NCBI GenBank assembly: GCA_041662665.1
Contig: JBAZSC010000001.1
Coordinates: 577,511-641,510 of the forward strand
DNA length: 64,000 nucleotides
Reading direction: 5' to 3'
DNA from: Patescibacteria group bacterium
GTDB taxonomy: Bacteria; Patescibacteriota; JABMPQ01; JAQVVF01
Each line of letters begins with the position of its first letter. Position 1 is the first letter of the stretch. Both the position numbers and the translations under genes were made by a program. Positions 1 to 64,000 of the stretch are shown here, piece by piece. The notes under the pieces were generated by a model. That model did no database searches, was not told the DNA's origin, and worked only from the letters and a program-made list of their open reading frames with translations.

Positions 1-924
1 AGATCAATCAAACAAGCTCTTTTATTTAGCTTAAGCGTATTTATTCCTTTATTGCAAGAAAAATTTGACATCATCGAAGCAGATCAAGTTCCATACTTCC
101 AATTATTTCCATTGAAACTAGTTACGCTGTTAAAAAGAAAAAAACTAAATGTTTCTTGGCTTGAAGTCTGGGGTAGAGAATATTGGATGAAATATCTTGG
201 ATGGAAAGGGATTTTCGGTTACTTAGTAGAAAAATTTTCTACTTATTTGCCTGACAATTTCATAGCTATTTCTGAATTAACCAAGGATAAGTTAATCCAG
301 AAATTTAATGTTTCAACAAATAAAATTGTATTTATACCGCCAACTGGAATAGATGAAAACAAATTTAAAAATTTTAAAAAAGTCGAACAATCAGATTGCA
401 TTTATTTTGGCAGACTTCTAAATCATAAAAATGTTGATTTATTTATTGAGGCCATAAATATTCTTAAAATAAAAAAACCAGAAATAAAATGTATAATAGT
501 TGGTGAAGGTCCAGAAAAAGAATCACTCCAAAAGATTACAAAAATATACGAACTTGAAAATAATATTAAATTTCTTGCTTCTCAAGAAGAAAACAAGCTT
601 TTTTCATATGTTAATGCCTCAAAAGTATTCGTTTTTCCTTCAACAAGAGAAGGATTCGGTATCTCAGTCCTAGAGGCAAATGCCTGTGGCAAACAAGCAA
701 TCGTAATCGATCATGAAGATAATGCAGCCAAAGATTTAGTCATCGACAATGTTACAGGGCATACCAGCAAATTAGATAAGTTGCAATTAGCACAAAAGAT
801 TGAGATAGCTTTGCAACAGTATAGCGATGACAGAATTAAGAAGGAATGTATCGAAAAAGCTGCAAGCTATCAGTGGCCAAAGATTATAAATAAAGTCACA
901 AATTTATATAATAATTGTCTTTAA
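1..924 (+). CDS. GT4-family glycosyltransferase, 5' end outside window
   Basis: The ORF is open from position 1 in the same frame as the listed 52..924. The C-terminal domain has GT4 motifs (GRL...K, EGFGISVLEA). Confidence 0.8.
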   Translation, partial: RSIKQALLFSLSVFIPLLQEKFDIIEADQVPYFQLFPLKLVTLLKRKKLNVSWLEVWGREYWMKYLGWKGIFGYLVEKFSTYLPDNFIAISELTKDKLIQKFNVSTNKIVFIPPTGIDENKFKNFKKVEQSDCIYFGRLLNHKNVDLFIEAINILKIKKPEIKCIIVGEGPEKESLQKITKIYELENNIKFLASQEENKLFSYVNASKVFVFPSTREGFGISVLEANACGKQAIVIDHEDNAAKDLVIDNVTGHTSKLDKLQLAQKIEIALQQYSDDRIKKECIEKAASYQWPKIINKVTNLYNNCL

Positions 925-953
925 TATATTTATTAATAATTAAAACAAACAAA

Positions 954-1523
954 ATGAAGAACAAAAAAGTATTGATTCTGTCATTAGTTTTAGGTGGAGC
1001 ATTTATTTTGACTACCGCCTTTGCTAGTGCAGCATCAATTTGGACAATCGACAATGGTCTAGTTAACAAAGTACTAACTATTGGTAACAAGAAAAACAAA
1101 GGTAAACTCTACGTAAAGGGTAAAATTTCTAACCCAAATAAGAAAAAATCAGTTACTGTTGATGACAATCTAAAAGTTAAAGGCACAGCTACGATTGAAG
1201 AGAATCTTAGCGTTGCAGGCACCACTACAATTAATGATGTTATTGATGGAGACGGTCTCTATAGAACGCCGGGGATAATTAAAGCGGCTGTGCATCTTTT
1301 AAGTAATGGTACTATATCTAAGTCATTTAACAAACTTTCCAATGAAGATGTAAGCTCAACAGCCATTAATGAAACTACAACTCAATTAGATTTTGGAGCA
1401 GATCTATCAAACGAATATATACAATTAACTGGGGTTTCAACTAATTTTTCACACATCGAAACCATATCTGGAGAAACCATAACTGTTCATTGTGGAGTTG
1501 TCTGCTATATAACAGTCTACTAG
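954..1523 (+). CDS. secreted hypothetical protein with Sec signal peptide (MKNKKVLILSLVLGGAFILTTAFASA) and a K/T-rich repetitive beta-rich mature region
   Basis: Start moved to the ATG at 954, where the signal peptide begins. There is no recognisable catalytic motif. Confidence 0.55.
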   Translation: MKNKKVLILSLVLGGAFILTTAFASAASIWTIDNGLVNKVLTIGNKKNKGKLYVKGKISNPNKKKSVTVDDNLKVKGTATIEENLSVAGTTTINDVIDGDGLYRTPGIIKAAVHLLSNGTISKSFNKLSNEDVSSTAINETTTQLDFGADLSNEYIQLTGVSTNFSHIETISGETITVHCGVVCYITVY

Positions 1524-1582
1524 ATTTCAGGTAGCACTAAAAATAATTAGTGCTACTCATTAATCTAGTATTCAAAATATTT

Positions 1583-2680
1583 ATGAAAATTATTCAAACT
1601 CCTGTTCGATTTTATCCAGCAATTGGCGGAGTCGAAAAATATGCCTTAGATTTGAGCTCTGAATTAGCCAAAAACAATAATGTCAAAGTTATTTGTGCAG
1701 ATGAACCTAAGACAAATCTTAACGAATCAAATAGTATAAAAATAAGTAGGCTTAGAACCTTTTTAAAAATTGCAAATACAAATATTACTTTATCTTTACC
1801 ATTTAGATTGCTAAGAGAAAAATTTGACTTGATTCACACTTATTTCCCAACTCCATGGAGTTCTGATTGGTCAGTTCTAATCGCAAAACTCAAAGGCAAA
1901 AAGGCAGTAATATCTTATTGTAATGATATAAAAGGAAGCGGAATCAGCGATATTATTGCAAAAATATATAATAATACAGTTCTAAGGCTTACATTGAGAC
2001 TAGCTGATAAAATTATCATTATCGGCCCAAATTTTTTAGAAACATCTAAATATTTAAAAAAATATTCAAATAAAATAATATTTATTCCAATTGGTGTTGA
2101 TACTGAAAAATTCAAAAAAATAAATATTGATAAAGAAAAAAATACATTATTTTTCTTAAGCATTTTAGATGAATATCATCAGTACAAAGGATTAGATTAT
2201 CTTCTTGAAGCAATCAGGTTAGTTAAAAAAGAAAATCCAGACGTTAAATTGATTGTTGGAGGAAAAGGAAAATTACAAAGTGATTATATTAAAAAAGCAA
2301 AAGGTTTAGGTATTGAAAGCAATGTCAAATTTATTGGATTTGTTGCTGATAATGAATTAATTAGTTATTATAATAAATGCGAGTGTTTTATTCTTCCTTC
2401 ATGCGATTCAGAGCAAGAAGGGTTTGGAATTGTCCTGCTTGAAGCACTATCCTGCGACACTCCAGTCATAGCAACAGACGTTGTCGGCATAGCAAGGGAA
2501 ATAAAAGAAAATAATGCTGGAATAATTATAGAGCCAAAAAAAGCCGACCAACTGGCAAGTGCAATAAATACCTTACTTAGAGATCCAGCAGTTTATACAA
2601 AAAACATTGATAATCTTGTTTCAAAGTACTGTATCCAGAAAACTGCTCAACAAGTAAGAAAACTGTATAATTCTCTTTAA
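1583..2680 (+). CDS. GT4 glycosyltransferase
   Basis: Carries EQEGFGIVLLEALSCDTPVIATDVVG, the GT4 E-x7-E region. Start trimmed to the ATG at 1583 (MKIIQTP). Confidence 0.8.
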   Translation: MKIIQTPVRFYPAIGGVEKYALDLSSELAKNNNVKVICADEPKTNLNESNSIKISRLRTFLKIANTNITLSLPFRLLREKFDLIHTYFPTPWSSDWSVLIAKLKGKKAVISYCNDIKGSGISDIIAKIYNNTVLRLTLRLADKIIIIGPNFLETSKYLKKYSNKIIFIPIGVDTEKFKKINIDKEKNTLFFLSILDEYHQYKGLDYLLEAIRLVKKENPDVKLIVGGKGKLQSDYIKKAKGLGIESNVKFIGFVADNELISYYNKCECFILPSCDSEQEGFGIVLLEALSCDTPVIATDVVGIAREIKENNAGIIIEPKKADQLASAINTLLRDPAVYTKNIDNLVSKYCIQKTAQQVRKLYNSL

Positions 2681-2705
2681 GAATTTACTAAAATAAAAAA
2701 GCGTA

Positions 2706-4265
2706 ATGAAAAACAAAACAAAATATCTAATTTTCCTATCACTATTGCTCGCAATAGGTATTTTGTTTTATACTAGTATTTTTTATAACCAATATCCAAT
2801 TCTTTTAGGCGATGATGGAATTAGGCATATCAGCCATGCTCAGGAAATTATTAAAACAGGATATCCAAATCAAGTTCTTGATCCTCCAGTATTCCATATT
2901 TTGATTGCTACAATTTCCTTAATAACAGGCCAATCTAGTGCTACAGTCCTTACGTTTGGAGTTCCATTTATATTAATGCTTGTCCTCGCAGCAATTTTCA
3001 TGTTTGCAAAGAAAGCTTTTGGAATAAATATCGCTATTTTAGCATGTTTTTTAGTTGCTTTTGTTTCAAGACAGCCGATTCAAACATTGGAAGATGGTTC
3101 ATTACCAAGTGTCTTTACTAGCGGTTTCTTATTTATTTTTGGATTATATTTCTTATATCAAGCGCTAAAAAGTAACTACGATGTTCGGTATATCTCGTTA
3201 TCTTCCATTTTCTTTATATGTCTAATCTTGACCCATCATCTTACATTTACATATTTTTGTATATTTTTAGGCTTAATGTTTATCTATCTACTAGTAAATT
3301 CACTAATTAAAAAAGACTTCAGAGCATTATTGATCTTTTTAATCATATGTGCAGCAATCGCTATCCTTGGTTTTTTGTTTGCCTTGCCATATTATGGATA
3401 TGCAATAATCAATAGCGTTTTTAAAAATATATTTCCAGATATTGCAGTCGGAGGAACAAATGCAGCTCAAATAGTATTGGCAGAAACTGATGTTATGCCA
3501 TCATTCGCAAGGATTAGCGATCTACTGAGCAATAATTTATTGCTTTATTTAACAATTCTAGGAATTATTTTATGTATATTTTTTAAAGCTAAAAATAATA
3601 AAACAAATGACTTTTCTGCTCCAATACTTTTTTCCTGGCTATTGGCATTAATTATTGGCGCATCAATACCAATAACAGTAGAACATCTCCGCTATATGCG
3701 TGATATGGCCATACCGATTTGTATCTTATCAAGCATCGCTATAATTCTGAGCATCAGCATTATAAATAATATAAAATACAAACTGTATGTTTCATTTGCA
3801 ATTACACTTTTACTTATTATTCCAACAGCAAAAAGAGTTGACCACATAATTAGCTATAATACGATGCAAAGAGTTCAGCCTGTAGATACGCAAGCAATCA
3901 ATTGGATAAAAAACAATACTCTGAAAAACTCTAAAATCTTAATTACTCCTGGTTTTGGAACAAGAGGTTGGGGAGATTATATATCGTTATTAACAGATCG
4001 TGAAACAGTTATCATTCAAAACATTAAAGATAAAAAAGAATATTTAGCTTTTAACGATCCAGACAACGAATCATCAAAAAAGTATTTTCAAGAAAATAAC
4101 ATTAGCTATATTTATGCGGGCAAGGAACCAATTGGCTGGTGGCCTGGGTTAGAAAAATTTCCATGGCATAATAGCAATCTAACAAAAGCTAGTAATTTGG
4201 ATAAAAAAACCGAATTCAATAGTAAATTCGGCAATGTAGAGATATTCGAAGTTTTGAATAACTAA
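2706..4265 (+). CDS. GT-C polytopic membrane glycosyltransferase, candidate STT3/AglB/PglB-like oligosaccharyltransferase (GT66-like)
   Basis: About 12 TM segments, then a C-terminal soluble domain. The first loop has GDDGIRH, resembling the STT3 DPYFNYR motif. The C-terminal domain has RGWGDYISLLTDRETVIIQN, resembling WWDYGYxI...RTTLVDNN. It is a paralog of 22307..24409. Confidence 0.55.
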   Translation: MKNKTKYLIFLSLLLAIGILFYTSIFYNQYPILLGDDGIRHISHAQEIIKTGYPNQVLDPPVFHILIATISLITGQSSATVLTFGVPFILMLVLAAIFMFAKKAFGINIAILACFLVAFVSRQPIQTLEDGSLPSVFTSGFLFIFGLYFLYQALKSNYDVRYISLSSIFFICLILTHHLTFTYFCIFLGLMFIYLLVNSLIKKDFRALLIFLIICAAIAILGFLFALPYYGYAIINSVFKNIFPDIAVGGTNAAQIVLAETDVMPSFARISDLLSNNLLLYLTILGIILCIFFKAKNNKTNDFSAPILFSWLLALIIGASIPITVEHLRYMRDMAIPICILSSIAIILSISIINNIKYKLYVSFAITLLLIIPTAKRVDHIISYNTMQRVQPVDTQAINWIKNNTLKNSKILITPGFGTRGWGDYISLLTDRETVIIQNIKDKKEYLAFNDPDNESSKKYFQENNISYIYAGKEPIGWWPGLEKFPWHNSNLTKASNLDKKTEFNSKFGNVEIFEVLNN

Positions 4266-5221
4266 TATTTAATTAAAAAAATCCTTTTATCAAATAGTTT
4301 CCTTATTTCTTTATTCGAAATACGGATTTTTTTTTGTATTATATTTCTCTTTTTAAAAACCAAGCCTATTTTTTTAAAAGCATCAATTTTTGACTTCAAA
4401 AAAAGTTTTAGTTTGCGTCTTTTCAAATAAACAAAGAAACCAGTAATCTGACCAAGTAAAATATACATTCCATATCTAAAAATTAATCCAACTGGAAAAT
4501 TTTTAGCTATCAACCAAATATGATTTCTCTGATTATAAAAGCAAGAAAAATCGCTACCTGATTTCGAGCTTGCAGAAATCTTATGATAAACAAATGATTT
4601 TTCAGATTTTAAAGCTTTATATCCGAGCAAATGACCGCGAAACGCGAGATCAACATCTTCAGCATACATAAAAAAATCAGAATCAAAATATTTTCCATCT
4701 ATTTCAATGTCTCTCAGCATTTTTGTAGAATATAAAGCAGCTCCGCCACATGGTCCTAAGTACTTATAATTATCATTTTTAATGCTGAAACTTAAGCCAG
4801 ATTTTGTTATTAAAATACCCTCATTATCAATCTTTTTTTGATCATAATAGTTAATCATAATTCCGCCGATCATCCCAACATCATTATCAGCAAACTTTAT
4901 CATCTCCCGTAAAAAATTTGGCTCCACAACAGTGTCATTATTCAAGCAAAGAACATAATCAGTACCATTTTTTAAGGCAGCAGAAATACCGATATTATTG
5001 CCTTCAGCAAATCCGTAATTACGGTTATTGCAAATTAATTTAATAAAATTGCCAAATTTATCTTTGAGTATTTTTGCTTCACTATTCTTAGAATTATTAT
5101 CGACTAAAATTACTTCATAATTATCATAATTAATATTTTTTAACGAATTCAAACATTCCATAGTATCGCTAAGGCCATTCCAATTTAAAATAACAATTGA
5201 TACCCTTGGATTATTGCTCAT
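4262..5221 (-). CDS. GT2 glycosyltransferase
   Basis: The N-terminus VSIVILNWNGLSDTMECLNSL...VILVDNNS is the GT2 signature. Confidence 0.85.
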   Translation of the reverse strand: MSNNPRVSIVILNWNGLSDTMECLNSLKNINYDNYEVILVDNNSKNSEAKILKDKFGNFIKLICNNRNYGFAEGNNIGISAALKNGTDYVLCLNNDTVVEPNFLREMIKFADNDVGMIGGIMINYYDQKKIDNEGILITKSGLSFSIKNDNYKYLGPCGGAALYSTKMLRDIEIDGKYFDSDFFMYAEDVDLAFRGHLLGYKALKSEKSFVYHKISASSKSGSDFSCFYNQRNHIWLIAKNFPVGLIFRYGMYILLGQITGFFVYLKRRKLKLFLKSKIDAFKKIGLVFKKRNIIQKKIRISNKEIRKLFDKRIFLIKY

Positions 5222-6329
5222 TTACACGAGTTAAAACTTCTAAAGTTTGTTTAGCGCATTTTTCCCATGAAAATAATCTAGCGCGCTCTAGACCTTTTGA
5301 AGAAAGATTACTTCTCAATAAATCATCATCAATCAAACCCAAAATTCTTTCTGCAATTTCTTCAATAGAATATGGATTGTTAATCAAGATGCCGGCATCA
5401 GAGCAAATCTCAGGAAGTGAAGAAACATTTGACGTAACTACCGGAGTTCCGCATGCCATTGCTTCTAAAAGAGGCAAGCCAAAACCTTCATACAGAGAAG
5501 GAAGAACAAAACATTTTGCGCCAGAAATCAATGCTGATAAATCATTTTCAGGAACATAATCAGTAAATATGACATTGTCTTTTAGTCTAAGTTCCGAAAC
5601 TGCATTAAAAATATCATCATATAGCCAGCCCTTTTTACCAACAATAACAAGTTTTTCTTTTCTTCCTTTTTTCACTAGCAAATCATAAGCTCTAATTAAT
5701 CTTTCGACATTCTTTCTTTTTTGCAACGTTCCAACAAAAATAATGTAGTCATTATTTATTTTATATCTTATCTTAGTTTTCTCAATTTCTTCGCTCGATC
5801 TTCTATAAAATTTATTCTTATCATAACCAAGATAGATAACAGAAATTTTTTCTGGCTTAACGTCATAGAATTCAATAATATCGTTTTTTGTTGATATTGA
5901 ATCAGCAATTAAATGATCAGAATATTTTATTGCAAAATTAGTTGTCAATTTAGACAGCATTATATAATCAAAATTTGTAAAATATTCTCTAAATTTTTTG
6001 TAAGCCAAGTCATGGATAACTGCTACTTTTTTGCAGCCTGTATAAAAGGGGATAGAGTGAGCTGGTGCAAAAAACAAATCAAATTTATCTTTATTCGTCA
6101 AAAAATGGTAAGTTAGTCTAGTTTGAGGCCAGCACATTTTGGGATTCTTCAATATCTTCAAATCAATCTTTCTTGAATCAAAATTATTAGCACAATCCTC
6201 ATTAACAAACAAAGTATAATCATTACTATGATCAATTTTGACAATATTATCTAATAGATTAGTAAAATATCCAGATATTCCATCTTTCTGTTTCTCAAAA
6301 TATGGCCTTGAATCAATTGCTATGTTCAT
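5211..6329 (-). CDS. GT4 glycosyltransferase (tandem paralog 1)
   Basis: Carries GT4 C-terminal motifs (EGFGLPLLEAMACGTPVV). It is very similar to the adjacent 6331..7482. Confidence 0.85.
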   Translation of the reverse strand: MNIAIDSRPYFEKQKDGISGYFTNLLDNIVKIDHSNDYTLFVNEDCANNFDSRKIDLKILKNPKMCWPQTRLTYHFLTNKDKFDLFFAPAHSIPFYTGCKKVAVIHDLAYKKFREYFTNFDYIMLSKLTTNFAIKYSDHLIADSISTKNDIIEFYDVKPEKISVIYLGYDKNKFYRRSSEEIEKTKIRYKINNDYIIFVGTLQKRKNVERLIRAYDLLVKKGRKEKLVIVGKKGWLYDDIFNAVSELRLKDNVIFTDYVPENDLSALISGAKCFVLPSLYEGFGLPLLEAMACGTPVVTSNVSSLPEICSDAGILINNPYSIEEIAERILGLIDDDLLRSNLSSKGLERARLFSWEKCAKQTLEVLTRVNEQ

Positions 6330-6330
6330 T

Positions 6331-7482
6331 TTATCTAATATAATTATTAAAAACTTTTAAGTATTCATCAGACATTTTCTTCCAGGAAAAGTAATTTACT
6401 CTCTTCAAGCCACGCTTTGAAAAATCATTTCTTAAATTATTATCAGTAATTATTAATTTAATCTTCTCGGCTATTTCTTCAACTGAATTAGGATTGTTAA
6501 TTAAGACTGCTGCATCAGATGTAACTTCTGGTAGTGAAGAAATATTTGAAGCAACTACAGGAGTTCCAGTAGCCATTGATTCCAAAATAGGAATACCAAA
6601 ACCCTCGTATAGAGATGGCAAAACAAAAACTTTTGCGCCGGCTAATAATGGAGAGATGTCATCTTTAGAGACATAATCAGTGAATATTACATCGTTTTCT
6701 AACTTTTTTTCCATAATAGTTGCAAAAATATCTTGATAAAGCCAGCCTTTTTTGCCTGCGATTACAAGTTTTTCATTAATTTCATATTTTTTCTTCAGTA
6801 AATCAAAAGCTAATATTAAATTTCTGATATTTTTTCTTTTTTGAAGAGTGCCTACAAAAAGCATATATTCAGAGTCTATATTGTATTTTTGTTTTAACCT
6901 AATGATTTCAGACTTTTTTTGCAAGCAAAATTTATTTTTATCATAACCCAAATAAACGACATTAATCTTTTCGTGAGAAACATTGTAAAACTTGATTAAA
7001 TCATTTTTTGTGGCAATCGAATCTGCAAAAATTTTCTTAGATTTTAGGATAGTTAGTCTAGCAAAAAATTTAAAAATCAAACGGTCTTTAAAATTAAAAC
7101 ATTCCTGTTGAGTTAGAAAAGAAAGATCATGAATTACAGTAAACAAATTTGTTGTACAAAATAAAGGCCCCATCTGATTAGTTGATAAAAAAATATCCAA
7201 CTTATCTTTCGCAATCATGATTGGTAAAGACAAAACATTCCAAAATAAAAACATTAGAATGTCTCTTCCTACTGATGGTTTTAATTTACATATTCTAATT
7301 GAAAAATTATCAGGCAAAATAAAATCAGGAGCCAAATCATAATAAGAATACAAAACATACTTGTTATTGCGATCAAGTTTTAAATTTTCTATTAAATTAT
7401 AAATAAAAGTCTCAGTACCAGTTTTTTCAACTCTATGGATACCAGTAACATCTATTCCGATTTTTAATTGCTTGATTGCCAT
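6331..7482 (-). CDS. GT4 glycosyltransferase (tandem paralog 2)
   Basis: Carries EGFGIPILESMATGTPVV. It is colinear with 5211..6329. Confidence 0.85.
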   Translation of the reverse strand: MAIKQLKIGIDVTGIHRVEKTGTETFIYNLIENLKLDRNNKYVLYSYYDLAPDFILPDNFSIRICKLKPSVGRDILMFLFWNVLSLPIMIAKDKLDIFLSTNQMGPLFCTTNLFTVIHDLSFLTQQECFNFKDRLIFKFFARLTILKSKKIFADSIATKNDLIKFYNVSHEKINVVYLGYDKNKFCLQKKSEIIRLKQKYNIDSEYMLFVGTLQKRKNIRNLILAFDLLKKKYEINEKLVIAGKKGWLYQDIFATIMEKKLENDVIFTDYVSKDDISPLLAGAKVFVLPSLYEGFGIPILESMATGTPVVASNISSLPEVTSDAAVLINNPNSVEEIAEKIKLIITDNNLRNDFSKRGLKRVNYFSWKKMSDEYLKVFNNYIR

Positions 7483-7550
7483 TTATATGCTTAAATTAAA
7501 TAAATACTCAAATTTCACTGAACTAAATTAAGATAAATATATAAGCTTGT

Positions 7551-8702
7551 ATGAAAGTCGCAATAGTACGTGGAGCAACAATCAATAAATGGGAAATGCA
7601 AAATTACGAGCCTCTCGCAAAAAATTTTAGCGTAGAAGGAATTTATGCAAAGCCACAATTTTTTAAAACAGAAGATATAAAATTACCGCTTATGAATTTT
7701 TTTTCTCTGGCAAAACCAATTAATGATTCAAAAATTGGCCATTATTTTGGTGAATTCTTTTTTGGCAATATAGATTATCCTTTTTTTCTAACAAAATATT
7801 TATCAAAATTCGATATTATAAATACAATTGAAACATTTAATCCTTATACTATCCAATCGCTAGATTCAAAAAAGAAAAATCCTAAGCAGAAAGTTATTGT
7901 AACAGTATGGGAAAATATACCATTTAATAATGAATTTTTCAATAAACAACGATTAAACAAGAAAAAAACATTGAAAGAAGCGGATCATTTTATTGCAACC
8001 TCGATTCGTGCAAAAGAAGCATTGATACTAGAAGGCGCTGATCCAAAAAAAATTACAGTCTTGTATATGGGAATAGATCTAAACAGATTTAAACCTCAGT
8101 CAAAAGATACTGAAATGCTTAACAGACTAGGATTTAAAAAAAATGATTTTATTATTCTTTGCATCGGCAGATTGGTTTGGGAAAAGGGGATACAAGATGT
8201 CTTAAAATCGGTGGCAAGCATAATAAGAAAAAATTCAAAAGTTAAATTATTGATAGTCGGGGACGGTCCTATGTCTAAGAAAATTACTTCATTATCGAAA
8301 AAAATGAAAATTGATAAAAATATCAGATTAATTAAGAACTTTCCTTATCAAGATCTACCAAAAGTACATAACTTGGCTGATATCTTCGTCTTGCCAAGCA
8401 TTCCAGTAAAACAATGGCAGGAACAATTTGGTATGGTTTTTATAGAGAGCATGGCATGCGCCAAACCAGTCATTTCTACATTATCAGGATCAATTCCTGA
8501 AGTTATCGGGGATGCGGGAATCTTAGTATCACCAGCAGATAGCTATGAATTGTCTAAAAAAATAGATTTATTGTATAAGAACAAGAATTTAAGGATTGAG
8601 TTAGGTACTAAAGCAAGAAAAAGAGCATTAGATCTATTTGACTGTCAAAAAGCTGGAGAAAAAATAAGTCAAATATTCCAAAAAGTTTACAATCAAAATT
8701 AA
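7551..8702 (+). CDS. GT4 glycosyltransferase
   Basis: Carries EQFGMVFIESMACAKPVISTLSGSIPEV. Confidence 0.8.
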   Translation: MKVAIVRGATINKWEMQNYEPLAKNFSVEGIYAKPQFFKTEDIKLPLMNFFSLAKPINDSKIGHYFGEFFFGNIDYPFFLTKYLSKFDIINTIETFNPYTIQSLDSKKKNPKQKVIVTVWENIPFNNEFFNKQRLNKKKTLKEADHFIATSIRAKEALILEGADPKKITVLYMGIDLNRFKPQSKDTEMLNRLGFKKNDFIILCIGRLVWEKGIQDVLKSVASIIRKNSKVKLLIVGDGPMSKKITSLSKKMKIDKNIRLIKNFPYQDLPKVHNLADIFVLPSIPVKQWQEQFGMVFIESMACAKPVISTLSGSIPEVIGDAGILVSPADSYELSKKIDLLYKNKNLRIELGTKARKRALDLFDCQKAGEKISQIFQKVYNQN

Positions 8703-9853
8703 AGATTAGCAAAAATATCAATAGTTTTTAAAGCAGCTCTATCCCATGTAAATCTCTTAACATTTTCGTGGGATTTTTTAATTAATTCATTTCTAAGATC
8801 AGAATCGGATAGAATTTTTGTCATCGCATTTTTTATTGAATCAGTATCTAACGGATCAACTAAAATCGCTCCAATGTTAGCAATCTCTTTTAATGAAGAA
8901 TTGTCAGAGGTTACAACTGGACATCCAAATCGCATTGCATCAGCTACTGGCAAACCAAAACCTTCATAAAGAGAAGGAAAAACAAACAATGCAGCATTTC
9001 TATACAAATTAGGAAGATCTTTATTATCAATAAAACCTGCAAAAATAACGTTCTTTTTAAGATTTAATTTAGAAATAATACTATCTAGTTCAATTTTATC
9101 ATTTGTTGGAATCTTGCCAGCTAAAATTAATTTATAGTTGTTCTTAATATCTAAATCTAATTTATTGTAGGACTCAAGAATCATTTTAACGTTTTTTCTA
9201 AAATCATATCCGCCTAAATGAAGAATATATTTGCCTTCAATTCCGTATTTCTTAATATTTGATTTTTCTAATTTATCGAACCTAACATCTACTCCAGGAT
9301 ATGCAACAAAAACTTTATTTCTATCAAATTTAATTTTTGAAAGTAAATCATTTTTAGCACTTTCAGAAATTGCTAATATTGCATTAGAATCAGTAAAACT
9401 TTGCAAATAATTAAGATATTTTTTCTTCAACTTTTCAGATCTTAAATATTGCTTTTCAAAAATCAGCGGAATCATATCAAAAAATACTCTTATGACTTTA
9501 TAGTTTCCTTTCTGAATTCTAAAATCGCTATCACCAGTAGAAAAAGTCAACAAAATATCAACGTTATTTTTTTCGAGAGTTTTTTTAAGTAGATAGCTTT
9601 CAATAAACTGAAAATTTCTATAAAAATTAAAATAAATATTACTATCAATAAAAGATAATGGTTTTAAAATAGTATATTTTTCTAAATTAAGTATGCTAAA
9701 ATTTGAAAAATTATTATATCCAATTATAAAGAATTCATGATTTCCAGAATGCTTTTCAAGCAAAGATTTTGTCAAATTTTTTGCAACGTAACCAAAGCCT
9801 CTGTAAGAGTAGGGTAAAAACTGCGCGATTCTAACATCTAAAGCAATTTTCAT
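8699..9853 (-). CDS. GT4 glycosyltransferase
   Basis: Carries EGFGLPVADAMRFGCPVVTSDNSSLKE. Confidence 0.8.
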   Translation of the reverse strand: MKIALDVRIAQFLPYSYRGFGYVAKNLTKSLLEKHSGNHEFFIIGYNNFSNFSILNLEKYTILKPLSFIDSNIYFNFYRNFQFIESYLLKKTLEKNNVDILLTFSTGDSDFRIQKGNYKVIRVFFDMIPLIFEKQYLRSEKLKKKYLNYLQSFTDSNAILAISESAKNDLLSKIKFDRNKVFVAYPGVDVRFDKLEKSNIKKYGIEGKYILHLGGYDFRKNVKMILESYNKLDLDIKNNYKLILAGKIPTNDKIELDSIISKLNLKKNVIFAGFIDNKDLPNLYRNAALFVFPSLYEGFGLPVADAMRFGCPVVTSDNSSLKEIANIGAILVDPLDTDSIKNAMTKILSDSDLRNELIKKSHENVKRFTWDRAALKTIDIFANL

Positions 9854-10464
9854 TTTTTTGCTACTATATAAGAATTTATCCCAGTAATTTTTAAATTAAT
9901 AATGCTCTCAAAACTGCGTTTTAGATAATCGTATATGCTATTAGCAGAAATAAGACTGCATGAATCAACAATTTTAAAACCCTGTTCTTTCAATAAATCA
10001 GAAAGCAAGAGTAATGGATATGGTCGAACATGAGTTGGATCAAGCCAGAATATTTCTGACATAACCTGAAACGAAGCAGAATTAGGAGTTATAATACCCA
10101 AAACTCCTTCGTCGGACAAAGAATTATAGCAGGAATGCAATAAATGCTTTGCATCGTTAACGGAAAAGTGTTCAATGATATGCCCCAAGAATATGCCGTC
10201 AAACTTATTTTTATTTTTGTTCAAAAAATCTACAATATTACTCTTATAAACATTCAAGTTTTTTTCTTTGCAACATTTTATTGATTCATCGCTATTGTCA
10301 ACCCCGATTGATTTAACGTTAATTCCTTTTAACATTTCCATAAAAACTCCTCGACCACAACCTAGATCTAGAACATTTTTGCGACCTGCAAAAAAATTCA
10401 AAAAATATTTTTGAGTTTTATAGACATCTAATTCTGAGCCACCAAAATTATATTGAGATTTCAT
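9850..10464 (-). CDS. class I SAM-dependent methyltransferase
   Basis: Carries motif I, VLDLGCGRGVF. Its stop and start overlap the neighbouring genes, so it is operonic. Confidence 0.8.
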   Translation of the reverse strand: MKSQYNFGGSELDVYKTQKYFLNFFAGRKNVLDLGCGRGVFMEMLKGINVKSIGVDNSDESIKCCKEKNLNVYKSNIVDFLNKNKNKFDGIFLGHIIEHFSVNDAKHLLHSCYNSLSDEGVLGIITPNSASFQVMSEIFWLDPTHVRPYPLLLLSDLLKEQGFKIVDSCSLISANSIYDYLKRSFESIINLKITGINSYIVAKK

Positions 10465-11903
10465 CTATTTAAGATTAGCTTTAAAAATAATTTTATAACA
10501 TTTTTATCAATAACTTTAAACATATATATTAAAACAGAATAGACGATAGCGCTTAAAATTATTACAACAAAAAGATTCAAATTCAACACAAAATAAACAA
10601 AAACACCCATAATAGCAGTACACACAACTATCTTCAAAACACTTAAAATAGTAAATCTTGATATTTTAAAATTGTATTTATGACTAAAACAAAGTAGTAA
10701 AATAAATGCTAATATTTCTGATAAAACAGTTGTGAAGCTTGCACCAGCAGCTCCATACTTTGGAATAATAAACACGTTGGCAACAATATTAAAAATTGCT
10801 GCAATAATGATTTGATAAGCTACTATTTTTTGTAAATTAACAACATTCATAAGATTGGCGATGGATACATTCAAGAACATAAATACTAAAGCCCAAATCA
10901 GAACTCTCAGTGAGGATGAAGCTGCAATAAACTTTTCGCCATAGATAAGCAAAATAAGTCTATCAGCTAGTAGAGCTGTTCCGACTCCTATTGGAAAAGC
11001 AAAAATCGCCAAAATCCTGATTGATATTTCAAACAATTTCATTAGTTGTTCTCGAGACGATACAAAAAGTTTTGACATTATCGGATATATCGATGTAATA
11101 ACAATTCCTTGTATAAAATTCAATGCAAAGATTAAATTATAAGCTGCATTATACAAGCCGACTTCGCTATCTCCTTTAAAAAATTTAAGCATTACGCTAT
11201 CAATACGATAATAAATTGTCACAAATATTACTGAGATACCAAACGGCAAAGCTAGCTTGATAATATTTAACCAATGTTTTTTTGCAAAAGTAAATCTAAT
11301 TTTTGCCTTAAAATAAAAAATATAAATCAATAATGACAGAAGAAATAGAACAATGCTAGAAGCGAGATAAAGAAAAGCAAAGTCTACAGCATTTGCATTA
11401 ACATCTATCCTGATCAAAAAGAAAGCACCTATCAAAATAACCAAAGTCGAAACAATTCTGCCAATTGAAACATACTGCATCTTATTAAATGCCTGAAAAA
11501 CTGAAGTTAAAATTAATGCAAACGAATTAATAATTGCTGTAATAAACAAAACAACAATTATAATATTTAAATCATGTCCGTAGTTTACAAAATATAAGAT
11601 TAATCCAGTGATTAAAGACGTGACAAGAATTAAAATTATTTTAATGAACAAAACATTATTAAAATAGGAATTCATCTTTGACTCGTTTTTAGAAATCTCG
11701 CGTATCAGAATTGCAGATAGTCCAAGATCTAATCCAATACCACAAATTTCAACAAAAGACATGCCAAACATTAGCATGCCGTAGTCATCAACTCCTAAAA
11801 ATCTAGCAGAAATTACTACATAAAAAAAATTGATAATCTTAGAAAGAATATCAGCTGTAAATAAAAACAAAACATTTTTTGTCGCAGTCTTTGCTATTTC
11901 CAT
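10461..11903 (-). CDS. Wzx/MOP-superfamily oligosaccharide flippase (polysaccharide biosynthesis protein)
   Basis: A roughly 12-14 TM hydrophobic protein of 480 aa with the typical MOP layout. Confidence 0.7.
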   Translation of the reverse strand: MEIAKTATKNVLFLFTADILSKIINFFYVVISARFLGVDDYGMLMFGMSFVEICGIGLDLGLSAILIREISKNESKMNSYFNNVLFIKIILILVTSLITGLILYFVNYGHDLNIIIVVLFITAIINSFALILTSVFQAFNKMQYVSIGRIVSTLVILIGAFFLIRIDVNANAVDFAFLYLASSIVLFLLSLLIYIFYFKAKIRFTFAKKHWLNIIKLALPFGISVIFVTIYYRIDSVMLKFFKGDSEVGLYNAAYNLIFALNFIQGIVITSIYPIMSKLFVSSREQLMKLFEISIRILAIFAFPIGVGTALLADRLILLIYGEKFIAASSSLRVLIWALVFMFLNVSIANLMNVVNLQKIVAYQIIIAAIFNIVANVFIIPKYGAAGASFTTVLSEILAFILLLCFSHKYNFKISRFTILSVLKIVVCTAIMGVFVYFVLNLNLFVVIILSAIVYSVLIYMFKVIDKNVIKLFLKLILNR

Positions 11904-11904
11904 G

Positions 11905-12833
11905 CTAATTATTTTTAATCCACCAATTCAAACTATCTTTCAAAGTCTTATCGATATTATATTTGAATTTAAAACCAAGTTTTCTAAACTTTTTATTGTC
12001 TCCTTTTAAATCCATAATATCAACTGGCCTAAACTTATTTTTATCAATAACAACCTTAACTTTCTTTCCAGACATTTTAATCATTTTTGAAAGCAAGCTC
12101 TTAATTACATAAGACTTGCCGGAACAAACATTATAGGTCTCATGGCTTTTTCCTTTTTCAAGTAAAATTCGATAAGCAGCGACAACATCTCGAACATCGC
12201 TAAAATCACGTTTTGCATCTAAATTACCGACAAAAATTTCAGGTTCTGATTTTTTCAACTTTATCTCTGCTAATTGCTTAGCAAATTCTGGAATAACAAA
12301 AATAGGTTGTTGGCCTGGCCCAGTATGATTAAAACTGCGTGAAACAATCCAATCTAGATTTTTATAATTTAATAATAATTTTTCTTGCTCAACTCTTGAT
12401 TTTGCATAAGGACTTTCCGGATGCAATTCAAAAGATTCTTTAAGAGGCAATACTTTTGGCTTGCCATAAACTTCAGCAGAAGTAATAACTAATATTTTAG
12501 GATTAATATTTAATTTAACAATTGCATCGAGCAAATTCTTAGTGCCTTCAACATTTATTTTTCTACATAATTCCGGTTTGTCCCAACTATCTTTAACAGA
12601 ACTAAAACCAGCAAGATGAAAAACAAAATCTGGCTTAATTTTATTTATAACTTGAAAAACATTTTTTTTATCCAACAAATCGCATTTTAAAATCTTACTA
12701 GTTACTAGTTCCTTATTACTTGTTCCAGTTCTGTCTATTCCAAAAACCTCATATTTATATTTTAGCAATTCTTTTGCCAAATATGGTCCGACAAATCCTG
12801 ATATTCCTGTTATTAAAGCTTTCTTTTTCATCA

Positions 12834-12834
<1 letters not shown>
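11905..12834 (-). CDS. NAD-dependent epimerase/dehydratase (SDR), probably a GDP-4-keto-6-deoxymannose reductase (Rmd/fucose-synthase-like)
   Basis: Has a Rossmann GxxGxxG motif (ITGISGFVG). It is immediately downstream of gmd, and the specific function is inferred from that context. Confidence 0.65.
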
Positions 12835-15018
<2,184 letters not shown>

Positions 15019-15056
15019 GTAGTAAGTAGCAAGTAGTTCTTTCTACTTTCTACATT

Positions 15057-15491
15057 CTACTTTCTACTTAAACTTATATAATTCTTTACAACTATTATTG
15101 TTACCCCAATTAAAATAATTCCAAAAATTTCAATCATTACACTCAGCAGATTTATTTTTACACCAATCTTATTTACAAAAAATATCACTAACGGCACCAA
15201 AGCCAAAGATAAAGCAATAGATAAAATAATTCTTTCAACCCAATCAATACCGTCATTTTTTTCGTCAGAACTATTTATCAGCGTCGTATCAGCGTTAGTA
15301 TCAGCGTCAAATCCGCTTCTACGAAAAAAGACATAGCTCCACACAAAACCAGGAATAAATAAAACATAAATAATTCCAAATACCAATCTAAAAGAATTTG
15401 CAAAACCAAGCCAAATAGAAGATATTAAAGCAATGATTGACAAAATTGCTAGAAATATTAATATAAATTTAATGATTTGTTTTGGATCCAT
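15057..15491 (-). CDS. small 4-TM membrane protein, a stand-alone paralog of the N-terminal module of 22307..24409
   Basis: Shares LFIPGFVWSYVFFRRSGFDADTNADTT and VERIILSIALS...KIGVKINLLS with the large protein. The NADTNAD loop is encoded by an ATCAGCGT repeat element. Confidence 0.6.
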   Translation of the reverse strand: MDPKQIIKFILIFLAILSIIALISSIWLGFANSFRLVFGIIYVLFIPGFVWSYVFFRRSGFDADTNADTTLINSSDEKNDGIDWVERIILSIALSLALVPLVIFFVNKIGVKINLLSVMIEIFGIILIGVTIIVVKNYISLSRK

Positions 15492-15561
15492 GTATTTAGA
15501 TTATCTTCTTTATTTTAACCTAAAAATAAAAAAAATCAAGGAATTATCTACAGTTTGATAC

Positions 15562-15590
15562 TTGCAAATAATTATACTACAAGCTACAAT
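15562..15590 (+). promoter_or_regulatory. putative sigma70 promoter of cysD (TTGCAA-N17-TACAAT)
   Basis: The hexamers and spacing were read directly. It lies about 50 bp upstream of the cysD ATG. Confidence 0.35.
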
Positions 15591-15641
15591 TAGAGTGTTG
15601 AAATTATATTTTATTTTTTAGAAACTTAAATTATTAAAAAT

Positions 15642-16445
15642 ATGACACATTTAGACAATCTAGAAGCAAAAAGTATTTACATTATTAGAGAAGCTTACAA
15701 GCAATATCATGACATTGCTCAACTTTGGTCAATTGGTAAAGATTCAACAACATTATTATGGCTTTGTCGAAAAGCATTTTATGGTCACTTACCATTTCCA
15801 GTTATGCATATTGATACTAGCTTTAAATTTAAAGAAATCTATCAATTCCGCGATGAATATACAAAAAAATGGAATTTAAAATTGATTGTTCATAGGAATG
15901 AAGAAGCCTTAAAAGCTGGAATGAATCCAAAGACAAAAGACAAACTTGAATGTTGTGGTCAATTAAAAACAGAAGCTCTAAAACAAGGAATTGCTCAATA
16001 CAAATTCAAAGCTTTATTATTAGGCATCAGACGCGATGAACATGGCATCAGAGCAAAAGAAAGAGTTTTTTCGCCACGAAATCAACAATTTCAATGGAAC
16101 TACAAAGATCAGCCAGCAGAATTATGGGATCAATATAAATCAAAACAAGCATCTGAACAACACATTCGCGTACATCCGCTTTTAGATTGGACAGAAAAAG
16201 ATATTTGGGCATATGTAGAAAGAGAAAATATTCCAATCGTTGATTTATATTTTGCAAAAAATGGCAAAAGATTCAGATCAATTGGCTGTGAAACATGTTG
16301 TGGTCCTGTTGATTCTAATGCATGCAATGTTCATCAAGTTGTTGAAGAATTAGAAACAACAAAGGTTGCTGAAAGATCAGGCAGAGCACAAGATAAAGAA
16401 AGTGTTTATGTGATGAATAAATTGAGAGCACTTGGTTATATGTAG
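15642..16445 (+). CDS. cysD: sulfate adenylyltransferase subunit 2
   Basis: Carries the PAPS-reductase-like motif SIGKDSTTLLWLCRKAF and is colinear with E. coli CysD. Confidence 0.9.
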   Translation: MTHLDNLEAKSIYIIREAYKQYHDIAQLWSIGKDSTTLLWLCRKAFYGHLPFPVMHIDTSFKFKEIYQFRDEYTKKWNLKLIVHRNEEALKAGMNPKTKDKLECCGQLKTEALKQGIAQYKFKALLLGIRRDEHGIRAKERVFSPRNQQFQWNYKDQPAELWDQYKSKQASEQHIRVHPLLDWTEKDIWAYVERENIPIVDLYFAKNGKRFRSIGCETCCGPVDSNACNVHQVVEELETTKVAERSGRAQDKESVYVMNKLRALGYM

Positions 16446-16455
16446 TCTTTATAAA

Positions 16456-16561
16456 GATACAAGAAACAAGATACAAACAATTTCCAATATCCAAATTAAA
16501 ATAACCAAACGCGACGAGTTTGAATATTGGTTATTGAAATTTGTTTGTATCTTGTATCTTG
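16456..16561 (+). other. long imperfect inverted repeat (arms of about 40 nt, loop GCGACGAG) between cysD and cysN
   Basis: caagaaacaagatacaaacaatttcc...ggttattgaaatttgtttgtatcttgtatcttg; the arms are near-perfect reverse complements. Confidence 0.6.
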
Positions 16562-16585
16562 ATTATTTATTTAATTAAAAAAAAT

Positions 16586-17827
16586 ATGTTAGAAAAGCAA
16601 TATTTGAAATTGGTCATAACTGGTCACGTTGATCATGGTAAATCAACTTTAATTGGTCGTTTGCTTTATGATACCGGTGCTGTTCCAGAAGACAAAGTTG
16701 CCGAAGTAAAGCAAGTTTGTGAATCTTTGGGCAGAGAAATGGAATTTGGTTTTATTACCGACCATTTTCAAGAAGAAAGAGAGCAAGGAATCACAATTGA
16801 TACAACTCAAATATTCTTCAAAACAGAAAAAAGAGAATATGTCATCATTGATGCTCCTGGTCACAAAGAATTTTTGAAAAACATGATTACTGGCGCTTCA
16901 CAAGCTGAAGCAGCTATTTTGATTGTTGATGCCAGCGAAGGCGTTCAAGAGCAAACAAAACGCCATGCTTATGTTTTAAGTATGCTTGGTATTCAACAAG
17001 TTATTGTTGCCGTAAATAAAATGGATTTAGTTGAATATAAATTAGATAGATTCAATGAAGTTGTCCAAGAATTAAAAACATTCTTATCTTCAATTAATTT
17101 AAAACCAACTTATATCATTCCAGTTTCAGCAAACAAGGGTGAAAACATTGCCAAAAGATCAACAAGCATGAAATGGTACAACGAAAAAACAATTTTGGAA
17201 GCTTTAGACAGCTTTACTCCGCTTAAAGATAAAGCAAATGAAACTTTACGTTTTCCAATTCAAGACGTTTACAAAGTAGGTGATAAGAGAGTTTTGGTTG
17301 GCAGGTTAGAATCAGGTTCAATCAAGCAAGGTGATAAAATAATCATGTTGCCATCAAATAATGAGTCAGAAGTCACATCCATTGAAGAATTTGGCAATCC
17401 AAATAAAAAAGAAGCTCATGCAGGCGAAAGCATCGGCATTACAATCAAAGATGATCCTTTTATTGAAAGAGGAGAAATAATTTGCAAAAAAGAAGAAGCA
17501 CCACAAGTTTCTGATACAATCAAAGCAAATGTTTTTTGGATGTCAAAACAAGGCTATAAAAAAGGCCAAAAAATAGTTTTCAGATCAGTTACTCAAGAAG
17601 TTCCAGGAACAATTTCAATAATTAATAAAAGAGTAAATTCATCAACATTAGAAACCTTAGAAGAAAATGCACCAGTAATTAATAATACTGAAGTTGGCGA
17701 AGTTACAATAAAATTAGAAAAACCAATTGTAATAGACGCTTTTTCCAAAGTCCAAGAAACAGGACGTTTCGTTCTTGCTGATCAATATGATACTGTGGCT
17801 GGAGGAATTATTCCAGATATTAAATAA
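16586..17827 (+). CDS. cysN: sulfate adenylyltransferase subunit 1 (GTPase); no APS-kinase domain
   Basis: Carries the G1 motif GHVDHGKSTL, DAPGH and NKMD. Start trimmed to the ATG at 16586. It is 414 aa, so not a CysNC fusion. Confidence 0.88.
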   Translation: MLEKQYLKLVITGHVDHGKSTLIGRLLYDTGAVPEDKVAEVKQVCESLGREMEFGFITDHFQEEREQGITIDTTQIFFKTEKREYVIIDAPGHKEFLKNMITGASQAEAAILIVDASEGVQEQTKRHAYVLSMLGIQQVIVAVNKMDLVEYKLDRFNEVVQELKTFLSSINLKPTYIIPVSANKGENIAKRSTSMKWYNEKTILEALDSFTPLKDKANETLRFPIQDVYKVGDKRVLVGRLESGSIKQGDKIIMLPSNNESEVTSIEEFGNPNKKEAHAGESIGITIKDDPFIERGEIICKKEEAPQVSDTIKANVFWMSKQGYKKGQKIVFRSVTQEVPGTISIINKRVNSSTLETLEENAPVINNTEVGEVTIKLEKPIVIDAFSKVQETGRFVLADQYDTVAGGIIPDIK

Positions 17828-17831
17828 TTTT

Positions 17832-17943
17832 ACGAGAATCTAGAATTTAGAATCTTGAATCTTGAATCGAATTTAGAATGTAGAATTCTAAATTCCAAAT
17901 TCTTCATTCATTCTAGAATCTAGATTCCAGATTCTAAATTCTT
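17832..17943 (+). repeat. tandem heptamer array (TWGAATY, about 10 units) followed by inverted copies (GATTCTA); a large palindromic structure
   Basis: gagaatc tagaatt tagaatc ttgaatc ttgaatc ... ttctagaatctagattccagattctaaattctt. Confidence 0.7.
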
Positions 17944-18657
17944 ATGTTTATAATTCTAGGTTACGATGGTTTGGAATACGATTTTGTCGAAAAAAACAAT
18001 TTTCCAAATCTCAAACAACAATCACATGGCATGACAGATTTGTCCGAATTTAAAGAACCAAGAACAATTGTTATTTGGTCATCTTTTATGGTTGGCAAAA
18101 ATTTAGAAGCAGACATCTTGAAGCAAGGCGCCAAAATGTGGGGTTCAAAAATCAAACCAGAAGATACTTTTTTAAAAAATTTCAAAAGCCATTACACAAT
18201 TGATGTTCCAGGATTTTCCTATGTCCTAAAACAACATGAAACAGAACGCGATTTGCTAAAAGGCTTTTTTGACAAAAAAAATGGAATTAAAGAATTTGAT
18301 AAATGCGCCTTTGACCATCACAAATTTGTTAAAGAACAATTTTTTAAAGAATTAAAGACTAATAAAGATTTAGTTTTTGGCTATTTTAATTTAGCTGATG
18401 TTGTTGGCCACTTGAGTTTCGGACAAGAATTAAAGATGAAATTAATCTATCAAGAATTAAATGATATTGCCAAAAAAGTCCAAACAGAACACCCAGATGC
18501 AACTATATTAATCATTTCTGATCATGGTATGCAAGCCATTGGCCAATTTGGCGATCATTCAAGACATGGTTTTTGGTCATTAAACAAGCAAATTAGTTTA
18601 AATAACCCAAAACCAACTGACTTCGCTAATTTGATATCTCAAAATTTTCAAATTTAA
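17944..18657 (+). CDS. short alkaline-phosphatase-superfamily (type I phosphodiesterase/nucleotide pyrophosphatase-like) protein, a truncated paralog of 31004..32575
   Basis: The N-terminus GYDGLEYDF is comparable to GLDGGTFRA. The SDHG metal-site motif is shared. It is only 237 aa versus 523. Confidence 0.5.
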   Translation: MFIILGYDGLEYDFVEKNNFPNLKQQSHGMTDLSEFKEPRTIVIWSSFMVGKNLEADILKQGAKMWGSKIKPEDTFLKNFKSHYTIDVPGFSYVLKQHETERDLLKGFFDKKNGIKEFDKCAFDHHKFVKEQFFKELKTNKDLVFGYFNLADVVGHLSFGQELKMKLIYQELNDIAKKVQTEHPDATILIISDHGMQAIGQFGDHSRHGFWSLNKQISLNNPKPTDFANLISQNFQI

Positions 18658-18672
18658 GACTTAAAATATTTC

Positions 18673-18701
18673 TTGTCAAAAGCAGGAACATAAGTTAAAA
18701 T
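18673..18701 (+). promoter_or_regulatory. putative sigma70 promoter (TTGTCA-N17-TAAAAT)
   Basis: Read directly upstream of 18726. Confidence 0.4.
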
Positions 18702-18725
18702 TAATACATAAAGAACAAACAAATC

Positions 18726-20495
18726 ATGAAAAAATTTGTTATTTTTTGTATAACGATCTTTACTTTATTCCAAACAAGTAATTTTGTTTTTGCTGAATCA
18801 ATTATTGTCACTGGTATAAAACAAAATGAGTTACAGCCAATCAGAACTTATAGTTTGAATACAGGTAATAAAATTAAAGAATTTTATCCATATGGAAAAT
18901 ATTTTTCTGGTGGCATTAATATTGCTGTAGGTGATCTAACTGGTGATAATAAAGATGAAATCGTTGTCTCACCAAAAAGCTCATGGCAACCAGAAATTAG
19001 AGTCTACACAAAAAGAGGAAAACTCCTTTCAAAGTTTTTAGCTTATGGAAAAAGTTTCAAAAACGGCATCGATATTGCAGTTGGCGATACAAACAATGAT
19101 GGCAAAAAAGAAATTATTACTGCTCCTGGCATACATAGCGATCCGATATTAAGCATTTTTAATTATAAAGGTAAAAAAATAATGCCAGATATTTTGGCAT
19201 TTCCAACAAATTTCAATAGAGGATTAAGTGTTGCTACAGGAGATATAAATTCTGACAGCAAAGACGAAATTATTGTTACAACTAATTCTGGCCAAGCGCC
19301 ATATGTAGAAATTTATAATGACCAAGCAAAAAAAATCGGACAATTTCTAATCTTTGACCAAGAATTCAGAGGCGGAGTAAATATTGCAGCAGGAGATATG
19401 AATAACGACAGTTACGATGAAATTGCTGCTTGCCAAGCATCACAAGGCACAGCATGCAAAATCTTTCGTTTTGGTTTCAAAACAAATGCTGTAAAAGAAT
19501 TGAGTGTTGTCAAATATCCAACGAATATTATTCCAAATTTCGGCAATGTTAATTCAGACAATAATAAAGAATTATTAATCTCTGATAGCAAAAAACCAAT
19601 TTTAAGTAGTTATAGCTTGGCTTTAAATTCAAGAACAACATTAAAATTAGCAAATGAAAACGTTCATTCAGAAATAGCTTTTATTCCTGATAATACTTTC
19701 AATTTTGTTGTCTATGGTGATACTCAACAAGTAGATCGTACAAATCATTTAAGAATAATCGAAGGAATTAACAACCAAAAATACGATTTTGCCTTTCATG
19801 TTGGCGATTTTACCCAAGATGATTCTGTTAATGAATGGGAAGTGTTTCAAAGACTGGAAAGCTCTATCATCAATAAAACACCCAAAAAAGGATTAAGCTC
19901 TGCTTTTTTTCCTGTCATTGGAAATCACGAATATGCATTAGATAATTATTTTACTCTTTTTAATACTTATCCAAAAAATCAATCATATTATTCATTTGAT
20001 TATAAAAATGCCCATTTCGTAGTACTAGATACCGAAACTGATTTTTCTATGGGCAGTACTCAATATGATTGGTTAAATTCTGATTTAGCCCTAACAAACA
20101 AAACCTGGAAAATTGTTTTATTGCATCGTCCTCCATACAATTCAAATTATAAATACAATTATTTTCATCCCAATGTAGATGTTAAAAATGATATTGTTCC
20201 AATATTAGAGCAATATAAAGTTAATATAGTCTTTGGCGGACATTCTCATATTTATGAACGGACTTATCCGATTTTTCAAGATCAAGCAAATTTTGTTAAT
20301 GGAATCACATATGTTATAACTGCTGTCGCTGATTCAAATCCAATTATGCCAAATTGGTGGACAGCAAAAAGCAAATCAGAATCATCATTTGTTAAAATTC
20401 AATTACGTGATAACATACTGAAAGGATACGCATATAACGAAATGCAAGGCTCGATAGACAAATTCGCAATCAATTCTAACTTATCAAATTTATAA
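18726..20495 (+). CDS. secreted protein with N-terminal FG-GAP/VCBS-like repeats and a C-terminal calcineurin-like metallophosphatase (purple acid phosphatase-like)
   Basis: Has a signal peptide and repeated GDxNxDxxDEI motifs (GDLTGDNKDEIVV, GDTNNDGKKEII, GDINSDSKDEII, GDMNNDSYDEIA). The metallophosphatase motifs are GDTQQ, GNHEY, LLHRPPY, GHSHIYER. Confidence 0.8.
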   Translation: MKKFVIFCITIFTLFQTSNFVFAESIIVTGIKQNELQPIRTYSLNTGNKIKEFYPYGKYFSGGINIAVGDLTGDNKDEIVVSPKSSWQPEIRVYTKRGKLLSKFLAYGKSFKNGIDIAVGDTNNDGKKEIITAPGIHSDPILSIFNYKGKKIMPDILAFPTNFNRGLSVATGDINSDSKDEIIVTTNSGQAPYVEIYNDQAKKIGQFLIFDQEFRGGVNIAAGDMNNDSYDEIAACQASQGTACKIFRFGFKTNAVKELSVVKYPTNIIPNFGNVNSDNNKELLISDSKKPILSSYSLALNSRTTLKLANENVHSEIAFIPDNTFNFVVYGDTQQVDRTNHLRIIEGINNQKYDFAFHVGDFTQDDSVNEWEVFQRLESSIINKTPKKGLSSAFFPVIGNHEYALDNYFTLFNTYPKNQSYYSFDYKNAHFVVLDTETDFSMGSTQYDWLNSDLALTNKTWKIVLLHRPPYNSNYKYNYFHPNVDVKNDIVPILEQYKVNIVFGGHSHIYERTYPIFQDQANFVNGITYVITAVADSNPIMPNWWTAKSKSESSFVKIQLRDNILKGYAYNEMQGSIDKFAINSNLSNL

Positions 20496-20542
20496 TAATT
20501 CAGTTTTTCTTCGCAACTTATTAAACTTATATTTATTAAGTA

Positions 20543-20707
20543 ATGCCAAGAAAGCTAAACAAAATAATGTGTGATTGTACAAAATGCGATTGCGGATGCA
20601 ATTGCGAACATGATGAAGAAGAAAAAAAAGATGATCAAAAAGAATATACGAATGATGAAGAAAAAATGATCAAGGACAAATTAAAAGGTCTAGGTTATCT
20701 TGACTAA
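20543..20707 (+). CDS. small Cys-rich protein (54 aa) missing from the ORF track: MPRKLNKIMCDCTKCDCGCNCEHDEEEKKDDQKEYTNDEEKMIKDKLKGLGYLD
   Basis: An ATG at 20543 reaches TAA at 20705-20707. It has a CxCxxCxCxCxC cluster and an acidic/Lys tail, and is metallothionein-like. Confidence 0.4.
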   Translation: MPRKLNKIMCDCTKCDCGCNCEHDEEEKKDDQKEYTNDEEKMIKDKLKGLGYLD

Positions 20708-20714
20708 AAAATCT

Positions 20715-20790
20715 CAAATTTACACAAATTTAGCACGAATTACACAAATATTAGTTCGTGAAATTTGTGTTTAATTTGTGTAAATTAGCG
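20715..20790 (+). other. complex palindrome (aatttacacaaat ... atttgtgtaaatt) downstream of the small Cys-rich ORF and upstream of the flippase
   Basis: Inverted repeats of TTACACAAAT were read directly. It may be a terminator or an operator. Confidence 0.5.
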
Positions 20791-20795
20791 ATTCT

Positions 20796-22241
20796 ATGTT
20801 TAAAAGGTTATTATTTGATACAATGTTTGCCTTATCAGCAAATACAATCTTCAAAGTATTGAATGCAATCATTGTTATCGTTCTAGCAAACTATTTAGGA
20901 CCTGATAAATACGGCATCTATTCAACAGCCATTGCTTTCATTGGTATTTTTTTAGTCTTCAGCGATATGGGCTTAAGAATGCTTTTAATTCAAGAAGGCT
21001 CTAAAGATATCAAAAAAGCGCCAGTTTATTTTGGCAATGCAATAATATTTCAGTCAATTCTAACTGTTTTAGTCATTCCGATTCTATTTATTACTTCAAA
21101 ATTATTTGGCTATTCACACATTACAGTTATCTTGATATTGGTTTTAGGTCCAGCTTTATTTCTGATTGAACAATCTCGAGTCAGTTGGGCAGTTTTAAGA
21201 TTAAAAAATATTAATAATAGCGTTTCAATTTCTGAAGTCTTGCAAGGTTTTGCATCATTAGGCGCAATATTTTTTATCACAAAACTTTCCGATACTCCTA
21301 CAAATCAAACTCTATTTTATATTGCCATTTCACAACTTGTTATAAATTTTGTTTATTTTATAGTTTTATTTATCTATGCCTCAAAAGCTGTTTTTAAGCC
21401 AGAATTTGCTTTAAAAGCTTTAAAAGGCATGCTGAAAAAATCATATATTTTTGCCTTGTCAGAATTATTTTTCACTGTTTATTTTCAAGTCGATCAAATC
21501 GTAATATCAATCATAAAAAATGCTCAAGACGTTGGTTTTTATTCCGCACCATTTAAAGTCATTATTTTCTTTCTTTTTATTCCAAGAATTTTAGTTAGAA
21601 TTTCACGTCCATTCATGTACAAACTGTTTTATGGAGGAATGGACAAATACAAAAGAATAAATATTTTTTTTCATCGATATTATTCAGCAATTGGCATTCC
21701 ATTAGGCATTCTAACTATTTTGCTAGCTCAACCAATCATTTTGTTTTTGTTTAAAGAAAAATATTCAGCTTCAATTCCTGTTTTAAAAGTTTTTGGCTGG
21801 TTTATAATGTTTTATTTTATCTCAGTTGCATCTTCACAATCTTTAACAACATTATTAAAACAAAAAACATTAACCAAAATTCAAGCGACAACAGTTATAT
21901 TAAATCTTATTTTAGATATTATTTTTGTTTGTTATTTTGGCTTCGTCGGTGCTGCTTATGCCACATTAATTGTCCAAATCATCGCATCATGTCTATTCAT
22001 TTATTTTGATGCAAAATATATGCAAGAAAAAATAATAAACATAATAAAACCGCTATTTTCAATAATAGCGGCGGGAATCGGTATGGCAATTTTTACCTAT
22101 TTATTACGTAATACAGTAGAATTTATACTCTTAGGAATAATGTCTTGTTTCGTTTATATTTTATTTCTTTATATTTTCAGATTTTTCAACGAATATGATA
22201 TTAAATTATATCAACAAATAATTAAGAAAAAACATAATTAA
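20796..22241 (+). CDS. Wzx/MOP-superfamily flippase (polysaccharide biosynthesis protein)
   Basis: A 481 aa polytopic membrane protein with a Wzx-like N-terminus. Confidence 0.7.
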   Translation: MFKRLLFDTMFALSANTIFKVLNAIIVIVLANYLGPDKYGIYSTAIAFIGIFLVFSDMGLRMLLIQEGSKDIKKAPVYFGNAIIFQSILTVLVIPILFITSKLFGYSHITVILILVLGPALFLIEQSRVSWAVLRLKNINNSVSISEVLQGFASLGAIFFITKLSDTPTNQTLFYIAISQLVINFVYFIVLFIYASKAVFKPEFALKALKGMLKKSYIFALSELFFTVYFQVDQIVISIIKNAQDVGFYSAPFKVIIFFLFIPRILVRISRPFMYKLFYGGMDKYKRINIFFHRYYSAIGIPLGILTILLAQPIILFLFKEKYSASIPVLKVFGWFIMFYFISVASSQSLTTLLKQKTLTKIQATTVILNLILDIIFVCYFGFVGAAYATLIVQIIASCLFIYFDAKYMQEKIINIIKPLFSIIAAGIGMAIFTYLLRNTVEFILLGIMSCFVYILFLYIFRFFNEYDIKLYQQIIKKKHN

Positions 22242-22306
22242 TTTTGACAATATCTCGATATCATAATATCCGTAATATTAACCAATTTAAAATAACAAAC
22301 CTAAAA

Positions 22307-24409
22307 CTATAAATTATCTTTATTGATTTTGAATATTATAATTGATCCTAATTTGTCTGAGTCAAAAAACTCAGCTTTTTTTTCTAAAAAATCTGTATTT
22401 AATAATTTTTCCTGATATTTCCAGTCGATGTCAGCTTTTGTACTAAAAGATCCAAGTACTTTTTTGCCAGCATAGACAAATTCAATATTATTTTTTTTAT
22501 AAAATGATCTCGATAATTCAGAATTTGGATCAAAGATCCAAGGACATTCGCCTTTATAATCATTGCAATCGCTACCGTCGATTACAGCTCTGCCAGTCAA
22601 TAAATTAATATAGCTACCCCAACTTCTCATTGCTAATGTCTTTGGATAAGATAAAATAATAGCATTTTGGTCAGTATTATTTCTTATCCAAGATAAAGCT
22701 TTTGCATCAGAATCTTGCAATCTAACTTTTTGATTATATTCTGTTGAATCTTTAATGAAATTTAATGTACTAAATGACAATATTAATATTAAAACAATCT
22801 TGAGAGCTAAATAGCTTTTATTTCTCAAAAATAATCCAATTGTCAAGAAAAAATAAGCAATCATAACTATCAAAGGCAAAGCTAAATCCAAAGCAAATCT
22901 ATTAGGTAAAATAAAAAATGAAAAACGAGTCCCAATAAACAAAGCGATAGCCCAGGAAATTATAATAATTTTTTCAGCTTTCTGTAGAGACTTAAAAAAG
23001 AAAAAGGGGATTGATATCAAACCAAGGCTAAATATAAAAACACCTAAATGATTATCATACGCTTTCCAAGATACAGCTAATTCTGGTATTTCCGAAGTTA
23101 CGCTCACATCGTTAATTTGGTTATTTACAGACATTGCACTTTGGAATTGAGCAATTATACTATTTAGAAAAATTTGAGAATAATATTCATAAGTCAAAGG
23201 CAATATTAGGACAAACAAAGAAAATATAAGAATTAAGAAATTTTTAAAATAAATATTCTCAAAAATTTTTAAATGTTTTTTAAAAGAATCAAATCTCGAT
23301 AAAAATTTAAGAATAAGTAATAAAAATGCTATCAAAAACAAAGTCAAAATCATATATGTACTCGATAGTGAATGAGTCAAAAACACTCCACCAAAGAATA
23401 AAAAACATAATATTATTTTTTTATAATTAATTTCTTTGCTCAAAAATAGATCCTTCAGAAATGCCAAGCCAAACAAGAATAAGCACAATCCAGCAAAAAG
23501 ATTTAGATAAGTACCAGTTGAATAAGAATTACCAGGCTGTCTTGATATAAAAACTAGCAAAACCAAAGAAATAATTGCTATCAACTCATTTTTAAATAAT
23601 TTCCTCACCAAAAAATAAAAAGCAAGATAAGAAATAATAAAAATAAATGGCACGAAAAATATTGTTGTTGTTACAACGTCTTGACCAGTAAAAAACGTTT
23701 CTAATGCTAATAGAGTGTGAAATAATGGGGGATCTAAAGATCCTTCCCAAGCTTTTGTAAAACCTTGTTCAATAATTCCTTTTGCTTCAGTCATGTGTCT
23801 TGTTGGATCATCACCTGGAGGAACAATGTAGTTATGATGGAAAATTCCGTAATAAAAATGGAAAGCTAGCAAAATAATCAGCAAAACCAAAATTATCGCT
23901 CCGAGATTATTTTTAACAAATTGCCAAAAATTAACTTTTTTTGATGCTATTATCGCAGAACTAAAAAAATTCTTATTAAAACCGTTTCTCAAAGAATAGA
24001 TTGATTGAGAAACAATAAATTCTTTGACAAATAAAATTATCAAGCCAATCATAATCAACAACGATATTTCAATCGCAGAGCTTAACAATGTAATTTTCAC
24101 ACCAAGCTTACTTGATAGAAACACAATTAAAGGCGACATTACAAAGGATAATCCAAACGACAAAATTATTCTATCCGCCAATCTTATAGAACCATTTTTC
24201 GGCGTTCTATCAGCGTTAGTATCAGCGTTAAATCTGCCTCTAAGCAACAAAAAGCCCCAAACAAAACCTGGCAAAAATAAAGCAAACACACTTCCTAAAA
24301 CAAATCTTAAAGATTCAAGTGCTGTAAATTTAAAAGTCAAAACAAAAAAAGCAACCATAGCAGATGCAATAAAAAGAAAAACGCCAAAAATAACTTTTTT
24401 ATTACTCAT
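22307..24409 (-). CDS. GT-C membrane glycosyltransferase, candidate STT3/AglB-like OST paralog, with an extra N-terminal 4-TM module
   Basis: The N-terminal 140 aa are paralogous to 15057..15491. The core has GDDPTRH and LDPPLFH, like 2706..4265. The C-terminus has SWGSYINLLTGRAVIDG, which is WWDYG...TGR...D-like, and matches the C-terminal domain of 2706..4265. Confidence 0.55.
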   Translation of the reverse strand: MSNKKVIFGVFLFIASAMVAFFVLTFKFTALESLRFVLGSVFALFLPGFVWGFLLLRGRFNADTNADRTPKNGSIRLADRIILSFGLSFVMSPLIVFLSSKLGVKITLLSSAIEISLLIMIGLIILFVKEFIVSQSIYSLRNGFNKNFFSSAIIASKKVNFWQFVKNNLGAIILVLLIILLAFHFYYGIFHHNYIVPPGDDPTRHMTEAKGIIEQGFTKAWEGSLDPPLFHTLLALETFFTGQDVVTTTIFFVPFIFIISYLAFYFLVRKLFKNELIAIISLVLLVFISRQPGNSYSTGTYLNLFAGLCLFLFGLAFLKDLFLSKEINYKKIILCFLFFGGVFLTHSLSSTYMILTLFLIAFLLLILKFLSRFDSFKKHLKIFENIYFKNFLILIFSLFVLILPLTYEYYSQIFLNSIIAQFQSAMSVNNQINDVSVTSEIPELAVSWKAYDNHLGVFIFSLGLISIPFFFFKSLQKAEKIIIISWAIALFIGTRFSFFILPNRFALDLALPLIVMIAYFFLTIGLFLRNKSYLALKIVLILILSFSTLNFIKDSTEYNQKVRLQDSDAKALSWIRNNTDQNAIILSYPKTLAMRSWGSYINLLTGRAVIDGSDCNDYKGECPWIFDPNSELSRSFYKKNNIEFVYAGKKVLGSFSTKADIDWKYQEKLLNTDFLEKKAEFFDSDKLGSIIIFKINKDNL

Positions 24410-24411
24410 TT

Positions 24412-24615
24412 TTATTTTTTTATTTCGAAAGAATCATCTGATACAAAAGCTAAGATAATTCCGAAAGCTAAGCCTAAAATCAAAACAATTTGACTGTTTA
24501 AATATCTATCATTAATCACATAATCTGTCCAAGAGTTTAAAACAGTTAGCAGAATAAACAATATCATACTTAATAAAAATCCATATTTACAAATTGTAGC
24601 TAAATATTTTTTCAT
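24412..24615 (-). CDS. small 2-TM membrane protein (67 aa)
   Basis: The ORF abuts the start of the GT-C gene. It is hydrophobic. Confidence 0.35.
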   Translation of the reverse strand: MKKYLATICKYGFLLSMILFILLTVLNSWTDYVINDRYLNSQIVLILGLAFGIILAFVSDDSFEIKK

Positions 24616-24617
24616 AT

Positions 24618-24660
24618 TTTTGAATTTATCAGCGTTAAATCAGCGTTAGAAATCAGCGTC
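24618..24660 (+). repeat. 4 x ATCAGCGT element (periods 11-13-11)
   Basis: atcagcgttaa atcagcgttagaa atcagcgtcga atcagcgc. Confidence 0.85.
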
Positions 24661-25237
24661 GAATCAGCGCTTGCTTCAATCTTGCATAAAAATTCTGCAT
24701 TTCATTTTTACTATAATTTTTCTTTAAGTTTAAGTCAATTTCAGTCAGTGTTAACAAATTTTGATCTGTTACACCAGCTGCAGAAATCGCAAAAGTCAGC
24801 TTATTATTTTTAATATAATAATTACTCAACAAAAATTCTCTCAAATTAAAATTAGCACATGCTTTTTTCCATTGTGAATCGATATCTGTAACTTTTGTAT
24901 CAACAAATTCATATTTATCAAATGCTTTTTCAGCACCTAATCTTATTGAACTTGGCTGTCCACTATATTTTACGCATAAATTTGCATCATTAAAATTGGG
25001 TGGAATTCTAACTGAAAAATAAATTAATTCTGCCTTAACTTTTTGCGAATAATCACTGCCAACATGTTCAACGGGCAATAGTCTATACCAAGGATACGGA
25101 TTAGAAAAACGCAACGAATCATCAGGATTAAAATTATAAACAATTGTCATATTCTTATCAAACACAAAAAACATTGATAAAACATAGATTATCACTGCGA
25201 CAAACAGAATCCAAATTATTATCTTCAAAATTTTCAT
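24653..25237 (-). CDS. membrane-anchored hypothetical protein (N-terminal TM plus an extracytoplasmic domain)
   Basis: An ORF bracketed by two ATCAGCGT elements. The C-terminal ALIRR is encoded by the element. Confidence 0.5.
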   Translation of the reverse strand: MKILKIIIWILFVAVIIYVLSMFFVFDKNMTIVYNFNPDDSLRFSNPYPWYRLLPVEHVGSDYSQKVKAELIYFSVRIPPNFNDANLCVKYSGQPSSIRLGAEKAFDKYEFVDTKVTDIDSQWKKACANFNLREFLLSNYYIKNNKLTFAISAAGVTDQNLLTLTEIDLNLKKNYSKNEMQNFYARLKQALIRR

Positions 25238-25254
25238 ATTTGTAAAATCAAAAT

Positions 25255-25297
25255 GTCAGCGTCATATCTGCGTTAGAAATCAGCGTCGAATCAGCGA
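25255..25297 (+). repeat. 4 x ATCAGCGT element (periods 11-13-11)
   Basis: gtcagcgtcat atctgcgttagaa atcagcgtcga atcagcga; nearly identical to 24618..24660. Confidence 0.85.
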
Positions 25298-25299
25298 TT

Positions 25300-27435
25300 T
25301 TAGAAGTTTGCTTCCAAAGAATCTTCTAAATAATTTCTAAAATCTTCGATAGCATCAACATCATAAACTCGTTCAGATAAATATAAATTATTTTTATCTT
25401 TTGCTTTATATAAACTCAATGATAGAAAATTATCAACAGAAGATAAAGCTGGCACATTATACATTTTATCAGCAACTTTTTTATCTTTTGTATCGCTATT
25501 TTTAAAATATTTTATAGATAGCGTACTAGAACTTAATGTTTTATAGTTCAAATAATTTTTCTTTAATAATTCCAAATTATCAACTCTATACGGATAAACA
25601 ATTAGTTCATCTTTTGCCACAAGAAGATAAACATGATCATAATCCATTACTATTTTATTTAAAGTTTCAAATGATTTTTCATCCAAAAAAGTTTTTAATT
25701 TGATAATAACGTCATCATTATCTAAATCATTTTCAAATTTATTTGCTTCAACTAAAAATTCTTTTTTAGAAAATAATTCTCTTCGAGGAACTGCATTAAC
25801 ATTATATAAATAATGTAAAACGTAAGACCATTTTTGCCAAGCCCATCCAGGATTCATTACGACTAAATCGTCAGTTTTAAAATTTTGGCTAATTTTTTGC
25901 AACTCCTTATCCATTCCATAATTTTCTCTATAGAAAACAATTGGCAAAGATATCAAAAAATTTCCAACAATTAAAACTATGATTGCTTTCTTAACAAAGC
26001 TTGTTAAATTTGAATTTAAATTGCTTAATCTAAACCATACAAAAGAAACAAGAATAAAGATGAAAGGCAAGAATATCGGATAAAATCTCCTCATAAACCA
26101 AGGCTGATCAATTGCAATTTGTGCTCGAAATAAAAATAATAATGAAGGCAGACATAATATAACTAAAATAAATTCTTCTTTTTTAAAGACTTTTTTGTAA
26201 AGTCCAATCAAGACGATAACAAAATAAAACAAAATTAAGTAAAAACCTAATGCTTTAAAATTGAATTGTATTTGATAAAATGACCAAGCCAGATTTGAAC
26301 CTTTTAAAAATAAAACAATTTCGTATAAACAAGCACCTAAAATGATTATACTGAAAATAATTCTTTGACCATTATTCATTAAATAATCAATTGTCTTTTT
26401 GCTAAAACCAAAAGCATATTTTCGAAGAAGATAATATACGATTAAGCATAATGCCAAAATCAAAAGCAAAACTAAAAAGACTTTAGAAAACAATTTCCAT
26501 GGATCGTAAAATTGTTTATAAAAATAAGCTAAGCCATTATATTTCTGCAGATACGCACCAAAAAATACTAAAGAAGCAACAGTTATGCCTGCACAAATAA
26601 GAGAATTCCATCCTAATTCGATTTTTTCGCCAAAATAACTAACTCTTAATTTCTTAATAGCCAAAATAATTAATAAAATTGCGATTGCAACAGCAAAATA
26701 CAGTAATGCCTCAGCACGAATAAAGATACAGAATAATAATGAATATAAACCAAAAAACAAACTAGATATTTTTTTGTTCTTCAAGCCTTCCATAAATAAT
26801 AAAATTCCAAGCCAGAAAAAAACCATAAACAAATTTTCTGAATTCAATCTCTTCGTAAACCAGAAAGTAGTATAAAAAGTACTAAGCAACAACAACGAAA
26901 ATAAAGCAGCCTTTCTGTTTGCCAAATCAGAAACAAGACAATAAATCAAACTTAAAAACAAAATCATTAATAAGCAATTCGCCCAAAGCATTGCATTTAT
27001 TCCGCCAAAAAGAAAATAAACAGCTAAATAAACAATATAGCCAGGCAAAAATTGAGATGTAAAAACATTTCCTTCTAAATTTCTAAAACCTGAATAAGCA
27101 TGAGTCAACTGATCATTAAAAGATAATGAACTAGTTTTAGTCAGCATAATCGCTGCTGACATATAACTCGCATCATCTCTGCCAGAAGGAATTCCATGAT
27201 GAAAAAAAGAAACAATTAAAGAAAAAACAATGATTGCTCCAAAAACAATCAGATCTTTTCTCTCAAGCTTAATTTTTTGTTTTCTCAGAAAAATCCAAGC
27301 TAGAAAACCTATACCAAATAAAATTAAAGATATAATTACGCTAATTTTATTAAACCAGCCAAAAACAGCCAAACCTAGCAAAAAAGTTAGACAAAAAGCA
27401 AAAAATAAAGTAAAATATTTTAAACAGTTAAACAT
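25300..27435 (-). CDS. GT-C family membrane glycosyltransferase (PMT/ArnT-like, PMT_2-type)
   Basis: A 711 aa polytopic protein. The first loop has HGIPSGRDDASY, a DD/DE motif typical of the ArnT/PMT fold. Confidence 0.6.
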   Translation of the reverse strand: MFNCLKYFTLFFAFCLTFLLGLAVFGWFNKISVIISLILFGIGFLAWIFLRKQKIKLERKDLIVFGAIIVFSLIVSFFHHGIPSGRDDASYMSAAIMLTKTSSLSFNDQLTHAYSGFRNLEGNVFTSQFLPGYIVYLAVYFLFGGINAMLWANCLLMILFLSLIYCLVSDLANRKAALFSLLLLSTFYTTFWFTKRLNSENLFMVFFWLGILLFMEGLKNKKISSLFFGLYSLLFCIFIRAEALLYFAVAIAILLIILAIKKLRVSYFGEKIELGWNSLICAGITVASLVFFGAYLQKYNGLAYFYKQFYDPWKLFSKVFLVLLLILALCLIVYYLLRKYAFGFSKKTIDYLMNNGQRIIFSIIILGACLYEIVLFLKGSNLAWSFYQIQFNFKALGFYLILFYFVIVLIGLYKKVFKKEEFILVILCLPSLLFLFRAQIAIDQPWFMRRFYPIFLPFIFILVSFVWFRLSNLNSNLTSFVKKAIIVLIVGNFLISLPIVFYRENYGMDKELQKISQNFKTDDLVVMNPGWAWQKWSYVLHYLYNVNAVPRRELFSKKEFLVEANKFENDLDNDDVIIKLKTFLDEKSFETLNKIVMDYDHVYLLVAKDELIVYPYRVDNLELLKKNYLNYKTLSSSTLSIKYFKNSDTKDKKVADKMYNVPALSSVDNFLSLSLYKAKDKNNLYLSERVYDVDAIEDFRNYLEDSLEANF

Positions 27436-27446
27436 ATTAAAATTTA

Positions 27447-27489
27447 TTCAGCGCAATATCAGCGTTAGCAATCAGCGTCAAATCAGCTT
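27447..27489 (+). repeat. 4 x ATCAGCGT element in a divergent promoter region (periods 11-13-11, terminal atcagcttctaca)
   Basis: ttcagcgcaat atcagcgttagca atcagcgtcaa atcagcttctaca. Confidence 0.85.
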
Positions 27490-27512
27490 CTACAAAAGAT
27501 TATAACATAAAA

Positions 27513-28463
27513 ATGAAAAATCAGGAAGTTAACAACTGGCCAAAAGTAACAATCGTTTTTCCTAATTGGAATGGCAAAAATGATACTTTAGAATGCTTGA
27601 AATCATTAGCTAAGCTTAATTATCAAAAAAATAATTTAGAAATAATTATTGCCGACAATGGTTCAAACGATGGCTCTCAAAAAGCAATCAAGCAGGAATT
27701 ATCAAAAATGACTGGTTACGCAAACTTGAAATTAATAGAAATTGGCCAAAATATTGGCGCTCCAGCTGCTCTGAATCTAGCAATCAAATCTGCAAAACAA
27801 AATTATGATTTTATCTGGAAATTAGATAATGATGTTGTAGTTGATCAAAATTCATTATTATGTTTAGTCAAAGAAGCAATAAAAGAAAAAAATATTGGCA
27901 TGGTTGCGGGCACAAATTACTATTATGATCAACAAACAACTATTTGGGCAATTGGTGGAAAAGTTAATTTAACATTTGGATTAAGCCGTAATATTGGTAA
28001 AAACAAACAAGACCAAGATCAATTTAAAAAAGATTCTACTTTTGATTATTTGCCAGGATGTGCCTTATTAGTAAAAAAAGAAGTAATTCAAAAAATTGGC
28101 TTGCTAGATGAAAAATATTTTGTATATTATGATGAAACAGATTGGAATATCAGAGCAAAACAAGCTGGCTTTGATTTAGTCTACATTCCAGAAGCAAAAA
28201 TCTGGCACAAAGCATCAAGATCAACACAAGAAGGAAGCATTTTTAAAAACTATTACTTAACCAGAAATAAGCTATTATTTATCAAAAAATTTAATAATAA
28301 AAAGCTAAATATAGTTTTACCGATTGCCGCGATCTGCTTAGTTGACCTTCCATTCCGCTGGATTTTTAGAAGCAAAATAAAAGATCTGCCGAATATTTTA
28401 AAAGGTGCGACTTGGGGAATAATCGATGCCTTAAGTAAATATCCTAAAATAAGAAAGTTCTAG
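27513..28463 (+). CDS. GT2 glycosyltransferase
   Basis: Carries VTIVFPNWNGKNDTLECLKSL...IIADNGSNDGS. Confidence 0.85.
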   Translation: MKNQEVNNWPKVTIVFPNWNGKNDTLECLKSLAKLNYQKNNLEIIIADNGSNDGSQKAIKQELSKMTGYANLKLIEIGQNIGAPAALNLAIKSAKQNYDFIWKLDNDVVVDQNSLLCLVKEAIKEKNIGMVAGTNYYYDQQTTIWAIGGKVNLTFGLSRNIGKNKQDQDQFKKDSTFDYLPGCALLVKKEVIQKIGLLDEKYFVYYDETDWNIRAKQAGFDLVYIPEAKIWHKASRSTQEGSIFKNYYLTRNKLLFIKKFNNKKLNIVLPIAAICLVDLPFRWIFRSKIKDLPNILKGATWGIIDALSKYPKIRKF

Positions 28464-28530
28464 AGTTTAGAAATTTAAGCATTAAAAATTTAATAGAAAT
28501 TAGAAATTGAAAATTAGAAATTCGCTATAT
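28464..28530 (+). repeat. tandem TWGAAAT heptamer array
   Basis: tagagtt tagaaat ... tagaaat tgaaaat tagaaat. Confidence 0.6.
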
Positions 28531-29592
28531 ATGCTAAAATTTTTCTTCAAATATTTAATTAAAGATAAAATCAGACTAACAACTTTCAACAAATTAGTTA
28601 TTTTAAAATTGTTAAAACATTCCCTCAAAAAATCAGAAATGCCAGAATCATATCTCTATGAATATAATGCCAAAACAATTCAAAAGACACTTGACTTCAT
28701 GCACAAAAAACAAGATACAATTGATTCAATGTGGTTGCAAAGAGGCTTAATCTGCGAAAATAAAAATTTTAAAGACACATCAAAAATCGCCAATGGTTCA
28801 ACAACCACACTCAAACAAACTAATGGCAAAAATTATTTAACTGATGAAGATTTGAGTTTTATCGAAAAAAATGATCCAGAAAAAGCAAAGATAATTAGAG
28901 AAACACACCTGCAAATGGAGGATTTCTATAAAAAAGCACTGTGCAATAAAAACTTGATTTATCATCCTGAAGAATTAGCAAAAATAGGCCAAATCTTAAA
29001 TCAAGGCTTAGCTTTTAAAAAAGATTTTACTTTTCATCGTGGAGAAATTAATAATTCCTTAAAATTATATTTCAATCGAATAGGGGAGTTCAAAAAAATA
29101 GATAAAACTGGAATTTTTGTTTTTGATGAAAAAATTGATTTATTAGTAAAAGGTTCGGAATTTATTTTTAATTTAAAAACTGCCAAAGCAATCGAGAAAA
29201 AAACTGGAGGAAAATTTTATGCTTTAAATCCTTTTGCCAAAAAATATATTGCTCCAAATGTTATCAGAGTTTTAAATACTGGAGTTTATGATTTGCCACA
29301 TCTTGGCCATGCTTCAAAAATAAAGAATCTAAAACAAGCAATTGCAAAAAATGGCAAATTAATCATTGGTTTAACCAGCAATAAAAATGTCCGAGGCATA
29401 AAAAACAAACAAGTTGTATTTTTAGCAAAAGACCGTAAAACAATGCTTGAATCATTAAAATATCCAGATAAGATAATTCTTGAACCAGGCAATAGCAAAA
29501 TCTTCAAAGAATTCTATAATTACGCTCAATTACCTTTTTATACAAAAACAATTTATAATTTTAAATCCATATTTAACAGAACGAACAATTGA
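28531..29592 (+). CDS. two-domain protein: N-terminal domain of unknown function plus a C-terminal HxGH cytidylyltransferase-like domain (TagD/RfaE-dII-like)
   Basis: GVYDLPHLGHAS is the HxGH nucleotidyltransferase motif. Start trimmed to the ATG at 28531; the track start is a TTG inside the repeat array. Confidence 0.6.
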   Translation: MLKFFFKYLIKDKIRLTTFNKLVILKLLKHSLKKSEMPESYLYEYNAKTIQKTLDFMHKKQDTIDSMWLQRGLICENKNFKDTSKIANGSTTTLKQTNGKNYLTDEDLSFIEKNDPEKAKIIRETHLQMEDFYKKALCNKNLIYHPEELAKIGQILNQGLAFKKDFTFHRGEINNSLKLYFNRIGEFKKIDKTGIFVFDEKIDLLVKGSEFIFNLKTAKAIEKKTGGKFYALNPFAKKYIAPNVIRVLNTGVYDLPHLGHASKIKNLKQAIAKNGKLIIGLTSNKNVRGIKNKQVVFLAKDRKTMLESLKYPDKIILEPGNSKIFKEFYNYAQLPFYTKTIYNFKSIFNRTNN

Positions 29593-29600
29593 TAATAAGA

Positions 29601-29639
29601 TTCTGCTTTTTCTGCGTTAGCTTCTGCGTTCTTCTGCGT
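29601..29639 (+). repeat. 4 x TTCTGCGT element (periods 9-12-10)
   Basis: ttctgcttt ttctgcgttagc ttctgcgttc ttctgcgtc. Confidence 0.85.
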
Positions 29640-29650
29640 CAAATTAAAGT

Positions 29651-30445
29651 ATGCCCACATTAACAGAATTAAAAAGAATCTGCCGTAAAAAAAATTACCA
29701 TAACTATTGGTCAAAGATTTTTTCTCGCCATATTTCCATTTATTTCACTTGGTTTTTTTGTCATACACCAATTACTCCAAATCAATTAACTTTTATTCAA
29801 ATAATTTTAGCTTGGCTAGCAGGATTATCATTAATTATCTGGCAATGGAACGGAATTATCGCCTGGATAATTTTAATGCAATTATCATTTATCTTTGATC
29901 TAGTTGATGGAGAAGTTGCGAGATATAAGAAAAAATCATCTTTATTTGGTGTAATCTTAGATTCATTTGGCCATGTCTTAATTAATCCAGCAGTATATTG
30001 GAGTCTTGCAATTTTTGTCTATTATCAAACATTTGATGTCTGGATAATCTACTTAACAATTATTTTATCAATCTTTTTAATTTCTCCATCAAAACACGCT
30101 TTAATGCGCGGAATTTTATTTTTAACAACCAAAAAAGACAATCCAATCTATAATTACGAAAATCTAAGCAAGCAGTTTAAACAAGAATATCTTCCTCCAA
30201 AACAAAGGAATAGCTCTCTAAAACAAGTTGAAAAAATATTGAAAACAATCTCCGAATTTCCAAATGACATGAATATTTTCTGCATTTTATTAATCTTAAC
30301 TCTAATTTTTCATAATACATTATTCACAACAATTGGCTTGGTTTTCTTTTCTGGATTAATAATCATAAAAGAATTTTACTTTTTATATCAAATCAAAAAG
30401 AAGAATTTAATTGAAAAAGAATACCTCAAGATTTATCAAAAATAA
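29651..30445 (+). CDS. CDP-alcohol phosphatidyltransferase family membrane protein
   Basis: DLVDGEVARYKKKSSLFGVILDSFGH matches DG-x2-AR-x8-G-x3-D. Confidence 0.7.
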   Translation: MPTLTELKRICRKKNYHNYWSKIFSRHISIYFTWFFCHTPITPNQLTFIQIILAWLAGLSLIIWQWNGIIAWIILMQLSFIFDLVDGEVARYKKKSSLFGVILDSFGHVLINPAVYWSLAIFVYYQTFDVWIIYLTIILSIFLISPSKHALMRGILFLTTKKDNPIYNYENLSKQFKQEYLPPKQRNSSLKQVEKILKTISEFPNDMNIFCILLILTLIFHNTLFTTIGLVFFSGLIIIKEFYFLYQIKKKNLIEKEYLKIYQK

Positions 30446-30492
30446 ACTAAAAAACGTTATCGCCACCCAACTTTAGTTGGGGTTATATCAAA

Positions 30493-30513
30493 GCGAAATA
30501 ATTTCGTTTTTTT
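30493..30513 (+). terminator. intrinsic terminator (cgaaa-taa-tttcg plus a T-run)
   Basis: Read directly after the CDP-alcohol phosphotransferase gene. Confidence 0.5.
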
Positions 30514-30542
30514 GTTATCTTTAAGCCAAAAACCAAAAAATA

Positions 30543-30571
30543 TTGACATTTTATTGAAAAAATGCTATCAT
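30543..30571 (+). promoter_or_regulatory. sigma70 promoter of small gene D (TTGACA-N17-TATCAT)
   Basis: The -35 consensus and the 17 nt spacer were read directly. Confidence 0.5.
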
Positions 30572-30601
30572 TATATGTTCACTCAAGCCAGGGAGGAAAG
30601 A

Positions 30602-30925
30602 ATGGCCAAGAATAAAAGACATGAATTGTTCGAAAGGTTGCATGAAATTCTTGGCAAATATCCGACTTGTCTCGAGACAAAGCCAGAAGATTTCAGATTC
30701 ATCATGTTGAAACTTGCTCCAAACAAAGCAGAAGGTTTCCTGTTCGAAGGAAGAAATCTGAGAGATGACAAAATTTACAGATTTCTTGTATACAAAGAGG
30801 CAGAATCCATCAAATTCGTTCTTTCAATCGATGGTGAAATCACCAAGCAAAGCTCCTTCTATCCGACCGCCACAGAAATGACATCACTTTTCGAAGAAAC
30901 TATCGACCACATCCTCATGTTCTAA
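30602..30925 (+). CDS. small cytoplasmic protein, cassette family member D (107 aa)
   Basis: SD GGGAGG sits 5 nt before the ATG at 30602. The C-terminal TIDHILMF strand is shared with cassettes A-C. Confidence 0.6.
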   Translation: MAKNKRHELFERLHEILGKYPTCLETKPEDFRFIMLKLAPNKAEGFLFEGRNLRDDKIYRFLVYKEAESIKFVLSIDGEITKQSSFYPTATEMTSLFEETIDHILMF

Positions 30926-30926
30926 T

Positions 30927-30949
30927 AGACCCTAATCGGTCTTTTTTTA
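30927..30949 (+). terminator. intrinsic terminator (agacc-ctaatc-ggtct plus T7)
   Basis: Read directly. Confidence 0.6.
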
Positions 30950-30951
30950 TA

Positions 30952-30975
30952 CAAAAAATCGGACAATCAGTCCGA
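30952..30975 (-). terminator. intrinsic terminator for the minus-strand gene 31004..32575 (tcggac-aatca-gtccga, T-run on the minus strand)
   Basis: Read directly; it forms a convergent terminator pair. Confidence 0.55.
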
Positions 30976-31007
30976 CTTTATAAACTTTATAACTTTAAGA
31001 ACTTTAT
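30974..31007 (+). repeat. 4 x AACTTTAT element (periods 9-8-9)
   Basis: gactttat aa aactttat aactttaa g aactttat. Confidence 0.8.
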
Positions 31008-32575
31008 AGACTGTTAGTCATCACATTTTTAACAACATTAACTGGAATATTTACAAAATCCTTATAAATTTCACTTGCCGGCTTCCCATCCATGTATTCC
31101 GGTACTTGCAACCCCATATAATTCAAAACAGTTGGCGTAATATCCAAAATACTGATTGGTTTAATTTCCTTGCCAGCCAAGATATTTGGACCTAAAGACA
31201 TAAATATTCCATCTTGATCATGATATGAATTTGTATGCGATGTCGTTTCCACAAAAAGTTTATCATCAAATCTTGCAACAGCCAATCTTTTTTCACCATT
31301 AACTTTAAAAATAATGTCTGGCGCTTCAGCAACATAATTTCCATGATATTGCTCTTCACATGACATTACTTCTGTAAAAACTTTATCGCCATTTGGATCA
31401 GTAACCAACTTTAATTTTTCAATAATTTCTGATCTTAATTTTTTATATTCTTCTTTACTGACAGTTCCATTATTCTCTCGACCTATCAAATTAATATTTA
31501 CGCCCCAAGTTGATTTTGCGCCTAATTGAGCATAAGCAGTTGTATTTTTCCAATCAATCGTCTTTGTTGATTGCGGAATATTTTCTCTTATAATATTTTT
31601 AATTGATCTTGGAACAATATTCCTAAATTTATCAATAAACTTATTTTTAAATAATTTCTGTCTATCAAATTTAATTAAGTGAAAAAATCTGCGAAGTAGG
31701 GAAGTATTGCCTTGTTTTTCATGAACTTGTCTCCAGCCTTTTGCAACAACATCATTAATTTCTGATTTTTTGTATTGCATATAACCATTCTGATTCAACC
31801 AAGCCATGATATTAAATGTTTGATCATAATCATTAAAGCCATGATCAGACATAACAAATAATCCAGTTTCATTATCCATTAATTTCAAAATCTTGCCCAT
31901 CAAATCATCAAGAGTTTTATAAGTCCTAATAACCTTGTCTTCTTCATGCCAAAAATCATGCCCACAAATATCTGAACAACGAAACACAATCATAGAAAAA
32001 TCCCATTTTTCAGAAGTATAATATTTTTTCCAAATTTCATATCTTGCTTTATCAACTGAAACCATTGCATCAAATCTTTCTTCTCCGCCTTTATGTCGTA
32101 AATTTAATTCCATTGAATCAATAACATAATTTTGTTTTCGAAGCTCTTGTTCAAAAGACAATGGTTCAGCATATCTCTGAGTTGACAAAGATAATAGTCC
32201 GCCAACTAATTTGCCATTAATGCTTTCTGGAGGATAAGTCATTGGCACATTCCAAACCAAGCATCTCTTGCCATTTTCTGACAATATTTTCCATAATGAT
32301 TTAACTTTTACATCAGAAAAAGTATGAATTTTTCGATCTTCAATATTGAATTTATGCGTTGATAAAAAATGAAAGATTCCATGTTTGCCAGGATTCACGC
32401 CAGTATAAAAAGAAGGCCAAGCTGGCACAGTCAAAAAAGGAATTGTACTTTTCAAAATTCCATGACTTCCTTTTTCTAAAATATGTTTGAATGTTGGCAA
32501 TAAACCTTGATCACTATATTTTTTTATAGCTCTAAAAGTTCCGCCATCTAAACCCACGATTAACGCTTTTTTCAT
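31004..32575 (-). CDS. alkaline-phosphatase-superfamily type I phosphodiesterase/nucleotide pyrophosphatase-like enzyme
   Basis: The N-terminus is ALIVGLDGGTF...VPAWPSFYTG, and it carries SDHG. Confidence 0.7.
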   Translation of the reverse strand: MKKALIVGLDGGTFRAIKKYSDQGLLPTFKHILEKGSHGILKSTIPFLTVPAWPSFYTGVNPGKHGIFHFLSTHKFNIEDRKIHTFSDVKVKSLWKILSENGKRCLVWNVPMTYPPESINGKLVGGLLSLSTQRYAEPLSFEQELRKQNYVIDSMELNLRHKGGEERFDAMVSVDKARYEIWKKYYTSEKWDFSMIVFRCSDICGHDFWHEEDKVIRTYKTLDDLMGKILKLMDNETGLFVMSDHGFNDYDQTFNIMAWLNQNGYMQYKKSEINDVVAKGWRQVHEKQGNTSLLRRFFHLIKFDRQKLFKNKFIDKFRNIVPRSIKNIIRENIPQSTKTIDWKNTTAYAQLGAKSTWGVNINLIGRENNGTVSKEEYKKLRSEIIEKLKLVTDPNGDKVFTEVMSCEEQYHGNYVAEAPDIIFKVNGEKRLAVARFDDKLFVETTSHTNSYHDQDGIFMSLGPNILAGKEIKPISILDITPTVLNYMGLQVPEYMDGKPASEIYKDFVNIPVNVVKNVMTNSL

Positions 32576-32599
32576 ATATGATTTTTATTTTACTCTATA

Positions 32600-32716
32600 T
32601 AATTTAGTCATAATATAATACGAATTTACGAATTATGCAAATGTTGCGAATATACAAATACGACGATTTGCATATTTGTATCATTTGCATTTATTTGTAT
32701 ATTCGTATTATATTTT
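32600..32716 (+). repeat. palindromic region built from ATTYGYAT-type 8-mers; the 3' 28-mer is identical to the pyrG leader
   Basis: atgcaaatgttgcgaatatacaaatacgacgatttgcatatttgtatcatttgcatttatttgtatattcgtattatattttca. Confidence 0.7.
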
Positions 32717-33818
32717 CAAACAAAGACAAATACTTTCCACAAATTCTATCCCAACTATATTGTTTAGAATTATATTCAAATGAATTTCTGGCAAACAATC
32801 TCGCATAATCTGGATCATTCAAAAATTTATTTATGTTCTTTATGAATGATTTCGAATTCAGAGATTCAACTAAAACACCATTTTTTTTATTTTTAATTGC
32901 ATCTTTGATGCCTTCAATATCAGAAGCCAAAACAGGTAAACCCCAATTTGAAGCTTCAATTGCCACAATTCCAAAACCTTCCAAATCATTCTTAATTTTT
33001 ATATTTGGCATTACAAAGACATCAGATGCATAACAAACTCTTTTTAATTCTATTTCAGAAAGTCTGCCTAATAAAAAAACTCTATTTTCCAATTTCTGTT
33101 TTGAAATAATACTTTTGATTCTTGAAGCATCATTTCCAGATCCAACGATAAGATAATCAATACTTTCATCTAAATTTGGCATTACATTTTTCACAAACCA
33201 AGCCACGCCTTTTCTCTTTATTAATCTTCCGACAGTTATCAAAACTTTTCTTTTTTTCATCTGCTTTTTACAATATTTAAACAGATATTTTTTATAACTT
33301 GATTTAACTTTTAAATAAGACAATCTAGATTTATGCAAAGAACTCAAAACATCATTTTTATAAAAATCAACGCCATTTGGAATAAACAAGCACTTTTCTT
33401 TTGGAACATTTCTTTTCACACATTCATCAATTGTTGAATTTGAAACACAAATAACTTTATCCAAATGTTTTAATTGTCTGACAATAACAAATTGATACAA
33501 AGGATTTGAATAAGTCACATCCAATCCATGAGCAGTTATCAAAACAGGTTTCTTTGTTAAAAATTTCAAAATAGAACCTGCCATTGCCATAAAAGAATCG
33601 CAGAAATAAATCAAATCGCAATCGCGCGACATAAAAAAACCTTTGATTATAGAATAGGGAATAAACCAAACTAAATGCCATTGCGATCTTTTTAAAGCAA
33701 TCAATCTTTTTTGACAATCAATATTCTCAATCAAACCCTTGCTATATTTTTCCATTCCACCAATTTGCGGTGGATATTTTCTAGTTATAAATAATACTTT
33801 CATAAATTTTAAAAGCAC
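32691..33818 (-). CDS. GT4 glycosyltransferase
   Basis: Carries EGFGIVAIEASNWGLPVLASDIEGIKD. The C-terminal NIIRIYK is encoded by the shared 28-mer. Confidence 0.8.
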   Translation of the reverse strand: MLLKFMKVLFITRKYPPQIGGMEKYSKGLIENIDCQKRLIALKRSQWHLVWFIPYSIIKGFFMSRDCDLIYFCDSFMAMAGSILKFLTKKPVLITAHGLDVTYSNPLYQFVIVRQLKHLDKVICVSNSTIDECVKRNVPKEKCLFIPNGVDFYKNDVLSSLHKSRLSYLKVKSSYKKYLFKYCKKQMKKRKVLITVGRLIKRKGVAWFVKNVMPNLDESIDYLIVGSGNDASRIKSIISKQKLENRVFLLGRLSEIELKRVCYASDVFVMPNIKIKNDLEGFGIVAIEASNWGLPVLASDIEGIKDAIKNKKNGVLVESLNSKSFIKNINKFLNDPDYARLFARNSFEYNSKQYSWDRICGKYLSLFENIIRIYK

Positions 33819-33823
33819 TTAAA

Positions 33824-33866
33824 ATCAGCATCGTATCAGCGTTCGAAATCAGCGTAGAATCTGCTT
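33824..33866 (+). repeat. 4 x ATCAGCGT element (periods 11-13-11)
   Basis: atcagcatcgt atcagcgttcgaa atcagcgtaga atctgcttctat. Confidence 0.85.
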
Positions 33867-34811
33867 CTATTTCCGAAATTCCATCCTTTTTATTTTATAC
33901 AATATTTCCTCCAATAATTTTCTATTCCATCCAATTGCAGATCCTAACAGCCCAATCACTAACACTTGAAAACCAATCATCATCAAAGCACCAGCCAAAA
34001 TCAAAGATTGAATATGGCCAGTTCCATTGCCAATAAGATAATAATATAAAAACCTAATAACAAATAATAAGCCAGCACCAAATAGAATAGAGCCCATTAT
34101 ACTCATTACTCGCAATGGTTTATAAATCGTAAAAGTTCTTGTTATAACCATCAAAGATTTTACAATGTGAGACGGAATGCTTTTGATCAATCTTGATTTT
34201 CTATTCACTTTCCTTGCACGAATTGGAACTTCAGCAATCAACATATCATGATCAAGAGCTTGAATTACTGATTCATGAGTATAAGTATGTTTTGATAAAA
34301 TATTTATTTTCATTGCCGCTTCTTTTGTATAAGCTCGAAATCCAGAAGAAACATCATATTTTCTTGGCAAATCAACAACTTTATATACAATATAATTTCC
34401 AAACATGTTTCCATATTTATTGAATTTCGGCATAAAATCCAAATCTCGCACACATCTATTTGCAATCACAATGTCAGCCTTATTTTTCAAAATTGGAGCA
34501 ATCAAATCAGGAATTCTTGTCTGATCATAGTGATTATCAGCATCAGTATTTACAATAATATCAGCCCCAAACCATAATGCAGCAGTTACCGCATCTTTGA
34601 AAGTAATTGCCAATCCTTTATTTTTTTTATGTGAAATAACATAATCAGCGCCAGCTTCTTTTGCGATGCTTGCTGTATTATCAATTGACCCATCATCCAA
34701 AACTAGCACTTCTACTTTTTTAATACCAAAAATCTGCCTAGGAATTTCTCTAATCACTTCAGCAATATTCGCTTCTTCGTTAAATGCCGGTATTGTAATA
34801 ATTAATTTCAT
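33867..34811 (-). CDS. GT2 polyprenyl-phosphate sugar synthase (Dpm1/GtrB-like) with a C-terminal TM anchor
   Basis: Carries ITIPAFNEEANI...VLVLDDGSIDNT and two C-terminal TM helices. Confidence 0.75.
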   Translation of the reverse strand: MKLIITIPAFNEEANIAEVIREIPRQIFGIKKVEVLVLDDGSIDNTASIAKEAGADYVISHKKNKGLAITFKDAVTAALWFGADIIVNTDADNHYDQTRIPDLIAPILKNKADIVIANRCVRDLDFMPKFNKYGNMFGNYIVYKVVDLPRKYDVSSGFRAYTKEAAMKINILSKHTYTHESVIQALDHDMLIAEVPIRARKVNRKSRLIKSIPSHIVKSLMVITRTFTIYKPLRVMSIMGSILFGAGLLFVIRFLYYYLIGNGTGHIQSLILAGALMMIGFQVLVIGLLGSAIGWNRKLLEEILYKIKRMEFRK

Positions 34812-34816
34812 AGTAG

Positions 34817-34850
34817 AACTTTATGGACTTTATAACTTTAAAAACTTTAT
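34817..34850 (+). repeat. 4 x AACTTTAT element 6 bp upstream of the Dpm1-like start codon
   Basis: aactttat g gactttat a aactttaa aactttat aaactaat. Confidence 0.8.
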
Positions 34851-34906
34851 AAACTAATTATCATATATCATCTTACATTTTACCCCATAATAAAAAAAAA
34901 TCAATC

Positions 34907-34935
34907 TTGACAGATTTAAAATATGTATCTATACT
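34907..34935 (+). promoter_or_regulatory. sigma70 promoter of cassette A (TTGACA-N17-TATACT)
   Basis: Consensus hexamers with exact 17 nt spacing. Confidence 0.65.
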
Positions 34936-34980
34936 TATTTAATTGTTCCTTACCACCCACGAAGAGGAGGAAAGAAAAAG

Positions 34981-35337
34981 ATGAAAATCGCCAAAATCAG
35001 AAAAAACAGAGCTATATCAGCTCAAAAAATCAGAGAAGACATGTATGCTACGCTTCTCAACTTTATGCTCGAACTCAACCAGCGTCTACCCTTTGACACA
35101 GATAGCCTCCATGAATTAGAAGGTATTACAGATGACCTTGAACAAAAAGGTGAAACAAGACTAGAGATTACAACAGATAAACCAAATCAAGTTATTGAAA
35201 TTTTCGCTAAAATTAACACCAGACACAGCAACGATAGTGGTATTTTTCTTCCTGGCACAAGATTCTCACTTAGCATAGCTCCACCTGAAGTTAACAATTC
35301 AACAATCGTTTTACACATCAGATTAGTACTTTTCTAA
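34981..35337 (+). CDS. small cytoplasmic protein, cassette A (118 aa)
   Basis: SD GAGGAGG is present. The C-terminal strand is TIVLHIRLVLF. Confidence 0.65.
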   Translation: MKIAKIRKNRAISAQKIREDMYATLLNFMLELNQRLPFDTDSLHELEGITDDLEQKGETRLEITTDKPNQVIEIFAKINTRHSNDSGIFLPGTRFSLSIAPPEVNNSTIVLHIRLVLF

Positions 35338-35344
35338 ACATATT

Positions 35345-35367
35345 ACTCCTTATTAGGAGTTTTTTTA
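35345..35367 (+). terminator. intrinsic terminator (actcct-tatt-aggagt plus T7)
   Basis: Read directly. Confidence 0.7.
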
Positions 35368-35381
35368 TTTACAATAGATTC

Positions 35382-35410
35382 TTTACAAATCAAAAATATT
35401 TATCTATACT
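35382..35410 (+). promoter_or_regulatory. sigma70 promoter of cassette B (TTTACA-N17-TATACT)
   Basis: Read directly. Confidence 0.6.
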
Positions 35411-35453
35411 TATTCAATTGTACATTCTCAACTCAAGAGAGGAGGAAAGAAAA

Positions 35454-35825
35454 ATGACCACCGACACAAACGAACTCAGAGAATTTCACAATAAATATCT
35501 AGAAGCACTTAAAATCGTCACAGCAATGCTTCAACAATACGAAAACGCTGTTCAAACACTACTAGATCAATATCCTGACATTCTCTCAATCATGACCCAA
35601 AGCGACTGGAATTACATGGTAAAACAAGCTCTGCTTTATGGAACACATTCTCAAGACTTTACAGGTTACAAATTACCAAAAAAATTTTTCTTCCAAAACC
35701 AATGCCTGACTATCAAACCGTCTCTTGAAATTTCTTTTGAAACGAAAGATGAAGACAATGAACCTTCGGGTTTCTGTACCACAAAAGTTACCATCAAAAT
35801 TACTTCGCACCCTTTGAACCAATAG
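35454..35825 (+). CDS. small cytoplasmic protein, cassette B (123 aa)
   Basis: The ATG at 35454 follows the SD GAGGAGGA; the track start at 35418 lies in the promoter. The C-terminus is IKITSHPLNQ. Confidence 0.65.
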   Translation: MTTDTNELREFHNKYLEALKIVTAMLQQYENAVQTLLDQYPDILSIMTQSDWNYMVKQALLYGTHSQDFTGYKLPKKFFFQNQCLTIKPSLEISFETKDEDNEPSGFCTTKVTIKITSHPLNQ

Positions 35826-35847
35826 CTCCTGAATTAGGAGTTTTTTT
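35826..35847 (+). terminator. intrinsic terminator (ctcct-gaatt-aggag plus T7)
   Basis: Read directly. Confidence 0.7.
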
Positions 35848-35858
35848 ATAAACACAAC

Positions 35859-35887
35859 TTGACAGATCAAAATTATTTTTTTATACT
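35859..35887 (+). promoter_or_regulatory. sigma70 promoter of cassette C (TTGACA-N17-TATACT)
   Basis: Read directly. Confidence 0.65.
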
Positions 35888-35925
35888 CATTTAAATTGTT
35901 CCTTCAACAAGGAGGGAAAGAAAAA

Positions 35926-36318
35926 GTGACACCAGAAGAATCCGCAAGTTTTACCCAAGATCTCCAACATCTTTCAGAACATGGTTCTCGCTATTTAAAG
36001 TTATATTTTCTAGTTAGAAATGAATGGAAACGACTTTTTAGTAATCTGTATCTAGGCGAAAGTCCAAAAGATGTAGAACAAATTGCTCTAGAATTGATCA
36101 TGAAAGGCAAATCAGAAAATAGCTTAGGACACTACGGAACGGTTGGAGATATCATTCAAGCGTATTTAAATTTCATGTCACTACTTCCCGAATCGGAAAT
36201 TATTAATGTCGAAATGAAATGGAATGAGAGTACTGATAAACAAATTGATAAACCAAATATTTATATTGATGTTACATTTTTCCTAATCCAACATCCCTTG
36301 AATATTCAAAAAGACTAA
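35926..36318 (+). CDS. small cytoplasmic protein, cassette C (about 130 aa, GTG start)
   Basis: The GTG at 35926 follows the SD GGAGGG; the track's TTG start at 35896 is unlikely. The C-terminus is FFLIQHPLNIQKD. Confidence 0.55.
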   Translation: MTPEESASFTQDLQHLSEHGSRYLKLYFLVRNEWKRLFSNLYLGESPKDVEQIALELIMKGKSENSLGHYGTVGDIIQAYLNFMSLLPESEIINVEMKWNESTDKQIDKPNIYIDVTFFLIQHPLNIQKD

Positions 36319-36327
36319 CCGCTCATT

Positions 36328-36351
36328 ACTCCTTAATCGGAGTTTTTTTTA
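36328..36351 (+). terminator. intrinsic terminator (actcc-ttaatc-ggagt plus T8)
   Basis: Read directly. Confidence 0.7.
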
Positions 36352-36352
36352 T

Positions 36353-36392
36353 TTCTGCGTTTTTCTGCGTTCACTTCTGCGTATTTCTGCGT
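36353..36392 (+). repeat. 4 x TTCTGCGT element (periods 10-12-10) overlapping the flippase 3' end
   Basis: ttctgcgt tt ttctgcgt tcac ttctgcgt at ttctgcgt; it encodes the flippase C-terminal NQRRNTQK. Confidence 0.85.
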
Positions 36393-37837
36393 TGATTTAA
36401 TAATAATTTAATCTGTCCAATTTCACCTTGTCTAAAAAATCTCGTTGCAAAAAGTAGAATAAAAAATAATATTAACAAACATAAATTCAAAAGTATGGAT
36501 GTATAAAAAGAATAATTATTAAACAAATAGCTTAATGCCAAAAGACCGCCAGAAATTAAAACTAATTTGATAATTCTCATCCATTCATATACAACTTTAT
36601 AATAAAAATTAGAAACAAAATAAGTTAAGACAACCATCAAAACAAAACAAACAAAAGTTGACCAGGCAGCAGCCATCATTCCATATTTTGGAATAAATAT
36701 TATGTTCAAAATAATATTTAAGATTGCAGGAATTCCAACTAATAGGGGATAATATTTTGTTTTTTCTTCTAAATGCAAACCCGGCACAATCACAAAATGC
36801 ATGCCGTACAAAACATAAGAAAAAGCAATCAATGGAATTATTTTATAAGCATCAAAATATTCTGGTGATGAAACAACTTCCACAATTTGTTTTGCAAAAA
36901 TAGAAATTGTCAAAGCAATAAAAGAAGAAACAAGCAACCAATATGTCAAAGTTCGCGCATAAATTTGTTTTGTGTCATTTCTTTTTGCAACTGAAAAAGA
37001 AATCGTAGGCCAAGCAAGTTGAAAAGGAGTTACGAGTAAAATTGAAACTATAAATCCAATTTTATAACCAAGAGAATACAAACCAACCTCTGTCAAAGAA
37101 TCATAAACTTTCAAAAAATATCTATCAGACAAATCCATTACCCACATTGCCAGAGATGCTGGAATAATTGGAATTCCAAAAGCAAATAATTTTCTCAACA
37201 AATCTTTTGAAAAACTTAATTTAAGATAAGGAATTAAATTAAAAAGGAAAGGCACGCTGATAAATACTTGAGCAATAAAATTACCAAGCATTATGCCAAA
37301 CACACCCATTTTTGCAAACGCTACAAAATAAATATTTAGTCCCAAAACTAAACCAAACTTTAATAACGAAAAAATAATATATTTTACAGATTTTTCTTCG
37401 GCGCGAAAAACAGAAAAAGCAAGTGCCAAAAATACTGCAAACAAATTTGTAATCAATAATAAATTTACTAAATTTGCATATTGTGTTCCACCCAAAAATG
37501 TGTTTGCAATAAAATCTCTAAATAACCACAAAACCAAAGTGGATAAAATAGCAAGCGGAATTATAAACAAAAATGCAGTGCCAACCAATTGTTTCTGTTC
37601 AACGTCAGTCTTGCAATCTCTTTCATAACATTTAAAAATTGCCGAAGCAAAACCAAAAGACAAAAGCATTGATAAAATCAAAATCAAAGTATTCAAAATT
37701 TCCAACTGGCCATAATCAGCAGGTGATAAATACCTCGTGTACATTGGAATCAAAATAAACCCAACAATACTTTGCGCTAATGATCCAATAGCATAAACAA
37801 AAGAATGTTTAAATAATCTCCTAAATTGATCTAGCAT
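36371..37837 (-). CDS. Wzx/MOP-superfamily flippase
   Basis: A 488 aa polytopic membrane protein of the polysaccharide biosynthesis protein type. Confidence 0.7.
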   Translation of the reverse strand: MLDQFRRLFKHSFVYAIGSLAQSIVGFILIPMYTRYLSPADYGQLEILNTLILILSMLLSFGFASAIFKCYERDCKTDVEQKQLVGTAFLFIIPLAILSTLVLWLFRDFIANTFLGGTQYANLVNLLLITNLFAVFLALAFSVFRAEEKSVKYIIFSLLKFGLVLGLNIYFVAFAKMGVFGIMLGNFIAQVFISVPFLFNLIPYLKLSFSKDLLRKLFAFGIPIIPASLAMWVMDLSDRYFLKVYDSLTEVGLYSLGYKIGFIVSILLVTPFQLAWPTISFSVAKRNDTKQIYARTLTYWLLVSSFIALTISIFAKQIVEVVSSPEYFDAYKIIPLIAFSYVLYGMHFVIVPGLHLEEKTKYYPLLVGIPAILNIILNIIFIPKYGMMAAAWSTFVCFVLMVVLTYFVSNFYYKVVYEWMRIIKLVLISGGLLALSYLFNNYSFYTSILLNLCLLILFFILLFATRFFRQGEIGQIKLLLNQRRNTQK

Positions 37838-37859
37838 TATTTAAAACCTAAATAAATTA

Positions 37860-37947
37860 TTCAGCTTTCGTATCAGCGTTAGAATCAGTGCGTAATCAAC
37901 TTCTACATATCAGCGTTCGAAATCAGCGCCGAATCAGCTTCTACATA
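37860..37947 (+). repeat. two consecutive ATCAGCGT-family elements (4 plus 3 units), each ending in atcaRcttctaca
   Basis: ttcagctttcgt atcagcgttaga atcagtgcgta atcaacttctaca t atcagcgttcgaa atcagcgccga atcagcttctaca. Confidence 0.85.
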
Positions 37948-38028
37948 AATTTAACACAAAAATACTATTTTGTGAATTTATTAAAAATGCTAAACTACAT
38001 TAAACAACAAAATTATATTAAAAACAAA

Positions 38029-39849
38029 ATGAAAAAAGTAACAATATCTCTTTTTATTGTTAGTTTAATAATTTTATTAGGACTTCCTGTCCAAGCCCAG
38101 CCTCAATTCATTTCAACTGATTTTATATTTGATTTTGCTGCTTATGGCGATCCTCAAAATAGTAATGTTGTTCATTTAGAATTAGTTGATCAAATTACTC
38201 CTTTAGCACCATCATTTACGTTAAACATGGGAGATATTGTCCAAAATGCGCTTCTTGAAGAACAGTGGACAATGTTTAAAACTGTAATAACTTCTTTATT
38301 AGTTCAGCCACTCAAAAAAGGACTTGATCGAAATTACTATCCGACAATTGGCAATCATGATATTCCTCTAGAAAATTATCAAAAAACTTTTGAACTAACA
38401 TCAGAATATTATTCATTTGACTATCAAGGATATCATTTTATCAGCTTAGATACCGAAATAGATGGGTTGCCTGACAGTCAACAATATTCTTGGCTTCAAA
38501 ATGATTTATCTATAGCAAATCAATCTGGAAAAAAATCGATTGTCTTTTTTCATGAACCTCTTTATGGAAGATTAATTCATTATACTGAAAATACGGAACT
38601 AAGAAATGCCTGGACTCCATTATTTCAACAAAATAATGTCAAATTAGTTTTTAATGGCCATGCTCATATTTATCAAAGAACATATCCATTATATGACAAT
38701 GCAATAAACTATGATCAAGGCATAATTTATATTACAACAGGAGGAGCAGGTGGAGAATTAGGAATAATTGAGAATAACTGGTGGGCAGAAAAAGAAGAAA
38801 GTGTTTATCATTATGTTTATATTCAAATTACAAATAGCAAAATTATTATTAGCGCAGTAAACGAAGCTGGACAAATTTTTGACAATTTTGAAATCATTAA
38901 CAATAACAATGAAAAAAATATTATTTCAACATCAACTGATCAAAGAAACAAAATTAATTTTTTTTCGGCATCAGGAAAATCAAAATCAAATTCATTTTAC
39001 CCGCTGAATAATTCGTCAAAAACAGGAGTCAGACTTGCAAGCGGAGATATTGATCTAGATGGGAAAGATGAAATTATCACTGGAGCAGGACAAGGAGAAC
39101 AATCATTAGTTAAAATATTTGAATCAGACGGAAGATTAGTAAGTAAATTTCATGCTTTCAAAAAAAATTATTTGGGTGGAATAGATGTTGCTGCCGGTGA
39201 TATAAATAACGATGGTCAAGATGAAATTGCAGTTTCAAAACTAACGGAAAATTCACAGACAAAAATATTTAACTATAATGGAAAAACAATATATTTCGAT
39301 AAAAAAGTTTTCAAAGAATTAATTGGTGCAACTGTTGCATTGGGAGACATCGACAATGATAAGCAAGACGAATTAATTATCGGAACAAATAATGGAATCA
39401 GATCTAAAGTCATTTTTTACGAAATACTTTCTTATTCAAAAAAAGGAAAGCTCAAAAAAATAGAAATTTCGCCATTCAAAAAAGAATATACAAATGGCAT
39501 CGACGTTTCTTCTGGAGATATTAATGGTGATGGCAAAGAAGAAATCGGCATTTCAAAATTAAATAAAAAATCAAAAGTTAAAATTTACAAATACAATAAA
39601 AAAAGAAAAGTTTTAGGAAATTTTAATGCATTTAATAAAAAATATGTAACTGGTACAAACATTGATATGTTTGATACAAATTCTGATGGTATAACTGAAA
39701 TAATTTCTAGTATGACTGAAAGTAAAACAAATCAACCTAAAACAATAGTTCATAATTATCTAGGCAATATTATAACTAAATCCTTTTTATCTATAAACAA
39801 AAAAATATCGAATAACGTTATTTCAATTGGAATAAATAAAAATAAATAA
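38029..39849 (+). CDS. secreted protein with an N-terminal calcineurin-like metallophosphatase and C-terminal FG-GAP/VCBS-like repeats (domain order reversed relative to 18726..20495)
   Basis: The signal peptide starts at the ATG at 38029. The metallophosphatase motifs are AAYGDPQN, MGDIVQN, GNHD, FFHEPLY, NGHAHIYQRT. The repeat motifs are GDIDLDGKDEII, GDINNDGQDEIA, GDIDNDKQDELI, GDINGDGKEEIG. Confidence 0.8.
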   Translation: MKKVTISLFIVSLIILLGLPVQAQPQFISTDFIFDFAAYGDPQNSNVVHLELVDQITPLAPSFTLNMGDIVQNALLEEQWTMFKTVITSLLVQPLKKGLDRNYYPTIGNHDIPLENYQKTFELTSEYYSFDYQGYHFISLDTEIDGLPDSQQYSWLQNDLSIANQSGKKSIVFFHEPLYGRLIHYTENTELRNAWTPLFQQNNVKLVFNGHAHIYQRTYPLYDNAINYDQGIIYITTGGAGGELGIIENNWWAEKEESVYHYVYIQITNSKIIISAVNEAGQIFDNFEIINNNNEKNIISTSTDQRNKINFFSASGKSKSNSFYPLNNSSKTGVRLASGDIDLDGKDEIITGAGQGEQSLVKIFESDGRLVSKFHAFKKNYLGGIDVAAGDINNDGQDEIAVSKLTENSQTKIFNYNGKTIYFDKKVFKELIGATVALGDIDNDKQDELIIGTNNGIRSKVIFYEILSYSKKGKLKKIEISPFKKEYTNGIDVSSGDINGDGKEEIGISKLNKKSKVKIYKYNKKRKVLGNFNAFNKKYVTGTNIDMFDTNSDGITEIISSMTESKTNQPKTIVHNYLGNIITKSFLSINKKISNNVISIGINKNK

Positions 39850-39857
39850 TAAAAAAT

Positions 39858-42137
39858 ATGAAAAAAATAGTCGCGATTCTAACATTTTTCTTCATCTGTT
39901 GCATTTCTCAAAACGCAAATGCAGCTTATGGAGATGTCACAACATGGCTTAGCAGAATTTATACAGGCGATGGTGGACAACCTAGACAAGCATATTTAGA
40001 CTTTTGTGAAGATGTCTTATTTGATAAAGGTGGCAATATGATAATTGCCGATACCTATAACAATGTTATCAGAAAAACAAACAGCAGTACGACAAAAATT
40101 ATAACTTTAGCAGGTACAGGATCATATGGAGAACGAGATGGAAAAGCCAACCAAGCAGAATTTGGACAACCTCGTGGCCTTGCATTATCAGGAAGTACAA
40201 CTTTTGTTGCAGATACTTGGAATCATAAAATAAGAAAAATATCTAATGGCAATGTTACTACAATAGTTGATGATGGATTATATTTTCCTGAAGGTGTTGA
40301 AGTTTATGGATCAACTCTTTATATAGCTGATACAGGACATGGATCAATTAAAAAAACATCTCTCAATGGGGGAAAAGTAACAACGCTCATAAGCGGAAAA
40401 GGATTAATTGCGCCTGTTAAACTTAGAGCTGATTTAACTGGTAAAAATCTTTATGTTGCAGATATAGAAGCGCATAAATTATTTAAAATTAGCACTTCAA
40501 ATGGCACAATTGAAACAATTGCCGGAAGTACAGAAGGATACAAAGATGCGACAGGAACAAATGCAAAATTTCGTTTTTTAGCAGGTGTTGTTTTGGATGA
40601 AATACAAAACAGCCTTTTTGTAACAGATGGCAATGGCTCAACTGATTATGTCAGAAAAATAAATTTAGCTACCAGAGAAGCTACCACAATCGCAACTGAT
40701 CCAATTATGGTTACTCTTAATTATCCAAAAGGTCTAGACATTAAAGGAAATTACATTTTTGTCGCCAATTCTGGCATCAGTTCAATACAAAGAATACATC
40801 GCTATACTGGAGTAACATTGCAAGATGGCGATCGTGTTGCTGGTAAAAAACGATTCGAAAACGATTTTGGAAAAAGAACACGCTCATTGGTGGGTCGTCC
40901 AAACGACATGATATATTCACTAAAGAAAAAGAATATTTATGTTGCTGAAAATAATTTAATTAGAAAAATTAGGGTAAAAGATCGTTTCACGAAACACGTA
41001 GTTGGAAGTGTTGTTGATGCATATAAAGAGGGTATTGGCTCAGCTGCACGATTTAGTAGTATTTCATCAATTATTTTAGATAAAACTGGCAAATACCTAT
41101 ATCTTACAGACCGTTGGAATAATAGGATTAGAAGAGTCAATTTAGCAACACAAGAAACAGAATTAGTCTCAGGCAGCGGCGAAAAAGACTGTACAGGACA
41201 ATGTAATGGCTATGAAGAAGGCTCAAAAAATACAGCTCATTTTAGCAATCCTTCAGGAATCACTATTTCTCCTGATAATAAATATCTATACGTTACAGAC
41301 ACATCTAATAATCGAATTAGAAGAGTGGAAATATCAACTGGAGAAACATCATTTATAGCTGGCTCTGGAGAATCAACCTATGCAGATGGAATCGGCAAAA
41401 CTGCATCATTCAACCGTCCTTATGCCATTACAATAAACAAGGCTGGAACAAAACTTTATGTCGCAGATTCATACAATAACAGAATCAGAGAAATCGATAT
41501 AGCTTCAAAAAAAGTAACAACATTAGCTGGCAATAATATCCGTGGCTATCGTGATGGTTATAGAACAGATGCTTCATTTTCAACACCAAACTATGTCAAA
41601 ATGGGGAGCGATAATTTTTTATATACAACAGAAGCTGGTACTCATACAGTTCGAGTCATTGATCCAAGAAATGGTTTAGTTAAAACAATCACCGGCACAG
41701 ATACAAGAGGCTTTCAAAACGGAGATAGATATCACACTGAATTCAATAACCCATCAGGCATCTTGCTTAGACCAAAAAAAGGAAAATTATACGTTGCCGA
41801 CACCTGGAATGATTTAATTAGAAAGGTTGACATCACAGGTTCTCACAAATTTTACGAAAAAGCTCCAGTTGTCACAGGAATTTTACCAACAAATCGTTAT
41901 CCATATTCAGGAAATCCGAGTGAAACAAAATATCTTGATGTCACAGGTTTTAATTTTATGTCAGCTGCAACAGCATATTTTGGATCCTTCAAAGCCAATA
42001 AAACATATTTCAAAAATTCAACTGCTTTGACAGCTGTCATTCCATTCGGTAAAATGCCAAAAGGTACCTATGATGTTAAAGTTGTAAATATTGATGGCCA
42101 GGAATATACCAAAAAGGGTGCATTCGTTATTGAATAA
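39858..42137 (+). CDS. secreted NHL-repeat beta-propeller protein with a C-terminal IPT/TIG-like domain
   Basis: Has a signal peptide and at least 8 NHL-like units (YNNVIRKTN, WNHKIRKIS, WNNRIRRVN, SNNRIRRVE, YNNRIREID, WNDLIRKVD). The C-terminal Ig-like tail is VKVVNIDGQEYT. Confidence 0.75.
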   Translation: MKKIVAILTFFFICCISQNANAAYGDVTTWLSRIYTGDGGQPRQAYLDFCEDVLFDKGGNMIIADTYNNVIRKTNSSTTKIITLAGTGSYGERDGKANQAEFGQPRGLALSGSTTFVADTWNHKIRKISNGNVTTIVDDGLYFPEGVEVYGSTLYIADTGHGSIKKTSLNGGKVTTLISGKGLIAPVKLRADLTGKNLYVADIEAHKLFKISTSNGTIETIAGSTEGYKDATGTNAKFRFLAGVVLDEIQNSLFVTDGNGSTDYVRKINLATREATTIATDPIMVTLNYPKGLDIKGNYIFVANSGISSIQRIHRYTGVTLQDGDRVAGKKRFENDFGKRTRSLVGRPNDMIYSLKKKNIYVAENNLIRKIRVKDRFTKHVVGSVVDAYKEGIGSAARFSSISSIILDKTGKYLYLTDRWNNRIRRVNLATQETELVSGSGEKDCTGQCNGYEEGSKNTAHFSNPSGITISPDNKYLYVTDTSNNRIRRVEISTGETSFIAGSGESTYADGIGKTASFNRPYAITINKAGTKLYVADSYNNRIREIDIASKKVTTLAGNNIRGYRDGYRTDASFSTPNYVKMGSDNFLYTTEAGTHTVRVIDPRNGLVKTITGTDTRGFQNGDRYHTEFNNPSGILLRPKKGKLYVADTWNDLIRKVDITGSHKFYEKAPVVTGILPTNRYPYSGNPSETKYLDVTGFNFMSAATAYFGSFKANKTYFKNSTALTAVIPFGKMPKGTYDVKVVNIDGQEYTKKGAFVIE

Positions 42138-42138
42138 G

Positions 42139-42186
42139 AATTCGAAAAGTAATTCGCAATATTCGAAAATTTATTTGAGTAATATT
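42139..42186 (+). repeat. 4 x ATTCGAAA-family element (intergenic copy)
   Basis: gaattcgaaaagta attcgcaatat tcgaaaattta tttgagtaatatt. Confidence 0.8.
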
Positions 42187-43392
42187 ATGAAGTACAACGT
42201 TATTATGTTTAACATGTCAGAATTCCGAGAATGGAAATCTGGCATTGTTAATCGAAATTATCATATTTTACATAATCTATTAGAAAAGGATCAAATCAAC
42301 AAAATATTTGCTGTCGATTTTTTGCCTTACACAAAAAAACGCGCTTTAAAAATTTTAATGCGTTCAATATTAAAATCACCTGGTGGCAAAAGAATTCATT
42401 TTGACTTAACTTCAAGATTAACAAAAATTAGTGATAAGCTTTACGTTTATTCAACAATAGATTCAATATTTAGCGAACAAAAAGTTTACAAAAAAATAAA
42501 CAAACTGATTAACAAGTATGATCTTTTTAACAATTTAACAGTTAAGCAATCAAACAATTTATTAGTTTGGTCATATTTTCCAATGTTTTCTGGCTATTTT
42601 AACTATTTTAAAAATTCGAAAATTAATTCGCAAAAATTCGAAAAAGAATTCGAGTGCGTCAGCGTCTTTGATACAGTTGATAATTGGATGGAGCATCCAA
42701 ACTTTACTAATTATAAAGACAGAATCAAAAATAATTATGAAATAATTTCTAAAGAATCAGATTATATTTTTACAGTTTCCAAAGATTTGCTTAACATTTT
42801 TCCAAACGCCAAAAATAAAGAATGGATTCCAAATGGCGTTGATCTAGAACATTTTAATAAAAAATCTGACAAAACAATAATCCATGCTGGTCATCCAATT
42901 ATCGGCTATGTTGGTACAATTGAAAAAAGATTGGATTTTGAATTGATAAAATATTTAAGCCTAAAAAATCCAGAAAAATCAATTGTTTTAATTGGCCCAG
43001 TTTGGAAAAACGCTCAAGTTGATGAACTAAAATCACAAAACAATATTCATTTTCTGGGCAGAAAATCATATTCAGAACTTCCATATTATATTAATGAGTT
43101 TGATGTTTGTATCATTCCTCACAAAATTGACAAATTCACAAAATCAATGAATCCATTAAAACTTTATGAATATTTGGCTTGTGGCAAACCAATTGTTACA
43201 ACCAAAGTTTCTGGCATCGAAAAGTTCCAAGAATTAATTTACACAGCTAAAACAAAAGAAGAATTCAATGAAAAAATAAGTCAAGCTTTATCAGAAAATA
43301 GTAAAGAGAAAATCGAAAGCAGAAAAAATGCAGTTCAAGATGAAAATTGGAAAAACAGAGTTAATCAAATGTTAGAAACAATCTCAAAATAA
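42187..43392 (+). CDS. GT1/GT4-family glycosyltransferase carrying an in-frame ATTCGAAA element (NSKINSQKFEKEFE)
   Basis: Start trimmed to the ATG at 42187; the track's N-terminal extension reads through the repeat element. The C-terminal domain has YVGTIEKRLDFELI...YEYLACGKPIVTT. Confidence 0.7.
   Translation: MKYNVIMFNMSEFREWKSGIVNRNYHILHNLLEKDQINKIFAVDFLPYTKKRALKILMRSILKSPGGKRIHFDLTSRLTKISDKLYVYSTIDSIFSEQKVYKKINKLINKYDLFNNLTVKQSNNLLVWSYFPMFSGYFNYFKNSKINSQKFEKEFECVSVFDTVDNWMEHPNFTNYKDRIKNNYEIISKESDYIFTVSKDLLNIFPNAKNKEWIPNGVDLEHFNKKSDKTIIHAGHPIIGYVGTIEKRLDFELIKYLSLKNPEKSIVLIGPVWKNAQVDELKSQNNIHFLGRKSYSELPYYINEFDVCIIPHKIDKFTKSMNPLKLYEYLACGKPIVTTKVSGIEKFQELIYTAKTKEEFNEKISQALSENSKEKIESRKNAVQDENWKNRVNQMLETISK
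42613..42656 (+). repeat. 4 x ATTCGAAA-family element inserted in-frame within the GT coding sequence
   Basis: aattcgaaaatta attcgcaaaa attcgaaaaag aattcgagtg. Confidence 0.8.
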
Positions 43393-43513
43393 AACGCTCC
43401 GAAACTTGGTTTCCTGTGTTAATATTCACAGCCATTATAAATAAATTAGACTTAAATAAAATTTGCATATTTAGAAAATTAGTACGAAACCGAGTTTCTT
43501 AAGATAATTCACA

Positions 43514-45475
43514 ATGAAACATTTCAAAAAATATTTATTCCCAATTCTTATAATCGCAATAGCGTTTCTTTTTTATTTTCCTTCTCTTAATGACAATTTT
43601 TTGTCAGACGATTATGATCATTTAATGTTTGCCAGATCGGTTGATAATGTAAAAATGATTCCGGGCATCTTCAAGATTCCAGGCGATATGTATCGACCAG
43701 TCATGAATTTATCAATTGTCATTGATTATTTAATTTATCATTACCATCCAACAGGCTTCCATTTTACAAGTTTATTATTATTTATTTTGTCTGCACTCTT
43801 AATTTATGCAATTGTCAAAAAGATTTCTAAAAATAGCTTAATGTCTTTTTTTGCTAGCTTAATTTTTATTGTCATTCCAAATCATTTCGAAACAACAATT
43901 TGGATCGCTGGCCGAACAGATTTGCTTGCTTGTTTTTTCTATTTATTAACAATTTATTTATTTATCCAATTTATTTTTAAAGAAAAATATTCTTGGCTCA
44001 TTTTATCTTATTTAGCTGCCATTCCCACATTTTTCAGTAAAGAAATTTCCATGACCTTGCCATTCACAATTGCCTTAATCTATTTAGTCTACTTAAGAAA
44101 AGAATCAAAGTTTAGCTTCAAAAAAATATTCTTGCTTTGGCTACCTTATATTGCACTTCTCATCATTTACTTAGTAATTCGTAAACAAATCGTCGGCAGT
44201 TGGATCGGAGGCTACAGATTATTTGGCGAAGTGTCTTCAACGTCTTTCTCTCCAAAAGCAATTTTATTGCCATTTTATTTTGTAAAATATCTATTTAATT
44301 TTGATTACCTTGCATCTTTTATTCCCAAATTTGCTACCAATTTTTCTGCTAATTTAGTTGCCATTTCAGGAATTGCAATTTTTTCAATTACAGCATTTTT
44401 ATTAAATTTAAAAAATCTCAAAAATCTAAAATTTTGGAAAAATATTGTCTTTTTAATTTTCATTACATATTTCGTCTCCATTCCAAATTTTTCAATTCTG
44501 CCTTCTTTGAAATTAAATTTAATGAATACTAGAGTCTTGTACATCGCCTCAATTCCAATTGCCATTTTAATCTCATATTTAATTTTTTCTACCCTCCCCA
44601 TGGGAGGGGTGGGCAAAAAGCTAAGAATAATTTTTGCATCTTTGATTTGCATTATCTTTAGCATCGGATTTTTCTTTAATTACATGCCTTGGCACAAGGC
44701 CCAAGCTAAATCAAAAATAATTCTAGATAGTATACAACAATTGCATCCAGAATTTTCCCAAATAGTTTATGCAACTTATGACAAAGAATTATTTTTCAAA
44801 AATTTGCCAGACAATATTTATGGCGCCTTTGTTTATCGCAATGGATTTCCAGAAGCTTTAAGAATTAAATTTAATAATAAAAAGATTTTCGTAAATCCAA
44901 AAGAAAAAATTGTTTGGGTTGTTAAAAATAATAAGGATGCCATTACATCTTTATGTAATTTCAAAAAAAATCCGCAGACAACTGGAATTCAAGTTTTTAA
45001 TTGGAATGACCTAGATGAAGTAAACAGATTTATTGAACAGCCAAGCATCGCCGAAAAACAAGAAAATAAAAAAATACTTAAACAACAATATTCTCAGCAA
45101 ATTCAAGAGTTTAATCAACAATTAAACAATTTAGCGCTTGAGCAATTTAACAATATAAATTCAAGTGGAAAAACAACAGCATTAAAAAGTCCTGAATTAA
45201 ATTTTCCTCCACAAATTATTGATGAATTAAGTTTTAAAATGACAGCGCAACAAAATTCTATCGCTGACTTTTTATGGCGTACAAAAAATTCAAAATTTAA
45301 CGACTTAAATAATAATATTTTACTGCCAATTAAAGCAGGGGATAATGAATACAAAATTGATTTAACAAAATGCCCAGCCTGGTTTACATCAACAACAAAT
45401 GATATCAACCAATTTGAATTAATTCCAACTGAAAAAAGACAGAAAATTAAAATAGATAATATAGAAATAAAATAA
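43514..45475 (+). CDS. GT-C family membrane glycosyltransferase (PMT/ArnT-like) carrying an in-frame REP-like insertion
   Basis: A polytopic protein with the first-loop motif FLSDDYDHLMFARS. The GC-rich palindrome at 44587..44613 encodes STLPMGGVGKK. Confidence 0.6.
   Translation: MKHFKKYLFPILIIAIAFLFYFPSLNDNFLSDDYDHLMFARSVDNVKMIPGIFKIPGDMYRPVMNLSIVIDYLIYHYHPTGFHFTSLLLFILSALLIYAIVKKISKNSLMSFFASLIFIVIPNHFETTIWIAGRTDLLACFFYLLTIYLFIQFIFKEKYSWLILSYLAAIPTFFSKEISMTLPFTIALIYLVYLRKESKFSFKKIFLLWLPYIALLIIYLVIRKQIVGSWIGGYRLFGEVSSTSFSPKAILLPFYFVKYLFNFDYLASFIPKFATNFSANLVAISGIAIFSITAFLLNLKNLKNLKFWKNIVFLIFITYFVSIPNFSILPSLKLNLMNTRVLYIASIPIAILISYLIFSTLPMGGVGKKLRIIFASLICIIFSIGFFFNYMPWHKAQAKSKIILDSIQQLHPEFSQIVYATYDKELFFKNLPDNIYGAFVYRNGFPEALRIKFNNKKIFVNPKEKIVWVVKNNKDAITSLCNFKKNPQTTGIQVFNWNDLDEVNRFIEQPSIAEKQENKKILKQQYSQQIQEFNQQLNNLALEQFNNINSSGKTTALKSPELNFPPQIIDELSFKMTAQQNSIADFLWRTKNSKFNDLNNNILLPIKAGDNEYKIDLTKCPAWFTSTTNDINQFELIPTEKRQKIKIDNIEIK
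44587..44613 (+). repeat. REP-like GC-rich palindrome (ccctccccatgggaggg), an in-frame copy
   Basis: ttctaccctccccatgggaggggtggg matches the hairpins flanking the RAYT gene. Confidence 0.75.
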
Positions 45476-45476
45476 A

Positions 45477-45498
45477 AAAATCATGTTTTCACATGATC
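45477..45498. terminator. hairpin (atcatg-ttttca-catgat) between convergent genes
   Basis: Read directly. Confidence 0.45.
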
Positions 45499-45784
45499 AA
45501 AAGTTCCATTTTATGCCTTTCTTCAACGAATCAATTCGTTTGAATGCTATTAAAATAATTATTACTGCTTCGCCTAAACCAAGAAACAAAAGACCCTCAT
45601 CCCCCTCTTTTAAATAGAAACCACCCAGTATTAACATAAAAGAAAGAAAAATCCCAAATTTCCAAAATCGTATTGAATCAAGCCAACTCTTTTTCTTAGC
45701 AAAGAAAACATATGAAATAATAATTGTACAAGAAAACATTACGATACAAAACAAACACTTTAGTATTAGCATTATTGTTTCCAT
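45497..45784 (-). CDS. small membrane protein (95 aa, 2-3 TM)
   Basis: An ORF with a hydrophobic profile, divergent from the GT2 gene. Confidence 0.4.
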   Translation of the reverse strand: METIMLILKCLFCIVMFSCTIIISYVFFAKKKSWLDSIRFWKFGIFLSFMLILGGFYLKEGDEGLLFLGLGEAVIIILIAFKRIDSLKKGIKWNF

Positions 45785-45913
45785 CCCTTCCTCCTCCTCC
45801 AGTTTCTGCTTTCAACGACAACCAAATATAGCATAAATTAAAAATAATATCAAATAATATAACAATTTATATTTATTCTAACCAAAATTATTAATATTTA
45901 ATATTCAACATTC

Positions 45914-46828
45914 ATGCTTCTCTCAATCATCATAGTCAACTGGAACACTAAAGAATTATTACGCAAATGCATTCAATCAATCATGTCAAACGCGCCTAGT
46001 TTTGATTATGAAATAATTGTCATCGACAATGCCTCAACTGATGGTTCAGCTGATATGCTAAAATATGAGCTTTCCAAAGATCAATATTTAGATCGTTTTG
46101 ATTCTGTTACCAATGCTCATGTCATTATCAATGAAAAAAACTTAGGCTTTGCAAAAGCAAACAATCAAGGAATAAAAAGAGCAAAAGGGGATTATATTTT
46201 ATTATTAAATCCAGATACCGAAGTCCAGCATAATTGTCTTCAAAGAACAGTTAATTTTTTGAATGAATTCAAAGAAGTTGGAATTTTAGGATGCAAACTT
46301 TTAAATCCAGACAGAACACTTCAACATTCAGTCAGAAAATTTCCAACTCTCATGTCTCAAGTTCTAATTCTCTTAAAACTTCATAATTTATTTCCAACCT
46401 TAAAGTCCTTACAAAATTACTTTCTTCCAAACTTTGATTACAATAAAAGCCAAGAAGTTGACCAAGTCATGGGCGCATATTTTTTAATTAACAGAAAAGT
46501 AATAGACAAAATTGGCATGCTGGATGAAAAATATTGGATCTGGTTTGAAGAAGTTGATTATTGCAAAATGGCCAAAAATGCTGGTTTTCAAGTTTATTAT
46601 TTCAAAGATGCAGAAACAATCCATCAAAAAGCCCAAGCTTTTAATCAAGTTTTAGGAATAAAAAAACAAGTTTATTTAAATAATTCACTTTTGCATTATT
46701 TCAATAAATTCCATTCACTATTTAGCGTTCTTGTAATTTTATTTTTATATCCAATAAGTTTATTTTTAGCCTTGATTGTTGATTTTGTAAAATTGTTTAT
46801 TCCCGTAAAGAAAAAAGAAAACCTTTAG
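45914..46828 (+). CDS. GT2 glycosyltransferase with a C-terminal TM segment
   Basis: Carries LSIIIVNWNTKELLRKCIQSI...IVIDNASTDGS. Confidence 0.85.
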   Translation: MLLSIIIVNWNTKELLRKCIQSIMSNAPSFDYEIIVIDNASTDGSADMLKYELSKDQYLDRFDSVTNAHVIINEKNLGFAKANNQGIKRAKGDYILLLNPDTEVQHNCLQRTVNFLNEFKEVGILGCKLLNPDRTLQHSVRKFPTLMSQVLILLKLHNLFPTLKSLQNYFLPNFDYNKSQEVDQVMGAYFLINRKVIDKIGMLDEKYWIWFEEVDYCKMAKNAGFQVYYFKDAETIHQKAQAFNQVLGIKKQVYLNNSLLHYFNKFHSLFSVLVILFLYPISLFLALIVDFVKLFIPVKKKENL

Positions 46829-46862
46829 CTTCTACCCTCCCCATGGGAGGGGTTTGTGAAAC
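46829..46862 (+). repeat. REP-like GC-rich hairpin (left flank of RAYT)
   Basis: cttctaccctccccatgggaggggtttgtgaaac contains the 17-bp perfect palindrome ccctccccatgggaggg. Confidence 0.8.
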
Positions 46863-46881
46863 AAAAATAAAACAAAAATCA

Positions 46882-47496
46882 ATGCAACAACCCCTTCCAC
46901 AAAAACAAAAAATATTTTGGCAAGATAATTCTTTTTATTTTTTAACAACCTCAACATTTCTGCATTATCCATATTTTAAAGTGCCTGAACAAAAACAAAT
47001 TGTTTTAAATAAATTCAAGCAAATCAAAGAGATTTTAAAAGTTCCTTTTCAATCACACAGCATTGCAATCAACCATTTTCATATTATGTTTTATTTAAAA
47101 TCCGGAAAAACAATGGCTCAACTAAAAAATATGTTGCACAGTGGAATATCAAGAGAATACAAAAAATTTTATCAAATCAAATGCAAAAATTTCTGGCAAA
47201 CAACAAAAATATTTTTTATTAAGGATGAAAAAATGTACTGGCAAATTATTGGATACATCAATGGCAATCTACTAAAACATCGAGAAGTTAGCAGATTTGA
47301 AGACTTAAAAGAGAATCCTTTTTCAAGCTACAAATATTATGCAGAAAAATATGGCGATGAAACAATGCAAGGATTAATTCGAAATGTTATAAATCTTGAC
47401 GAAGACAATGAAGGAACGCTTGATCTTAAACAGCTTAAATCATTAAAAACAAAGAATTTACCTCAAACCACGCAACCCTTGGCATGGCCAAGGTAG
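46882..47496 (+). mobile_element. REP-associated tyrosine transposase (RAYT, IS200/IS605 TnpA-like Y1 HUH transposase)
   Basis: Has the HUH motif HFHIM followed by MAQLKNMLHSGIS, comparable to IS200 HxHhh...KGxSS. The N-terminal YFLTTST resembles the RAYT YHVTxR block. A candidate catalytic Tyr lies in MYWQIIGYINGN. GC-rich REP-like hairpins flank it on both sides. Start trimmed to the ATG at 46882. Confidence 0.6.
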
Positions 47497-47498
47497 AA

Positions 47499-47533
47499 GT
47501 TCTACCCTGCCCACGGCAGGGGTTCGTAAAACA
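47499..47533 (+). repeat. REP-like GC-rich hairpin (right flank of RAYT)
   Basis: gttctaccctgcccacggcaggggttcgtaaaac has a 7-bp stem ccctgcc/ggcaggg and the same flanks as the left copy. Confidence 0.8.
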
Positions 47534-47541
47534 AGCAAAAA

Positions 47542-49263
47542 TCATTCAATCATTATCTTCTTAAACTCAACTGAACCCTTTTTACTTCCTACAAAATCCA
47601 ATCTAATAATCTGCACCAAATCATTTTTTCTTAAATCAAAATCAAATTCATAAGCATGAAATTTTCCATCTTTATGAATTTTTTTTATAACAGAATTACT
47701 AGACAAAAAATCCTTATCGCCAAGATATCTAAATTCAACTTTCAACTTTTTAAATTCAGTATTCTTTAATTTTAATTTTAAACATTTAACAACATTAGTA
47801 TCCAATCTCAAATTCGGATCACTTCTCAAAAATGCATCTTTCTTATTTATTTTTAAAACATAATTCTTATTTTTATTTTTCCATTTAGAATTTTTAGCAA
47901 TCCATTTTTTAGATATTAAATTATATTTTTCATCATTCGAAATTAATGGTTTATGTTCATTTGTCCAATCAATATGCAAAAAAGCATTCTTATTTAAAAA
48001 CGCTAGAATAATCAAAATCAAAACTGGCATAATAAATTTTAACTTGCCAGCAAAAATAATATTTATTGCCAAAACAAACATTAACATTGCAGAAAATAAT
48101 GCTGGCAAAAGATATCGTCCTTGTGGCTGATAATTATCTAAGCTGTAATAAAAAGTTGTCAAAAAAGCAACAATAAAAAACAAAAATATTATCAAAACAA
48201 TATTAAATTTATCTTTTTGCTTTTTCCAAATTAAAAATAAAGAAACAGGCAATAATATTGCAACTAAAATTAAAAAATATAAAAAATAATCATAATATTT
48301 TGGATCAAAACCGATATTAGCTTGTCCAAAAACACCTAAAAAATTCTTAAATAATTCATTTAGCCAAGTTACAAAATTATTAAAATTCCATAGATCTCGA
48401 TGCTGTCCTTCCCAAAATTTATTGGCAAATTTCAATCCAAAGATGTCACCAACAAAAATCAGATTTCTAAACATCCAAGCAAAGCAAACAATCAAAGCAG
48501 GCGATAAAGTAAATTTCAAATAATCTTTCCAATTGTTTCTATTTTTCCAAAATATAATTATTAAAAATAACATTGCAAATGGATACAACGTCAATTTTGT
48601 CAAAAACGCCAAACCAGCAATCACTCCACAAACGAATAAATCAAGATTAAAAAATCGTAATTCGCCAATTCGCATATTCGTATCATTTGCATAAATTCGT
48701 ATATTTGTATTATGCTTAACAACAAAATACAGCATCATCACACCCAGCAAATTAGCTAAAACATCATTATTAAGCACCCCAGAAATAAACAAAAACATTG
48801 GCCAAAAACAAAAAGCCAATGTCAAACTATAATAAATTATTCTTTCTTTGTCCGCCGTAGTCCCGCAGGCTTGTCTGCCGTAGCCGAAGCGAAGGCAGGA
48901 CGAAGGCGGATTAAACAATAACTTAGCGGTAAGAAAAGCAAAAATGACGGTTAAAACGCCAAGCAAGCTTGAAAAAAATCTTAAAATTTTTATTTCGGAA
49001 TCAATTAATATTTTATTTTTTAAGACAAGATCAATAGGCGATAAAAAAAGATAATATAATGGCGGTTGATGCGCTTCCCAAAAAGAAGTTTTATTTGTTA
49101 GAGCAGGAAAGTGATGATTATTATTTAAAAATCTGATATATTCAAAATGAGAGAACTCATCTGGTGCAGAAAACTTTTCTGTCTTAAAATTATATATATT
49201 TGCAACAATCAAAAATATCCCACACATCAGAATTAAGAAAATAGCATCAACTTTATTTTTCAT
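47542..49263 (-). CDS. GT-C family membrane glycosyltransferase (GT39 PMT-like, DE motif) carrying two in-frame repeat insertions
   Basis: The first loop has FSAPDEFSHFEYIRFL, resembling the PMT DEVHFG motif. The GC-rich insert at 48851..48910 encodes PSSCLRFGYGRQACGTTADKE. The AT-rich ATTYGYAT insert at 48655..48720 encodes NIRIYANDTNMRIGE. Confidence 0.6.
   Translation of the reverse strand: MKNKVDAIFLILMCGIFLIVANIYNFKTEKFSAPDEFSHFEYIRFLNNNHHFPALTNKTSFWEAHQPPLYYLFLSPIDLVLKNKILIDSEIKILRFFSSLLGVLTVIFAFLTAKLLFNPPSSCLRFGYGRQACGTTADKERIIYYSLTLAFCFWPMFLFISGVLNNDVLANLLGVMMLYFVVKHNTNIRIYANDTNMRIGELRFFNLDLFVCGVIAGLAFLTKLTLYPFAMLFLIIIFWKNRNNWKDYLKFTLSPALIVCFAWMFRNLIFVGDIFGLKFANKFWEGQHRDLWNFNNFVTWLNELFKNFLGVFGQANIGFDPKYYDYFLYFLILVAILLPVSLFLIWKKQKDKFNIVLIIFLFFIVAFLTTFYYSLDNYQPQGRYLLPALFSAMLMFVLAINIIFAGKLKFIMPVLILIILAFLNKNAFLHIDWTNEHKPLISNDEKYNLISKKWIAKNSKWKNKNKNYVLKINKKDAFLRSDPNLRLDTNVVKCLKLKLKNTEFKKLKVEFRYLGDKDFLSSNSVIKKIHKDGKFHAYEFDFDLRKNDLVQIIRLDFVGSKKGSVEFKKIMIE
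48851..48910 (+). repeat. GC-rich imperfect inverted repeat inserted in-frame in the GT-C gene
   Basis: tccgccgtagtcccgcaggc...gcaggacgaaggcgga; about 65% GC in a roughly 30% GC context. Confidence 0.7.
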
Positions 49264-49269
49264 AACAAA

Positions 49270-49301
49270 TCAATTTAACAATTTAACAATTCAGCAATTT
49301 A
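49270..49301 (+). repeat. 4 x 8-mer array with no spacers (CAATTTAA CAATTTAA CAATTCAG CAATTTAG)
   Basis: Read directly in the divergent intergenic region. Confidence 0.6.
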
Positions 49302-49313
49302 GTTTAGTCTATC

Positions 49314-50501
49314 ATGAAAATAAAAAAAATTTTAGCATTAATACCAGCCTTGATTATTTTAATTTTTCCATTCTTTTCGCAAGCTTACAATATTCAAGAC
49401 TATATTAAAACAACATATAATCGTTATTCAAAACATTTTGACAAAAATGGCTGGCATTATAATCAGCCAAATTATTCTATAGATAACAAATACCCAAACA
49501 CTGCGCGCGAATGGTCAATGTTTGCATCTTATTATTATAATCGATTAGATAATCAAAAAACAAAAATACAGATTAAGGCAGCTTTAAACAATGCAATCCT
49601 AGAATTGCAGGCTAGACCAACAATCACTCAATCATTTAACGATTCAATCGCTCATTACTTAATTTATCAGCAAAAAAACTTATTTAGCAAAGAGGAAAAA
49701 GAAATTTATTATTCTCAAGTAAAAGAATCACTTTTCGCTAGAGTGAATATTAACGATAGTGAAAATCGAGGAATAATTGCTGGAGTTCTAGATTCATATT
49801 TAGCTAACAAACTATATTTTGATAAACAAATTGATAGGCAACAATACAAATTTCTAATTAAAAGAAACAAGCAAAAAATTTCCAAAAGCATAAATCAATG
49901 TATTGATGAAAATGACTGGTATTTTGAAGGCGATCAAAAATATTTTTCAACCCATTATCATGTTTTATCAGCATATTTGTTAATGTTCTACAGTGATTAT
50001 TTTAACAACGAAAAATATCTAGATTTGTCCAAAAAAATGACATCAAACATCAGAAAACTAACTTTCCAGAATGGATTTATTGAGGCAAAAATAGGCATGC
50101 GACCAATTGGCTTGGGCGCTCAAACATATTTAATGCTTGGCATTTTAAACAAAAGATTTAACCACAAAGATTATAGTGTTTATTTAAATTATGTTAAACC
50201 TCGTTTTTTTAATGATAAAGCATCTCCAAATCGCTTAGAATTTCATTCAACTATGATAGACACAGAACCAAATTATCATGACGATATTGGATTCAGTTTG
50301 ATTGCTGAAATTTCCAAGAATGATAATAAAATAATAAACACAAAATTTAAAAAAGAAATAAATAGAATAAATTTAAAAAATAACTCGTATCAAGATAAAA
50401 GGTTTACAATAAAAAATAATGGTGGGATAATTATAATAAATAATAAAGAATACCAACTCGCCACAAACGGCGATTATTCCCGAATCTTCACGATTAAATA
50501 G
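49314..50501 (+). CDS. secreted hypothetical protein (signal peptide, 395 aa)
   Basis: The N-terminus MKIKKILALIPALIILIFPFFSQA is a signal peptide. No motif was recognised. Confidence 0.5.
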   Translation: MKIKKILALIPALIILIFPFFSQAYNIQDYIKTTYNRYSKHFDKNGWHYNQPNYSIDNKYPNTAREWSMFASYYYNRLDNQKTKIQIKAALNNAILELQARPTITQSFNDSIAHYLIYQQKNLFSKEEKEIYYSQVKESLFARVNINDSENRGIIAGVLDSYLANKLYFDKQIDRQQYKFLIKRNKQKISKSINQCIDENDWYFEGDQKYFSTHYHVLSAYLLMFYSDYFNNEKYLDLSKKMTSNIRKLTFQNGFIEAKIGMRPIGLGAQTYLMLGILNKRFNHKDYSVYLNYVKPRFFNDKASPNRLEFHSTMIDTEPNYHDDIGFSLIAEISKNDNKIINTKFKKEINRINLKNNSYQDKRFTIKNNGGIIIINNKEYQLATNGDYSRIFTIK

Positions 50502-50514
50502 TTTTACGAAGCAT

Positions 50515-50585
50515 TTATTCGAAAAGGTATTCGCTTATATTCGCAAAAGTATTAGAGTGAGCCCCGAAAAAGTATTAGAGTAAGG
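50515..50585 (+). repeat. divergent ATTCGAAA-family element
   Basis: attcgaaaaggt attcgcttat attcgcaaaagtattagagtgagccccgaaaaagtattagagt. Confidence 0.6.
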
Positions 50586-50612
50586 CAACAAAAAAGACTA
50601 CAAGCAGTAGTC

Positions 50613-51332
50613 TTAACCCAAAATGATCTTCAATAAATGTGCAGTATTCGTCAAGTCGTCAAACAGATAATCAGGAGATGCAATTACTAATTCTTCTCTA
50701 GAAACCAATCCAGTAGAAACACCAATCGTTTTTACACCAGCAATTTTTCCTGTTTTAACATCTCTAGGCGTATCACCAAACAGAAAAACCCTGTCTTCAG
50801 GTGCCCAATGATTTTCTTCATTTTTCTTCAAAGCCATTTTGACCAAATCTAAACGCTGTAATGCTTGATCACCAAATTGCCTAATTCTGAAAAATGGAAT
50901 CAATCCAGCTTTCCGAAGTTTACATTTAGCAATTCCTTCAACAGCACCAGTAACAACTCCCAACGCAACACCATTTCTAATCAATGCCCTAAGCAGTTCT
51001 TTCACTCCTGGCAAAGCACAAATTTCCATTTGCCTAACATCAGATTCATAAAACGCAGCCATTTCCGAAAAAATTGCAAATAACTTTTCATGAGCTACAA
51101 TTTTATCCATTCCATATTTTGCAAGCAAAGCATAAATCAATTGCGTGTCTGTCAAACCATGGTAATCAATTCCATCCAAAGAAGCATCCTTAATCCCACA
51201 AACTTTTTCCAATGCATAATAAACTGCTTTTCCATGCCCACCATTGTTAATTCCAGACGGAATCAAAGTTCCATCCATATCAAACAAAACCAAAACCTTA
51301 AACATATAGCTCCTGAACTGTGCATCTGACAT
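50613..51332 (-). CDS. HAD-superfamily hydrolase (phosphatase/beta-phosphoglucomutase-like)
   Basis: Carries motif I, VLFDMDGTL, and a motif IV region, LFGDTPRDVKTG. There is a strong SD; an alternative ATG at 51305 is also SD-preceded. Confidence 0.75.
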   Translation of the reverse strand: MSDAQFRSYMFKVLVLFDMDGTLIPSGINNGGHGKAVYYALEKVCGIKDASLDGIDYHGLTDTQLIYALLAKYGMDKIVAHEKLFAIFSEMAAFYESDVRQMEICALPGVKELLRALIRNGVALGVVTGAVEGIAKCKLRKAGLIPFFRIRQFGDQALQRLDLVKMALKKNEENHWAPEDRVFLFGDTPRDVKTGKIAGVKTIGVSTGLVSREELVIASPDYLFDDLTNTAHLLKIILG

Positions 51333-51379
51333 CTCTCCCTCCTCTGCATGTAAAGAACCTACCGAAATCTGACTAATAA

Positions 51380-51408
51380 AATATATACTAAATAAGTATT
51401 TTTGTCAA
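51380..51408 (-). promoter_or_regulatory. sigma70 promoter of the HAD gene (TTGACA-N17-TATATT on the minus strand)
   Basis: Read directly; it has the same style as the cassette promoters. Confidence 0.55.
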
Positions 51409-51451
51409 AGCTTTAATATAAAAATAAATATTTAACTCAAAACAAAAAATA

Positions 51452-53056
51452 ATGCCTAATTTCTTACAACCAAAATTAATCTTAAAAATAACAGCAATTT
51501 GCCTTCTTTTTTATATTCTATCATTTTTTGCATACCTATTTCCCATTTTTAACAGCCTAATTTTTTGGTTAATTGTGATTGGAGCTTTTGCCTTAACAAT
51601 AAAAAAATTAGAATATGGCGTATTTATCGTTCTTACAGAATTGTTTATTGGCGTCAAAGGCTATTTATTTTCTTTTGATTTTGGCGGCAGATTTGTTCTA
51701 TCAATCAGAATCGCTCTTTTTGCAATGGTCTTTCTAATTTGGTTATTTAGAAGAGCAAAAACATATGAAGCAGGTAAATATAATTTTCTTTATTCAAAAT
51801 TTTTTGTTCCTTTTGCAATTTTCACTTTTTTTATTCTAATTGGTTTTTCAACTGGACTAATTAATGGCAATTTTGCTAAAAATATTTTCTTTGATGCTAA
51901 TGGATATCTTTATCTAGCTTTTGTTTTTCCAATTTTTGATATTATTCATAATAAAATTAAAGTTAGAAAACTAATTCAATATCTGGTTGCCGGAAGTTTG
52001 GCAATTACAATTTTAACTTTTTATGTTTCTATTGGCTTTACCATAATGCATCAAGACGCAAGACCAGGAATGGCTGGAGCAAAATCAACAGAGCAAACAT
52101 TAGAATCAGAAGAAGCTGGAGAGTTTATGATTTCACACTCAATTTTTGCTAAAGAAGAATTAATGTCTCGTGCCTTCTTCAGAAATCTAGATACCCCAAA
52201 ACCATACATTTATCGTTGGACACAAGATACTGGAATGGGCGAAATATCATATTTGACAGGTCCATTTTTTCGTTTCTTTTCAGCTGGACAACTCTATTCA
52301 GCTTTAGTATTTATAATTCTACTGGCAAAATTTTTGCAAGACAAAAAATTACAATTTAAAAATAATATCTTCCAATTATTAATATCTGCTTTGTGCGGAC
52401 TTGCTGTTATAGTTGGTTTTTCAAGAAGTCTTTGGATTGGACTAGTATTCGCATTAATCTTTTTGCTTTTCAATCTTCCAAAAAGAAGAGCTGCAAAAAT
52501 TGCTCTCTATTCAATTGGCATAATTTCATTAATTATTATAATATTTGGAACATTATTGCCTCAAGTTTACGACGTAGTAGGCGATAGAGTCGCCAGTATT
52601 TTTCAGCCAAAAACAGAAGCTGCAGCCTCAAATCGTTATAATGTATTAACACCAGCTCTTCAAAAAATAAAAGAACATCCTATTTTAGGCTCAGGATATG
52701 GAACAACAATTGAATATACAAGCGTCGCACTTGAAAAATTTGGCACAGTCAGAGTTTTTTCATTTGAATGGGCTTATTTAGATACAATCATTGAAATCGG
52801 TATTTTAGGATTGCTTTCATATTTATGGTTTATTTTTTCAATCTTCAAAGATGGCTACAAAACAAAAGAAGAAGATAATAAAAAATTAGTCATTTGTTTT
52901 TTAACTGGAATTGTTTTAATATTATTTACTAACATTACAACTCCATTTTTAAATCATCCTTTAGGCATTGGATTTATTCTAATTACTGCTGCAATAATTT
53001 ACGCCTTAGAAAAAATTAAAGCTCAGACAATTACTAAATCAAGTTCAAAAGCCTAA
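51452..53056 (+). CDS. O-antigen ligase/polymerase-like (Wzy_C domain) polytopic membrane protein
   Basis: About 12 TM segments. Has the periplasmic loop motif GFSRSLWIGL...GSGYGTT. Confidence 0.6.
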   Translation: MPNFLQPKLILKITAICLLFYILSFFAYLFPIFNSLIFWLIVIGAFALTIKKLEYGVFIVLTELFIGVKGYLFSFDFGGRFVLSIRIALFAMVFLIWLFRRAKTYEAGKYNFLYSKFFVPFAIFTFFILIGFSTGLINGNFAKNIFFDANGYLYLAFVFPIFDIIHNKIKVRKLIQYLVAGSLAITILTFYVSIGFTIMHQDARPGMAGAKSTEQTLESEEAGEFMISHSIFAKEELMSRAFFRNLDTPKPYIYRWTQDTGMGEISYLTGPFFRFFSAGQLYSALVFIILLAKFLQDKKLQFKNNIFQLLISALCGLAVIVGFSRSLWIGLVFALIFLLFNLPKRRAAKIALYSIGIISLIIIIFGTLLPQVYDVVGDRVASIFQPKTEAAASNRYNVLTPALQKIKEHPILGSGYGTTIEYTSVALEKFGTVRVFSFEWAYLDTIIEIGILGLLSYLWFIFSIFKDGYKTKEEDNKKLVICFLTGIVLILFTNITTPFLNHPLGIGFILITAAIIYALEKIKAQTITKSSSKA

Positions 53057-53065
53057 CACAAAACA

Positions 53066-53626
53066 ATGATCTTATCCGACAAAGACATCAAAAAAGCATT
53101 AGTTAATCAAGACATAAGTATTGATCCATTTGATAAAAAATACATTCAGCCAGCATCAATTGACTTACATCTAGACCGACATTTTTTAATTTATAACACC
53201 AGCAAAAATTACGTCATTGATCCAAAAAAGAAAATAGATACAATGATGGAAAAGATTTCTATCGAAAAAGATAATCCTTTTGTTTTACATCCTGGAGAAT
53301 TTGCTCTTGGAATGATCTATGAAAAAACAGGTGTTTCTTCATCATATGTCGGCCGTCTAGAAGGCAAGAGCTCAGTTGGCAGAATGGGCTTGCTAATTCA
53401 TGTCACTGCTGGCTTTCTTGATCCAGGAAATTCATTAAAAATGACATTAGAATTACATAATACAGCTAATCTACCAATTTTGTTATATTACAAAATGCCA
53501 ATCGCTCAAATGGCTTTCGAAAAATTATCATCTCCTTGCGATAATCCTTATTCAAAAAAGAATAACAATAAGTATGTCGGCGATCTCATGCCAAAAGCAA
53601 GTCAAATGTGGAAAAATTTTTGCTAA
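53066..53626 (+). CDS. dcd: dCTP deaminase
   Basis: MILSDKDIKKAL...PASIDLHLD...HPGEFALG...GRLEGKSSVGRMGLLIHVTAGFLDPG is colinear with E. coli Dcd. Confidence 0.9.
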   Translation: MILSDKDIKKALVNQDISIDPFDKKYIQPASIDLHLDRHFLIYNTSKNYVIDPKKKIDTMMEKISIEKDNPFVLHPGEFALGMIYEKTGVSSSYVGRLEGKSSVGRMGLLIHVTAGFLDPGNSLKMTLELHNTANLPILLYYKMPIAQMAFEKLSSPCDNPYSKKNNNKYVGDLMPKASQMWKNFC

Positions 53627-53650
53627 AAAAAACAGTAGGAATTAAAAATC

Positions 53651-54703
53651 ATGAAAGTCACAATTTCGTTATTAAATTATAATAAGAAAAAATATCTTCC
53701 ATATTGTCTAGATTCAGTTCTTCAGCAATCACATCAAGATCTAGAAATATTTTTTGTAGATAATGCATCATCAGACAGTTCTTTTGAATACCTAAAAAGT
53801 TATGCTGAGCATAAATACCCATTAGCAAAAATAAATTTTATCAGAAACCAAGAAAATTTAGGATATTCAAAAGCACATAATGAAGTTATTAAAAAAGCAA
53901 CAGGTGAATTTATTTTTTGCTTAAATCCAGACATTATTTTAAACAAAGATTATATTAAAAATTGCCTAGAAATTTTGATGCAAAATCCAAAAATGGGTGC
54001 AATTACAGGAAAACTTTTTAAATGGGATTTTGCTCAAAATACAAAAACTAATATCATTGATTCCTGCGGACATAGAATTTTAAAAACACATCGCATTATA
54101 GAATGGGGAAGCAATCAAAAAGATTCTCCAGAATTTGAAACTATAAAAAAAATATTCAGCGTCTCTGGTGCGGCTCCAATTTATCGCAAAGAAGCACTTG
54201 AAAGTATAAAATTCAAAATTCCCCAAAATTCGAAAAATAATTCGCAAACATTCGAAAATAAATTTGAGTATTTCGACGAGTCATTTTTTGCCTACAAAGA
54301 AGACATTGATCTATCATGGCGCTTATTACATGCGGGCTGGGAAATCTGGTTTGATCACAAATCACATGCCTGGCATGACCGCTGGGAGACAGGAACAGGA
54401 GAAACAGCTCTAAAAACAGCAGAGCAAAGAAACAAAAAATCTGACTTAATTAACAAATTATCATACCGTAATCATTTATTATTGTTATACAAAAATGAAT
54501 TTGCAAGTAATTTCTTAATTTATTTCCCATGGATCTTCTTTTATGAACTTGGCAAATTCTTTTACACCTTATTCAGAGAACCAAAAAATCTATCAGCTAT
54601 AATTGAATTATTCAAACTCTGCAAATTGACCAAAGCAAAAAGAAATGCTATAATAAAAAATAGCAAGATCAAGCCAAAAGATATCAGAAAATATATCTAC
54701 TAA
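53651..54703 (+). CDS. GT2 glycosyltransferase carrying an in-frame ATTCGAAA element (NSKNNSQTFENKFEYF)
   Basis: Carries VTISLLNYNKKKYLPYCLDSV...FFVDNASSDSS. The element is at 54227..54276. Confidence 0.8.
   Translation: MKVTISLLNYNKKKYLPYCLDSVLQQSHQDLEIFFVDNASSDSSFEYLKSYAEHKYPLAKINFIRNQENLGYSKAHNEVIKKATGEFIFCLNPDIILNKDYIKNCLEILMQNPKMGAITGKLFKWDFAQNTKTNIIDSCGHRILKTHRIIEWGSNQKDSPEFETIKKIFSVSGAAPIYRKEALESIKFKIPQNSKNNSQTFENKFEYFDESFFAYKEDIDLSWRLLHAGWEIWFDHKSHAWHDRWETGTGETALKTAEQRNKKSDLINKLSYRNHLLLLYKNEFASNFLIYFPWIFFYELGKFFYTLFREPKNLSAIIELFKLCKLTKAKRNAIIKNSKIKPKDIRKYIY
54227..54276 (+). repeat. 4 x ATTCGAAA-family element in-frame within the GT2 gene
   Basis: aattcgaaaaata attcgcaaac attcgaaaata aatttgagta. 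Confidence 0.8.
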
Positions 54704-54747
54704 TTTTAAAATAGAATCATTTTTACATAAAATTTAGACTTGAGATT

Positions 54748-55611
54748 ATGAAATACACAAAAGATCTCTCCATAATTATCATTAATTACAAAACGCCTTC
54801 TCACTTGAAACAGTGCATTAAATCAATCAGAAAACATGCTCCAAAAATGGAATATGAGATTATTGTTGTTGATAATAATTCTCAAGATATAACTGTCCAG
54901 ATGATCGAAGACGATTTTATGTATAATTATAAAAATCAAAAAATCAGCAACGTTGAATTAATAGCTAATGACAAAAATTTAGGCTTTCCAAAAGCCGTCA
55001 ATCAAGGCGTCAAAATGGCAAAAGGAAAATATATCTTATTGCTAAATCCAGATATTACTATTTTAGAAGATTCTCTTGAACAAATGATGGCTTATCTTGA
55101 AAAGCATCCAAAAGTCGCAGTTATAGGTCCAAAGCTCATTAATCCTAATGGCTCAATTCAATTATCTTGTTTCAATAAATTTACATCTCCAGAATTAGTA
55201 TTATATCGTCGAACATTATTTGGAAAAATGAATCATGCTAGAAAAATATTAGACGATTTTACTATGAAATCGTGGGATCATTCAACAGAAAAAAATGTCG
55301 CTTGGATTCTAGGCTCATGCATGCTAATCAAAAAAGATATAATCGACGAAGTCGGCATTATGGATGAAAGATATTTTATGTACATGGAAGATGTTGATTG
55401 GTGCCGAAGATTCTGGCAAGCAGGATATGAAGTAAAATATTATCCAAAAGTCAAAATGGTTCATTATTACGCCAGAGAATCTTCGTCTGAATCAGGATTA
55501 ATAAAAGCAATGCTCAAAAAACAAACCAGAACACACATTACATCTGCTTTAAAATTTTTTCTAAAATATTTTGGACAAAAAGATGAACAATATCAATCAG
55601 CCAGTAAATAA
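54748..55611 (+). CDS. GT2 glycosyltransferase
   Basis: Carries LSIIIINYKTPSHLKQCIKSI...IVVDNNSQD. Confidence 0.85.
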   Translation: MKYTKDLSIIIINYKTPSHLKQCIKSIRKHAPKMEYEIIVVDNNSQDITVQMIEDDFMYNYKNQKISNVELIANDKNLGFPKAVNQGVKMAKGKYILLLNPDITILEDSLEQMMAYLEKHPKVAVIGPKLINPNGSIQLSCFNKFTSPELVLYRRTLFGKMNHARKILDDFTMKSWDHSTEKNVAWILGSCMLIKKDIIDEVGIMDERYFMYMEDVDWCRRFWQAGYEVKYYPKVKMVHYYARESSSESGLIKAMLKKQTRTHITSALKFFLKYFGQKDEQYQSASK

Positions 55612-57520
55612 TAAACCAATTAACAACGAAATCAAGAAAAATAAAATAAAACCAATTCACATTACTTTAGGTATTATTGGTCTATTTTTGTTATTGATTT
55701 TAGGAAGTATCTATCCAGCTTTCGATGCCTACAAATATGCAATGCAAGGCAAACAAAATCTTCTTGATGCCGAAAATGCAATTAAAGACCAAAATTTTGC
55801 TCAAGCTGCAACAACATTAAAAAAATCAAGTGATAATTTCAGAAGAGCAAAAAATGACCTTTATTTTTTAGTCTGGCTAAAAATAATTCCATATGTCGGA
55901 ATTCAATACAGTGCAGCTGATCATCTTGTCAAAGCAGCATATAACATCACTTCAGGACTTCATGAAACAACTCTTGCAATCGAAAACATTATAAAACCAT
56001 TACAATCTGAAAATGTAAAATCAGTCAGAGCAGTTTCAGAAAATCAAAAAACAGAAATTATTAAAAATATTTATAATGCATCACCAAATTTTGCCGAAAG
56101 TTCAAGCAAAATTGAAATGGCTGAGATTGAAATAAATCGAATTCCAACTTTTTTAACGTTACAAAAAATAACTGATGCAAAAAAACAAGTTAATCAATAT
56201 TTGCCTCAAATCAATGAGATAATGAAACAGGTTGCGCAAGGCTCAAAATTATTGCCTGAAGCTTTAGGATATCCAAACGAACAAACATATTTATTTTTAT
56301 TAGAAAATAATTCTGAATTGCGTCCTGGAGGTGGCTTTATCGGAACCTACGGAATTATAAAAATAAAAGGCGGGGAACTGACAAAGTTAAAAACTGACAA
56401 TATTTACAATTTAGATTATCCATCAAAAATCAAAGTTACACCTCCATGGCAAATCCTAAAATACATCGATCCAAAATTAAAATCATTATATTTCAGAGAT
56501 TCAAATTGGTCGCCTGATTTTCCAACCAATGCCGAAAAAGCAATTTGGTTCTATCAACAAGAAGGTGGAGAAGAAAAAAATATTGATGGCGTAGTAGCAA
56601 TCACTCCAACTTTTATTGAATATCTTTTGGAAGTTATTGGGCCAATTAAAGCTCGAGATGAAACCTTCAATGCTGATAACATAACAGAAAAAGTTCAGCA
56701 AATTACTACTGGTGCTTACGAGGGAAAGGTTGTAATTTTAGAACAAAAAACAAGAAAAGGTATTATCGGCGATCTATCAAAATCTTTACTTGGAAAAATA
56801 TTTTTATTAAAAAAAGACAAGTGGCCAAATATGTTAAAAGCAATTCAAAAAGGCTTTCAAGATAAGCAAGCTCTTGTTTACTTTAAAGATAAAAATAAAG
56901 AAAAGATGCTCGAAAAAAATGATTTTGCCGGATCTGTAAATCAAGATACAAAAAACAGCGACTACTTAATGGTTGTTGATTCCAATATGGCTAGCTTAAA
57001 AACTGATCCATTCATGGAAAGAAATATAGATTATACTATTAAGCCAAATGGTCAAGCAAAAGTTGCTATTACTTACACAAACAATGCTGTTCCTGCATTA
57101 TTAACAACAAGATATCGATCTTGGACAAGAATTTATGTCCCAAAAGGCAGCGAATTTTTGAGTGTTGAAAATAATGAAAAAGGATTAGATCTTTACAACT
57201 CTGATCAAAGCTATGAAATAACGGAAGAATTAAATAAATCTGTTTTTGGAACTTTCATAAATATTGAAACTCAAGAAACAAAAACAATTACTTATAATTA
57301 TATTCTTCCAAAATACGTACAAGATCAAATTAAAAAAGGCGAGTACAAAATAATTGTTCAGAAACAAGCTGGAGTTGTAAATCAAAATTTAATTGTTAAT
57401 TACAATTCAACAAACCCAATAAAAAGTATTGAACCAACAAATTCTGGCAAGATTGAAAATAATTCGGCAATCTTTGAAACAAAATTGCAAAGTGACAAAG
57501 AATATACAATAAAATATTAA
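55571..57520 (+). CDS. membrane-anchored extracytoplasmic protein of unknown function (possibly DUF4012-like)
   Basis: Has one N-terminal TM helix then a roughly 600 aa soluble domain. It overlaps the end of the upstream GT2 gene; an alternative start is at 55583. Confidence 0.5.
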   Translation: MDKKMNNINQPVNNKPINNEIKKNKIKPIHITLGIIGLFLLLILGSIYPAFDAYKYAMQGKQNLLDAENAIKDQNFAQAATTLKKSSDNFRRAKNDLYFLVWLKIIPYVGIQYSAADHLVKAAYNITSGLHETTLAIENIIKPLQSENVKSVRAVSENQKTEIIKNIYNASPNFAESSSKIEMAEIEINRIPTFLTLQKITDAKKQVNQYLPQINEIMKQVAQGSKLLPEALGYPNEQTYLFLLENNSELRPGGGFIGTYGIIKIKGGELTKLKTDNIYNLDYPSKIKVTPPWQILKYIDPKLKSLYFRDSNWSPDFPTNAEKAIWFYQQEGGEEKNIDGVVAITPTFIEYLLEVIGPIKARDETFNADNITEKVQQITTGAYEGKVVILEQKTRKGIIGDLSKSLLGKIFLLKKDKWPNMLKAIQKGFQDKQALVYFKDKNKEKMLEKNDFAGSVNQDTKNSDYLMVVDSNMASLKTDPFMERNIDYTIKPNGQAKVAITYTNNAVPALLTTRYRSWTRIYVPKGSEFLSVENNEKGLDLYNSDQSYEITEELNKSVFGTFINIETQETKTITYNYILPKYVQDQIKKGEYKIIVQKQAGVVNQNLIVNYNSTNPIKSIEPTNSGKIENNSAIFETKLQSDKEYTIKY

Positions 57521-57556
57521 AATGTGCAAATATTAAATTTAACAATTATCAGTTAC

Positions 57557-57593
57557 GTGTTAACTGTTAATTGTTAACTGTTAATTGTTAACT
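57557..57593 (+). repeat. tandem TTAACTG/TTAATTG array upstream of ctpA
   Basis: gttaactgttaattgttaactgttaattgttaac. Confidence 0.6.
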
Positions 57594-57595
57594 TC

Positions 57596-58822
57596 TTGTA
57601 CAAACAACAACCGCAAAAAAATAAAAGTCTTCGAATATATTTAATATTGATAGCAATTCTTGCTAGTTTTACGATTGGTTTATTCGTTGGCAGAAGTAGG
57701 GCAGTCACTCAAAATACAGCACGACAAATAGATCAAGTAGAAAACAAATACACTAATCAAACTGGCGGTAAAGTTGACTTTAAAATATTTTGGGATGTTT
57801 GGGATTTACTTCAACAAAAATTTATTCATCAGCCTCTTGATTATAAAAAAATGGTTTATGGCGCAATTTCAGGTATGGTTAATTCTCTTGATGATCCTTA
57901 TACTGCCTTTTTTGATCCTGAACAATCCAAAGAATTTATGGACGAAATCGAAGGAAATCTCGAAGGTATAGGAGCAGAATTAGGCATAAAAAATGACGTT
58001 TTAACAGTTATTGCGCCTCTTTCAGGCTCTCCAGCAGAAAAAGCAGGTTTAAAACCAAATGATGTTATCCTTAAAATAAATGACGAAGTTGCCACAGAGA
58101 TGTCTTTGCAAGAAGCAGTATCAAAAATTAGAGGTACAGAAGGAACACAAGTAAAACTTACGGTTCTTCATGAAGGCGACAAAGAACCAAAAGAGATTAC
58201 TGTAACAAGACAAAAAATTACTGTTAAAAGTGTAGAATGGTCCTTAAAAAGTAATAACATTGCTTACATTAAACTTGGTTATTTTGGAAAAGATACAGCT
58301 TCAGATTTTCAAAATGCAGTTTCACAAATTTTACCACAAAATCCTAAAGGCATTATTTTAGATTTAAGAAATAATTCTGGCGGATATTTAGACAGCTCAA
58401 TAGATATTATCAATTTCTTTGTTCCAAAAGGAAAAATCGCAGCAATTGAATCATTTAGCGATGGCACAAAAGAAGAATTCAAAACAAAATCAAATGCGCC
58501 ATTAGAAAATATTCCAGTAATTGTTTTAATCAACAATGGATCTGCTAGTGCATCAGAAATCGTTGCTGGAGCATTAAGAGATATTAGACAAATCAAATTA
58601 ATAGGTGAAAAATCATTCGGCAAGGGCACTGTTCAACAACTAGAAGATTTAAAAGATGGCTCATCAGTCAAAATCAGCATTGCAGAATGGTTAACTCCTA
58701 ATGGCACAAGTATTAATAAAAAAGGGTTAGAACCAGATATCAATGTAAAATTAACTGAAAAAGATTATAACGAAAACAAAGATCCGCAGTTAGATCAAGC
58801 AATTCAAGAATTAACAAAATAA
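57596..58822 (+). CDS. ctpA: carboxyl-terminal processing protease (S41 peptidase with a PDZ domain)
   Basis: The PDZ domain has GIGAELGI...SPAEKAGLKPNDVILKIN. The S41 motifs are LDLRNNSGGYL and GEKSFGKGTVQ. Confidence 0.85.
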   Translation: MYKQQPQKNKSLRIYLILIAILASFTIGLFVGRSRAVTQNTARQIDQVENKYTNQTGGKVDFKIFWDVWDLLQQKFIHQPLDYKKMVYGAISGMVNSLDDPYTAFFDPEQSKEFMDEIEGNLEGIGAELGIKNDVLTVIAPLSGSPAEKAGLKPNDVILKINDEVATEMSLQEAVSKIRGTEGTQVKLTVLHEGDKEPKEITVTRQKITVKSVEWSLKSNNIAYIKLGYFGKDTASDFQNAVSQILPQNPKGIILDLRNNSGGYLDSSIDIINFFVPKGKIAAIESFSDGTKEEFKTKSNAPLENIPVIVLINNGSASASEIVAGALRDIRQIKLIGEKSFGKGTVQQLEDLKDGSSVKISIAEWLTPNGTSINKKGLEPDINVKLTEKDYNENKDPQLDQAIQELTK

Positions 58823-58831
58823 CTTTTCATT

Positions 58832-59026
58832 ATGCCATGCCTCAAATGCGGTGAATGCTGCAAAACATTATATTGGTCAGATAGGATAAAAATTTCCTTA
58901 AAAACAAAAAAAATCATGATCTCTAAAAAATGCGGATTTTTAGACAAAAATAATTTATGTACCATACACGCTATAAGGCCAGATGTATGCAAAAATTGGC
59001 GCTGTGGCGCATCAATACAAAAATAA
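58832..59026 (+). CDS. YkgJ-family cysteine-cluster protein (UPF0153)
   Basis: Carries CLKCGECCK...CGFLDKNNLCTIHAIRPDVCKNWRC. Confidence 0.7.
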   Translation: MPCLKCGECCKTLYWSDRIKISLKTKKIMISKKCGFLDKNNLCTIHAIRPDVCKNWRCGASIQK

Positions 59027-59038
59027 TTCAATTCAAAA

Positions 59039-59245
59039 ATGATAAAAAACTTAATAAAAAAGCATCAAAATATTCATTCAATATTAGTTGGCATGGCCTT
59101 AATCTTCTTTTGGCGAGGTATTTGGATTCTCACGGAAATGTATCTTTTTCCGAATAATCACACCTTAAGCGCAATAATTTGTATTGTAGTAGGGCTTTTT
59201 ATCCTTTACATAGATGACCGCAAATTTAAAGAATTAAATATCTAA
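59039..59245 (+). CDS. small 2-TM membrane protein
   Basis: A hydrophobic ORF; weak evidence. Confidence 0.3.
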   Translation: MIKNLIKKHQNIHSILVGMALIFFWRGIWILTEMYLFPNNHTLSAIICIVVGLFILYIDDRKFKELNI

Positions 59246-59248
59246 AAT

Positions 59249-59479
59249 ATGCGTAAATTTCATCAAACCTTCAAACCTGTCAGACAAGCAGGTAGATTAT
59301 TCTTTAGAAAAGAAACTCCTTTTTTATATAAGCTTATACCAATAGGTGCAATTTTATACATTATTTTTCCTCTAGATTTTATTACTGATGTAATTCCAGT
59401 TTTAGGTCAAATAGATGACTTGGGAATCCTTGCAGGATCGATTGGTCTCTTTAATTCTCTTGCCAAAAACAAAAATTAA
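59249..59479 (+). CDS. DUF1232 (YkvA-like) membrane protein
   Basis: DVIPVLGQIDDLGILA matches the DUF1232 signature. Confidence 0.6.
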   Translation: MRKFHQTFKPVRQAGRLFFRKETPFLYKLIPIGAILYIIFPLDFITDVIPVLGQIDDLGILAGSIGLFNSLAKNKN

Positions 59480-59494
59480 GTATATTATAATTTA

Positions 59495-59770
59495 ATGTAT
59501 AAAAGATTAGAACTAATCATTTCTGGAAAAGTCCAAGGCATTTTTTTTCGACAATTCGTCAAAGAGAATGCTGTTCATTTAAATCTGAAAGGTTCCGTCG
59601 AAAATAGAACTGATGGAACAGTCAAAGTAATTGTCGAAGGAGAAGAAAATAATCTCGAAAAATTGATTGAGCTTTGTGAGATAGGTCCGAAACAAGCATT
59701 TATCGAAAACATTGAAATCAGTTGGTCAGAACCAACAAATGAGTTTAAAGAATTTATTATAAAATATTAG
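59495..59770 (+). CDS. acyP: acylphosphatase
   Basis: ISGKVQGIFFRQFVKE is the acylphosphatase signature (VxGxVQGVxFR). Confidence 0.85.
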   Translation: MYKRLELIISGKVQGIFFRQFVKENAVHLNLKGSVENRTDGTVKVIVEGEENNLEKLIELCEIGPKQAFIENIEISWSEPTNEFKEFIIKY

Positions 59771-59805
59771 TTTGTATAAACTGTTAACTATTAACTATAA
59801 TCACG

Positions 59806-60252
59806 ATGAAAGTTGTATTAAAAAAAGATGTTGAAAAATTAGGTTTTGCTGGAGAAATAAAAGAAGTTACTTTAGGTTATGGTAAGAATTTTTTGTTACC
59901 ACAAAAATTAGCTGTTTTAGCTACTGAAAAAGAAATTCAGATTGCTAAACAAATGCAAGCAGAAATTAAAAAAAGAAAAGAAGAAGCTTTAAAACAAGCT
60001 AAAGATCTAGCTGAAAAGATTAACCAAAAAGAAATCAAAATTTCTTCAAAAGCTAATGAAGAAGGAATTTTATTTGGCTCTATCACTGCAAAAGACATTT
60101 CAGAAAATATCAAAGAACAATTAAAATTAGATATTGATGAAAAAGTAGTCGCTCTTGCTTCTGCAATCAAAAATACAGGCGAGTACGAAGTCAAACTAAA
60201 ATTTGCACCTGAAATCTCAGCTGACATTAAAGTTATTGTCGTTAAAAAATAA
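59806..60252 (+). CDS. rplI: 50S ribosomal protein L9
   Basis: MKVVLKKDVEKLGFAGEIKEVTLGYGKNFLLPQKLAV is the L9 N-terminus. Confidence 0.9.
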   Translation: MKVVLKKDVEKLGFAGEIKEVTLGYGKNFLLPQKLAVLATEKEIQIAKQMQAEIKKRKEEALKQAKDLAEKINQKEIKISSKANEEGILFGSITAKDISENIKEQLKLDIDEKVVALASAIKNTGEYEVKLKFAPEISADIKVIVVKK

Positions 60253-60329
60253 AATAACAAAATTTTAAAATATTTATAGGCAAGAATAATTAAATCAAAT
60301 TTATTATTCTATAAATAAACATTACGACT

Positions 60330-60389
60330 ATTCAAATAATTTGCATATTCGCTAGATTTGCATTATTTGTATATTCGTATTATATTTTC
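60330..60389 (+). repeat. ATTYGYAT-family element forming the pyrG leader (shares a 28-mer with 32689..32716)
   Basis: atttgcatattcgctagatttgcattatttgtatattcgtattatattttc, followed by the ATG. Confidence 0.7.
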
Positions 60390-62018
60390 ATGCAACCAAA
60401 ATACATCTTTATCACTGGAGGCGTAATTTCATCTTTAGGAAAAGGCATCACGTCTGCTTCAATTGGCAAACTTTTGCAAGATCTTGGATTCAAGGTCGTA
60501 AACATTAAATGCGAAATGTACGTTAACATTGATGCAGGAACAATTCGACCAACAGAACATGGGGAAGTTTATGTTACAGAAGATGGAATGGAATGTGATC
60601 AAGATTTGGGAACTTACGAAAGATTTTTGAATCAAGACATTAAGAAAGAGTGTTTTTTAACAACTGGCCAAATCTATCAAGAAGTTATCAGAAGAGAAAG
60701 AAATCTTGAATATGATGGTGAAGATGTTGAAGTTGTACCGCATGTCCCAAAAGAAATTATTAGAAGAATTAAATTAGCTACAGAAAAAAGTAAAGCCGAT
60801 TTTGCAATCGTTGAATTTGGCGGCACAGTAGGCGAGTATCAACAAGTTCTTTTTCTAGAAGCTGACAGAATGATGAAACATGAACTAAAAAAGGATGTGC
60901 TAAACATTCATATTGCTTATCTTCCTATTCCTCCAAGCGTTGGTGAAATGAAATCAAAACCAGCTCAATATTCAGTTAGAACATTGTTCTCAGCTGGAAT
61001 TGTACCAGATATTTTTATTGGCCGTTCAACAACATATATGGATCAACATAGAATGGAAGTCCTTTCAAGAAATACTAACATTGCAATTGAAAACATTTTT
61101 TCTAATCCAGATGTTAAATCAATTTATGAAGTTCCATTGATTTTAGCAAAACAAAAAGTCGCAGAATGTGTTTTAGGATTTTTTGGTGTTAAACCTAGAA
61201 AAAAAGCAAGTTTAACAAACTGGAAAAAATTAGTTAAAACAATCAAAGAAGTAAAAAAAGAAATAAAAATTGGTATCGTCGGAAAATATTTTGCCTCTGG
61301 AGATTTCTCACAAGGCGATTCATATATATCTGTCATCGAAGCAATAAAACACGCTTGCTGGGCTAATAATGTCAATCCAATAATAAAATGGCTTGATTCA
61401 GAATCATACGAAAAAGATCCAAAAAAAGTAACAGAATTAAAAGAATGCGATGGCATCATTGTACCAGGCGGTTACGGAAAAAGGGGAGTCGAAGGTAAAA
61501 TAAATGCTATTAAATTTGTTCGCGAAAATAAAATTCCATATTTAGGATTATGCTATGGCTTGCAAATGGCTGTCATTGAATTTGCTAGAAATATTTGTAA
61601 AATTAAAGATGCCAATACTACAGAGAATGAACCAAATACAAAGAATCCAGTCATTGATGTCATGGAAGCACAAAAAAAACTTTTGGCTAAAAAACAATAT
61701 GGAGCTTCTAATCGTCTAGGATCATACGAGTGCAAACTCAAAAAAGATAGCAAAACATTTAAAGCTTATGGCAAAGAAACAATTTTCGAACGCCATCGAC
61801 ATCGCTATGAATTAAATAATAGCTACAAAGAAATTCTAGAAAAAAATGGCTTAAAAATAGTTGGCCACAATCCATATTTGAATCTAGCAGAAATAGTTGA
61901 GCTAGAAAATCATCCATGGTTTATCGGTACTCAATTCCATCCAGAATTTAAATCAAGACTAGAAAGTCCACATCCACTATTTGTCAGTTTTATCAAAGCT
62001 GCAATAGATAATAAATAA
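60390..62018 (+). CDS. pyrG: CTP synthase
   Basis: MQPKYIFITGGVISSLGKGITSASIG plus a glutamine amidotransferase C-terminus (GLCYGLQ, HPEF). Confidence 0.95.
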   Translation: MQPKYIFITGGVISSLGKGITSASIGKLLQDLGFKVVNIKCEMYVNIDAGTIRPTEHGEVYVTEDGMECDQDLGTYERFLNQDIKKECFLTTGQIYQEVIRRERNLEYDGEDVEVVPHVPKEIIRRIKLATEKSKADFAIVEFGGTVGEYQQVLFLEADRMMKHELKKDVLNIHIAYLPIPPSVGEMKSKPAQYSVRTLFSAGIVPDIFIGRSTTYMDQHRMEVLSRNTNIAIENIFSNPDVKSIYEVPLILAKQKVAECVLGFFGVKPRKKASLTNWKKLVKTIKEVKKEIKIGIVGKYFASGDFSQGDSYISVIEAIKHACWANNVNPIIKWLDSESYEKDPKKVTELKECDGIIVPGGYGKRGVEGKINAIKFVRENKIPYLGLCYGLQMAVIEFARNICKIKDANTTENEPNTKNPVIDVMEAQKKLLAKKQYGASNRLGSYECKLKKDSKTFKAYGKETIFERHRHRYELNNSYKEILEKNGLKIVGHNPYLNLAEIVELENHPWFIGTQFHPEFKSRLESPHPLFVSFIKAAIDNK

Positions 62019-62061
62019 CCAAAAATAAAATCGCCTCATCGGCGATTTTTAGTTTTAAAGT

Positions 62062-62100
62062 TTCTGCATTTTCTGCGTCAGCTTCTGCGTCATTCTGCGC
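62062..62100 (+). repeat. 4 x TTCTGCGT element (periods 9-12-10) between convergent pyrG and rpmA
   Basis: ttctgcatt ttctgcgtcagc ttctgcgtca ttctgcgc. Confidence 0.85.
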
Positions 62101-62372
62101 TATTTCACGTTAACAAAACAAGTCTTTTTTAAACGTCCATTAAATTTCTTTGTCATTTTTGAATTGAATTCAACAACGCCTTCTTTCATAGCAAAAATTG
62201 TATCGTCACAACCTTGTTTAACATTTTTTCCAGGATAGTATTTTGTACCTCTTTGGCGTACAATAATATTGCCAGGTTTTACTACTTCACCAGCAAATTT
62301 CTTAACACCTAAACGTTGTGATTGTGAATCGCGACCAAGTTGGGTACTTCCGCCTGCTTTACGATGTGCCAT
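62100..62372 (-). CDS. rpmA: 50S ribosomal protein L27
   Basis: Carries [29 protein letters not shown]. Confidence 0.9.
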
Positions 62373-62440
62373 ATATTTACAATATTAATGATTAGTATAT
62401 ATAATAGATTAGCATTTAAAAAATAAATTGTCAATAAAAA

Positions 62441-62461
62441 CAAAAAAGAGCAACAGGCTCT
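62441..62461 (-). terminator. intrinsic terminator (agagc-aacag-gctct, T-run on the minus strand) after ORF 62473..62760
   Basis: Read directly. Confidence 0.5.
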
Positions 62462-62472
62462 TCAAAAAAGGT

Positions 62473-62760
62473 TCAATTTTGAATTCTTTTCAATACACAT
62501 GGTATAGTTGGTATTATCAATGCGCTAAAAATAAATGAAGAAATTGTCATCAATGTGGTTTCAAAATCGTGATAACAATCCAAAAAATTGTTCATGTTAT
62601 CAGATAATGTAGTATACAAGCCACTAGCACCAAGAGATAAAACTACAAAAACATATAGAAACCAGGGAGCAATAGAAATAAACCAAAAAATGAAAATTGA
62701 ACGCTGATGACGACTCGAAAAATTCGATAATCTCAACAACACATTCTTTACTCTTCTCAT
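62473..62760 (-). CDS. hypothetical small membrane protein (95 aa)
   Basis: An ORF followed by a terminator. No homology was recognised. Confidence 0.35.
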   Translation of the reverse strand: MRRVKNVLLRLSNFSSRHQRSIFIFWFISIAPWFLYVFVVLSLGASGLYTTLSDNMNNFLDCYHDFETTLMTISSFIFSALIIPTIPCVLKRIQN

Positions 62761-62773
62761 ATTTCCTCCTCTC

Positions 62774-63298
62774 TTGCAAACCTACATACATAATATCAAA
62801 AATATGCAAAAAATCAAGGAATTTATAAAAAACAATCATGACAGAATTATCCTAACAGTCGGCGCAATTTTAATTGCAGGAACTAGTTTTGCCATTGGCA
62901 GATTATCAATAAATAAACAAACGATACCTATAGTTATAAATGAGAATACTAAACAAGAAGCCAAAACAGAGCAACCACTCCAGAACATAAACACCCTAGA
63001 CACAGAAACACAAAAACAAGATAACGACTCAAACACCAAAGACACTAATGCGCAAGAACAAAATACACAGAAGAATGATACAAAACAACAAAAACAAGTC
63101 CCAAAAAAAACACAAGCACCAAAAGCAACACAAACATCAAAAAATGATTGCGCATTTGTTGCAAGTAGTAGAGGACATAAATATTACAATGCAGATTCAT
63201 CATCAGCAAAAAGCTTAAGTGAGCAAAATAAGATCTGCTTTCCAGATGCCAAATCAGCTGAAAAAGCCGGTTACGAACCAAGTGCCAGCATAAAATAA
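62774..63298 (+). CDS. secreted or membrane-anchored low-complexity (Q/K/T/N-rich) protein with a small Cys-containing C-terminal module
   Basis: Has an N-terminal TM or signal segment. The C-terminus DCAFVASSRGHKYYNADSSSAKSLSEQNKICFPDAKSAEKAGYEP resembles a small conserved module found in secreted proteins. Confidence 0.5.
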   Translation: MQTYIHNIKNMQKIKEFIKNNHDRIILTVGAILIAGTSFAIGRLSINKQTIPIVINENTKQEAKTEQPLQNINTLDTETQKQDNDSNTKDTNAQEQNTQKNDTKQQKQVPKKTQAPKATQTSKNDCAFVASSRGHKYYNADSSSAKSLSEQNKICFPDAKSAEKAGYEPSASIK

Positions 63299-63303
63299 GC
63301 ACT

Positions 63304-63337
63304 TACTTTATAACTTTAAAAACTTTATGAACTTTAC
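63304..63337 (+). repeat. 4 x AACTTTAT element
   Basis: tactttat aactttaa a aactttat g aactttac aaactaat. Confidence 0.8.
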
Positions 63338-63415
63338 AAACTAATCATGTTTATGCTATATTAAAAATGTTATTTTTAACTTTAAATTTTACTTTTAATT
63401 TTAGACTTTAGACTT

Positions 63416-64000
63416 ATGATCTACTTAGACCATGCTGCAACAACACCTTTAGATCCAGAAGTTCTAGAAGCAATGTTGCCATATTTTAATAAATTTTTTG
63501 CTAATACAGGTTCAATCCATTCAGCTGGACAAGAAGCATTAGCAGGAATTGATAAAGCAAGACAGCAAGTTGCGCAATTTTTGAATTGTGAAACAAATGA
63601 AGTTATCTTTACTTCAGGTGCTACTGAAAGCAACAATTTAGCGATAACTGGAATTGTTGATGCCACAGAAATCAAAAAACCACATATCATTACTTCATGC
63701 ATAGAACATCCAGCAGTCTTAGAAGTTGTCAAAAATCTAAAAAATAGGGGAGTTGAAATAACTATTTTGCCAGTTGAGCACGATGGAACATTGAACACAA
63801 ATATTGTTCAAAAAGAAATTAAAGAAAATACAATCTTAATTTCAATCATGTATGCCAACAATGAAATTGGAACGGTCCAACCAATCAAAGAGATAGGTAA
63901 ACTAATAGAAGAAATCAATCAAAAAAGAAAAAATAAAATCTATTTTCATACTGATGCAACACAAGCATCTGGATATCTAAATTGCGATACAAAAGTTTTA
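63416..64000 (+). CDS. cysteine desulfurase (IscS/NifS-like), 3' end outside window
   Basis: MIYLDHAATTPLDPEVLEAMLPYF...ANTGSIHSAGQEA. It is missing from the ORF track because there is no stop within the window. Confidence 0.85.
   Translation, partial: MIYLDHAATTPLDPEVLEAMLPYFNKFFANTGSIHSAGQEALAGIDKARQQVAQFLNCETNEVIFTSGATESNNLAITGIVDATEIKKPHIITSCIEHPAVLEVVKNLKNRGVEITILPVEHDGTLNTNIVQKEIKENTILISIMYANNEIGTVQPIKEIGKLIEEINQKRKNKIYFHTDATQASGYLNCDTKVL

Follow-up and report, generated by a model that had tools for sequence, protein, structure and literature searches.

An octamer-array repeat present intergenically and in-frame within two unrelated glycosyltransferase genes of a Patescibacteria genome

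Four copies of an octamer array near a glycosylation island

We analysed a 64-kb stretch of a Patescibacteria chromosome (the window; the genome has a GC content of 30%), in which a short repeat is present in four copies, all on the plus strand and none more than 12 kb from a glycosylation island. The first copy, c1 (42140..42180, ATTCGAAAagtaATTCGCAAtATTCGAAAatttATTTGAGT), is intergenic. It occupies the 49-nt spacer between the stop codon of an NHL/TIG gene (42137) and the ATG (42187) of a GT1/GT4-type (TuaH-like) glycosyltransferase gene (42187..43392, plus strand; Pfam Glycos_transf_1 / Glyco_trans_1_4 / Glyco_trans_1_2), and ends 6 nt before that ATG. TuaH is the name given by the source record to one GT1 homolog, and the JGI gene call for GT1 begins 9 codons late. 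The second copy, c2 (42614..42655), lies in-frame within the same gene and encodes the peptide NSKINSQKFEKEFE. The third, c3 (54228..54269), lies in-frame within a GT2-family glycosyltransferase gene (53651..54703, plus strand; Pfam Glycos_transf_2, E = 4e-25) and encodes NSKNNSQTFENKFE. The fourth, c4 (50517..50583), is again intergenic and consists of a core at 50517-50558 followed by an extra partial unit to 50583. It sits in a convergent spacer between a plus-strand gene (49314..50501) and a minus-strand HAD gene (50613..51332); on its 3' side are GGCAACAAAAAA and then a hairpin (50594-50614) that is the terminator of the HAD gene. The preliminary description of this DNA had listed four copies at essentially these coordinates, including a diverged one at 50515..50585 that we recover as c4, and had assigned the hosts of c2 and c3 to the GT1/GT4 and GT2 families. 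The nhmmer searches (E about 1e-10 for each copy, starting at 42140, 42614, 50517 and 54228) and the Pfam matches bear this out.

The four copies share the architecture ATTCGAAA-N4-ATTCGCAA-N1-2-ATTCGAAA-N4-ATTYGAGT, i.e. four phased 8-nt repeats (R1 to R4) within 42-45 nt, comprising three core octamers and a distinct terminal octamer, ATTNGNGT. A 42-nt profile detected all four at E-values of 6e-11 to 3e-10 per copy against all sequence searched, and the 20-nt pattern ATTCGAAANNNNATTCGCAA has three exact matches. The periods between octamers had been given as 12-11-12; we measured 12-9-12 for c1 and 12-10-12 for c2, c3 and c4. Tandem Repeats Finder resolved c2 and c3 each into two copies of a 22-nt super-unit, and the 12-10-12 spacing is that of two 22-nt double-turn units. 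Position 6 across R1-R4 reads A-C-A-A in c1, c2 and c3 alike. In c4, R2 is the variant ATTCGCTT and the terminal unit ATTAGAGT is doubled. Drift has affected the spacers and left the octamers intact: the cores carry a mean information content of 1.69 bits and the spacers one of 0.75 bits, c1 and c3 differ at 0/32 core and 4/9 spacer positions, and c2 and c3 differ at 1/32 core and 4/10 spacer positions.

Single octamers are barely enriched in the window (20 observed versus 12.6 expected, with 11 of the 20 inside arrays). This, together with the lack of a match in sequence or distribution when their consensuses were compared by eye, led us to reject DnaA boxes, the CodY box, Fur/ARG boxes and DNA uptake sequences. 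We found no inverted repeats in c2, c3 or c4 beyond the neighbouring terminator, and these copies are neither palindromic nor bounded by terminal inverted repeats. At the RNA level, c1-c3 fold like shuffled sequences (z-scores of -0.2 to -0.8) and the whole window has no Rfam match, so a structured RNA or riboswitch was also rejected.

In-frame copies in surface loops

The two glycosyltransferases share the peptide NSK.NSQ.FE..FE because translation of c2 and c3 uses one and the same stop-free frame of a common DNA element. In GT1, the lineage-specific segment spans codons S144-S159 (42616-42663), where the window gene has 16 codons and its orthologs have 8. The insert is absent from all 24 aligned GT1 homologs (43-84% identity), and the four closest orthologs (P0002-P0005, 79-84% identical over the alignment) read FKNFSVAKTINVFD at this site. 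On the basis of these alignments, the GT1 copy is specific to the window lineage, although the change is a replacement of 24 nt by 48 nt (net +24) rather than a clean 45-nt insertion.

The GT2 copy has a different history. We found c3-like DNA and peptide at the same site in orthologs (NSKSDSQTSENKFE, DSKNNLQTFKNKFE; 86% and 63% identity). By contrast, distant homologs and the close orthologs P0123 and P0128 have a short loop, lacking exactly 15 codons (45 nt); the codons flanking the empty allele are altered despite this exact difference. In a loop-free neighbour-joining tree of GT2, which carries no support values and in which the four closest proteins are nearly equidistant (84-89%), the empty allele of P0123 (KYNNE) is nested beside carriers and that of P0128 (EYNNQ) is sister to carriers. 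By these comparisons, c3 is an old, largely vertically inherited feature and not a recent hit, i.e. an older gain whose presence and absence conflict with the gene tree. The proposal that a dispersed repeat had seeded a shared peptide in unrelated enzymes thus survives in part. A noncoding-type element does lie in-frame in two non-homologous glycosyltransferases; however, c2 is a replacement and c3 is old, and the observation that had been named as pointing to ancestral protein sequence, orthologs with the same peptide at the same place, was made in part for c3, where the peptide is nearly the same, and was not made for c2.

Both copies preserve the reading frame, as had been claimed, with net length changes that are multiples of three (45 nt for c3, +24 nt for c2). 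Their placement in linker or surface-loop regions is also supported by AlphaFold models, which are confident outside the insert loops. The predicted GT1 loop (residues 144-156) lies between a helix (136-143) and a strand (157-163) and has pLDDT values of 65-75; the predicted GT2 loop (residues 191-203) has pLDDT below 50 at residues 194-202. Both loops vary in length among GT1 and GT2 homologs. Hence, the repeat is present intergenically and, in unrelated genes, in-frame at fold-compatible surface positions. We observed a further case with an array of another family, family F (48659..48710, plus strand; units ATTCGCAT / ATTCGTAT / ATTTGCAT), which lies in-frame in a minus-strand DUF2142-like membrane-protein gene (47542..49263). 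The protein reads KHNTNIRIYANDTNMRIGELR where its L032 ortholog reads RLFVCES, a gain of 14 amino acids. This is a third capture, indicating that in-frame capture is recurrent.

Octamer arrays in the window and in other Patescibacteria

The window contains at least six octamer-array families, with about four units per array in the fullest. The density of 6-mers repeated at 8-13 nt is 18.3/kb in intergenic and 3.5/kb in coding DNA, and 79 were observed in intergenic DNA versus 11.2 ± 4.5 in shuffles. The plus strand carries 21 of 22 arrays and the minus strand one, irrespective of gene orientation, a polarity measured on the single 64-kb stretch, to which a 100% identical sequence (L058) adds about 3.6 kb. 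Like c4, arrays of other families occupy convergent spacers beside terminators. In this Saccharibacteria-like member of the Patescibacteria, as in its relatives, intergenic spacers are filled with such arrays, which appear to form a large share of the scarce intergenic DNA. On balance, we think that c1-c4, of type ATTCG[A/C]AA (family D), represent one family within a class of strand-polarised direct-repeat arrays. Pfam scans of the window (E <= 1e-3 for the glycosyltransferase cluster and E <= 1e-5 for the rest, excluding about seven small ORFs near 59-64 kb) detected no transposase, recombinase or obvious DNA-binding regulator, and no transposase was found in the syntenic loci of relatives.

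We also compared the arrays with those of relatives. The c1 position upstream of GT1 is kept in L028 and L029, and in L026 with ATTAGCAA-type units throughout, i.e. a concerted change within one array. L030 and L032 instead have a canonical TGGTATAAT -10 box at this position. The site orthologous to c4 holds diverged arrays in L026 and L034 and none in L032. The c4 subfamily, defined by ATTCGCTT in R2 and by GAG(G)CAAC(A)n plus a hairpin, also occurs at the non-orthologous loci L004, where it sits between mutM and prfB, and L014. Between the window and the L028/L034 organism, c1, c3 and c4 have mostly been inherited vertically; copying is therefore rare.

The four-part architecture is found in further Patescibacteria MAGs with GC contents of 31-44% (L001-L005, L014 and L016), so that the repeat, although dispersed as first described, is not private to this genome but belongs to a family shared across Patescibacteria. 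In L003, arrays lie between the L16 and L29 genes and between the L2 and S19 genes of the ribosomal-protein operon; in L005 an array precedes mutM; and arrays elsewhere also precede substrate-binding lipoprotein genes. Because of the L003 and L005 placements, we conclude that the genes associated with arrays have no common function. L003 and L004 carry arrays in both orientations, with inverted pairs in which the terminal unit is outermost (CTCACTCTAAT...ATTCGAGTGAG in L004; two such pairs in L003). The spacers of the paired arms, read by eye, are no more complementary than those of any two family members. We found no family-D arrays in 2.9 M viral contigs, and rejected a phage or plasmid origin on this basis. 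Most hits of a scan of viral contigs for ATCAGCGT arrays were 12-nt coding repeats; two arrays, L049 and L055, were not of the 12-nt kind.

Phased direct repeats are a feature of operators bound by winged-helix response regulators, two examples being the pho box of PhoB and, in Bacillus subtilis, the four TT(A/T)ACA repeats to which PhoP binds. The arrays could similarly be cis-regulatory, each bound by one direct-repeat transcription factor (e.g. of the OmpR/PhoB type, as two dimers) that controls the surface-glycan cluster, with c1 as the GT1 operator, and c2 and c3 as functional intragenic sites (roadblocks or auxiliary sites) evolved or recruited in tolerant loops. Consistent with this, the arrays, with periods of 12-10(9)-12 and a 22-nt super-period, resemble operators of this type, whose tandem repeats have a periodicity of ~10-11 bp, in having four direct repeats about one helical turn apart, with conserved cores and free spacers; c1 sits where L030 and L032 have a canonical extended -10 promoter; and all four window copies are within 12 kb of the glycosylation island, with intragenic copies that retain perfect octamers inside a cell-envelope polymer gene cluster. 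However, arrays elsewhere precede unrelated genes (those for L29, S19, MutM and substrate-binding lipoproteins), including genes of ribosomal-protein operons, with neither a coherent regulon nor a fixed position; c4 and arrays of other families lie beside terminators in convergent spacers, where no promoter is expected; and array orientation tracks the chromosome strand and not the gene. In addition, unit-specific variants common to several loci point to copying of whole elements rather than to independent evolution of sites, a set of at least six families would require many regulators for a genome of ~0.65 Mb, and no cognate regulator was seen in the window. We consider the operator reading rather unlikely overall, while noting that a purely regulatory element would account just as well for the conserved octamers and the adjacency to start codons.

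The position of arrays relative to start codons also bears on a second regulatory possibility, a promoter for leaderless mRNAs in which R2 would be -35-like, R4 (ATTNGNGT) would be -10-like and the A of the ATG would be +1, with the intragenic copies as internal promoters. Arrays end 4-7 nt before an ATG in c1, L028, L026, L003 (twice), L005 and L016 (twice), the R2-to-R4 distance corresponds to a 17-nt spacer between hexamers, and most genes here lack a Shine-Dalgarno motif. Nonetheless, this possibility is very remote. Canonical TTGACA-N17-TATACT promoters with GGAGG leaders exist here, upstream of 34981 and 35454, and GT1 has a TTGACA-17-TAAAAT match 130 nt upstream. Arrays are also found in convergent spacers and after terminators; proximity to the ATG is forced for a 42-nt array in a 49-nt spacer; and c2 and c3 have no start codon downstream at the right distance. 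In our promoter scan, sigma-70-like sites were close to chance (86 versus 76 ± 8 in shuffles) apart from an 11/12 match at 42027-42055. A Shine-Dalgarno-like role for R4 was rejected, since its GCG and GTG variants cannot pair with CCUCC and true GGAGG leaders occur elsewhere.

In a genome of 30% GC, with short-period repeats common in its spacers, arrays might instead have arisen in situ in A/T-rich DNA by local slippage or low complexity, such that similarity between copies is convergence and the peptides are low-complexity loop sequence. The concerted change to ATTAGCAA-type units in L026 and the length variability of both host loops would fit such an origin. By contrast, slippage would homogenise the spacers too, yet within any one array these vary in both sequence and length; different loci, and genomes of unequal GC content, share the 12-10-12 pattern and the R2- and R4-specific variants; the profile E-values are about 1e-10; and c2 is a 48-for-24-nt block and not a unit-wise expansion. 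We judge local slippage to be highly unlikely. A simple tandem repeat or Borg-like aaTR was likewise rejected: Tandem Repeats Finder reported only 74-90% matching, at a period of 10, 12 or 22, the spacers differ, and the units are not multiples of three, only the net changes (45 and 24 nt).

Proposed spread of the arrays and comparison with known repeats

Unit-specific variants and the spacing pattern recur across loci (c1-c3; c4, L004 and L014), indicating that the array is propagated as a whole unit. We lean towards an explanation in which an intergenic array, copied as a whole unit and probably read by a protein, from time to time becomes captured in-frame where a loop is permissive. That the octamers are read on DNA by a sequence-specific protein is suggested by their helical phasing, by the absence of RNA structure and by an orientation that is constant relative to the chromosome and not to genes. 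New copies may arise by replication-linked copying, through template switching or gene conversion at A-rich microhomology, or through a recombinase, and a copy within a coding region would survive only if the frame is preserved and the site is a permissive surface loop. Mobility is read only from the distribution of copies, because terminal inverted repeats are lacking, the flanks of c1-c4 share no duplicated bases indicative of a target-site duplication, and no copy has a clean empty-site junction in the relatives compared, where the c1 and c2 sites hold different sequence and not an empty site.

The evidence does not indicate a classical cut-and-paste transposon. A MITE-, RPE- or REP-type miniature transposon, dependent on a transposase supplied in trans from another locus, would account for the inverted pairs of L003 and L004, which would be the complete elements, with the window copies as solo ends, and for the patchy presence of arrays among close relatives. 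However, the window copies lack terminal inverted repeats, target-site duplications and hairpin potential, and at 42-45 nt they are below the size usually quoted for MITEs, which is roughly 50-500 bp. No transposase is encoded in the window or in syntenic loci, the arms of the inverted pairs are, by eye, not specially complementary in their spacers, and viral contigs contain no copies. We consider a miniature transposon clearly unlikely. REPs are hairpin-forming palindromes tied to RAYT transposases, and a REP/BIME (REPIN-RAYT) identity was rejected for lack of a hairpin and of a RAYT (Y1 HUH transposase) gene in the window or syntenic loci; unlike REPs, the arrays lack structure, consist of direct repeats and keep a defined four-unit architecture in distant Patescibacteria. 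They nonetheless resemble REP/BIME and the tandem and palindromic repeats found between genes of Mycoplasma hyopneumoniae (PMC5179023) in being abundant, short, located in the spacers of compact genomes near gene starts and terminators, and suspected of a regulatory role that is unproven.

The closest parallel for the in-frame copies, and one that favours a miniature transposon, is that of the Rickettsia palindromic elements (RPEs), which, as far as summarised in PMC10969869 from Ogata et al. 2000 and 2002, are palindromic, about 100-150 bp long, and found both intergenically and in-frame in unrelated enzymes. Like RPEs as summarised there, the arrays are short dispersed repeats, intergenic and in-frame, that contribute a conserved peptide at fold-compatible sites and are patchily distributed in a reduced genome. 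Unlike RPEs, as outlined in the same source, they consist of four direct octamers in 42-45 nt, have no hairpin, terminal inverted repeats or target-site duplications, are strand-polarised in the window, and represent one of several octamer families (PMC10969869). Borg tandem repeats are perfect head-to-tail repeats of local origin that give perfect amino-acid tandem repeats in ORFs (PMC9879509). The arrays share with them an A-rich composition, a location in both intergenic DNA and ORFs, and the addition of disordered segments to protein surfaces, often those of envelope or extracellular proteins, but differ in having octamers with variable spacers, in the dispersal of the same 42-nt unit, and in spacings (12, 10, 12) that are not all multiples of three (PMC9879509). 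TIGR arrays have ~36-nt units, each containing two spacers between box C / box D motifs, and adjoin a tas (Nop-domain) gene (bioRxiv 10.64898/2026.09.09.750476). This identity was rejected, since a unit of 8 plus 1-4 nt leaves no room for guide spacers and Pfam scans of most window ORFs detected no Nop-domain protein. Our literature searches turned up no account of such arrays for Saccharibacteria or for Patescibacteria. To our knowledge, RPEs are essentially the only dispersed repeats for which in-frame colonisation of enzymes has been well documented. Here, an RPE-like outcome is reached by an element of another structure, namely an octamer array of direct repeats, in a CPR bacterium with a genome of ~0.65 Mb.

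Since the arrays lie directly against start codons and the ends of genes, gene callers can be misled by them, as with the JGI start of GT1. More broadly, we suggest tentatively that octamer arrays, with at least six families per genome, may be an undescribed class of Patescibacteria element, with about four phased units per array, one of them a distinct terminal unit, and with arrays that share one orientation on the chromosome. Selection would preserve the octamers through their recognition by a conserved reader (a protein or an RNA-guided complex), and the arrays would spread as whole units by replication-coupled single-strand copying and repeatedly create disordered surface loops in cell-envelope enzymes. 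If this suggestion is correct, protein innovation in ultra-small symbionts would have one of its sources in the arrays. A dedicated reader or copying mechanism, should one exist, would be a new element of CPR chromosome biology and would provide a handle on the regulation or diversification of the surface-glycan machinery.

A dispersed array of four octamers

Reading of the sequence bore out the four copies of a four-part element proposed in the preliminary description and placed all of them on the + strand: c1 (ATTCGAAAagtaATTCGCAAtATTCGAAAatttATTTGAGT, 42140-42180), c2 (ATTCGAAAattaATTCGCAAaaATTCGAAAaagaATTCGAGT, 42614-42655), c3 (ATTCGAAAaataATTCGCAAacATTCGAAAataaATTTGAGT, 54228-54269) and c4 (ATTCGAAAaggtATTCGCTTatATTCGCAAaagtATTAGAGT, 50517-50558, followed by an extra aagtATTAGAGT ending at 50583). 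The periods of its successive units (R1-R4) are 12-9-12 or 12-10-12, not 12-11-12 as first described. The repeat is real: three sites match the 20-nt pattern ATTCGAAANNNNATTCGCAA exactly, a 42-nt profile recovered each of c1-c4 at E = 6e-11 to 3e-10, and Tandem Repeats Finder resolved both c2 and c3 into two copies of a 22-nt unit. The window (GC 30%) is almost wholly a cell-surface glycan biosynthesis island. Within it, c1 fills the 49-nt spacer between an NHL/TIG gene and a GT1/GT4-type glycosyltransferase gene (GT1; 42187..43392), c2 lies inside GT1, c3 lies inside a GT2-family gene (GT2; 53651..54703), and c4 occupies a convergent spacer adjoining the terminator of a HAD gene. We found no RNA structure, Rfam match or viral counterpart for the arrays, and neither terminal inverted repeats nor target-site duplications; the 64-kb window encodes no transposase or regulator genes.

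We compared 14 arrays of the family to which c1-c4 belong (family D), in which information content was 1.69 bits per position for the octamers and 0.75 for the spacers. Among the paralogous copies c1, c2 and c3, differences affect 0-1 of 32 core positions versus 4-5 of 9-10 spacer positions. This conservation of octamers over spacers shows, at the level of sequence, that the octamers are under constraint, and implies that they are maintained within both coding regions as well. Copies c1-c3 have an A-C-A-A pattern in common, c4 and the arrays at L004 and L014 (loci of other genomes) share ATTCGCTT in R2 and a GAG(G)CAAC tail, and the 12-10-12 spacing is common to all. Since unit-specific variants and spacing are shared across loci, these patterns indicate that whole 42-nt units were copied, rather than binding sites having evolved independently at each locus.

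Arrays inside coding sequence

Presence of the array differs among orthologs of both glycosyltransferases. In an alignment of 24 GT1 homologs, the four closest (P0002-P0005, 79-84% identical over the alignment) have FKNFSVAKTINVFD at the c2 site, where the window has FKNSKINSQKFEKEFECVSVFD; at the DNA level, 16 codons replace 8, a net gain of 24 nt seen only in the window. The array was not found in any of five syntenic loci (L026, L028, L030, L032 and L033). Because it is confined to the window, and is missing from orthologs and syntenic loci, comparison of these sequences identifies c2 as a recent gain in the window lineage only. Directly after c2, at 42656-42666, is GCGTCAGCGTC, which contains the family-A-like octamer TCAGCGTC and encodes CVSV, with which a conserved beta strand begins; the closest orthologs read TINV there. 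Hence sequence beyond the family-D array may have arrived in the c2 event. The public (JGI) call for GT1, of 392 aa, starts at Met10 (42214 versus 42187), but the residues before it, K-Y/F-N/D-V/I-I-M-F-N, are conserved in homologs, which favors the ATG at 42187, 6 nt after c1. The region's best sigma-70-like match (TTGACA-17-TAAAAT, 11/12, 42027-42055) lies ~130 nt before GT1 begins, still inside the NHL/TIG gene at its 3' end, and its use as a promoter would place c1 in the GT1 5' leader.

The c3 site has a longer history. The GT2 loop between ALESIK and EYFDE is short in distant homologs and also in P0123 (KYNNE) and P0128 (EYNNQ). The c3 array is carried by P0122 (86% identical; ATTCGAAAtctgATTCGCAAacATCTGAAAataaATTTGAGT) and P0126 (63% identical; ATTCGAAAaataATTTGCAAacATTTAAAAacaaATTCGAAT), with degenerate versions in P0124 and P0127 and a loop of similar length in the protein alignment of P0125, while an empty allele in L032 is exactly 45 nt (15 codons) shorter. 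A neighbor-joining tree built with the loop left out places the empty alleles within the carriers, which requires repeated gain or loss, or recombination, at this site. We therefore read c3, from these alignments, as an old gain with mostly vertical inheritance and a patchy distribution. The preliminary description saw in-frame insertion of one DNA element into two unrelated glycosyltransferases, a reading that is partly supported: it stands for c2 as a window-specific gain, whereas c3 is old and is also carried by orthologs down to 63% identity. Such carriers, having nearly the same peptide at the same place, go part of the way toward an ancestral peptide, but the wider GT2 family shows that the loop is not ancestral.

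Both inserts fall in low-confidence surface loops of the predicted structures. In the confident AlphaFold model of GT1 (overall pLDDT 91.8), c2 corresponds to residues 144-156, a loop between helix 136-143 and strand 157-163 with pLDDT 65-75. In that of GT2 (overall pLDDT 91.0), c3 corresponds to residues 191-203, also a loop, with residues 194-202 below 50.

Coding sequence in the window has also acquired other segments. A GC-rich palindrome, CTACCCTCCCCATGGGAGGGGT, occurs at 44587-44631, 46830-46874 and 47500-47544, one copy being in-frame in a PMT_2 gene (STLPMGGVGKK versus NDL---NNKKK in orthologs), and a distinct GC-rich 60-nt segment (48850-48910) makes a DUF2142 protein ~20 aa (PPSSCLRFGYGRQACGTTAD) longer than in L032; both are palindromic insertions of an RPE-like kind. 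The PMT_2 ortholog of L030 (Ga0265427_1093057) carries 12 aa of its own, NTQARFRNLACE, inserted elsewhere in the protein, suggesting that lineage-specific short insertions in envelope enzymes may be common in the clade.

Further families and other genomes

Inspection of all upstream regions, together with a census of short-period repeats, revealed at least six octamer families (A-F) in the window, family D being that of c1-c4. Arrays reach about four units at their fullest, and some families are marked by a characteristic terminal unit. The density of hexamers recurring at 8-13 nt is 18.3/kb for intergenic and 3.5/kb for coding DNA, the intergenic count being 79 versus 11.2 +/- 4.5 in shuffles. 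Arrays are placed ahead of gene starts, next to terminators in convergent spacers, or across gene 3' ends, and families cluster regionally (D within 12 kb, A within 23 kb). Family A (ATCAGCGT; 15276-15308, 24208-24231, 24628-24671, 25279-25300, 27458-27489, 33824-33855 and 37860-37940, all +) has periods of 11-13 and usually ends in the variant AATC[AT]GCTTCTAC; two of its arrays lie within minus-strand DUF1616-like ORFs, one overlaps the stop of 24653..25237, and the family also occurs in L026 and L031. Families B (TTCTGCGT; 29601-29642, 36352-36395 and 62061-62102, +) and C (ACTTTATA; 30975-31010, 34818-34853 and 63305-63340, +) form four-unit arrays, several of which abut intrinsic terminators in convergent spacers; the 36352 array supplies the last codons and stop of a minus-strand flippase gene (36371..37837). 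Family E (CAATTTAA) has an array at 49263-49301 in the divergent spacer at 49.3 kb and look-alikes in the PMT_2 gene (45114-45157) and GT1 (42526-42561); the GT1 look-alike falls on a second loop (residues about 111-122, pLDDT 73), and the closest orthologs have 3-5 aa fewer there. Family F (ATTTGCAT / ATTCGTAT / ATTTGTAT, period 8-9) forms an inverted pair between two minus-strand genes (32576-32700), at a site kept in L026, and an array (60344-60389) ending 9 nt before the CTP synthase ATG. A further family-F array adds 14 aa to the DUF2142 membrane protein, which is encoded on the opposite strand; judged from these sequences, capture of arrays in coding sequence is recurrent. Textbook TTGACA-N17-TATACT promoters and strong GGAGG leaders (34900-34980, 35380-35453, 45785-45800, 51333-51350 and 62761-62775) serve a minority of genes; most window genes have no recognisable Shine-Dalgarno motif, nor space for one.

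Scans of genome and metagenome collections recovered the family-D architecture (three ATTCG[A/C]AA units, then terminal ATTNGNGT, spacing 12-10-12) in other Patescibacteria MAGs with GC of 31-44%, showing that by sequence the element is not private to its source genome and is spread across the phylum. Its contexts are unrelated: inverted pairs at L16-L29 and L2-S19 within a ribosomal-protein operon (L003), and arrays before mutM (L005), before two paralogous lipoproteins (L016), between mutM and prfB (L004) and adjoining a GT4 gene (L014). L003 (Patescibacteria MAG STB_112, JAQTPI010000003.1, 400-6800) has eleven arrays in 8 kb, several in spacers between S10 ribosomal-protein operon genes, of families ATCTGTGT (three near-identical 37-nt copies), ATTCGCAA (inverted pairs) and TATTACTT. 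Both c1 and c4 keep their positions in L026, the syntenic Saccharibacteria MAG, as well as in L028/L034, and units at conserved positions may differ in sequence (ATTAGCAA-type in L026 c1). In L030 and L032 the place of c1 ahead of GT1 is taken by a canonical TGGTATAAT promoter, and nothing was found at the c4 site of L032.

Polarity and the nature of the arrays

Window arrays are strand-biased, with 21 on the + strand and 1 on the - strand, whichever way the neighboring genes point. Together with a GC skew that is negative over most of the window, this bias suggests, for these 64 kb, that arrays may be oriented with respect to replication, in the manner of Chi, KOPS or single-strand transposition. 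As to what the arrays are, the main rival to the reading favored below is that they are ordinary operators to which a direct-repeat-binding regulator would bind. The geometry is like that of response-regulator operators, but the arrays do not mark out a regulon. Several observations weaken this rival: the associated genes have no common function, copies lie in convergent spacers, orientation tracks the chromosome and not the gene, and whole-element variants are common to different loci. Specific tests contradicted a classical MITE/RPE, in-situ slippage and a leaderless promoter, and the element is not a TIGR array. The best-supported reading is a dispersed array at home in intergenic spacers, copied as a whole unit, perhaps by a replication-linked mechanism, and probably read by a protein. 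Rare copies that land in-frame in permissive loops of envelope enzymes persist, encoding the peptide NSK.NSQ.FE..FE, whatever role, if any, they may have in the host.

Rickettsia palindromic elements (PMC10969869) have the same outcome but a different anatomy; because the window element consists of direct repeats of 42-45 nt without a palindrome, we class it as neither RPE nor MITE. Borg tandem repeats (PMC9879509) likewise create disordered loops, although the window element is not a perfect tandem repeat, nor one generated locally. A literature search for such arrays in Saccharibacteria or Patescibacteria returned no description. In-frame capture of a dispersed repeat is a known kind of outcome; the present case points on to a class of polar octamer arrays in CPR genomes that may be undescribed.

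Follow-up and report, generated by a model that had tools for sequence, protein, structure and literature searches.

The tiny AT-rich genome of a Patescibacteria group bacterium carries three different short palindromic repeats within two membrane glycosyltransferase genes, which raises the question of whether such sequences are tolerated as additional loops of the encoded proteins or mark genes at an early stage of disruption, the alternatives left side by side by the initial annotation of this locus. The window considered here is the whole stretch of DNA analysed, 64,000 nucleotides long. As first described, three inserts lie in frame in intact ORFs, and coordinates, frame (kept by 3/3 inserts) and integrity of both host genes have all been borne out. 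The description of the hosts as two GT-C-type glycosyltransferases flanking a RAYT gene is likewise supported by Pfam, Foldseek and RAYT profile evidence. The reading that we consider likely is that three unrelated repeats landed in the two GT-C genes and persist as translated, tolerated loop insertions. The features of the locus are:

43514..45475, plus strand: gene 1, a 653-aa membrane glycosyltransferase of GT-C type (PMT_2/GT39-like) whose C-terminal domain is soluble
44587..44613, plus strand: REP copy within gene 1; core 44587-44610, TTCTA-CCCTCCC-CAT-GGGAGGG-GT
45914..46828, plus strand: GT2-family glycosyltransferase (Pfam Glycos_transf_2, E 7e-26), whose stop codon abuts the left REP
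46830..46853, plus strand: left REP of the RAYT unit, a pattern match identical to the gene-1 REP
46885..47496, plus strand: RAYT-like Y1/HUH transposase, 203 aa counted from the conserved Met
47475..47498, minus strand: inverted REP variant, TTCTA-CCTTGGC-CAT-GCCAAGG-GT
47500..47523, plus strand: right REP, stem CCCTGCC/GGCAGGG with a compensatory change
47542..49263, minus strand: gene 2, a 573-aa membrane glycosyltransferase of GT-C type (PMT_2/DUF2142) whose C-terminal domain is a beta-sandwich
48655..48720, minus strand: AT-rich insert in gene 2, one palindrome arm; core 48668-48713
48851..48910, no strand assigned: 60-nt GC-rich insertion in gene 2, outer hairpin of a nested pair, TGTCCGCC-GTAG-TCC ... 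GGA-CGAA-GGCGGA
48863..48903, plus strand: inner hairpin copy, nested within the outer copy's loop, GCAGGCTTGTCTGCC-GTAG-CCGAAG-CGAA-GGCAGG

The RAYT-like transposase and the REP copy in gene 1

The REPs take the form TTCTA, 7-bp stem, CAT, 7-bp stem, GT. The conserved flank 5'-TTCTAC contains CTAC, which would complement the GTAG of classical REPs and so have the opposite polarity to the REPs of E. coli. Identical copies of TTCTACCCTCCCCATGGGAGGGGT occupy 44587-44610 and 46830-46853, a copy with three mismatches lies at 47500-47523, and 100 shuffles produced none. The fourth REP is the inverted variant at 47475-47498, which together with its right-hand neighbour makes an inverted REP pair. 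This variant encodes the C-terminus of the RAYT (QPLAWPR plus the stop codon), the same arrangement being found in the relative L003, and the RAYT ORF is readable from 46843, at an ATG within the REP loop. The REP-flanked layout recurs in L003, L007 and L012, an inverted pair is present in L005, and the family also has copies outside genes.

The RAYT-like protein is a divergent relative, not an equivalog, of the curated NCBIfam family REP_Tyr_transpos (NF047646), which it matches at E 2.8e-11 and 43.5 bits, below the cut-off of 80; against Pfam Y1_Tnp it scores 16.5 bits, under the cut-off of 23. REP_Tyr_transpos is matched by 51/51 of its relatives and IS200 by 17/51, and residues H64, H66, Y124 and N128 (HUH motif and catalytic Tyr) are invariant in these 51. 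Comparison with L003, where the unit occupies the same site, gives a dN/dS of 0.098 (dS 0.74). Two closer relatives, L013 and L001, lack the RAYT; in both, the stop of the GT2 gene lies 1 nt from that of gene 2, a clean empty site. L012 has the RAYT at another location. Two matched contigs of a related genome (654 and 251 kb) contain four exact REP-pattern matches, plus an extra inverted variant beside the RAYT that lay outside what the search pattern could match; no further REP-flanked RAYT copies were found in that genome, so the RAYT is apparently single copy.

The unit has traits of two known systems. As in the REP-RAYT systems of E. coli and Pseudomonas, a Y1/HUH transposase nearest to TnpA-REP is flanked by hairpins that include an inverted pair, hairpin copies occur elsewhere without the gene, and in a related genome the RAYT is found in synteny and evolves under purifying selection. 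On the other hand, REPs in REP/REPIN-RAYT systems are extragenic and number tens to hundreds of copies (PMC5581495), whereas the 64-kb window holds four hairpins, one of them intragenic and translated, and the protein falls under the NCBIfam cut-off. With IS200/IS605 elements the locus shares a unit of ~700 bp with one Y1 transposase gene and same-strand subterminal hairpins, no target-site duplication being seen at its junctions, as well as a patchy presence among close relatives, those without the unit having a clean empty site. Unlike those elements, the family profile favours E. coli TnpA-REP (4er8, 8e-17) over IS200/IS605 TnpA (2xm3, 2e-6 or weaker), solo hairpins are dispersed, and the unit is apparently single copy.

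Within gene 1, the REP had been described as a third copy inserted in frame. Third copy and frame both stand (its core is TTCTACCCTCCCCATGGGAGGGGT, identical at 24/24 positions to the left REP at 46830, and it is translated as STLPMGGVG, residues 359-367), but the event is not a simple insertion: the site reads NDL-NNK in eight orthologs, and 27 nt replace 18 nt, a net gain of 9. To our knowledge, no known RAYT reaction directly accounts for a 27-for-18-nt replacement. Lying 2.2 kb upstream of the RAYT and matching its left REP exactly, the gene-1 copy most likely arose recently, either through RAYT activity on a single DNA strand or by recombination involving the master copy; the RAYT is a putative agent. 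An Rfam match to CRISPR-DR15 over this copy (21.9 bits, gathering score 36, E 0.75) was taken as chance.

Two other repeat families in gene 2

The three elements belong to three mutually unrelated repeat families. The 60-nt element at 48851-48910 reads TCCGCC...GGCGGA, has ~66% GC within a region of 28-29% GC, is unique in the window and is translated as PPSSCLRFGYGRQACGTTAD, residues 119-138 of gene 2. It had been presented as a GC-rich, REP-like hairpin inserted in frame; GC content and frame are confirmed, but the element has no relation to the REP that accompanies the adjacent RAYT. It is instead a composite in which one copy of a widespread GC-rich hairpin of ~33 nt, CTTGTCCGCC-GTAG-stem/loop-CGAA-GGCGGA, is nested inside another. 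The covariance model R1 recognises the inner copy with 46.9 bits (E 2.7e-10), its only match in the window and L001-L013, and the outer arms are near-identical to copies in L036 and L091 that have a GCAA loop. This hairpin family occurs in very different bacteria, in metagenome contigs spanning 36-69% GC, and 88 metagenome loci yield 47 complete, unique copies, which are 96% paired. The search pattern allowed variation at just two 5' positions, and both-sided changes occur at these. Copies lie outside genes and also within the MetRS, Mfd and DnaG ORFs of other genomes. Rfam gave no match at E <= 1 over the element in the window, and across 12 hairpin-carrying loci only an unrelated trpB match (E 0.24).

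The resulting 20-aa segment is missing from 8/8 homologs aligned across the region (77% to 27% identity), the ninth, P0003, being a fragment that starts downstream of it, and in the DNA of L001 the gap is clean and 60 nt long. The thermodynamic z-scores of the hairpins taken alone are weak (-1.2 to -2.8); the case is built on repetition, compensatory changes and ortholog comparison.

The second insert in gene 2, at 48655-48720, reads HNTNIRIYANDTNMRIGE and supplies residues 184-197 (HNTNIRIYANDTNM...). Previously named an ATTYGYAT element, it is indeed AT-rich and in frame, but amounts to half of a dispersed AT-rich palindrome; it is one arm of a palindromic repeat of ~100 nt, of which the window holds further copies:

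32600..32715, minus strand: full AT-rich palindrome with both arms, intergenic, overlapping the stop codon of the gene at 32691..33818 (minus strand)
60340..60390, minus strand: single-arm copy abutting the ATG of the gene at 60390..62018 (plus strand)

The core at 48668-48713 shares a 46-nt degenerate pattern with 32666-32711, for which 0 matches are expected by chance, and the two are identical at 40/46 positions (counted on the matched sequences), so the insertion is not very recent. The full palindrome folds as RNA with -35.7 kcal/mol (z -4.7), and the gene-2 insert is included in the family alignment A8. Compared with L013, the closest relative, the AT-rich loop has 14 extra codons. The distant ortholog in L012 also has an arm at this codon, so the segment may be ancestral, with partial loss in other genomes, and not newly inserted.

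Loop position and the state of the host genes

Both hosts have the multi-pass GT-C (PMT_2/ArnT-like) fold, whose first extracytoplasmic loop carries an acidic motif. Gene 1 scores 35.5 bits against Pfam PMT_2 (cut-off 26.1), has orthologs at 81-85% identity and yields an AlphaFold model with pLDDT 83.6; the model of gene 2 reaches 90.7, with ArnT (5f15), EmbC, PglB and AglB as best Foldseek matches. Confidence dips exactly at the insert sites of both genes: to 73 at the gene-1 REP, which lies between helices 346-358 and 366-410, to 54-71 at the GC-rich insert and to 64-81 at the AT-rich one. The topology prediction called for at the outset thus places all three in short inter-helix loops, opposite the conserved catalytic face in the models and probably cytoplasmic. 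In gene 2, the invariant PDE 34-36 (the acidic motif), P155, N166, D167 and K223 occupy the alternate loops. The cytoplasmic side is assigned from helix parity and the positive-inside rule, and since the helix count in the C-terminal half of gene 2 puts its C-terminal domain on the wrong side, the safe assignment covers the first five helices.

The possibility that the inserts would prove conserved in all orthologs did not hold: apart from the AT-rich arm in L012, they are absent from orthologs, and the in-frame insertions are real. A near-identical allele without the inserts was not among the entries of the searched databases. The host genes are part of a variable surface-glycan gene cluster, whose composition differs among relatives, and similar events recur in it. 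Orthologs of gene 1 hold other in-frame palindromes (NTQARFRNLACEG in L001; VAQPLGWD, twice, in L011), and in-frame repeat inserts also occur in two further genes of the window, one GT4 and one GT2. Six frame-preserving events in four genes would have a chance of ~(1/3)^6 if unselected, a figure inflated because intact ORFs alone were examined. Purifying selection on the host genes would act as a filter upon insertions, so that the survivors would be stop-free, a multiple of three in length and confined to short cytoplasmic loops, off the periplasmic catalytic face.

Of the two original alternatives, the evidence favours tolerated loops and, for gene 2, leans against disruption. Early pseudogenisation, whereby gene 2 and perhaps gene 1 would be unneeded and gather mobile-element debris beside an active transposase, with frames intact as the events are recent, is less likely and in itself appears improbable. 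Gene 2 is absent from L003, whose RAYT unit has the same location, and is dispensable in at least that relative; it belongs to a cluster that varies, and it loses its Pfam match, with PMT_2 at 10.7 bits as is and 39.9 with both inserts deleted in silico (DUF2142 then reaching 31.4). Given a dispensable gene with two inserts, early decay would fit as well. Nevertheless, its ORF is full length and retains 22/22 columns invariant across 70 homologs, its dN/dS of 0.15 is near that of neighbouring genes (gene 1, 0.06-0.09; these pairwise values average over long branches and are blind to recent relaxation), 6/6 events in the cluster keep frame, the inserts avoid helices and conserved loops, and no further damage has followed an AT-rich insertion that has diverged at six of 46 positions from the 32.7-kb copy. 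The host proteins are probably still functional enzymes after insertion.

Rather than being merely tolerated, the inserts could be functional additions: mRNA or antisense-RNA hairpins acting on translation or membrane insertion, a mobile promoter carried by the AT-rich arm, or selected peptide loops. The 60-nt element is stable as RNA on both strands (-28 kcal/mol), the hairpin family has more G.U substitutions than non-pairs on one strand, which suggests selection on hairpin structure, the 3' arm of the L030 hairpin supplies GGAGGA 7 nt before an ATG, and the same loops take inserts in several genomes. The peptides at the same loop are, however, wholly different between genomes, promoter-like sites are not enriched (8 vs 5.5 +/- 2.3 expected), no Rfam family is matched, and the closest orthologs function without the inserts, all of which makes this option quite doubtful. 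Least plausible is that the segments are ancestral and lost in the compared relatives, or are metagenome-assembly artefacts: the arm in L012 and GCGAAT-like remnants in the AT-rich loop of L013 and L001 would fit ancestry, but the GC-rich element and the REP are found in no homolog, near or distant, have families with intergenic copies and, at 66% GC in a 29% GC gene, are unlike ancestral coding sequence, while records of the same protein come from two sources, and exact multiples of three, three times, would be rare artefacts.

Resemblance to other intragenic repeats

Tolerated loop insertion has parallels. According to PMC10969869, ERIC and MITE intragenic insertions can give in-frame fusions (Delihas 2007 and others), and the inserts here are similarly small non-autonomous repeats within ORFs as in-frame segments. 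Unlike those, they are shorter, and one of them is a hairpin nested within itself. A MITE would have terminal inverted repeats plus a target-site duplication; these were not found here, and no duplication is seen at the junctions of either the 60-nt insert or the RAYT unit.

Another parallel is the "selfish DNA in genes" of Rickettsia, which the three inserts resemble. In the summary given by PMC10969869, the Rickettsia palindromic elements (Ogata et al. 2000) are described as in-frame, ~100-150 bp long, with a conserved peptide and no known transposase. Both there and here, on that account, palindromic families in a small AT-rich reduced genome lie in frame in unrelated protein-coding genes and appear in the products as additional peptide stretches that are considered to fit the protein fold. 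Absence from orthologs with frame kept, a dispersed family with extragenic copies and a permissive loop position are found here as well. The inserts differ in being 27-60 nt long and in forming three families, one tied to a RAYT, and their hosts are polytopic membrane enzymes that accommodate them in inter-helix loops.

In-frame repeats in two glycosyltransferase genes

The surface-glycan gene cluster spans 39.8-55.6 kb of the window, across which GC content is 27-35%. Its genes are arranged in the following order.

Gene order in the surface-glycan cluster
NHL-repeat protein
GT4 enzyme
43514..45475 (+), GT-C gene 1
45497..45784 (-), 95-aa ORF
GT2 enzyme
46885..47496 (+), Y1 transposase
47542..49263 (-), GT-C gene 2
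395-aa protein
HAD hydrolase
Wzy-like protein
further GT2 enzymes

The initial annotation placed three repeats inside the GT-C genes: a REP palindrome in gene 1 (44587..44613) and, in gene 2, a 60-nt GC-rich element (48851..48910) and an AT-rich element (48655..48720). All three are confirmed, each in frame inside a long intact ORF, and they are translated as STLPMGGVGKK (gene-1 REP), LRFGYGRQACGTTADK and NIRIYANDTNMR. The REP 24-mer TTCTACCCTCCCCATGGGAGGGGT at 44587 has an identical copy at 46830 and a variant with three changes at 47500, and zero matches occur in shuffled versions of the window. GC-rich islands are very few in the window; the 60-nt element is one of them, and it is unique there. 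The AT-rich element and 32666-32711 have a degenerate 46-nt pattern in common, for which chance predicts no match.

The window was compared with the syntenic loci of relatives, namely L013 (gene 1 85% identical), L001/L002, L003 (a 654-kb MAG contig), L011 and L012. The GC-rich segment proves to be an insertion, as its 20 aa are missing from all eight homologs aligned there, whose identities range between 77% and 27% (P0003, the ninth homolog, is a fragment starting downstream of this region and is not among the eight); the DNA alignment gives a clean 60-nt gap. The gene-1 REP is also absent from orthologs, but the simple insertion originally proposed gives way to a replacement: the window reads F-STLPMGGVGKK where eight orthologs read F-NDL-NNKKK, with 18 nt exchanged for 27 nt (net +9 nt). 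The loop bearing the AT element (NND to LTK) comprises 59 residues in the window versus 45 in L013, 47 in L001 and 52 in L012. No near-identical allele free of the inserts was found in the searched databases. The GT2 gene and gene 2 are convergent in L013 and L001, with a single base separating their stop codons, and therefore the whole unit formed by the REPs and the intervening REP-associated tyrosine transposase (RAYT), REP-RAYT-REP'-REP (~700 bp), is also an insertion. L003 carries the REP-RAYT unit at the same site as the window and lacks gene 2 entirely; an unrelated 115-aa ORF (L003 13526-14074) lies in its place (window 47542-49263). Only L001/L002 have a counterpart, of 92 aa, to the 95-aa ORF.

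Gene 1 has a Pfam PMT_2 match above threshold. Unedited gene 2 has no Pfam match, and PF13231 and PF09913 are present in its homologs. In silico removal of the 20-aa insert raises its PMT_2 score from 10.7 to 22.4 bits, and removal of both inserts yields 39.9 bits for PMT_2 and 31.4 bits for DUF2142, the scores of the ortholog P0002, which lacks the inserts. Thus, it is the inserts that mask the gene 2 domain. Since such inserts split profile matches, they make mis-annotation in MAGs possible.

The AlphaFold model of gene 2 (pLDDT 90.7, pTM 0.92) has ArnT, EmbC, PglB and AglB as best structural matches and a carbohydrate-binding-like beta-sandwich at its C-terminus. Marked pLDDT dips in the N-terminal half occur only at the two inserts, and two shallower ones follow at about residues 311-320 and 431-440. 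Structure models agree with the suggestion that the inserts fall in loops for the GC insert (residues 119-138), which lies between helices 87-117 and 130-152, for the gene-1 REP, and for the AT insert (184-197), which occupies the end of helix 167-192 and the ensuing loop. The gene 2 residues invariant among 70 homologs (P34, D35, E36, H39, Q66-P68, P155, N166, D167 and K223) sit in alternate loops (28-86, 153-167 and 221-223). GT-C enzymes such as ArnT and PMT carry the acidic motif of their first loop on the outer side, which would place the insert-bearing loops of gene 2 in the cytoplasm. This assignment covers the N-terminal five helices; a helix-parity topology for all of gene 2 was rejected, its C-terminal half being inconsistent and the helix count off by one. 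In gene 1, the REP peptide (359-367) forms the loop ahead of the last transmembrane helix, beyond which comes the extracytoplasmic C-terminal domain, and orthologs have a Lys-rich loop at this position. Both features would make the REP-bearing loop cytoplasmic too.

Pairwise dN/dS (Nei-Gojobori)
Gene 1: 0.06-0.09
Gene 2: 0.15
GT2: 0.09-0.12
395-aa gene: 0.09-0.11
RAYT: 0.10

Purifying selection on functional genes would filter insertions to frame-preserving ones. All six insert events, spread over four genes, keep the reading frame, a count biased by the inspection of intact ORFs alone, and this is the outcome that such a filter would yield. The best-supported reading is that the inserts are short repeats in loops, translated and tolerated. 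For gene 2, early decay would be in keeping with its dispensability in L003, but is argued against by the intact ORF, the retention of conserved residues and the confinement of the inserts to loops. No evidence for a regulatory role of the inserts was found by Rfam comparison or promoter-site enrichment. Tolerated in-frame insertion of repeats is a known phenomenon: Rickettsia palindromic elements and occasional intragenic MITEs present the same situation of short repeats translated inside genes. Patescibacteria, whose genomes are likewise small and AT-rich, here join Rickettsia, the best-known example, as a lineage with "selfish DNA inside genes", and the present case shows that a RAYT-linked REP can come to be translated as part of a gene.

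The REP family and its transposase

Under loose constraints, a REP search yielded 23 hairpins in the window and the first 13 loci together, all of the form TTCTA, 7-bp stem, CAT or CAC, 7-bp stem, GT. The four main stems (CCCTCCC, CCCTGCC, CCTTGGC and CGCCGTC) differ on both sides with pairing kept, and two further stems (the one-base variants CCCTACC and TCTTGGC) pair at 6/7 positions. The flanks TTC.. and ..GT are invariant though unforced by the search. To the right of the RAYT, an inverted REP variant (47475-47498) adjoins the direct copy; this variant encodes the RAYT C-terminus QPLAWPR and the TAG stop. At the other end (46843-46885), the CATG of the REP loop supplies the RAYT ORF with its first ATG (MGGV; MAGV in L003 and L007), and the conserved Met sits 14 codons past it.

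In a whole-collection scan, the L003 genome gave only four exact REP-pattern matches: two are at the RAYT, and the others form an inverted pair in intergenic DNA. The inverted variant by the L003 RAYT falls outside the scan pattern and is not among the four. Copies were also found in three other MAGs, two of them Patescibacteria/Parcubacteria records and one labelled Gammaproteobacteria. The REP family is therefore low in copy number. The literature yielded no paper linking Patescibacteria with REPs.

Judged by sequence, the transposase is a divergent RAYT. It matches NCBIfam REP_Tyr_transpos with E 2.8e-11, under the cut-off; this model is matched by 51/51 collected relatives, and the IS200 model by 17/51. 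The family profile hits E. coli TnpA-REP (4er8) at 8e-17 versus 2e-6 or weaker for IS200/IS605 TnpA, and neither the HUH histidines nor the tyrosine vary. With no difference from the master copy at a distance of 2.2 kb, the gene-1 REP is probably recent. We infer that the RAYT was its agent, which does not account for the 27-for-18-nt replacement.

The C-terminal extension of the RAYT, NLDEDNEGTLDLKQL (window 47380-47440, residues about 170-186), is weakly EF-hand/lanmodulin-loop-like (E about 0.1), and seven stretches of the 5137-aa protein P0226 match RAYT residues 132-187. In the L003 genome, a GC-rich hairpin, TTGCCTATTGGCCAGGCAGG (L010 1103-1135), lies inside a UvrD/PcrA-like helicase ORF, where it is read as PTLPIGQAGNRQ and may be another in-frame insertion.

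The 60-nt element and a candidate hairpin family

A 19-nt pattern from the centre of the 60-nt element matched 88 metagenome stretches of 36-69% GC. In 47 unique cases the same hairpin is completed by the 14 nt past the pattern, a stretch that it leaves unconstrained; the hairpin reads AGGCTTGTCCGCC-GTAG-(variable stem-loop, usually CCTTGG)-CG[AGT]A-GGCGGA. In a 42-sequence alignment 96% of cells are paired, 27 of them as G.U. Covariation could be read at the only two 5' positions left free in the pattern, with both-sided changes numbering 4 and 3 and one C.A exception. Stability z-scores are mostly weak and are not relied on as evidence. A covariance model scores the inner copy in the window (48863-48903, +) at 46.9 bits (E 2.7e-10) and detects no further copy in the window or the relatives' loci. 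The outer arms, TGTCCGCC-GTAG-TCC ... GGA-CGAA-GGCGGAT, match L036-type copies whose loop is just GCAA; the 60-nt element is therefore one copy inside the loop of another. The same model finds extra copies on the same metagenome contigs, some tandem or inverted; the hairpin is therefore a multi-copy repeat. In other genomes, copies lie within MetRS, Mfd and DnaG ORFs, mostly read as ..AKATADKP.., and the MetRS copy falls where comparison with solved MetRS structures shows a 7-residue gap.

The 60-nt insert might reveal an undescribed cross-phylum family of ~33-nt hairpins, near base-for-base conserved, multi-copy, self-nesting and repeatedly in frame in housekeeping genes, a proposal we regard as tentative and rather doubtful. 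If true, the family would be either a pan-bacterial analogue of Rickettsia palindromic elements or a structured nucleic-acid motif of a new kind, paired with a hypothetical partner protein; as RNA, the motif would have UCCGCC/GGCGGA as its P1, GUAG/CGAA as an internal loop and a P2 that varies. It could not be placed in any described family found. Rfam gave nothing relevant in the window region or 12 hairpin loci, nor did literature searches with the hairpin DNA strings and peptide signatures. All-against-all BLAST of flanking ORFs gave no neighbour gene shared across the 88 loci, and viral contigs had 0 matches to two 19-20-mers of the element. A comparison of its six concatenated frames with 5.8 billion proteins was uninformative (39 word-sharing candidates, 0 scored). 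A small intron or intein was rejected on size and family behaviour, by inference only. As a widely distributed candidate, the hairpin is the most novel lead of this analysis, concrete and testable, to a new repeat or RNA/DNA motif family.

Tandem hairpin arrays (L060, L072, L075; L043 1-270) have 30-46-nt spacing and sit among genome-specific short tandem repeats, e.g., GGTGGTTAGG or CAGAAGTCAG. At L030 1378-1425, the 3' arm of a hairpin supplies a GGAGGA 7 nt ahead of an ATG.

AT-rich arms and further repeats in the cluster

The AT-rich element aligns with the consensus AAAATATAATACGAATnTACGAATAATGCAAATGATACGAATATGCAAAT. Full two-armed palindromes of ~100 nt are intergenic at L003 2404-2510 and, in the window, at 32600-32715, where the arms are perfect and the RNA fold has z -4.7; a single arm adjoins the start codon at 60390, and the gene 2 insert corresponds to one arm. 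The distant ortholog in L012 has a diverged arm from the same codon, and the closer L013 and L001 retain only GCGAAT-like traces; the insert may be old and eroding, or its site may be a hotspot. A mobile promoter was rejected as an identity for the arm, promoter-like sites not being enriched. The palindrome at 32600-32715 overlaps the stop codon of a glycosyltransferase gene (32691..33818, -) and encodes its final residues, ..NIIRIYK.

Orthologs of gene 1 contain other GC-rich palindromes in frame, at a different short loop from the window REP: a perfect 30-nt one in L001 (14444-14473), read as NTQARFRNLACEG, and GTGGCCCAGCCTTTAGGCTGGGAC twice in L011 (1097-1120 and 2259-2282), read as VAQPLGWD. 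The L001 palindrome and one L011 copy share the short loop after FIQFIxxxK, and the second L011 copy is in the C-terminal domain. The GT4 gene of the window has inserts of +24 nt and +15 nt. The surface-glycan cluster has the look of a hotspot: several repeat families seem to vary the predicted cytoplasmic loops of its membrane enzymes, and the insert sites are therefore candidate strain markers.

A fourth, ATTCG-periodic repeat family has ATTCG each 11-12 nt (AAAATTCGAAAAnTAATTCGCAAnnATTCGAAAATnnATTTGAGTA).

Copies of the ATTCG repeat in the window, two of them intergenic
42122-42175
42614-42650
50517-50560
54215-54265

One copy lies in frame in the GT4 gene (42187..43392) as a +24-nt insert, and another adds 15 aa (+45 nt) in frame to a GT2 gene (53651..54703) relative to L013/L001; L003 has a different insert in this same GT2 loop. 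A Patescibacteria contig (L009 4096-4288) carries GC-rich repeats of other kinds, such as CATTCTGAGGGAGCGAAGCGACCGAAAGATCCC, that have no relation to the families described above.

Follow-up and report, generated by a model that had tools for sequence, protein, structure and literature searches.

A RAYT-like nuclease gene bracketed by tagged hairpin units in a Patescibacteria genome

Introduction

The 64-kb window analysed here (the whole stretch of DNA under study, about 29% GC throughout) holds a transposase-like gene set among short, GC-rich hairpins. The locus raises the question of whether gene and hairpins belong together and, if so, as what kind of system. An initial interpretation made from the letters and their open reading frames (hereafter the sequence-only reading) had proposed a RAYT-like transposase flanked by REP-like elements, and what is known of such REP-RAYT systems comes mainly from Proteobacteria.

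The E. coli enzyme TnpA-REP requires a hairpin whose foot carries a 5' GTAG, and it cuts at a CT dinucleotide (Messing 2012, PMC3479197), and doublets made of two hairpin types have been described for RAYT/REP systems (PMC3479197). The survey by Di Nocera et al. 2013 (PMC3733652) describes tagged REPs with 6-13-bp stems, 2-3-nt loops and compensatory sub-families, as well as HH and TT dimers, intragenic units, REPtrons and TIRtrons, and flanking REPs that can run into the RAYT gene's 3' end ('3'ov'). The survey spans 8 phyla, and we found no mention of Patescibacteria/CPR in its accessible part. RAYTs are reported from 24% of species, where they are inherited vertically and present as one copy (Bertels et al. 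2017, PMC5581495; 10.1101/2021.07.10.451892). Association with REPINs is reported for RAYT groups 2 and 3 only (10.1101/2021.07.10.451892), and some groups have few associated repeats (Bertels et al., PMC5581495; 10.1101/2021.07.10.451892). Our literature search for RAYTs or REPs in CPR/Patescibacteria found no paper linking the two; a RAYT REPtron has apparently not been described before in this lineage, the type of system itself being known.

Results

The gene and its protein

The gene is present once in the 64-kb window, with the following coordinates:

46882..47496, + strand: RAYT-like Y1 HUH nuclease gene, 204 aa; stop codon TAG at 47494-47496
47074-47076, + strand: codon of H65
47080-47082, + strand: codon of H67
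47254-47256, + strand: codon of Y125

The 204-aa protein is identical to WC663_03165, a 'hypothetical protein' encoded on a 645-kb contig from a Patescibacteria MAG. Its start at 46882 (MxQPLP) is common to homologs, and an alternative ATG at 46843 falls in a hairpin loop, which accounts for gene-caller disagreement (217-aa or 214-aa calls versus 204 aa). In an alignment of 56 sequences H65 and Y125 were invariant and H67 nearly so (at least 90%), and a block G-Y-I-x-G-N-L-L-K-H was conserved around Y125. The HUH motif that had been proposed from the sequence is present as HFH at residues 65-67. The catalytic tyrosine had been placed in the segment YWQIIGYINGN; the segment was right, but the conserved residue is Y125 of GYINGN and not the tyrosine of 'MYWQ'.

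An AlphaFold (AF2) model of the protein (pLDDT 90.8, pTM 0.86) was compared with the PDB by Foldseek. The best match was 4er8_A, E. coli TnpA-REP bound to a REP hairpin (E=2.6e-7, 150 aligned columns, target-normalised TM 0.69), and the next 26 were all IS200/IS605 TnpA structures, IS608, ISDra2, IS200 and Sulfolobus TnpA among them. The fold comparison was needed because a family sequence profile run against PDB sequences did not retrieve 4er8 and gave only weak IS200/IS608 matches (E at least 0.045). The clade is only distantly related to the E. coli enzyme, with which the window protein shares ~17% sequence identity.

Among family models, NCBIfam NF047646 (REP_Tyr_transpos) matched residues 12-141 with E=2.8e-11 and 43.5 bits, under its curated equivalog cut-off of 80 bits, and the protein is best taken as a homolog of that family, not a curated equivalog. 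The same model matched 56/56 aligned relatives. Pfam Y1_Tnp reached 15.7 bits in the window protein, sub-threshold against a cut-off of 23, and matched 47/56 relatives, while the NCBIfam IS200 model matched 8/56 relatives and left the window protein without a match. We set Pfam aside as sole evidence, as it was not decisive: a spurious Tap-RNA_bind match appeared at an E-value similar to that of Y1_Tnp. The RAYT-like identity proposed by the sequence-only reading was thus borne out by the RAYT model and by the top fold match, although of the two profile matches it had looked to, the RAYT one lay below cut-off and the Y1_Tnp one was sub-threshold. The sub-threshold scores on NF047646 and Y1_Tnp, and the miss of 4er8 by sequence profile, were counted against the REPtron interpretation given in the Discussion.

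An exhaustive profile search gave 37 clusters (50% identity) with E<=1e-30 and 140 with E<=1e-10, so the clade is of modest size. Some homologs already carry the label 'transposase' or 'REP element-mobilizing transposase RayT' from NCBI or IMG, so the protein family itself is already known. Membership of the protein in the Y1 HUH superfamily, closest to RAYTs, is supported. It shares with E. coli TnpA-REP of the REPtron (PDB 4er8; PMC3479197; Ton-Hoang 2012 as cited there) a Y1 HUH fold that has a single catalytic Tyr, as well as a C-terminal extension past the IS200 core; in the E. coli enzyme this tail is inhibitory. The catalytic fold is also that of IS200/IS605 TnpA (IS608, ISDra2, IS200), whose subterminal hairpins with a 5' guide-like sequence are likewise similar, but the protein here has an extra C-terminal helical region of ~60 aa.

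These similarities raise the alternative of an autonomous IS200/IS605-type insertion sequence, in which the hairpins at 46830 and 47500 would be the left and right ends of a ~700-bp unit that transposes. Such an element would fit the Y1 HUH fold with its motifs, the pair of same-strand hairpin copies on either side of the gene, and the Y1_Tnp matches of the 47 relatives. However, the best fold and model matches were to RAYT and not to IS200, and no tnpB was found adjacent to the gene in the ORF list.

Tagged hairpin units in the window

The 33-nt element TTCTACCCTSCCCAYGGSAGGGGTTYGTRAAAC occurs on the + strand at both 46830-46862 and 47500-47532, where 0 occurrences were expected from 100 shuffles, and a relaxed search of the window with its 23-nt core found a third copy at 44589-44611 with 1 mismatch. 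Nine stretches in the 64 kb reach at least 72% GC per 18 nt, and three of them are the + strand hairpin copies, in agreement with the GC contrast first remarked on. Folded as single-stranded DNA, each of the + strand copies gives a 3-nt loop on a perfect stem of 7 bp (CCCTSCC/GGSAGGG). What had been called a 'perfect 17-bp palindrome' in the left copy is therefore a 7+3+7 hairpin rather than a strict palindrome. The copies at 46830 and 47500 differ in the stem by a compensatory change of C:G to G:C.

The sequence-only reading had recognised the two direct + strand copies flanking the gene but had missed a fourth unit, which a search for every TTCTAC followed by a hairpin located on the minus strand from 47498. 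Its design is that of the other units (TTCTA, C, five variable pairs, C, CAT, G-GT), and its inner stem is unlike theirs and fully compensated. The four units are as follows:

44587..44612, + strand: orphan REP-like unit, TTCTA CCCTCCC CAT GGGAGGG GTGG
46830..46855, + strand: upstream REP-like unit, a TTCTA tag and hairpin (tag TTCTA 46830-46834, stem CCCTCCC 46835-46841, loop CAT 46842-46844, stem GGGAGGG 46845-46851, then GTTT); conserved in the syntenic locus L002
47473..47498, - strand: downstream inverted REP-like unit (read on the + strand: CAAC, stem CCTTGGC 47477-47483, loop ATG 47484-47486, stem GCCAAGG 47487-47493, tag TAGAA 47494-47498); identical in L002
47500..47532, + strand: second downstream unit, hairpin fold with TTCTA tag (TTCTA 47500-47504, stem CCCTGCC 47505-47511, loop CAC 47512-47514, stem GGCAGGG 47515-47521, then GTTCGTAAAAC)

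The window thus holds 4 units per 64 kb, 3 at the gene and 1 intragenic. An inverted pair with outward tags encloses the gene, namely TTCTA-hairpin (+) at 46830 and hairpin-TAGAA (-) ending at 47498. The upstream member starts 2 nt past the stop codon of the preceding GT2 gene, and the inverted member codes for the last six residues of the ORF, PLAWPR, with the TAG stop coming from its tag. Together with the unit at 47500, the inverted unit forms a tail-to-tail doublet of two hairpin types, tags inward and separated by a 1-nt spacer, which sits between two convergent genes (the RAYT gene and a 573-aa gene ending at 47542) and is the only doublet within the window. The orphan unit lies in frame within the gene of a 653-aa PMT_2-like membrane protein (43514-45475), where it reads STLPMGGVG.

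Two further candidates were rejected. A possible unit at 52317 (TTCTA with CTGGCAAA/TTTGCAAG) was dismissed as a chance AT-rich match, and a GC-rich in-frame stretch at 48849-48905, which is without a TTCTA tag or a copy in the fetched loci and has a fold z-score of only -1.7, was taken as unrelated. A second hairpin flavour (GCTTTAGC / GCTAAAGC) was searched for across the window and none was found. An Rfam search returned only sub-threshold, chance-level matches, such as CRISPR-DR15 at the 44582 unit (E=0.59).

Hairpins placed in this way might instead be ordinary terminators or mRNA-stabilising stem-loops, with the transposase-like neighbour incidental. Their positions at gene boundaries, just past the GT2 stop codon and between convergent genes, would suit this function, and E. 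coli REPs have been hypothesised to take part in transcription termination and mRNA stabilisation (PMC3733652). However, a terminator scan of 45700-47800 found no terminator-like sites, none of the units is followed by a T-run, and one of them lies in frame within a coding sequence.

Association of gene and hairpins across the family

A metagenome scan gave 76 loci, of which the 57 with at least 120 nt on both sides of the gene were counted; these homologous loci are largely Patescibacteria-labelled. In the flanks of the metagenome loci, TTCTA-type tags with hairpins were seen upstream of the gene and hairpin-TAGAA downstream at nearly every locus. An upstream (+) tagged hairpin was present at 39/57 loci and a downstream inverted (-) unit at 43/57, with both bracket units at 33/57, and an extra downstream same-strand (+) unit was found at 22/57. 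The background density of units was 0.26 per kb for both strands together, and the loci devoid of units belong mostly to the most distant homologs (~31-34% identity). The hairpins are associated with this gene family, and the conserved arrangement is the inverted pair, not the direct pair. An IS200/IS605 element would have its end hairpins on the same strand; such a pair does exist in the window (46830 and 47500), but across the loci the inverted downstream partner outnumbers the same-strand one and the conserved bracket is inverted.

Three main hairpin flavours occurred across the loci, with loops CAT, TTTA and CTTG/CTCG, and the tag had the variants TTTTA, TTCCA, TTATA and ATCTA. Among 34 distinct units of the CAT flavour, 6/7 stem pairs had changed on both sides, and the tag stayed conserved while the stems co-varied. 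The covariation score was 0.505 compared with 0.143 in shuffles and collapsed once the partners were slid. Because these units had been pre-selected for at most 1 stem mismatch, the percentage paired is inflated; the filter does not, however, explain how varied the compensated stems are, among them CCCTCCC, CCCTGCC, CCTTGGC, CGCCGCC, CGCCGTC, CTCTGCC and CCCGTCC. The conserved tag, the co-varying stems and the tracking of the gene family by tag and hairpin at 33-43/57 loci all speak against terminators or stabilising stem-loops beside an incidental neighbour, and we regard that explanation as extremely improbable.

The coding overlap seen in the window also recurs. Proteins ending within their own 3' hairpin numbered 19/56, with tails such as PLAWPR*, PPSWTA* and PSAKAG*, and by their sequence these tails represent the hairpin in translation, up to the TAG that the tag provides; the 3' overlap is a family trait. 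One locus (L008) carries the label 'Gammaproteobacteria', which we rejected as a sign of wider host range, its REPtron sequence being the same as that of a groundwater contig (L014).

A syntenic relative and selection on the gene

A 654-kb contig of the related genome GCA_964574655.1 carries an ortholog (locus L002) whose protein is 86% identical to that of the window. Its upstream neighbours and a downstream 395-aa gene are those of the window, and only the immediate downstream gene differs. All three gene-flanking units are present in this locus, bracket included. The flanking hairpins of the two loci show stem and loop substitutions, the DNA around them has diverged, and the doublet spacer is 3 nt in the relative compared with 1 nt in the window. 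Between these two loci the gene has a dN/dS of 0.10 at a dS of 0.74, and three neighbouring genes tested in the same comparison gave dN/dS of 0.08-0.12 at dS of 0.9-1.9. Synteny and dN/dS together indicate what is probably a resident, constrained gene rather than a hopping insertion sequence.

These data bear directly on the autonomous insertion sequence considered above. A fixed site between the same neighbours at dS ~0.7, with dN/dS of 0.10 and a single copy in the window, is at odds with transposition of the ~700-bp unit and with the several copies at variable sites that mark IS200/IS605 elements. With the RAYT matches, the inverted bracket and the lack of an adjacent tnpB also weighing against it, we judge an autonomous insertion sequence very unlikely. 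Conserved synteny and purifying selection are instead features shared with the RAYT groups of Bertels, Gallie and Rainey 2017 (PMC5581495). Those RAYTs (PMC5581495) also include diverged paralogs with their own repeat flavour, and a counterpart is found in the related genome GCA_964574655.1, where a second paralog (P0067, locus L005) is 54% identical. It keeps the GGTAGAA/TTCTAC junctions around another hairpin flavour, xxGGC-TTTA-GCCxx, of the GGCTTTAGCC type.

The orphan unit of the window is absent from the relative's ortholog of the PMT_2-like gene, whose protein is 82% identical. At the site of the unit, 24 nt in the window correspond to 15 unrelated nt in the relative, which leaves the two 9 nt (3 codons) apart in length. 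The orphan unit is therefore a lineage-specific difference, though a replacement rather than a clean insertion. That 24 nt stand for 15 nt was entered as a point against the REPtron interpretation.

Copy number and spread of the units

The pattern CTACCCTNCCCANGGNAGGGGT matched only six stretches in 185,579 species-representative genomes. The related assembly, with contigs of 654 kb and 251 kb (at least 0.9 Mb), gave 4 matches, 2 of them flanking the gene; this count is a lower bound, as the pattern would miss other stem variants. The copy number of tens to hundreds, mostly extragenic, that is typical of classical REPs was not seen in the window, and the far smaller number was also held against the REPtron interpretation.

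Inverted doublets away from the transposase gene are present at other loci. One lies in the related genome on a contig other than that of the gene (L013, 703-780), with a 29-nt spacer and, as read from translations, HU-like and UvrD/PcrA-like ORFs as neighbours. Another locus (L027) has 17 units in 4 kb, mostly tail-to-tail doublets of two hairpin types that include 2702/2710, and a third (L048) has several units distant from the gene. The doublets that the sequence-only reading had suggested looking for are thus found at the gene itself as well as at L013 and L027. Its use of the name REP holds in part: tagged hairpins bracket the gene at most of the 57 loci, but 4 units in 64 kb are not REP-like abundance, and the label fits the architecture and not the copy number.

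Low unit counts of this order raise a further alternative, that of a co-opted nuclease acting only on its own flanking hairpins (e.g., in regulation or a host DNA transaction). The hairpins would then no longer be propagated and stray units would be relics, as proposed for RAYT groups 1, 4 and 5. Besides the very low counts, strong purifying selection and housekeeping-like synteny are compatible with co-option, and RAYT groups with few repeats are on record (PMC5581495; 10.1101/2021.07.10.451892). However, the unit in the window's PMT_2-like gene that the close relative's ortholog lacks, the relative's doublet on a contig other than that of the gene, and the dense local clusters in other members (L027) suggest at least occasional spread of the units. 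In view of both sets of observations we consider exclusive action on the flanking hairpins rather unlikely, although less so than the other alternatives.

Discussion

The locus is probably a 'REPtron', that is, a vertically inherited chromosomal gene for a RAYT-class Y1 HUH nuclease/strand-transferase together with hairpins that it recognises. This reading draws on the protein's fold and catalytic residues, on selective constraint, on the association of gene and hairpins across the family, on covariation within the hairpins and on one presence/absence difference between related genomes.

How such a REPtron would work can be proposed from E. coli TnpA-REP and IS608 TnpA. By analogy, the protein may bind the folded hairpin in single-stranded DNA, with the tag at its foot serving much like a guide. 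A divalent metal ion would be held by the HUH histidines, and Y125 would cut nearby to form a 5'-phosphotyrosine link, from which it could rejoin strands. Hairpins or doublets might in this way occasionally be copied or moved. We infer binding, cleavage, choice of strand and benefit to the host only from these relatives.

Like the E. coli REPtron, the locus has its gene on the chromosome between short hairpins whose foot carries a conserved unpaired tag, and the doublets of two different hairpin types in opposite orientation recall E. coli BIMEs with their y and z REPs. The tag, however, is 5'-TTCTA here and 5'-GTAG in E. coli. Here GTAG (the last stem G followed by TAG) occurs 3' of the hairpin and solely on the opposite strand, which reverses the E. 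coli polarity; this reversed TTCTA tag was another observation counted against a REPtron. The stems are perfect, of 7 bp and without a bulge, unlike those of E. coli REPs; the units are a handful as opposed to hundreds, and the 3' unit, unlike in E. coli, belongs to the coding sequence and gives its stop codon.

Compared with the GTAG-tagged families of Di Nocera et al. (PMC3733652), stem and loop sizes, sub-families, dimers, intragenic units and the 3' overlap are all seen here. Tag polarity differs from those families, and the copy number is nearer to the 'moderately abundant TIR' cases of that survey. In contrast to the REPIN-linked RAYT groups 2 and 3, the present clade is distant and Patescibacteria-centred, and it has doublets.

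These features lead us to a tentative proposal, possible but less than probable, that Patescibacteria/CPR have their own ancient RAYT-hairpin partnership apart from the gammaproteobacterial REPINs. It would be marked by the TTCTA tag, by two-type tail-to-tail doublets as what is copied and by a 3' hairpin that enters the coding sequence and supplies the stop, and it would be kept at few copies, some of them in frame within proteins, in genomes of ~0.65-0.9 Mb.

A conserved, constrained and syntenic partnership in ultra-small genomes suggests that the nuclease is kept for a reason other than spreading many repeats. The clade, in which gene, tag and hairpin co-vary over dozens of loci, offers material for working out recognition rules. 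The units also account for unusual islands of high GC and for short in-frame insertions within CPR genes. If Patescibacteria/CPR do have a partnership of their own, it would offer a naturally minimal setting in which to ask how RAYTs serve their hosts.

Start codon of the RAYT-like gene

The CAT of the hairpin loop, together with the first G of the stem, supplies an ATG that gene callers take as the start of the RAYT-like gene, both in the window (46843) and at the syntenic locus L002 of the related genome GCA_964574655.1 (10001). The resulting gene calls are 217 aa and 214 aa long and open with MGGV/MAGV. Homolog N-termini support 46882 as the start of the window gene.

Phased short arrays in the window

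Short repeats with the unit ATCAGCG plus 3-4 variable bases, 3-5 units per array and 10-12 nt phasing, were found in the window, most of them at gene boundaries. Three of these arrays end in the 8-mer GCTTCTAC, and the identical 8-mer opens the upstream REP unit at 46828; it occurs 4 times in the window vs 0.69 expected. Three more array families are phased in much the same way, with three window sites per family.

ATCAGCG arrays: 15275-15322, 24195-24245, 24628-24670, 25256-25298, 27448-27493, 33825-33869, 37860-37944
Unit TTCTGCG+n: 29597-29638, 36340-36391, 62058-62099
Unit AACTTTAT+n: 30975-31021, 34818-34864, 63305-63351
Unit ATTCGAAAA/ATTCGC+n: 42611-42655, 50514-50558, 54225-54269

Elements within the membrane protein ORF

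Two elements lie in frame inside the convergent 573-aa membrane protein ORF (47542-49263), a gene that is entirely absent from L002 in the syntenic comparison.

48849-48905, - strand: GC-rich imperfect hairpin of ~57 nt
48645-48726 (inside the ORF), 32612-32724, 60329-60396: three sites of a repeat of ATTCGTAT/ATTTGCAT-like units

The hairpin is translated as PPSSCLRFGYGRQACGTTADK within the protein and has a fold z-score of -1.7; it carries no TTCTA tag, and no further copies of it were found in any fetched locus. The repeat copy within the ORF is translated as NTNIRIYANDTNMRIGELR.

Hairpins at other RAYT-like loci

A REPtron, that is, a RAYT gene with flanking tagged hairpins, is present at L008 (5495-6151), on a contig binned as 'uncultured Gammaproteobacteria'. 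Its sequence matches that of the groundwater contig L014, and the bin label may be wrong; L008 is therefore not counted as a sign of wider host range.

At L027, 17 tagged hairpins occur within 4 kb (100-4000) surrounding a homolog, a dense local hairpin population that differs from the situation in the window. Most are arranged as tail-to-tail doublets built from two stem types (CGCCCT-CTTG-AGGGCG and CCCTGT-CTCG-ACAGGG), with ~5 nt spacing.

GCA_964574655.1 also encodes a second RAYT-like paralog, 54% identical, at L005.

L005 9880-9945 and 10595-10705: hairpins flanking the second paralog

These several hairpins are of the flavour xxGGC-TTTA-GCCxx, unlike those of the window, yet their GGTAGAA/TTCTAC junctions are unchanged. 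That this paralog is accompanied by a flavour of its own suggests that hairpin sets are paralog-specific.
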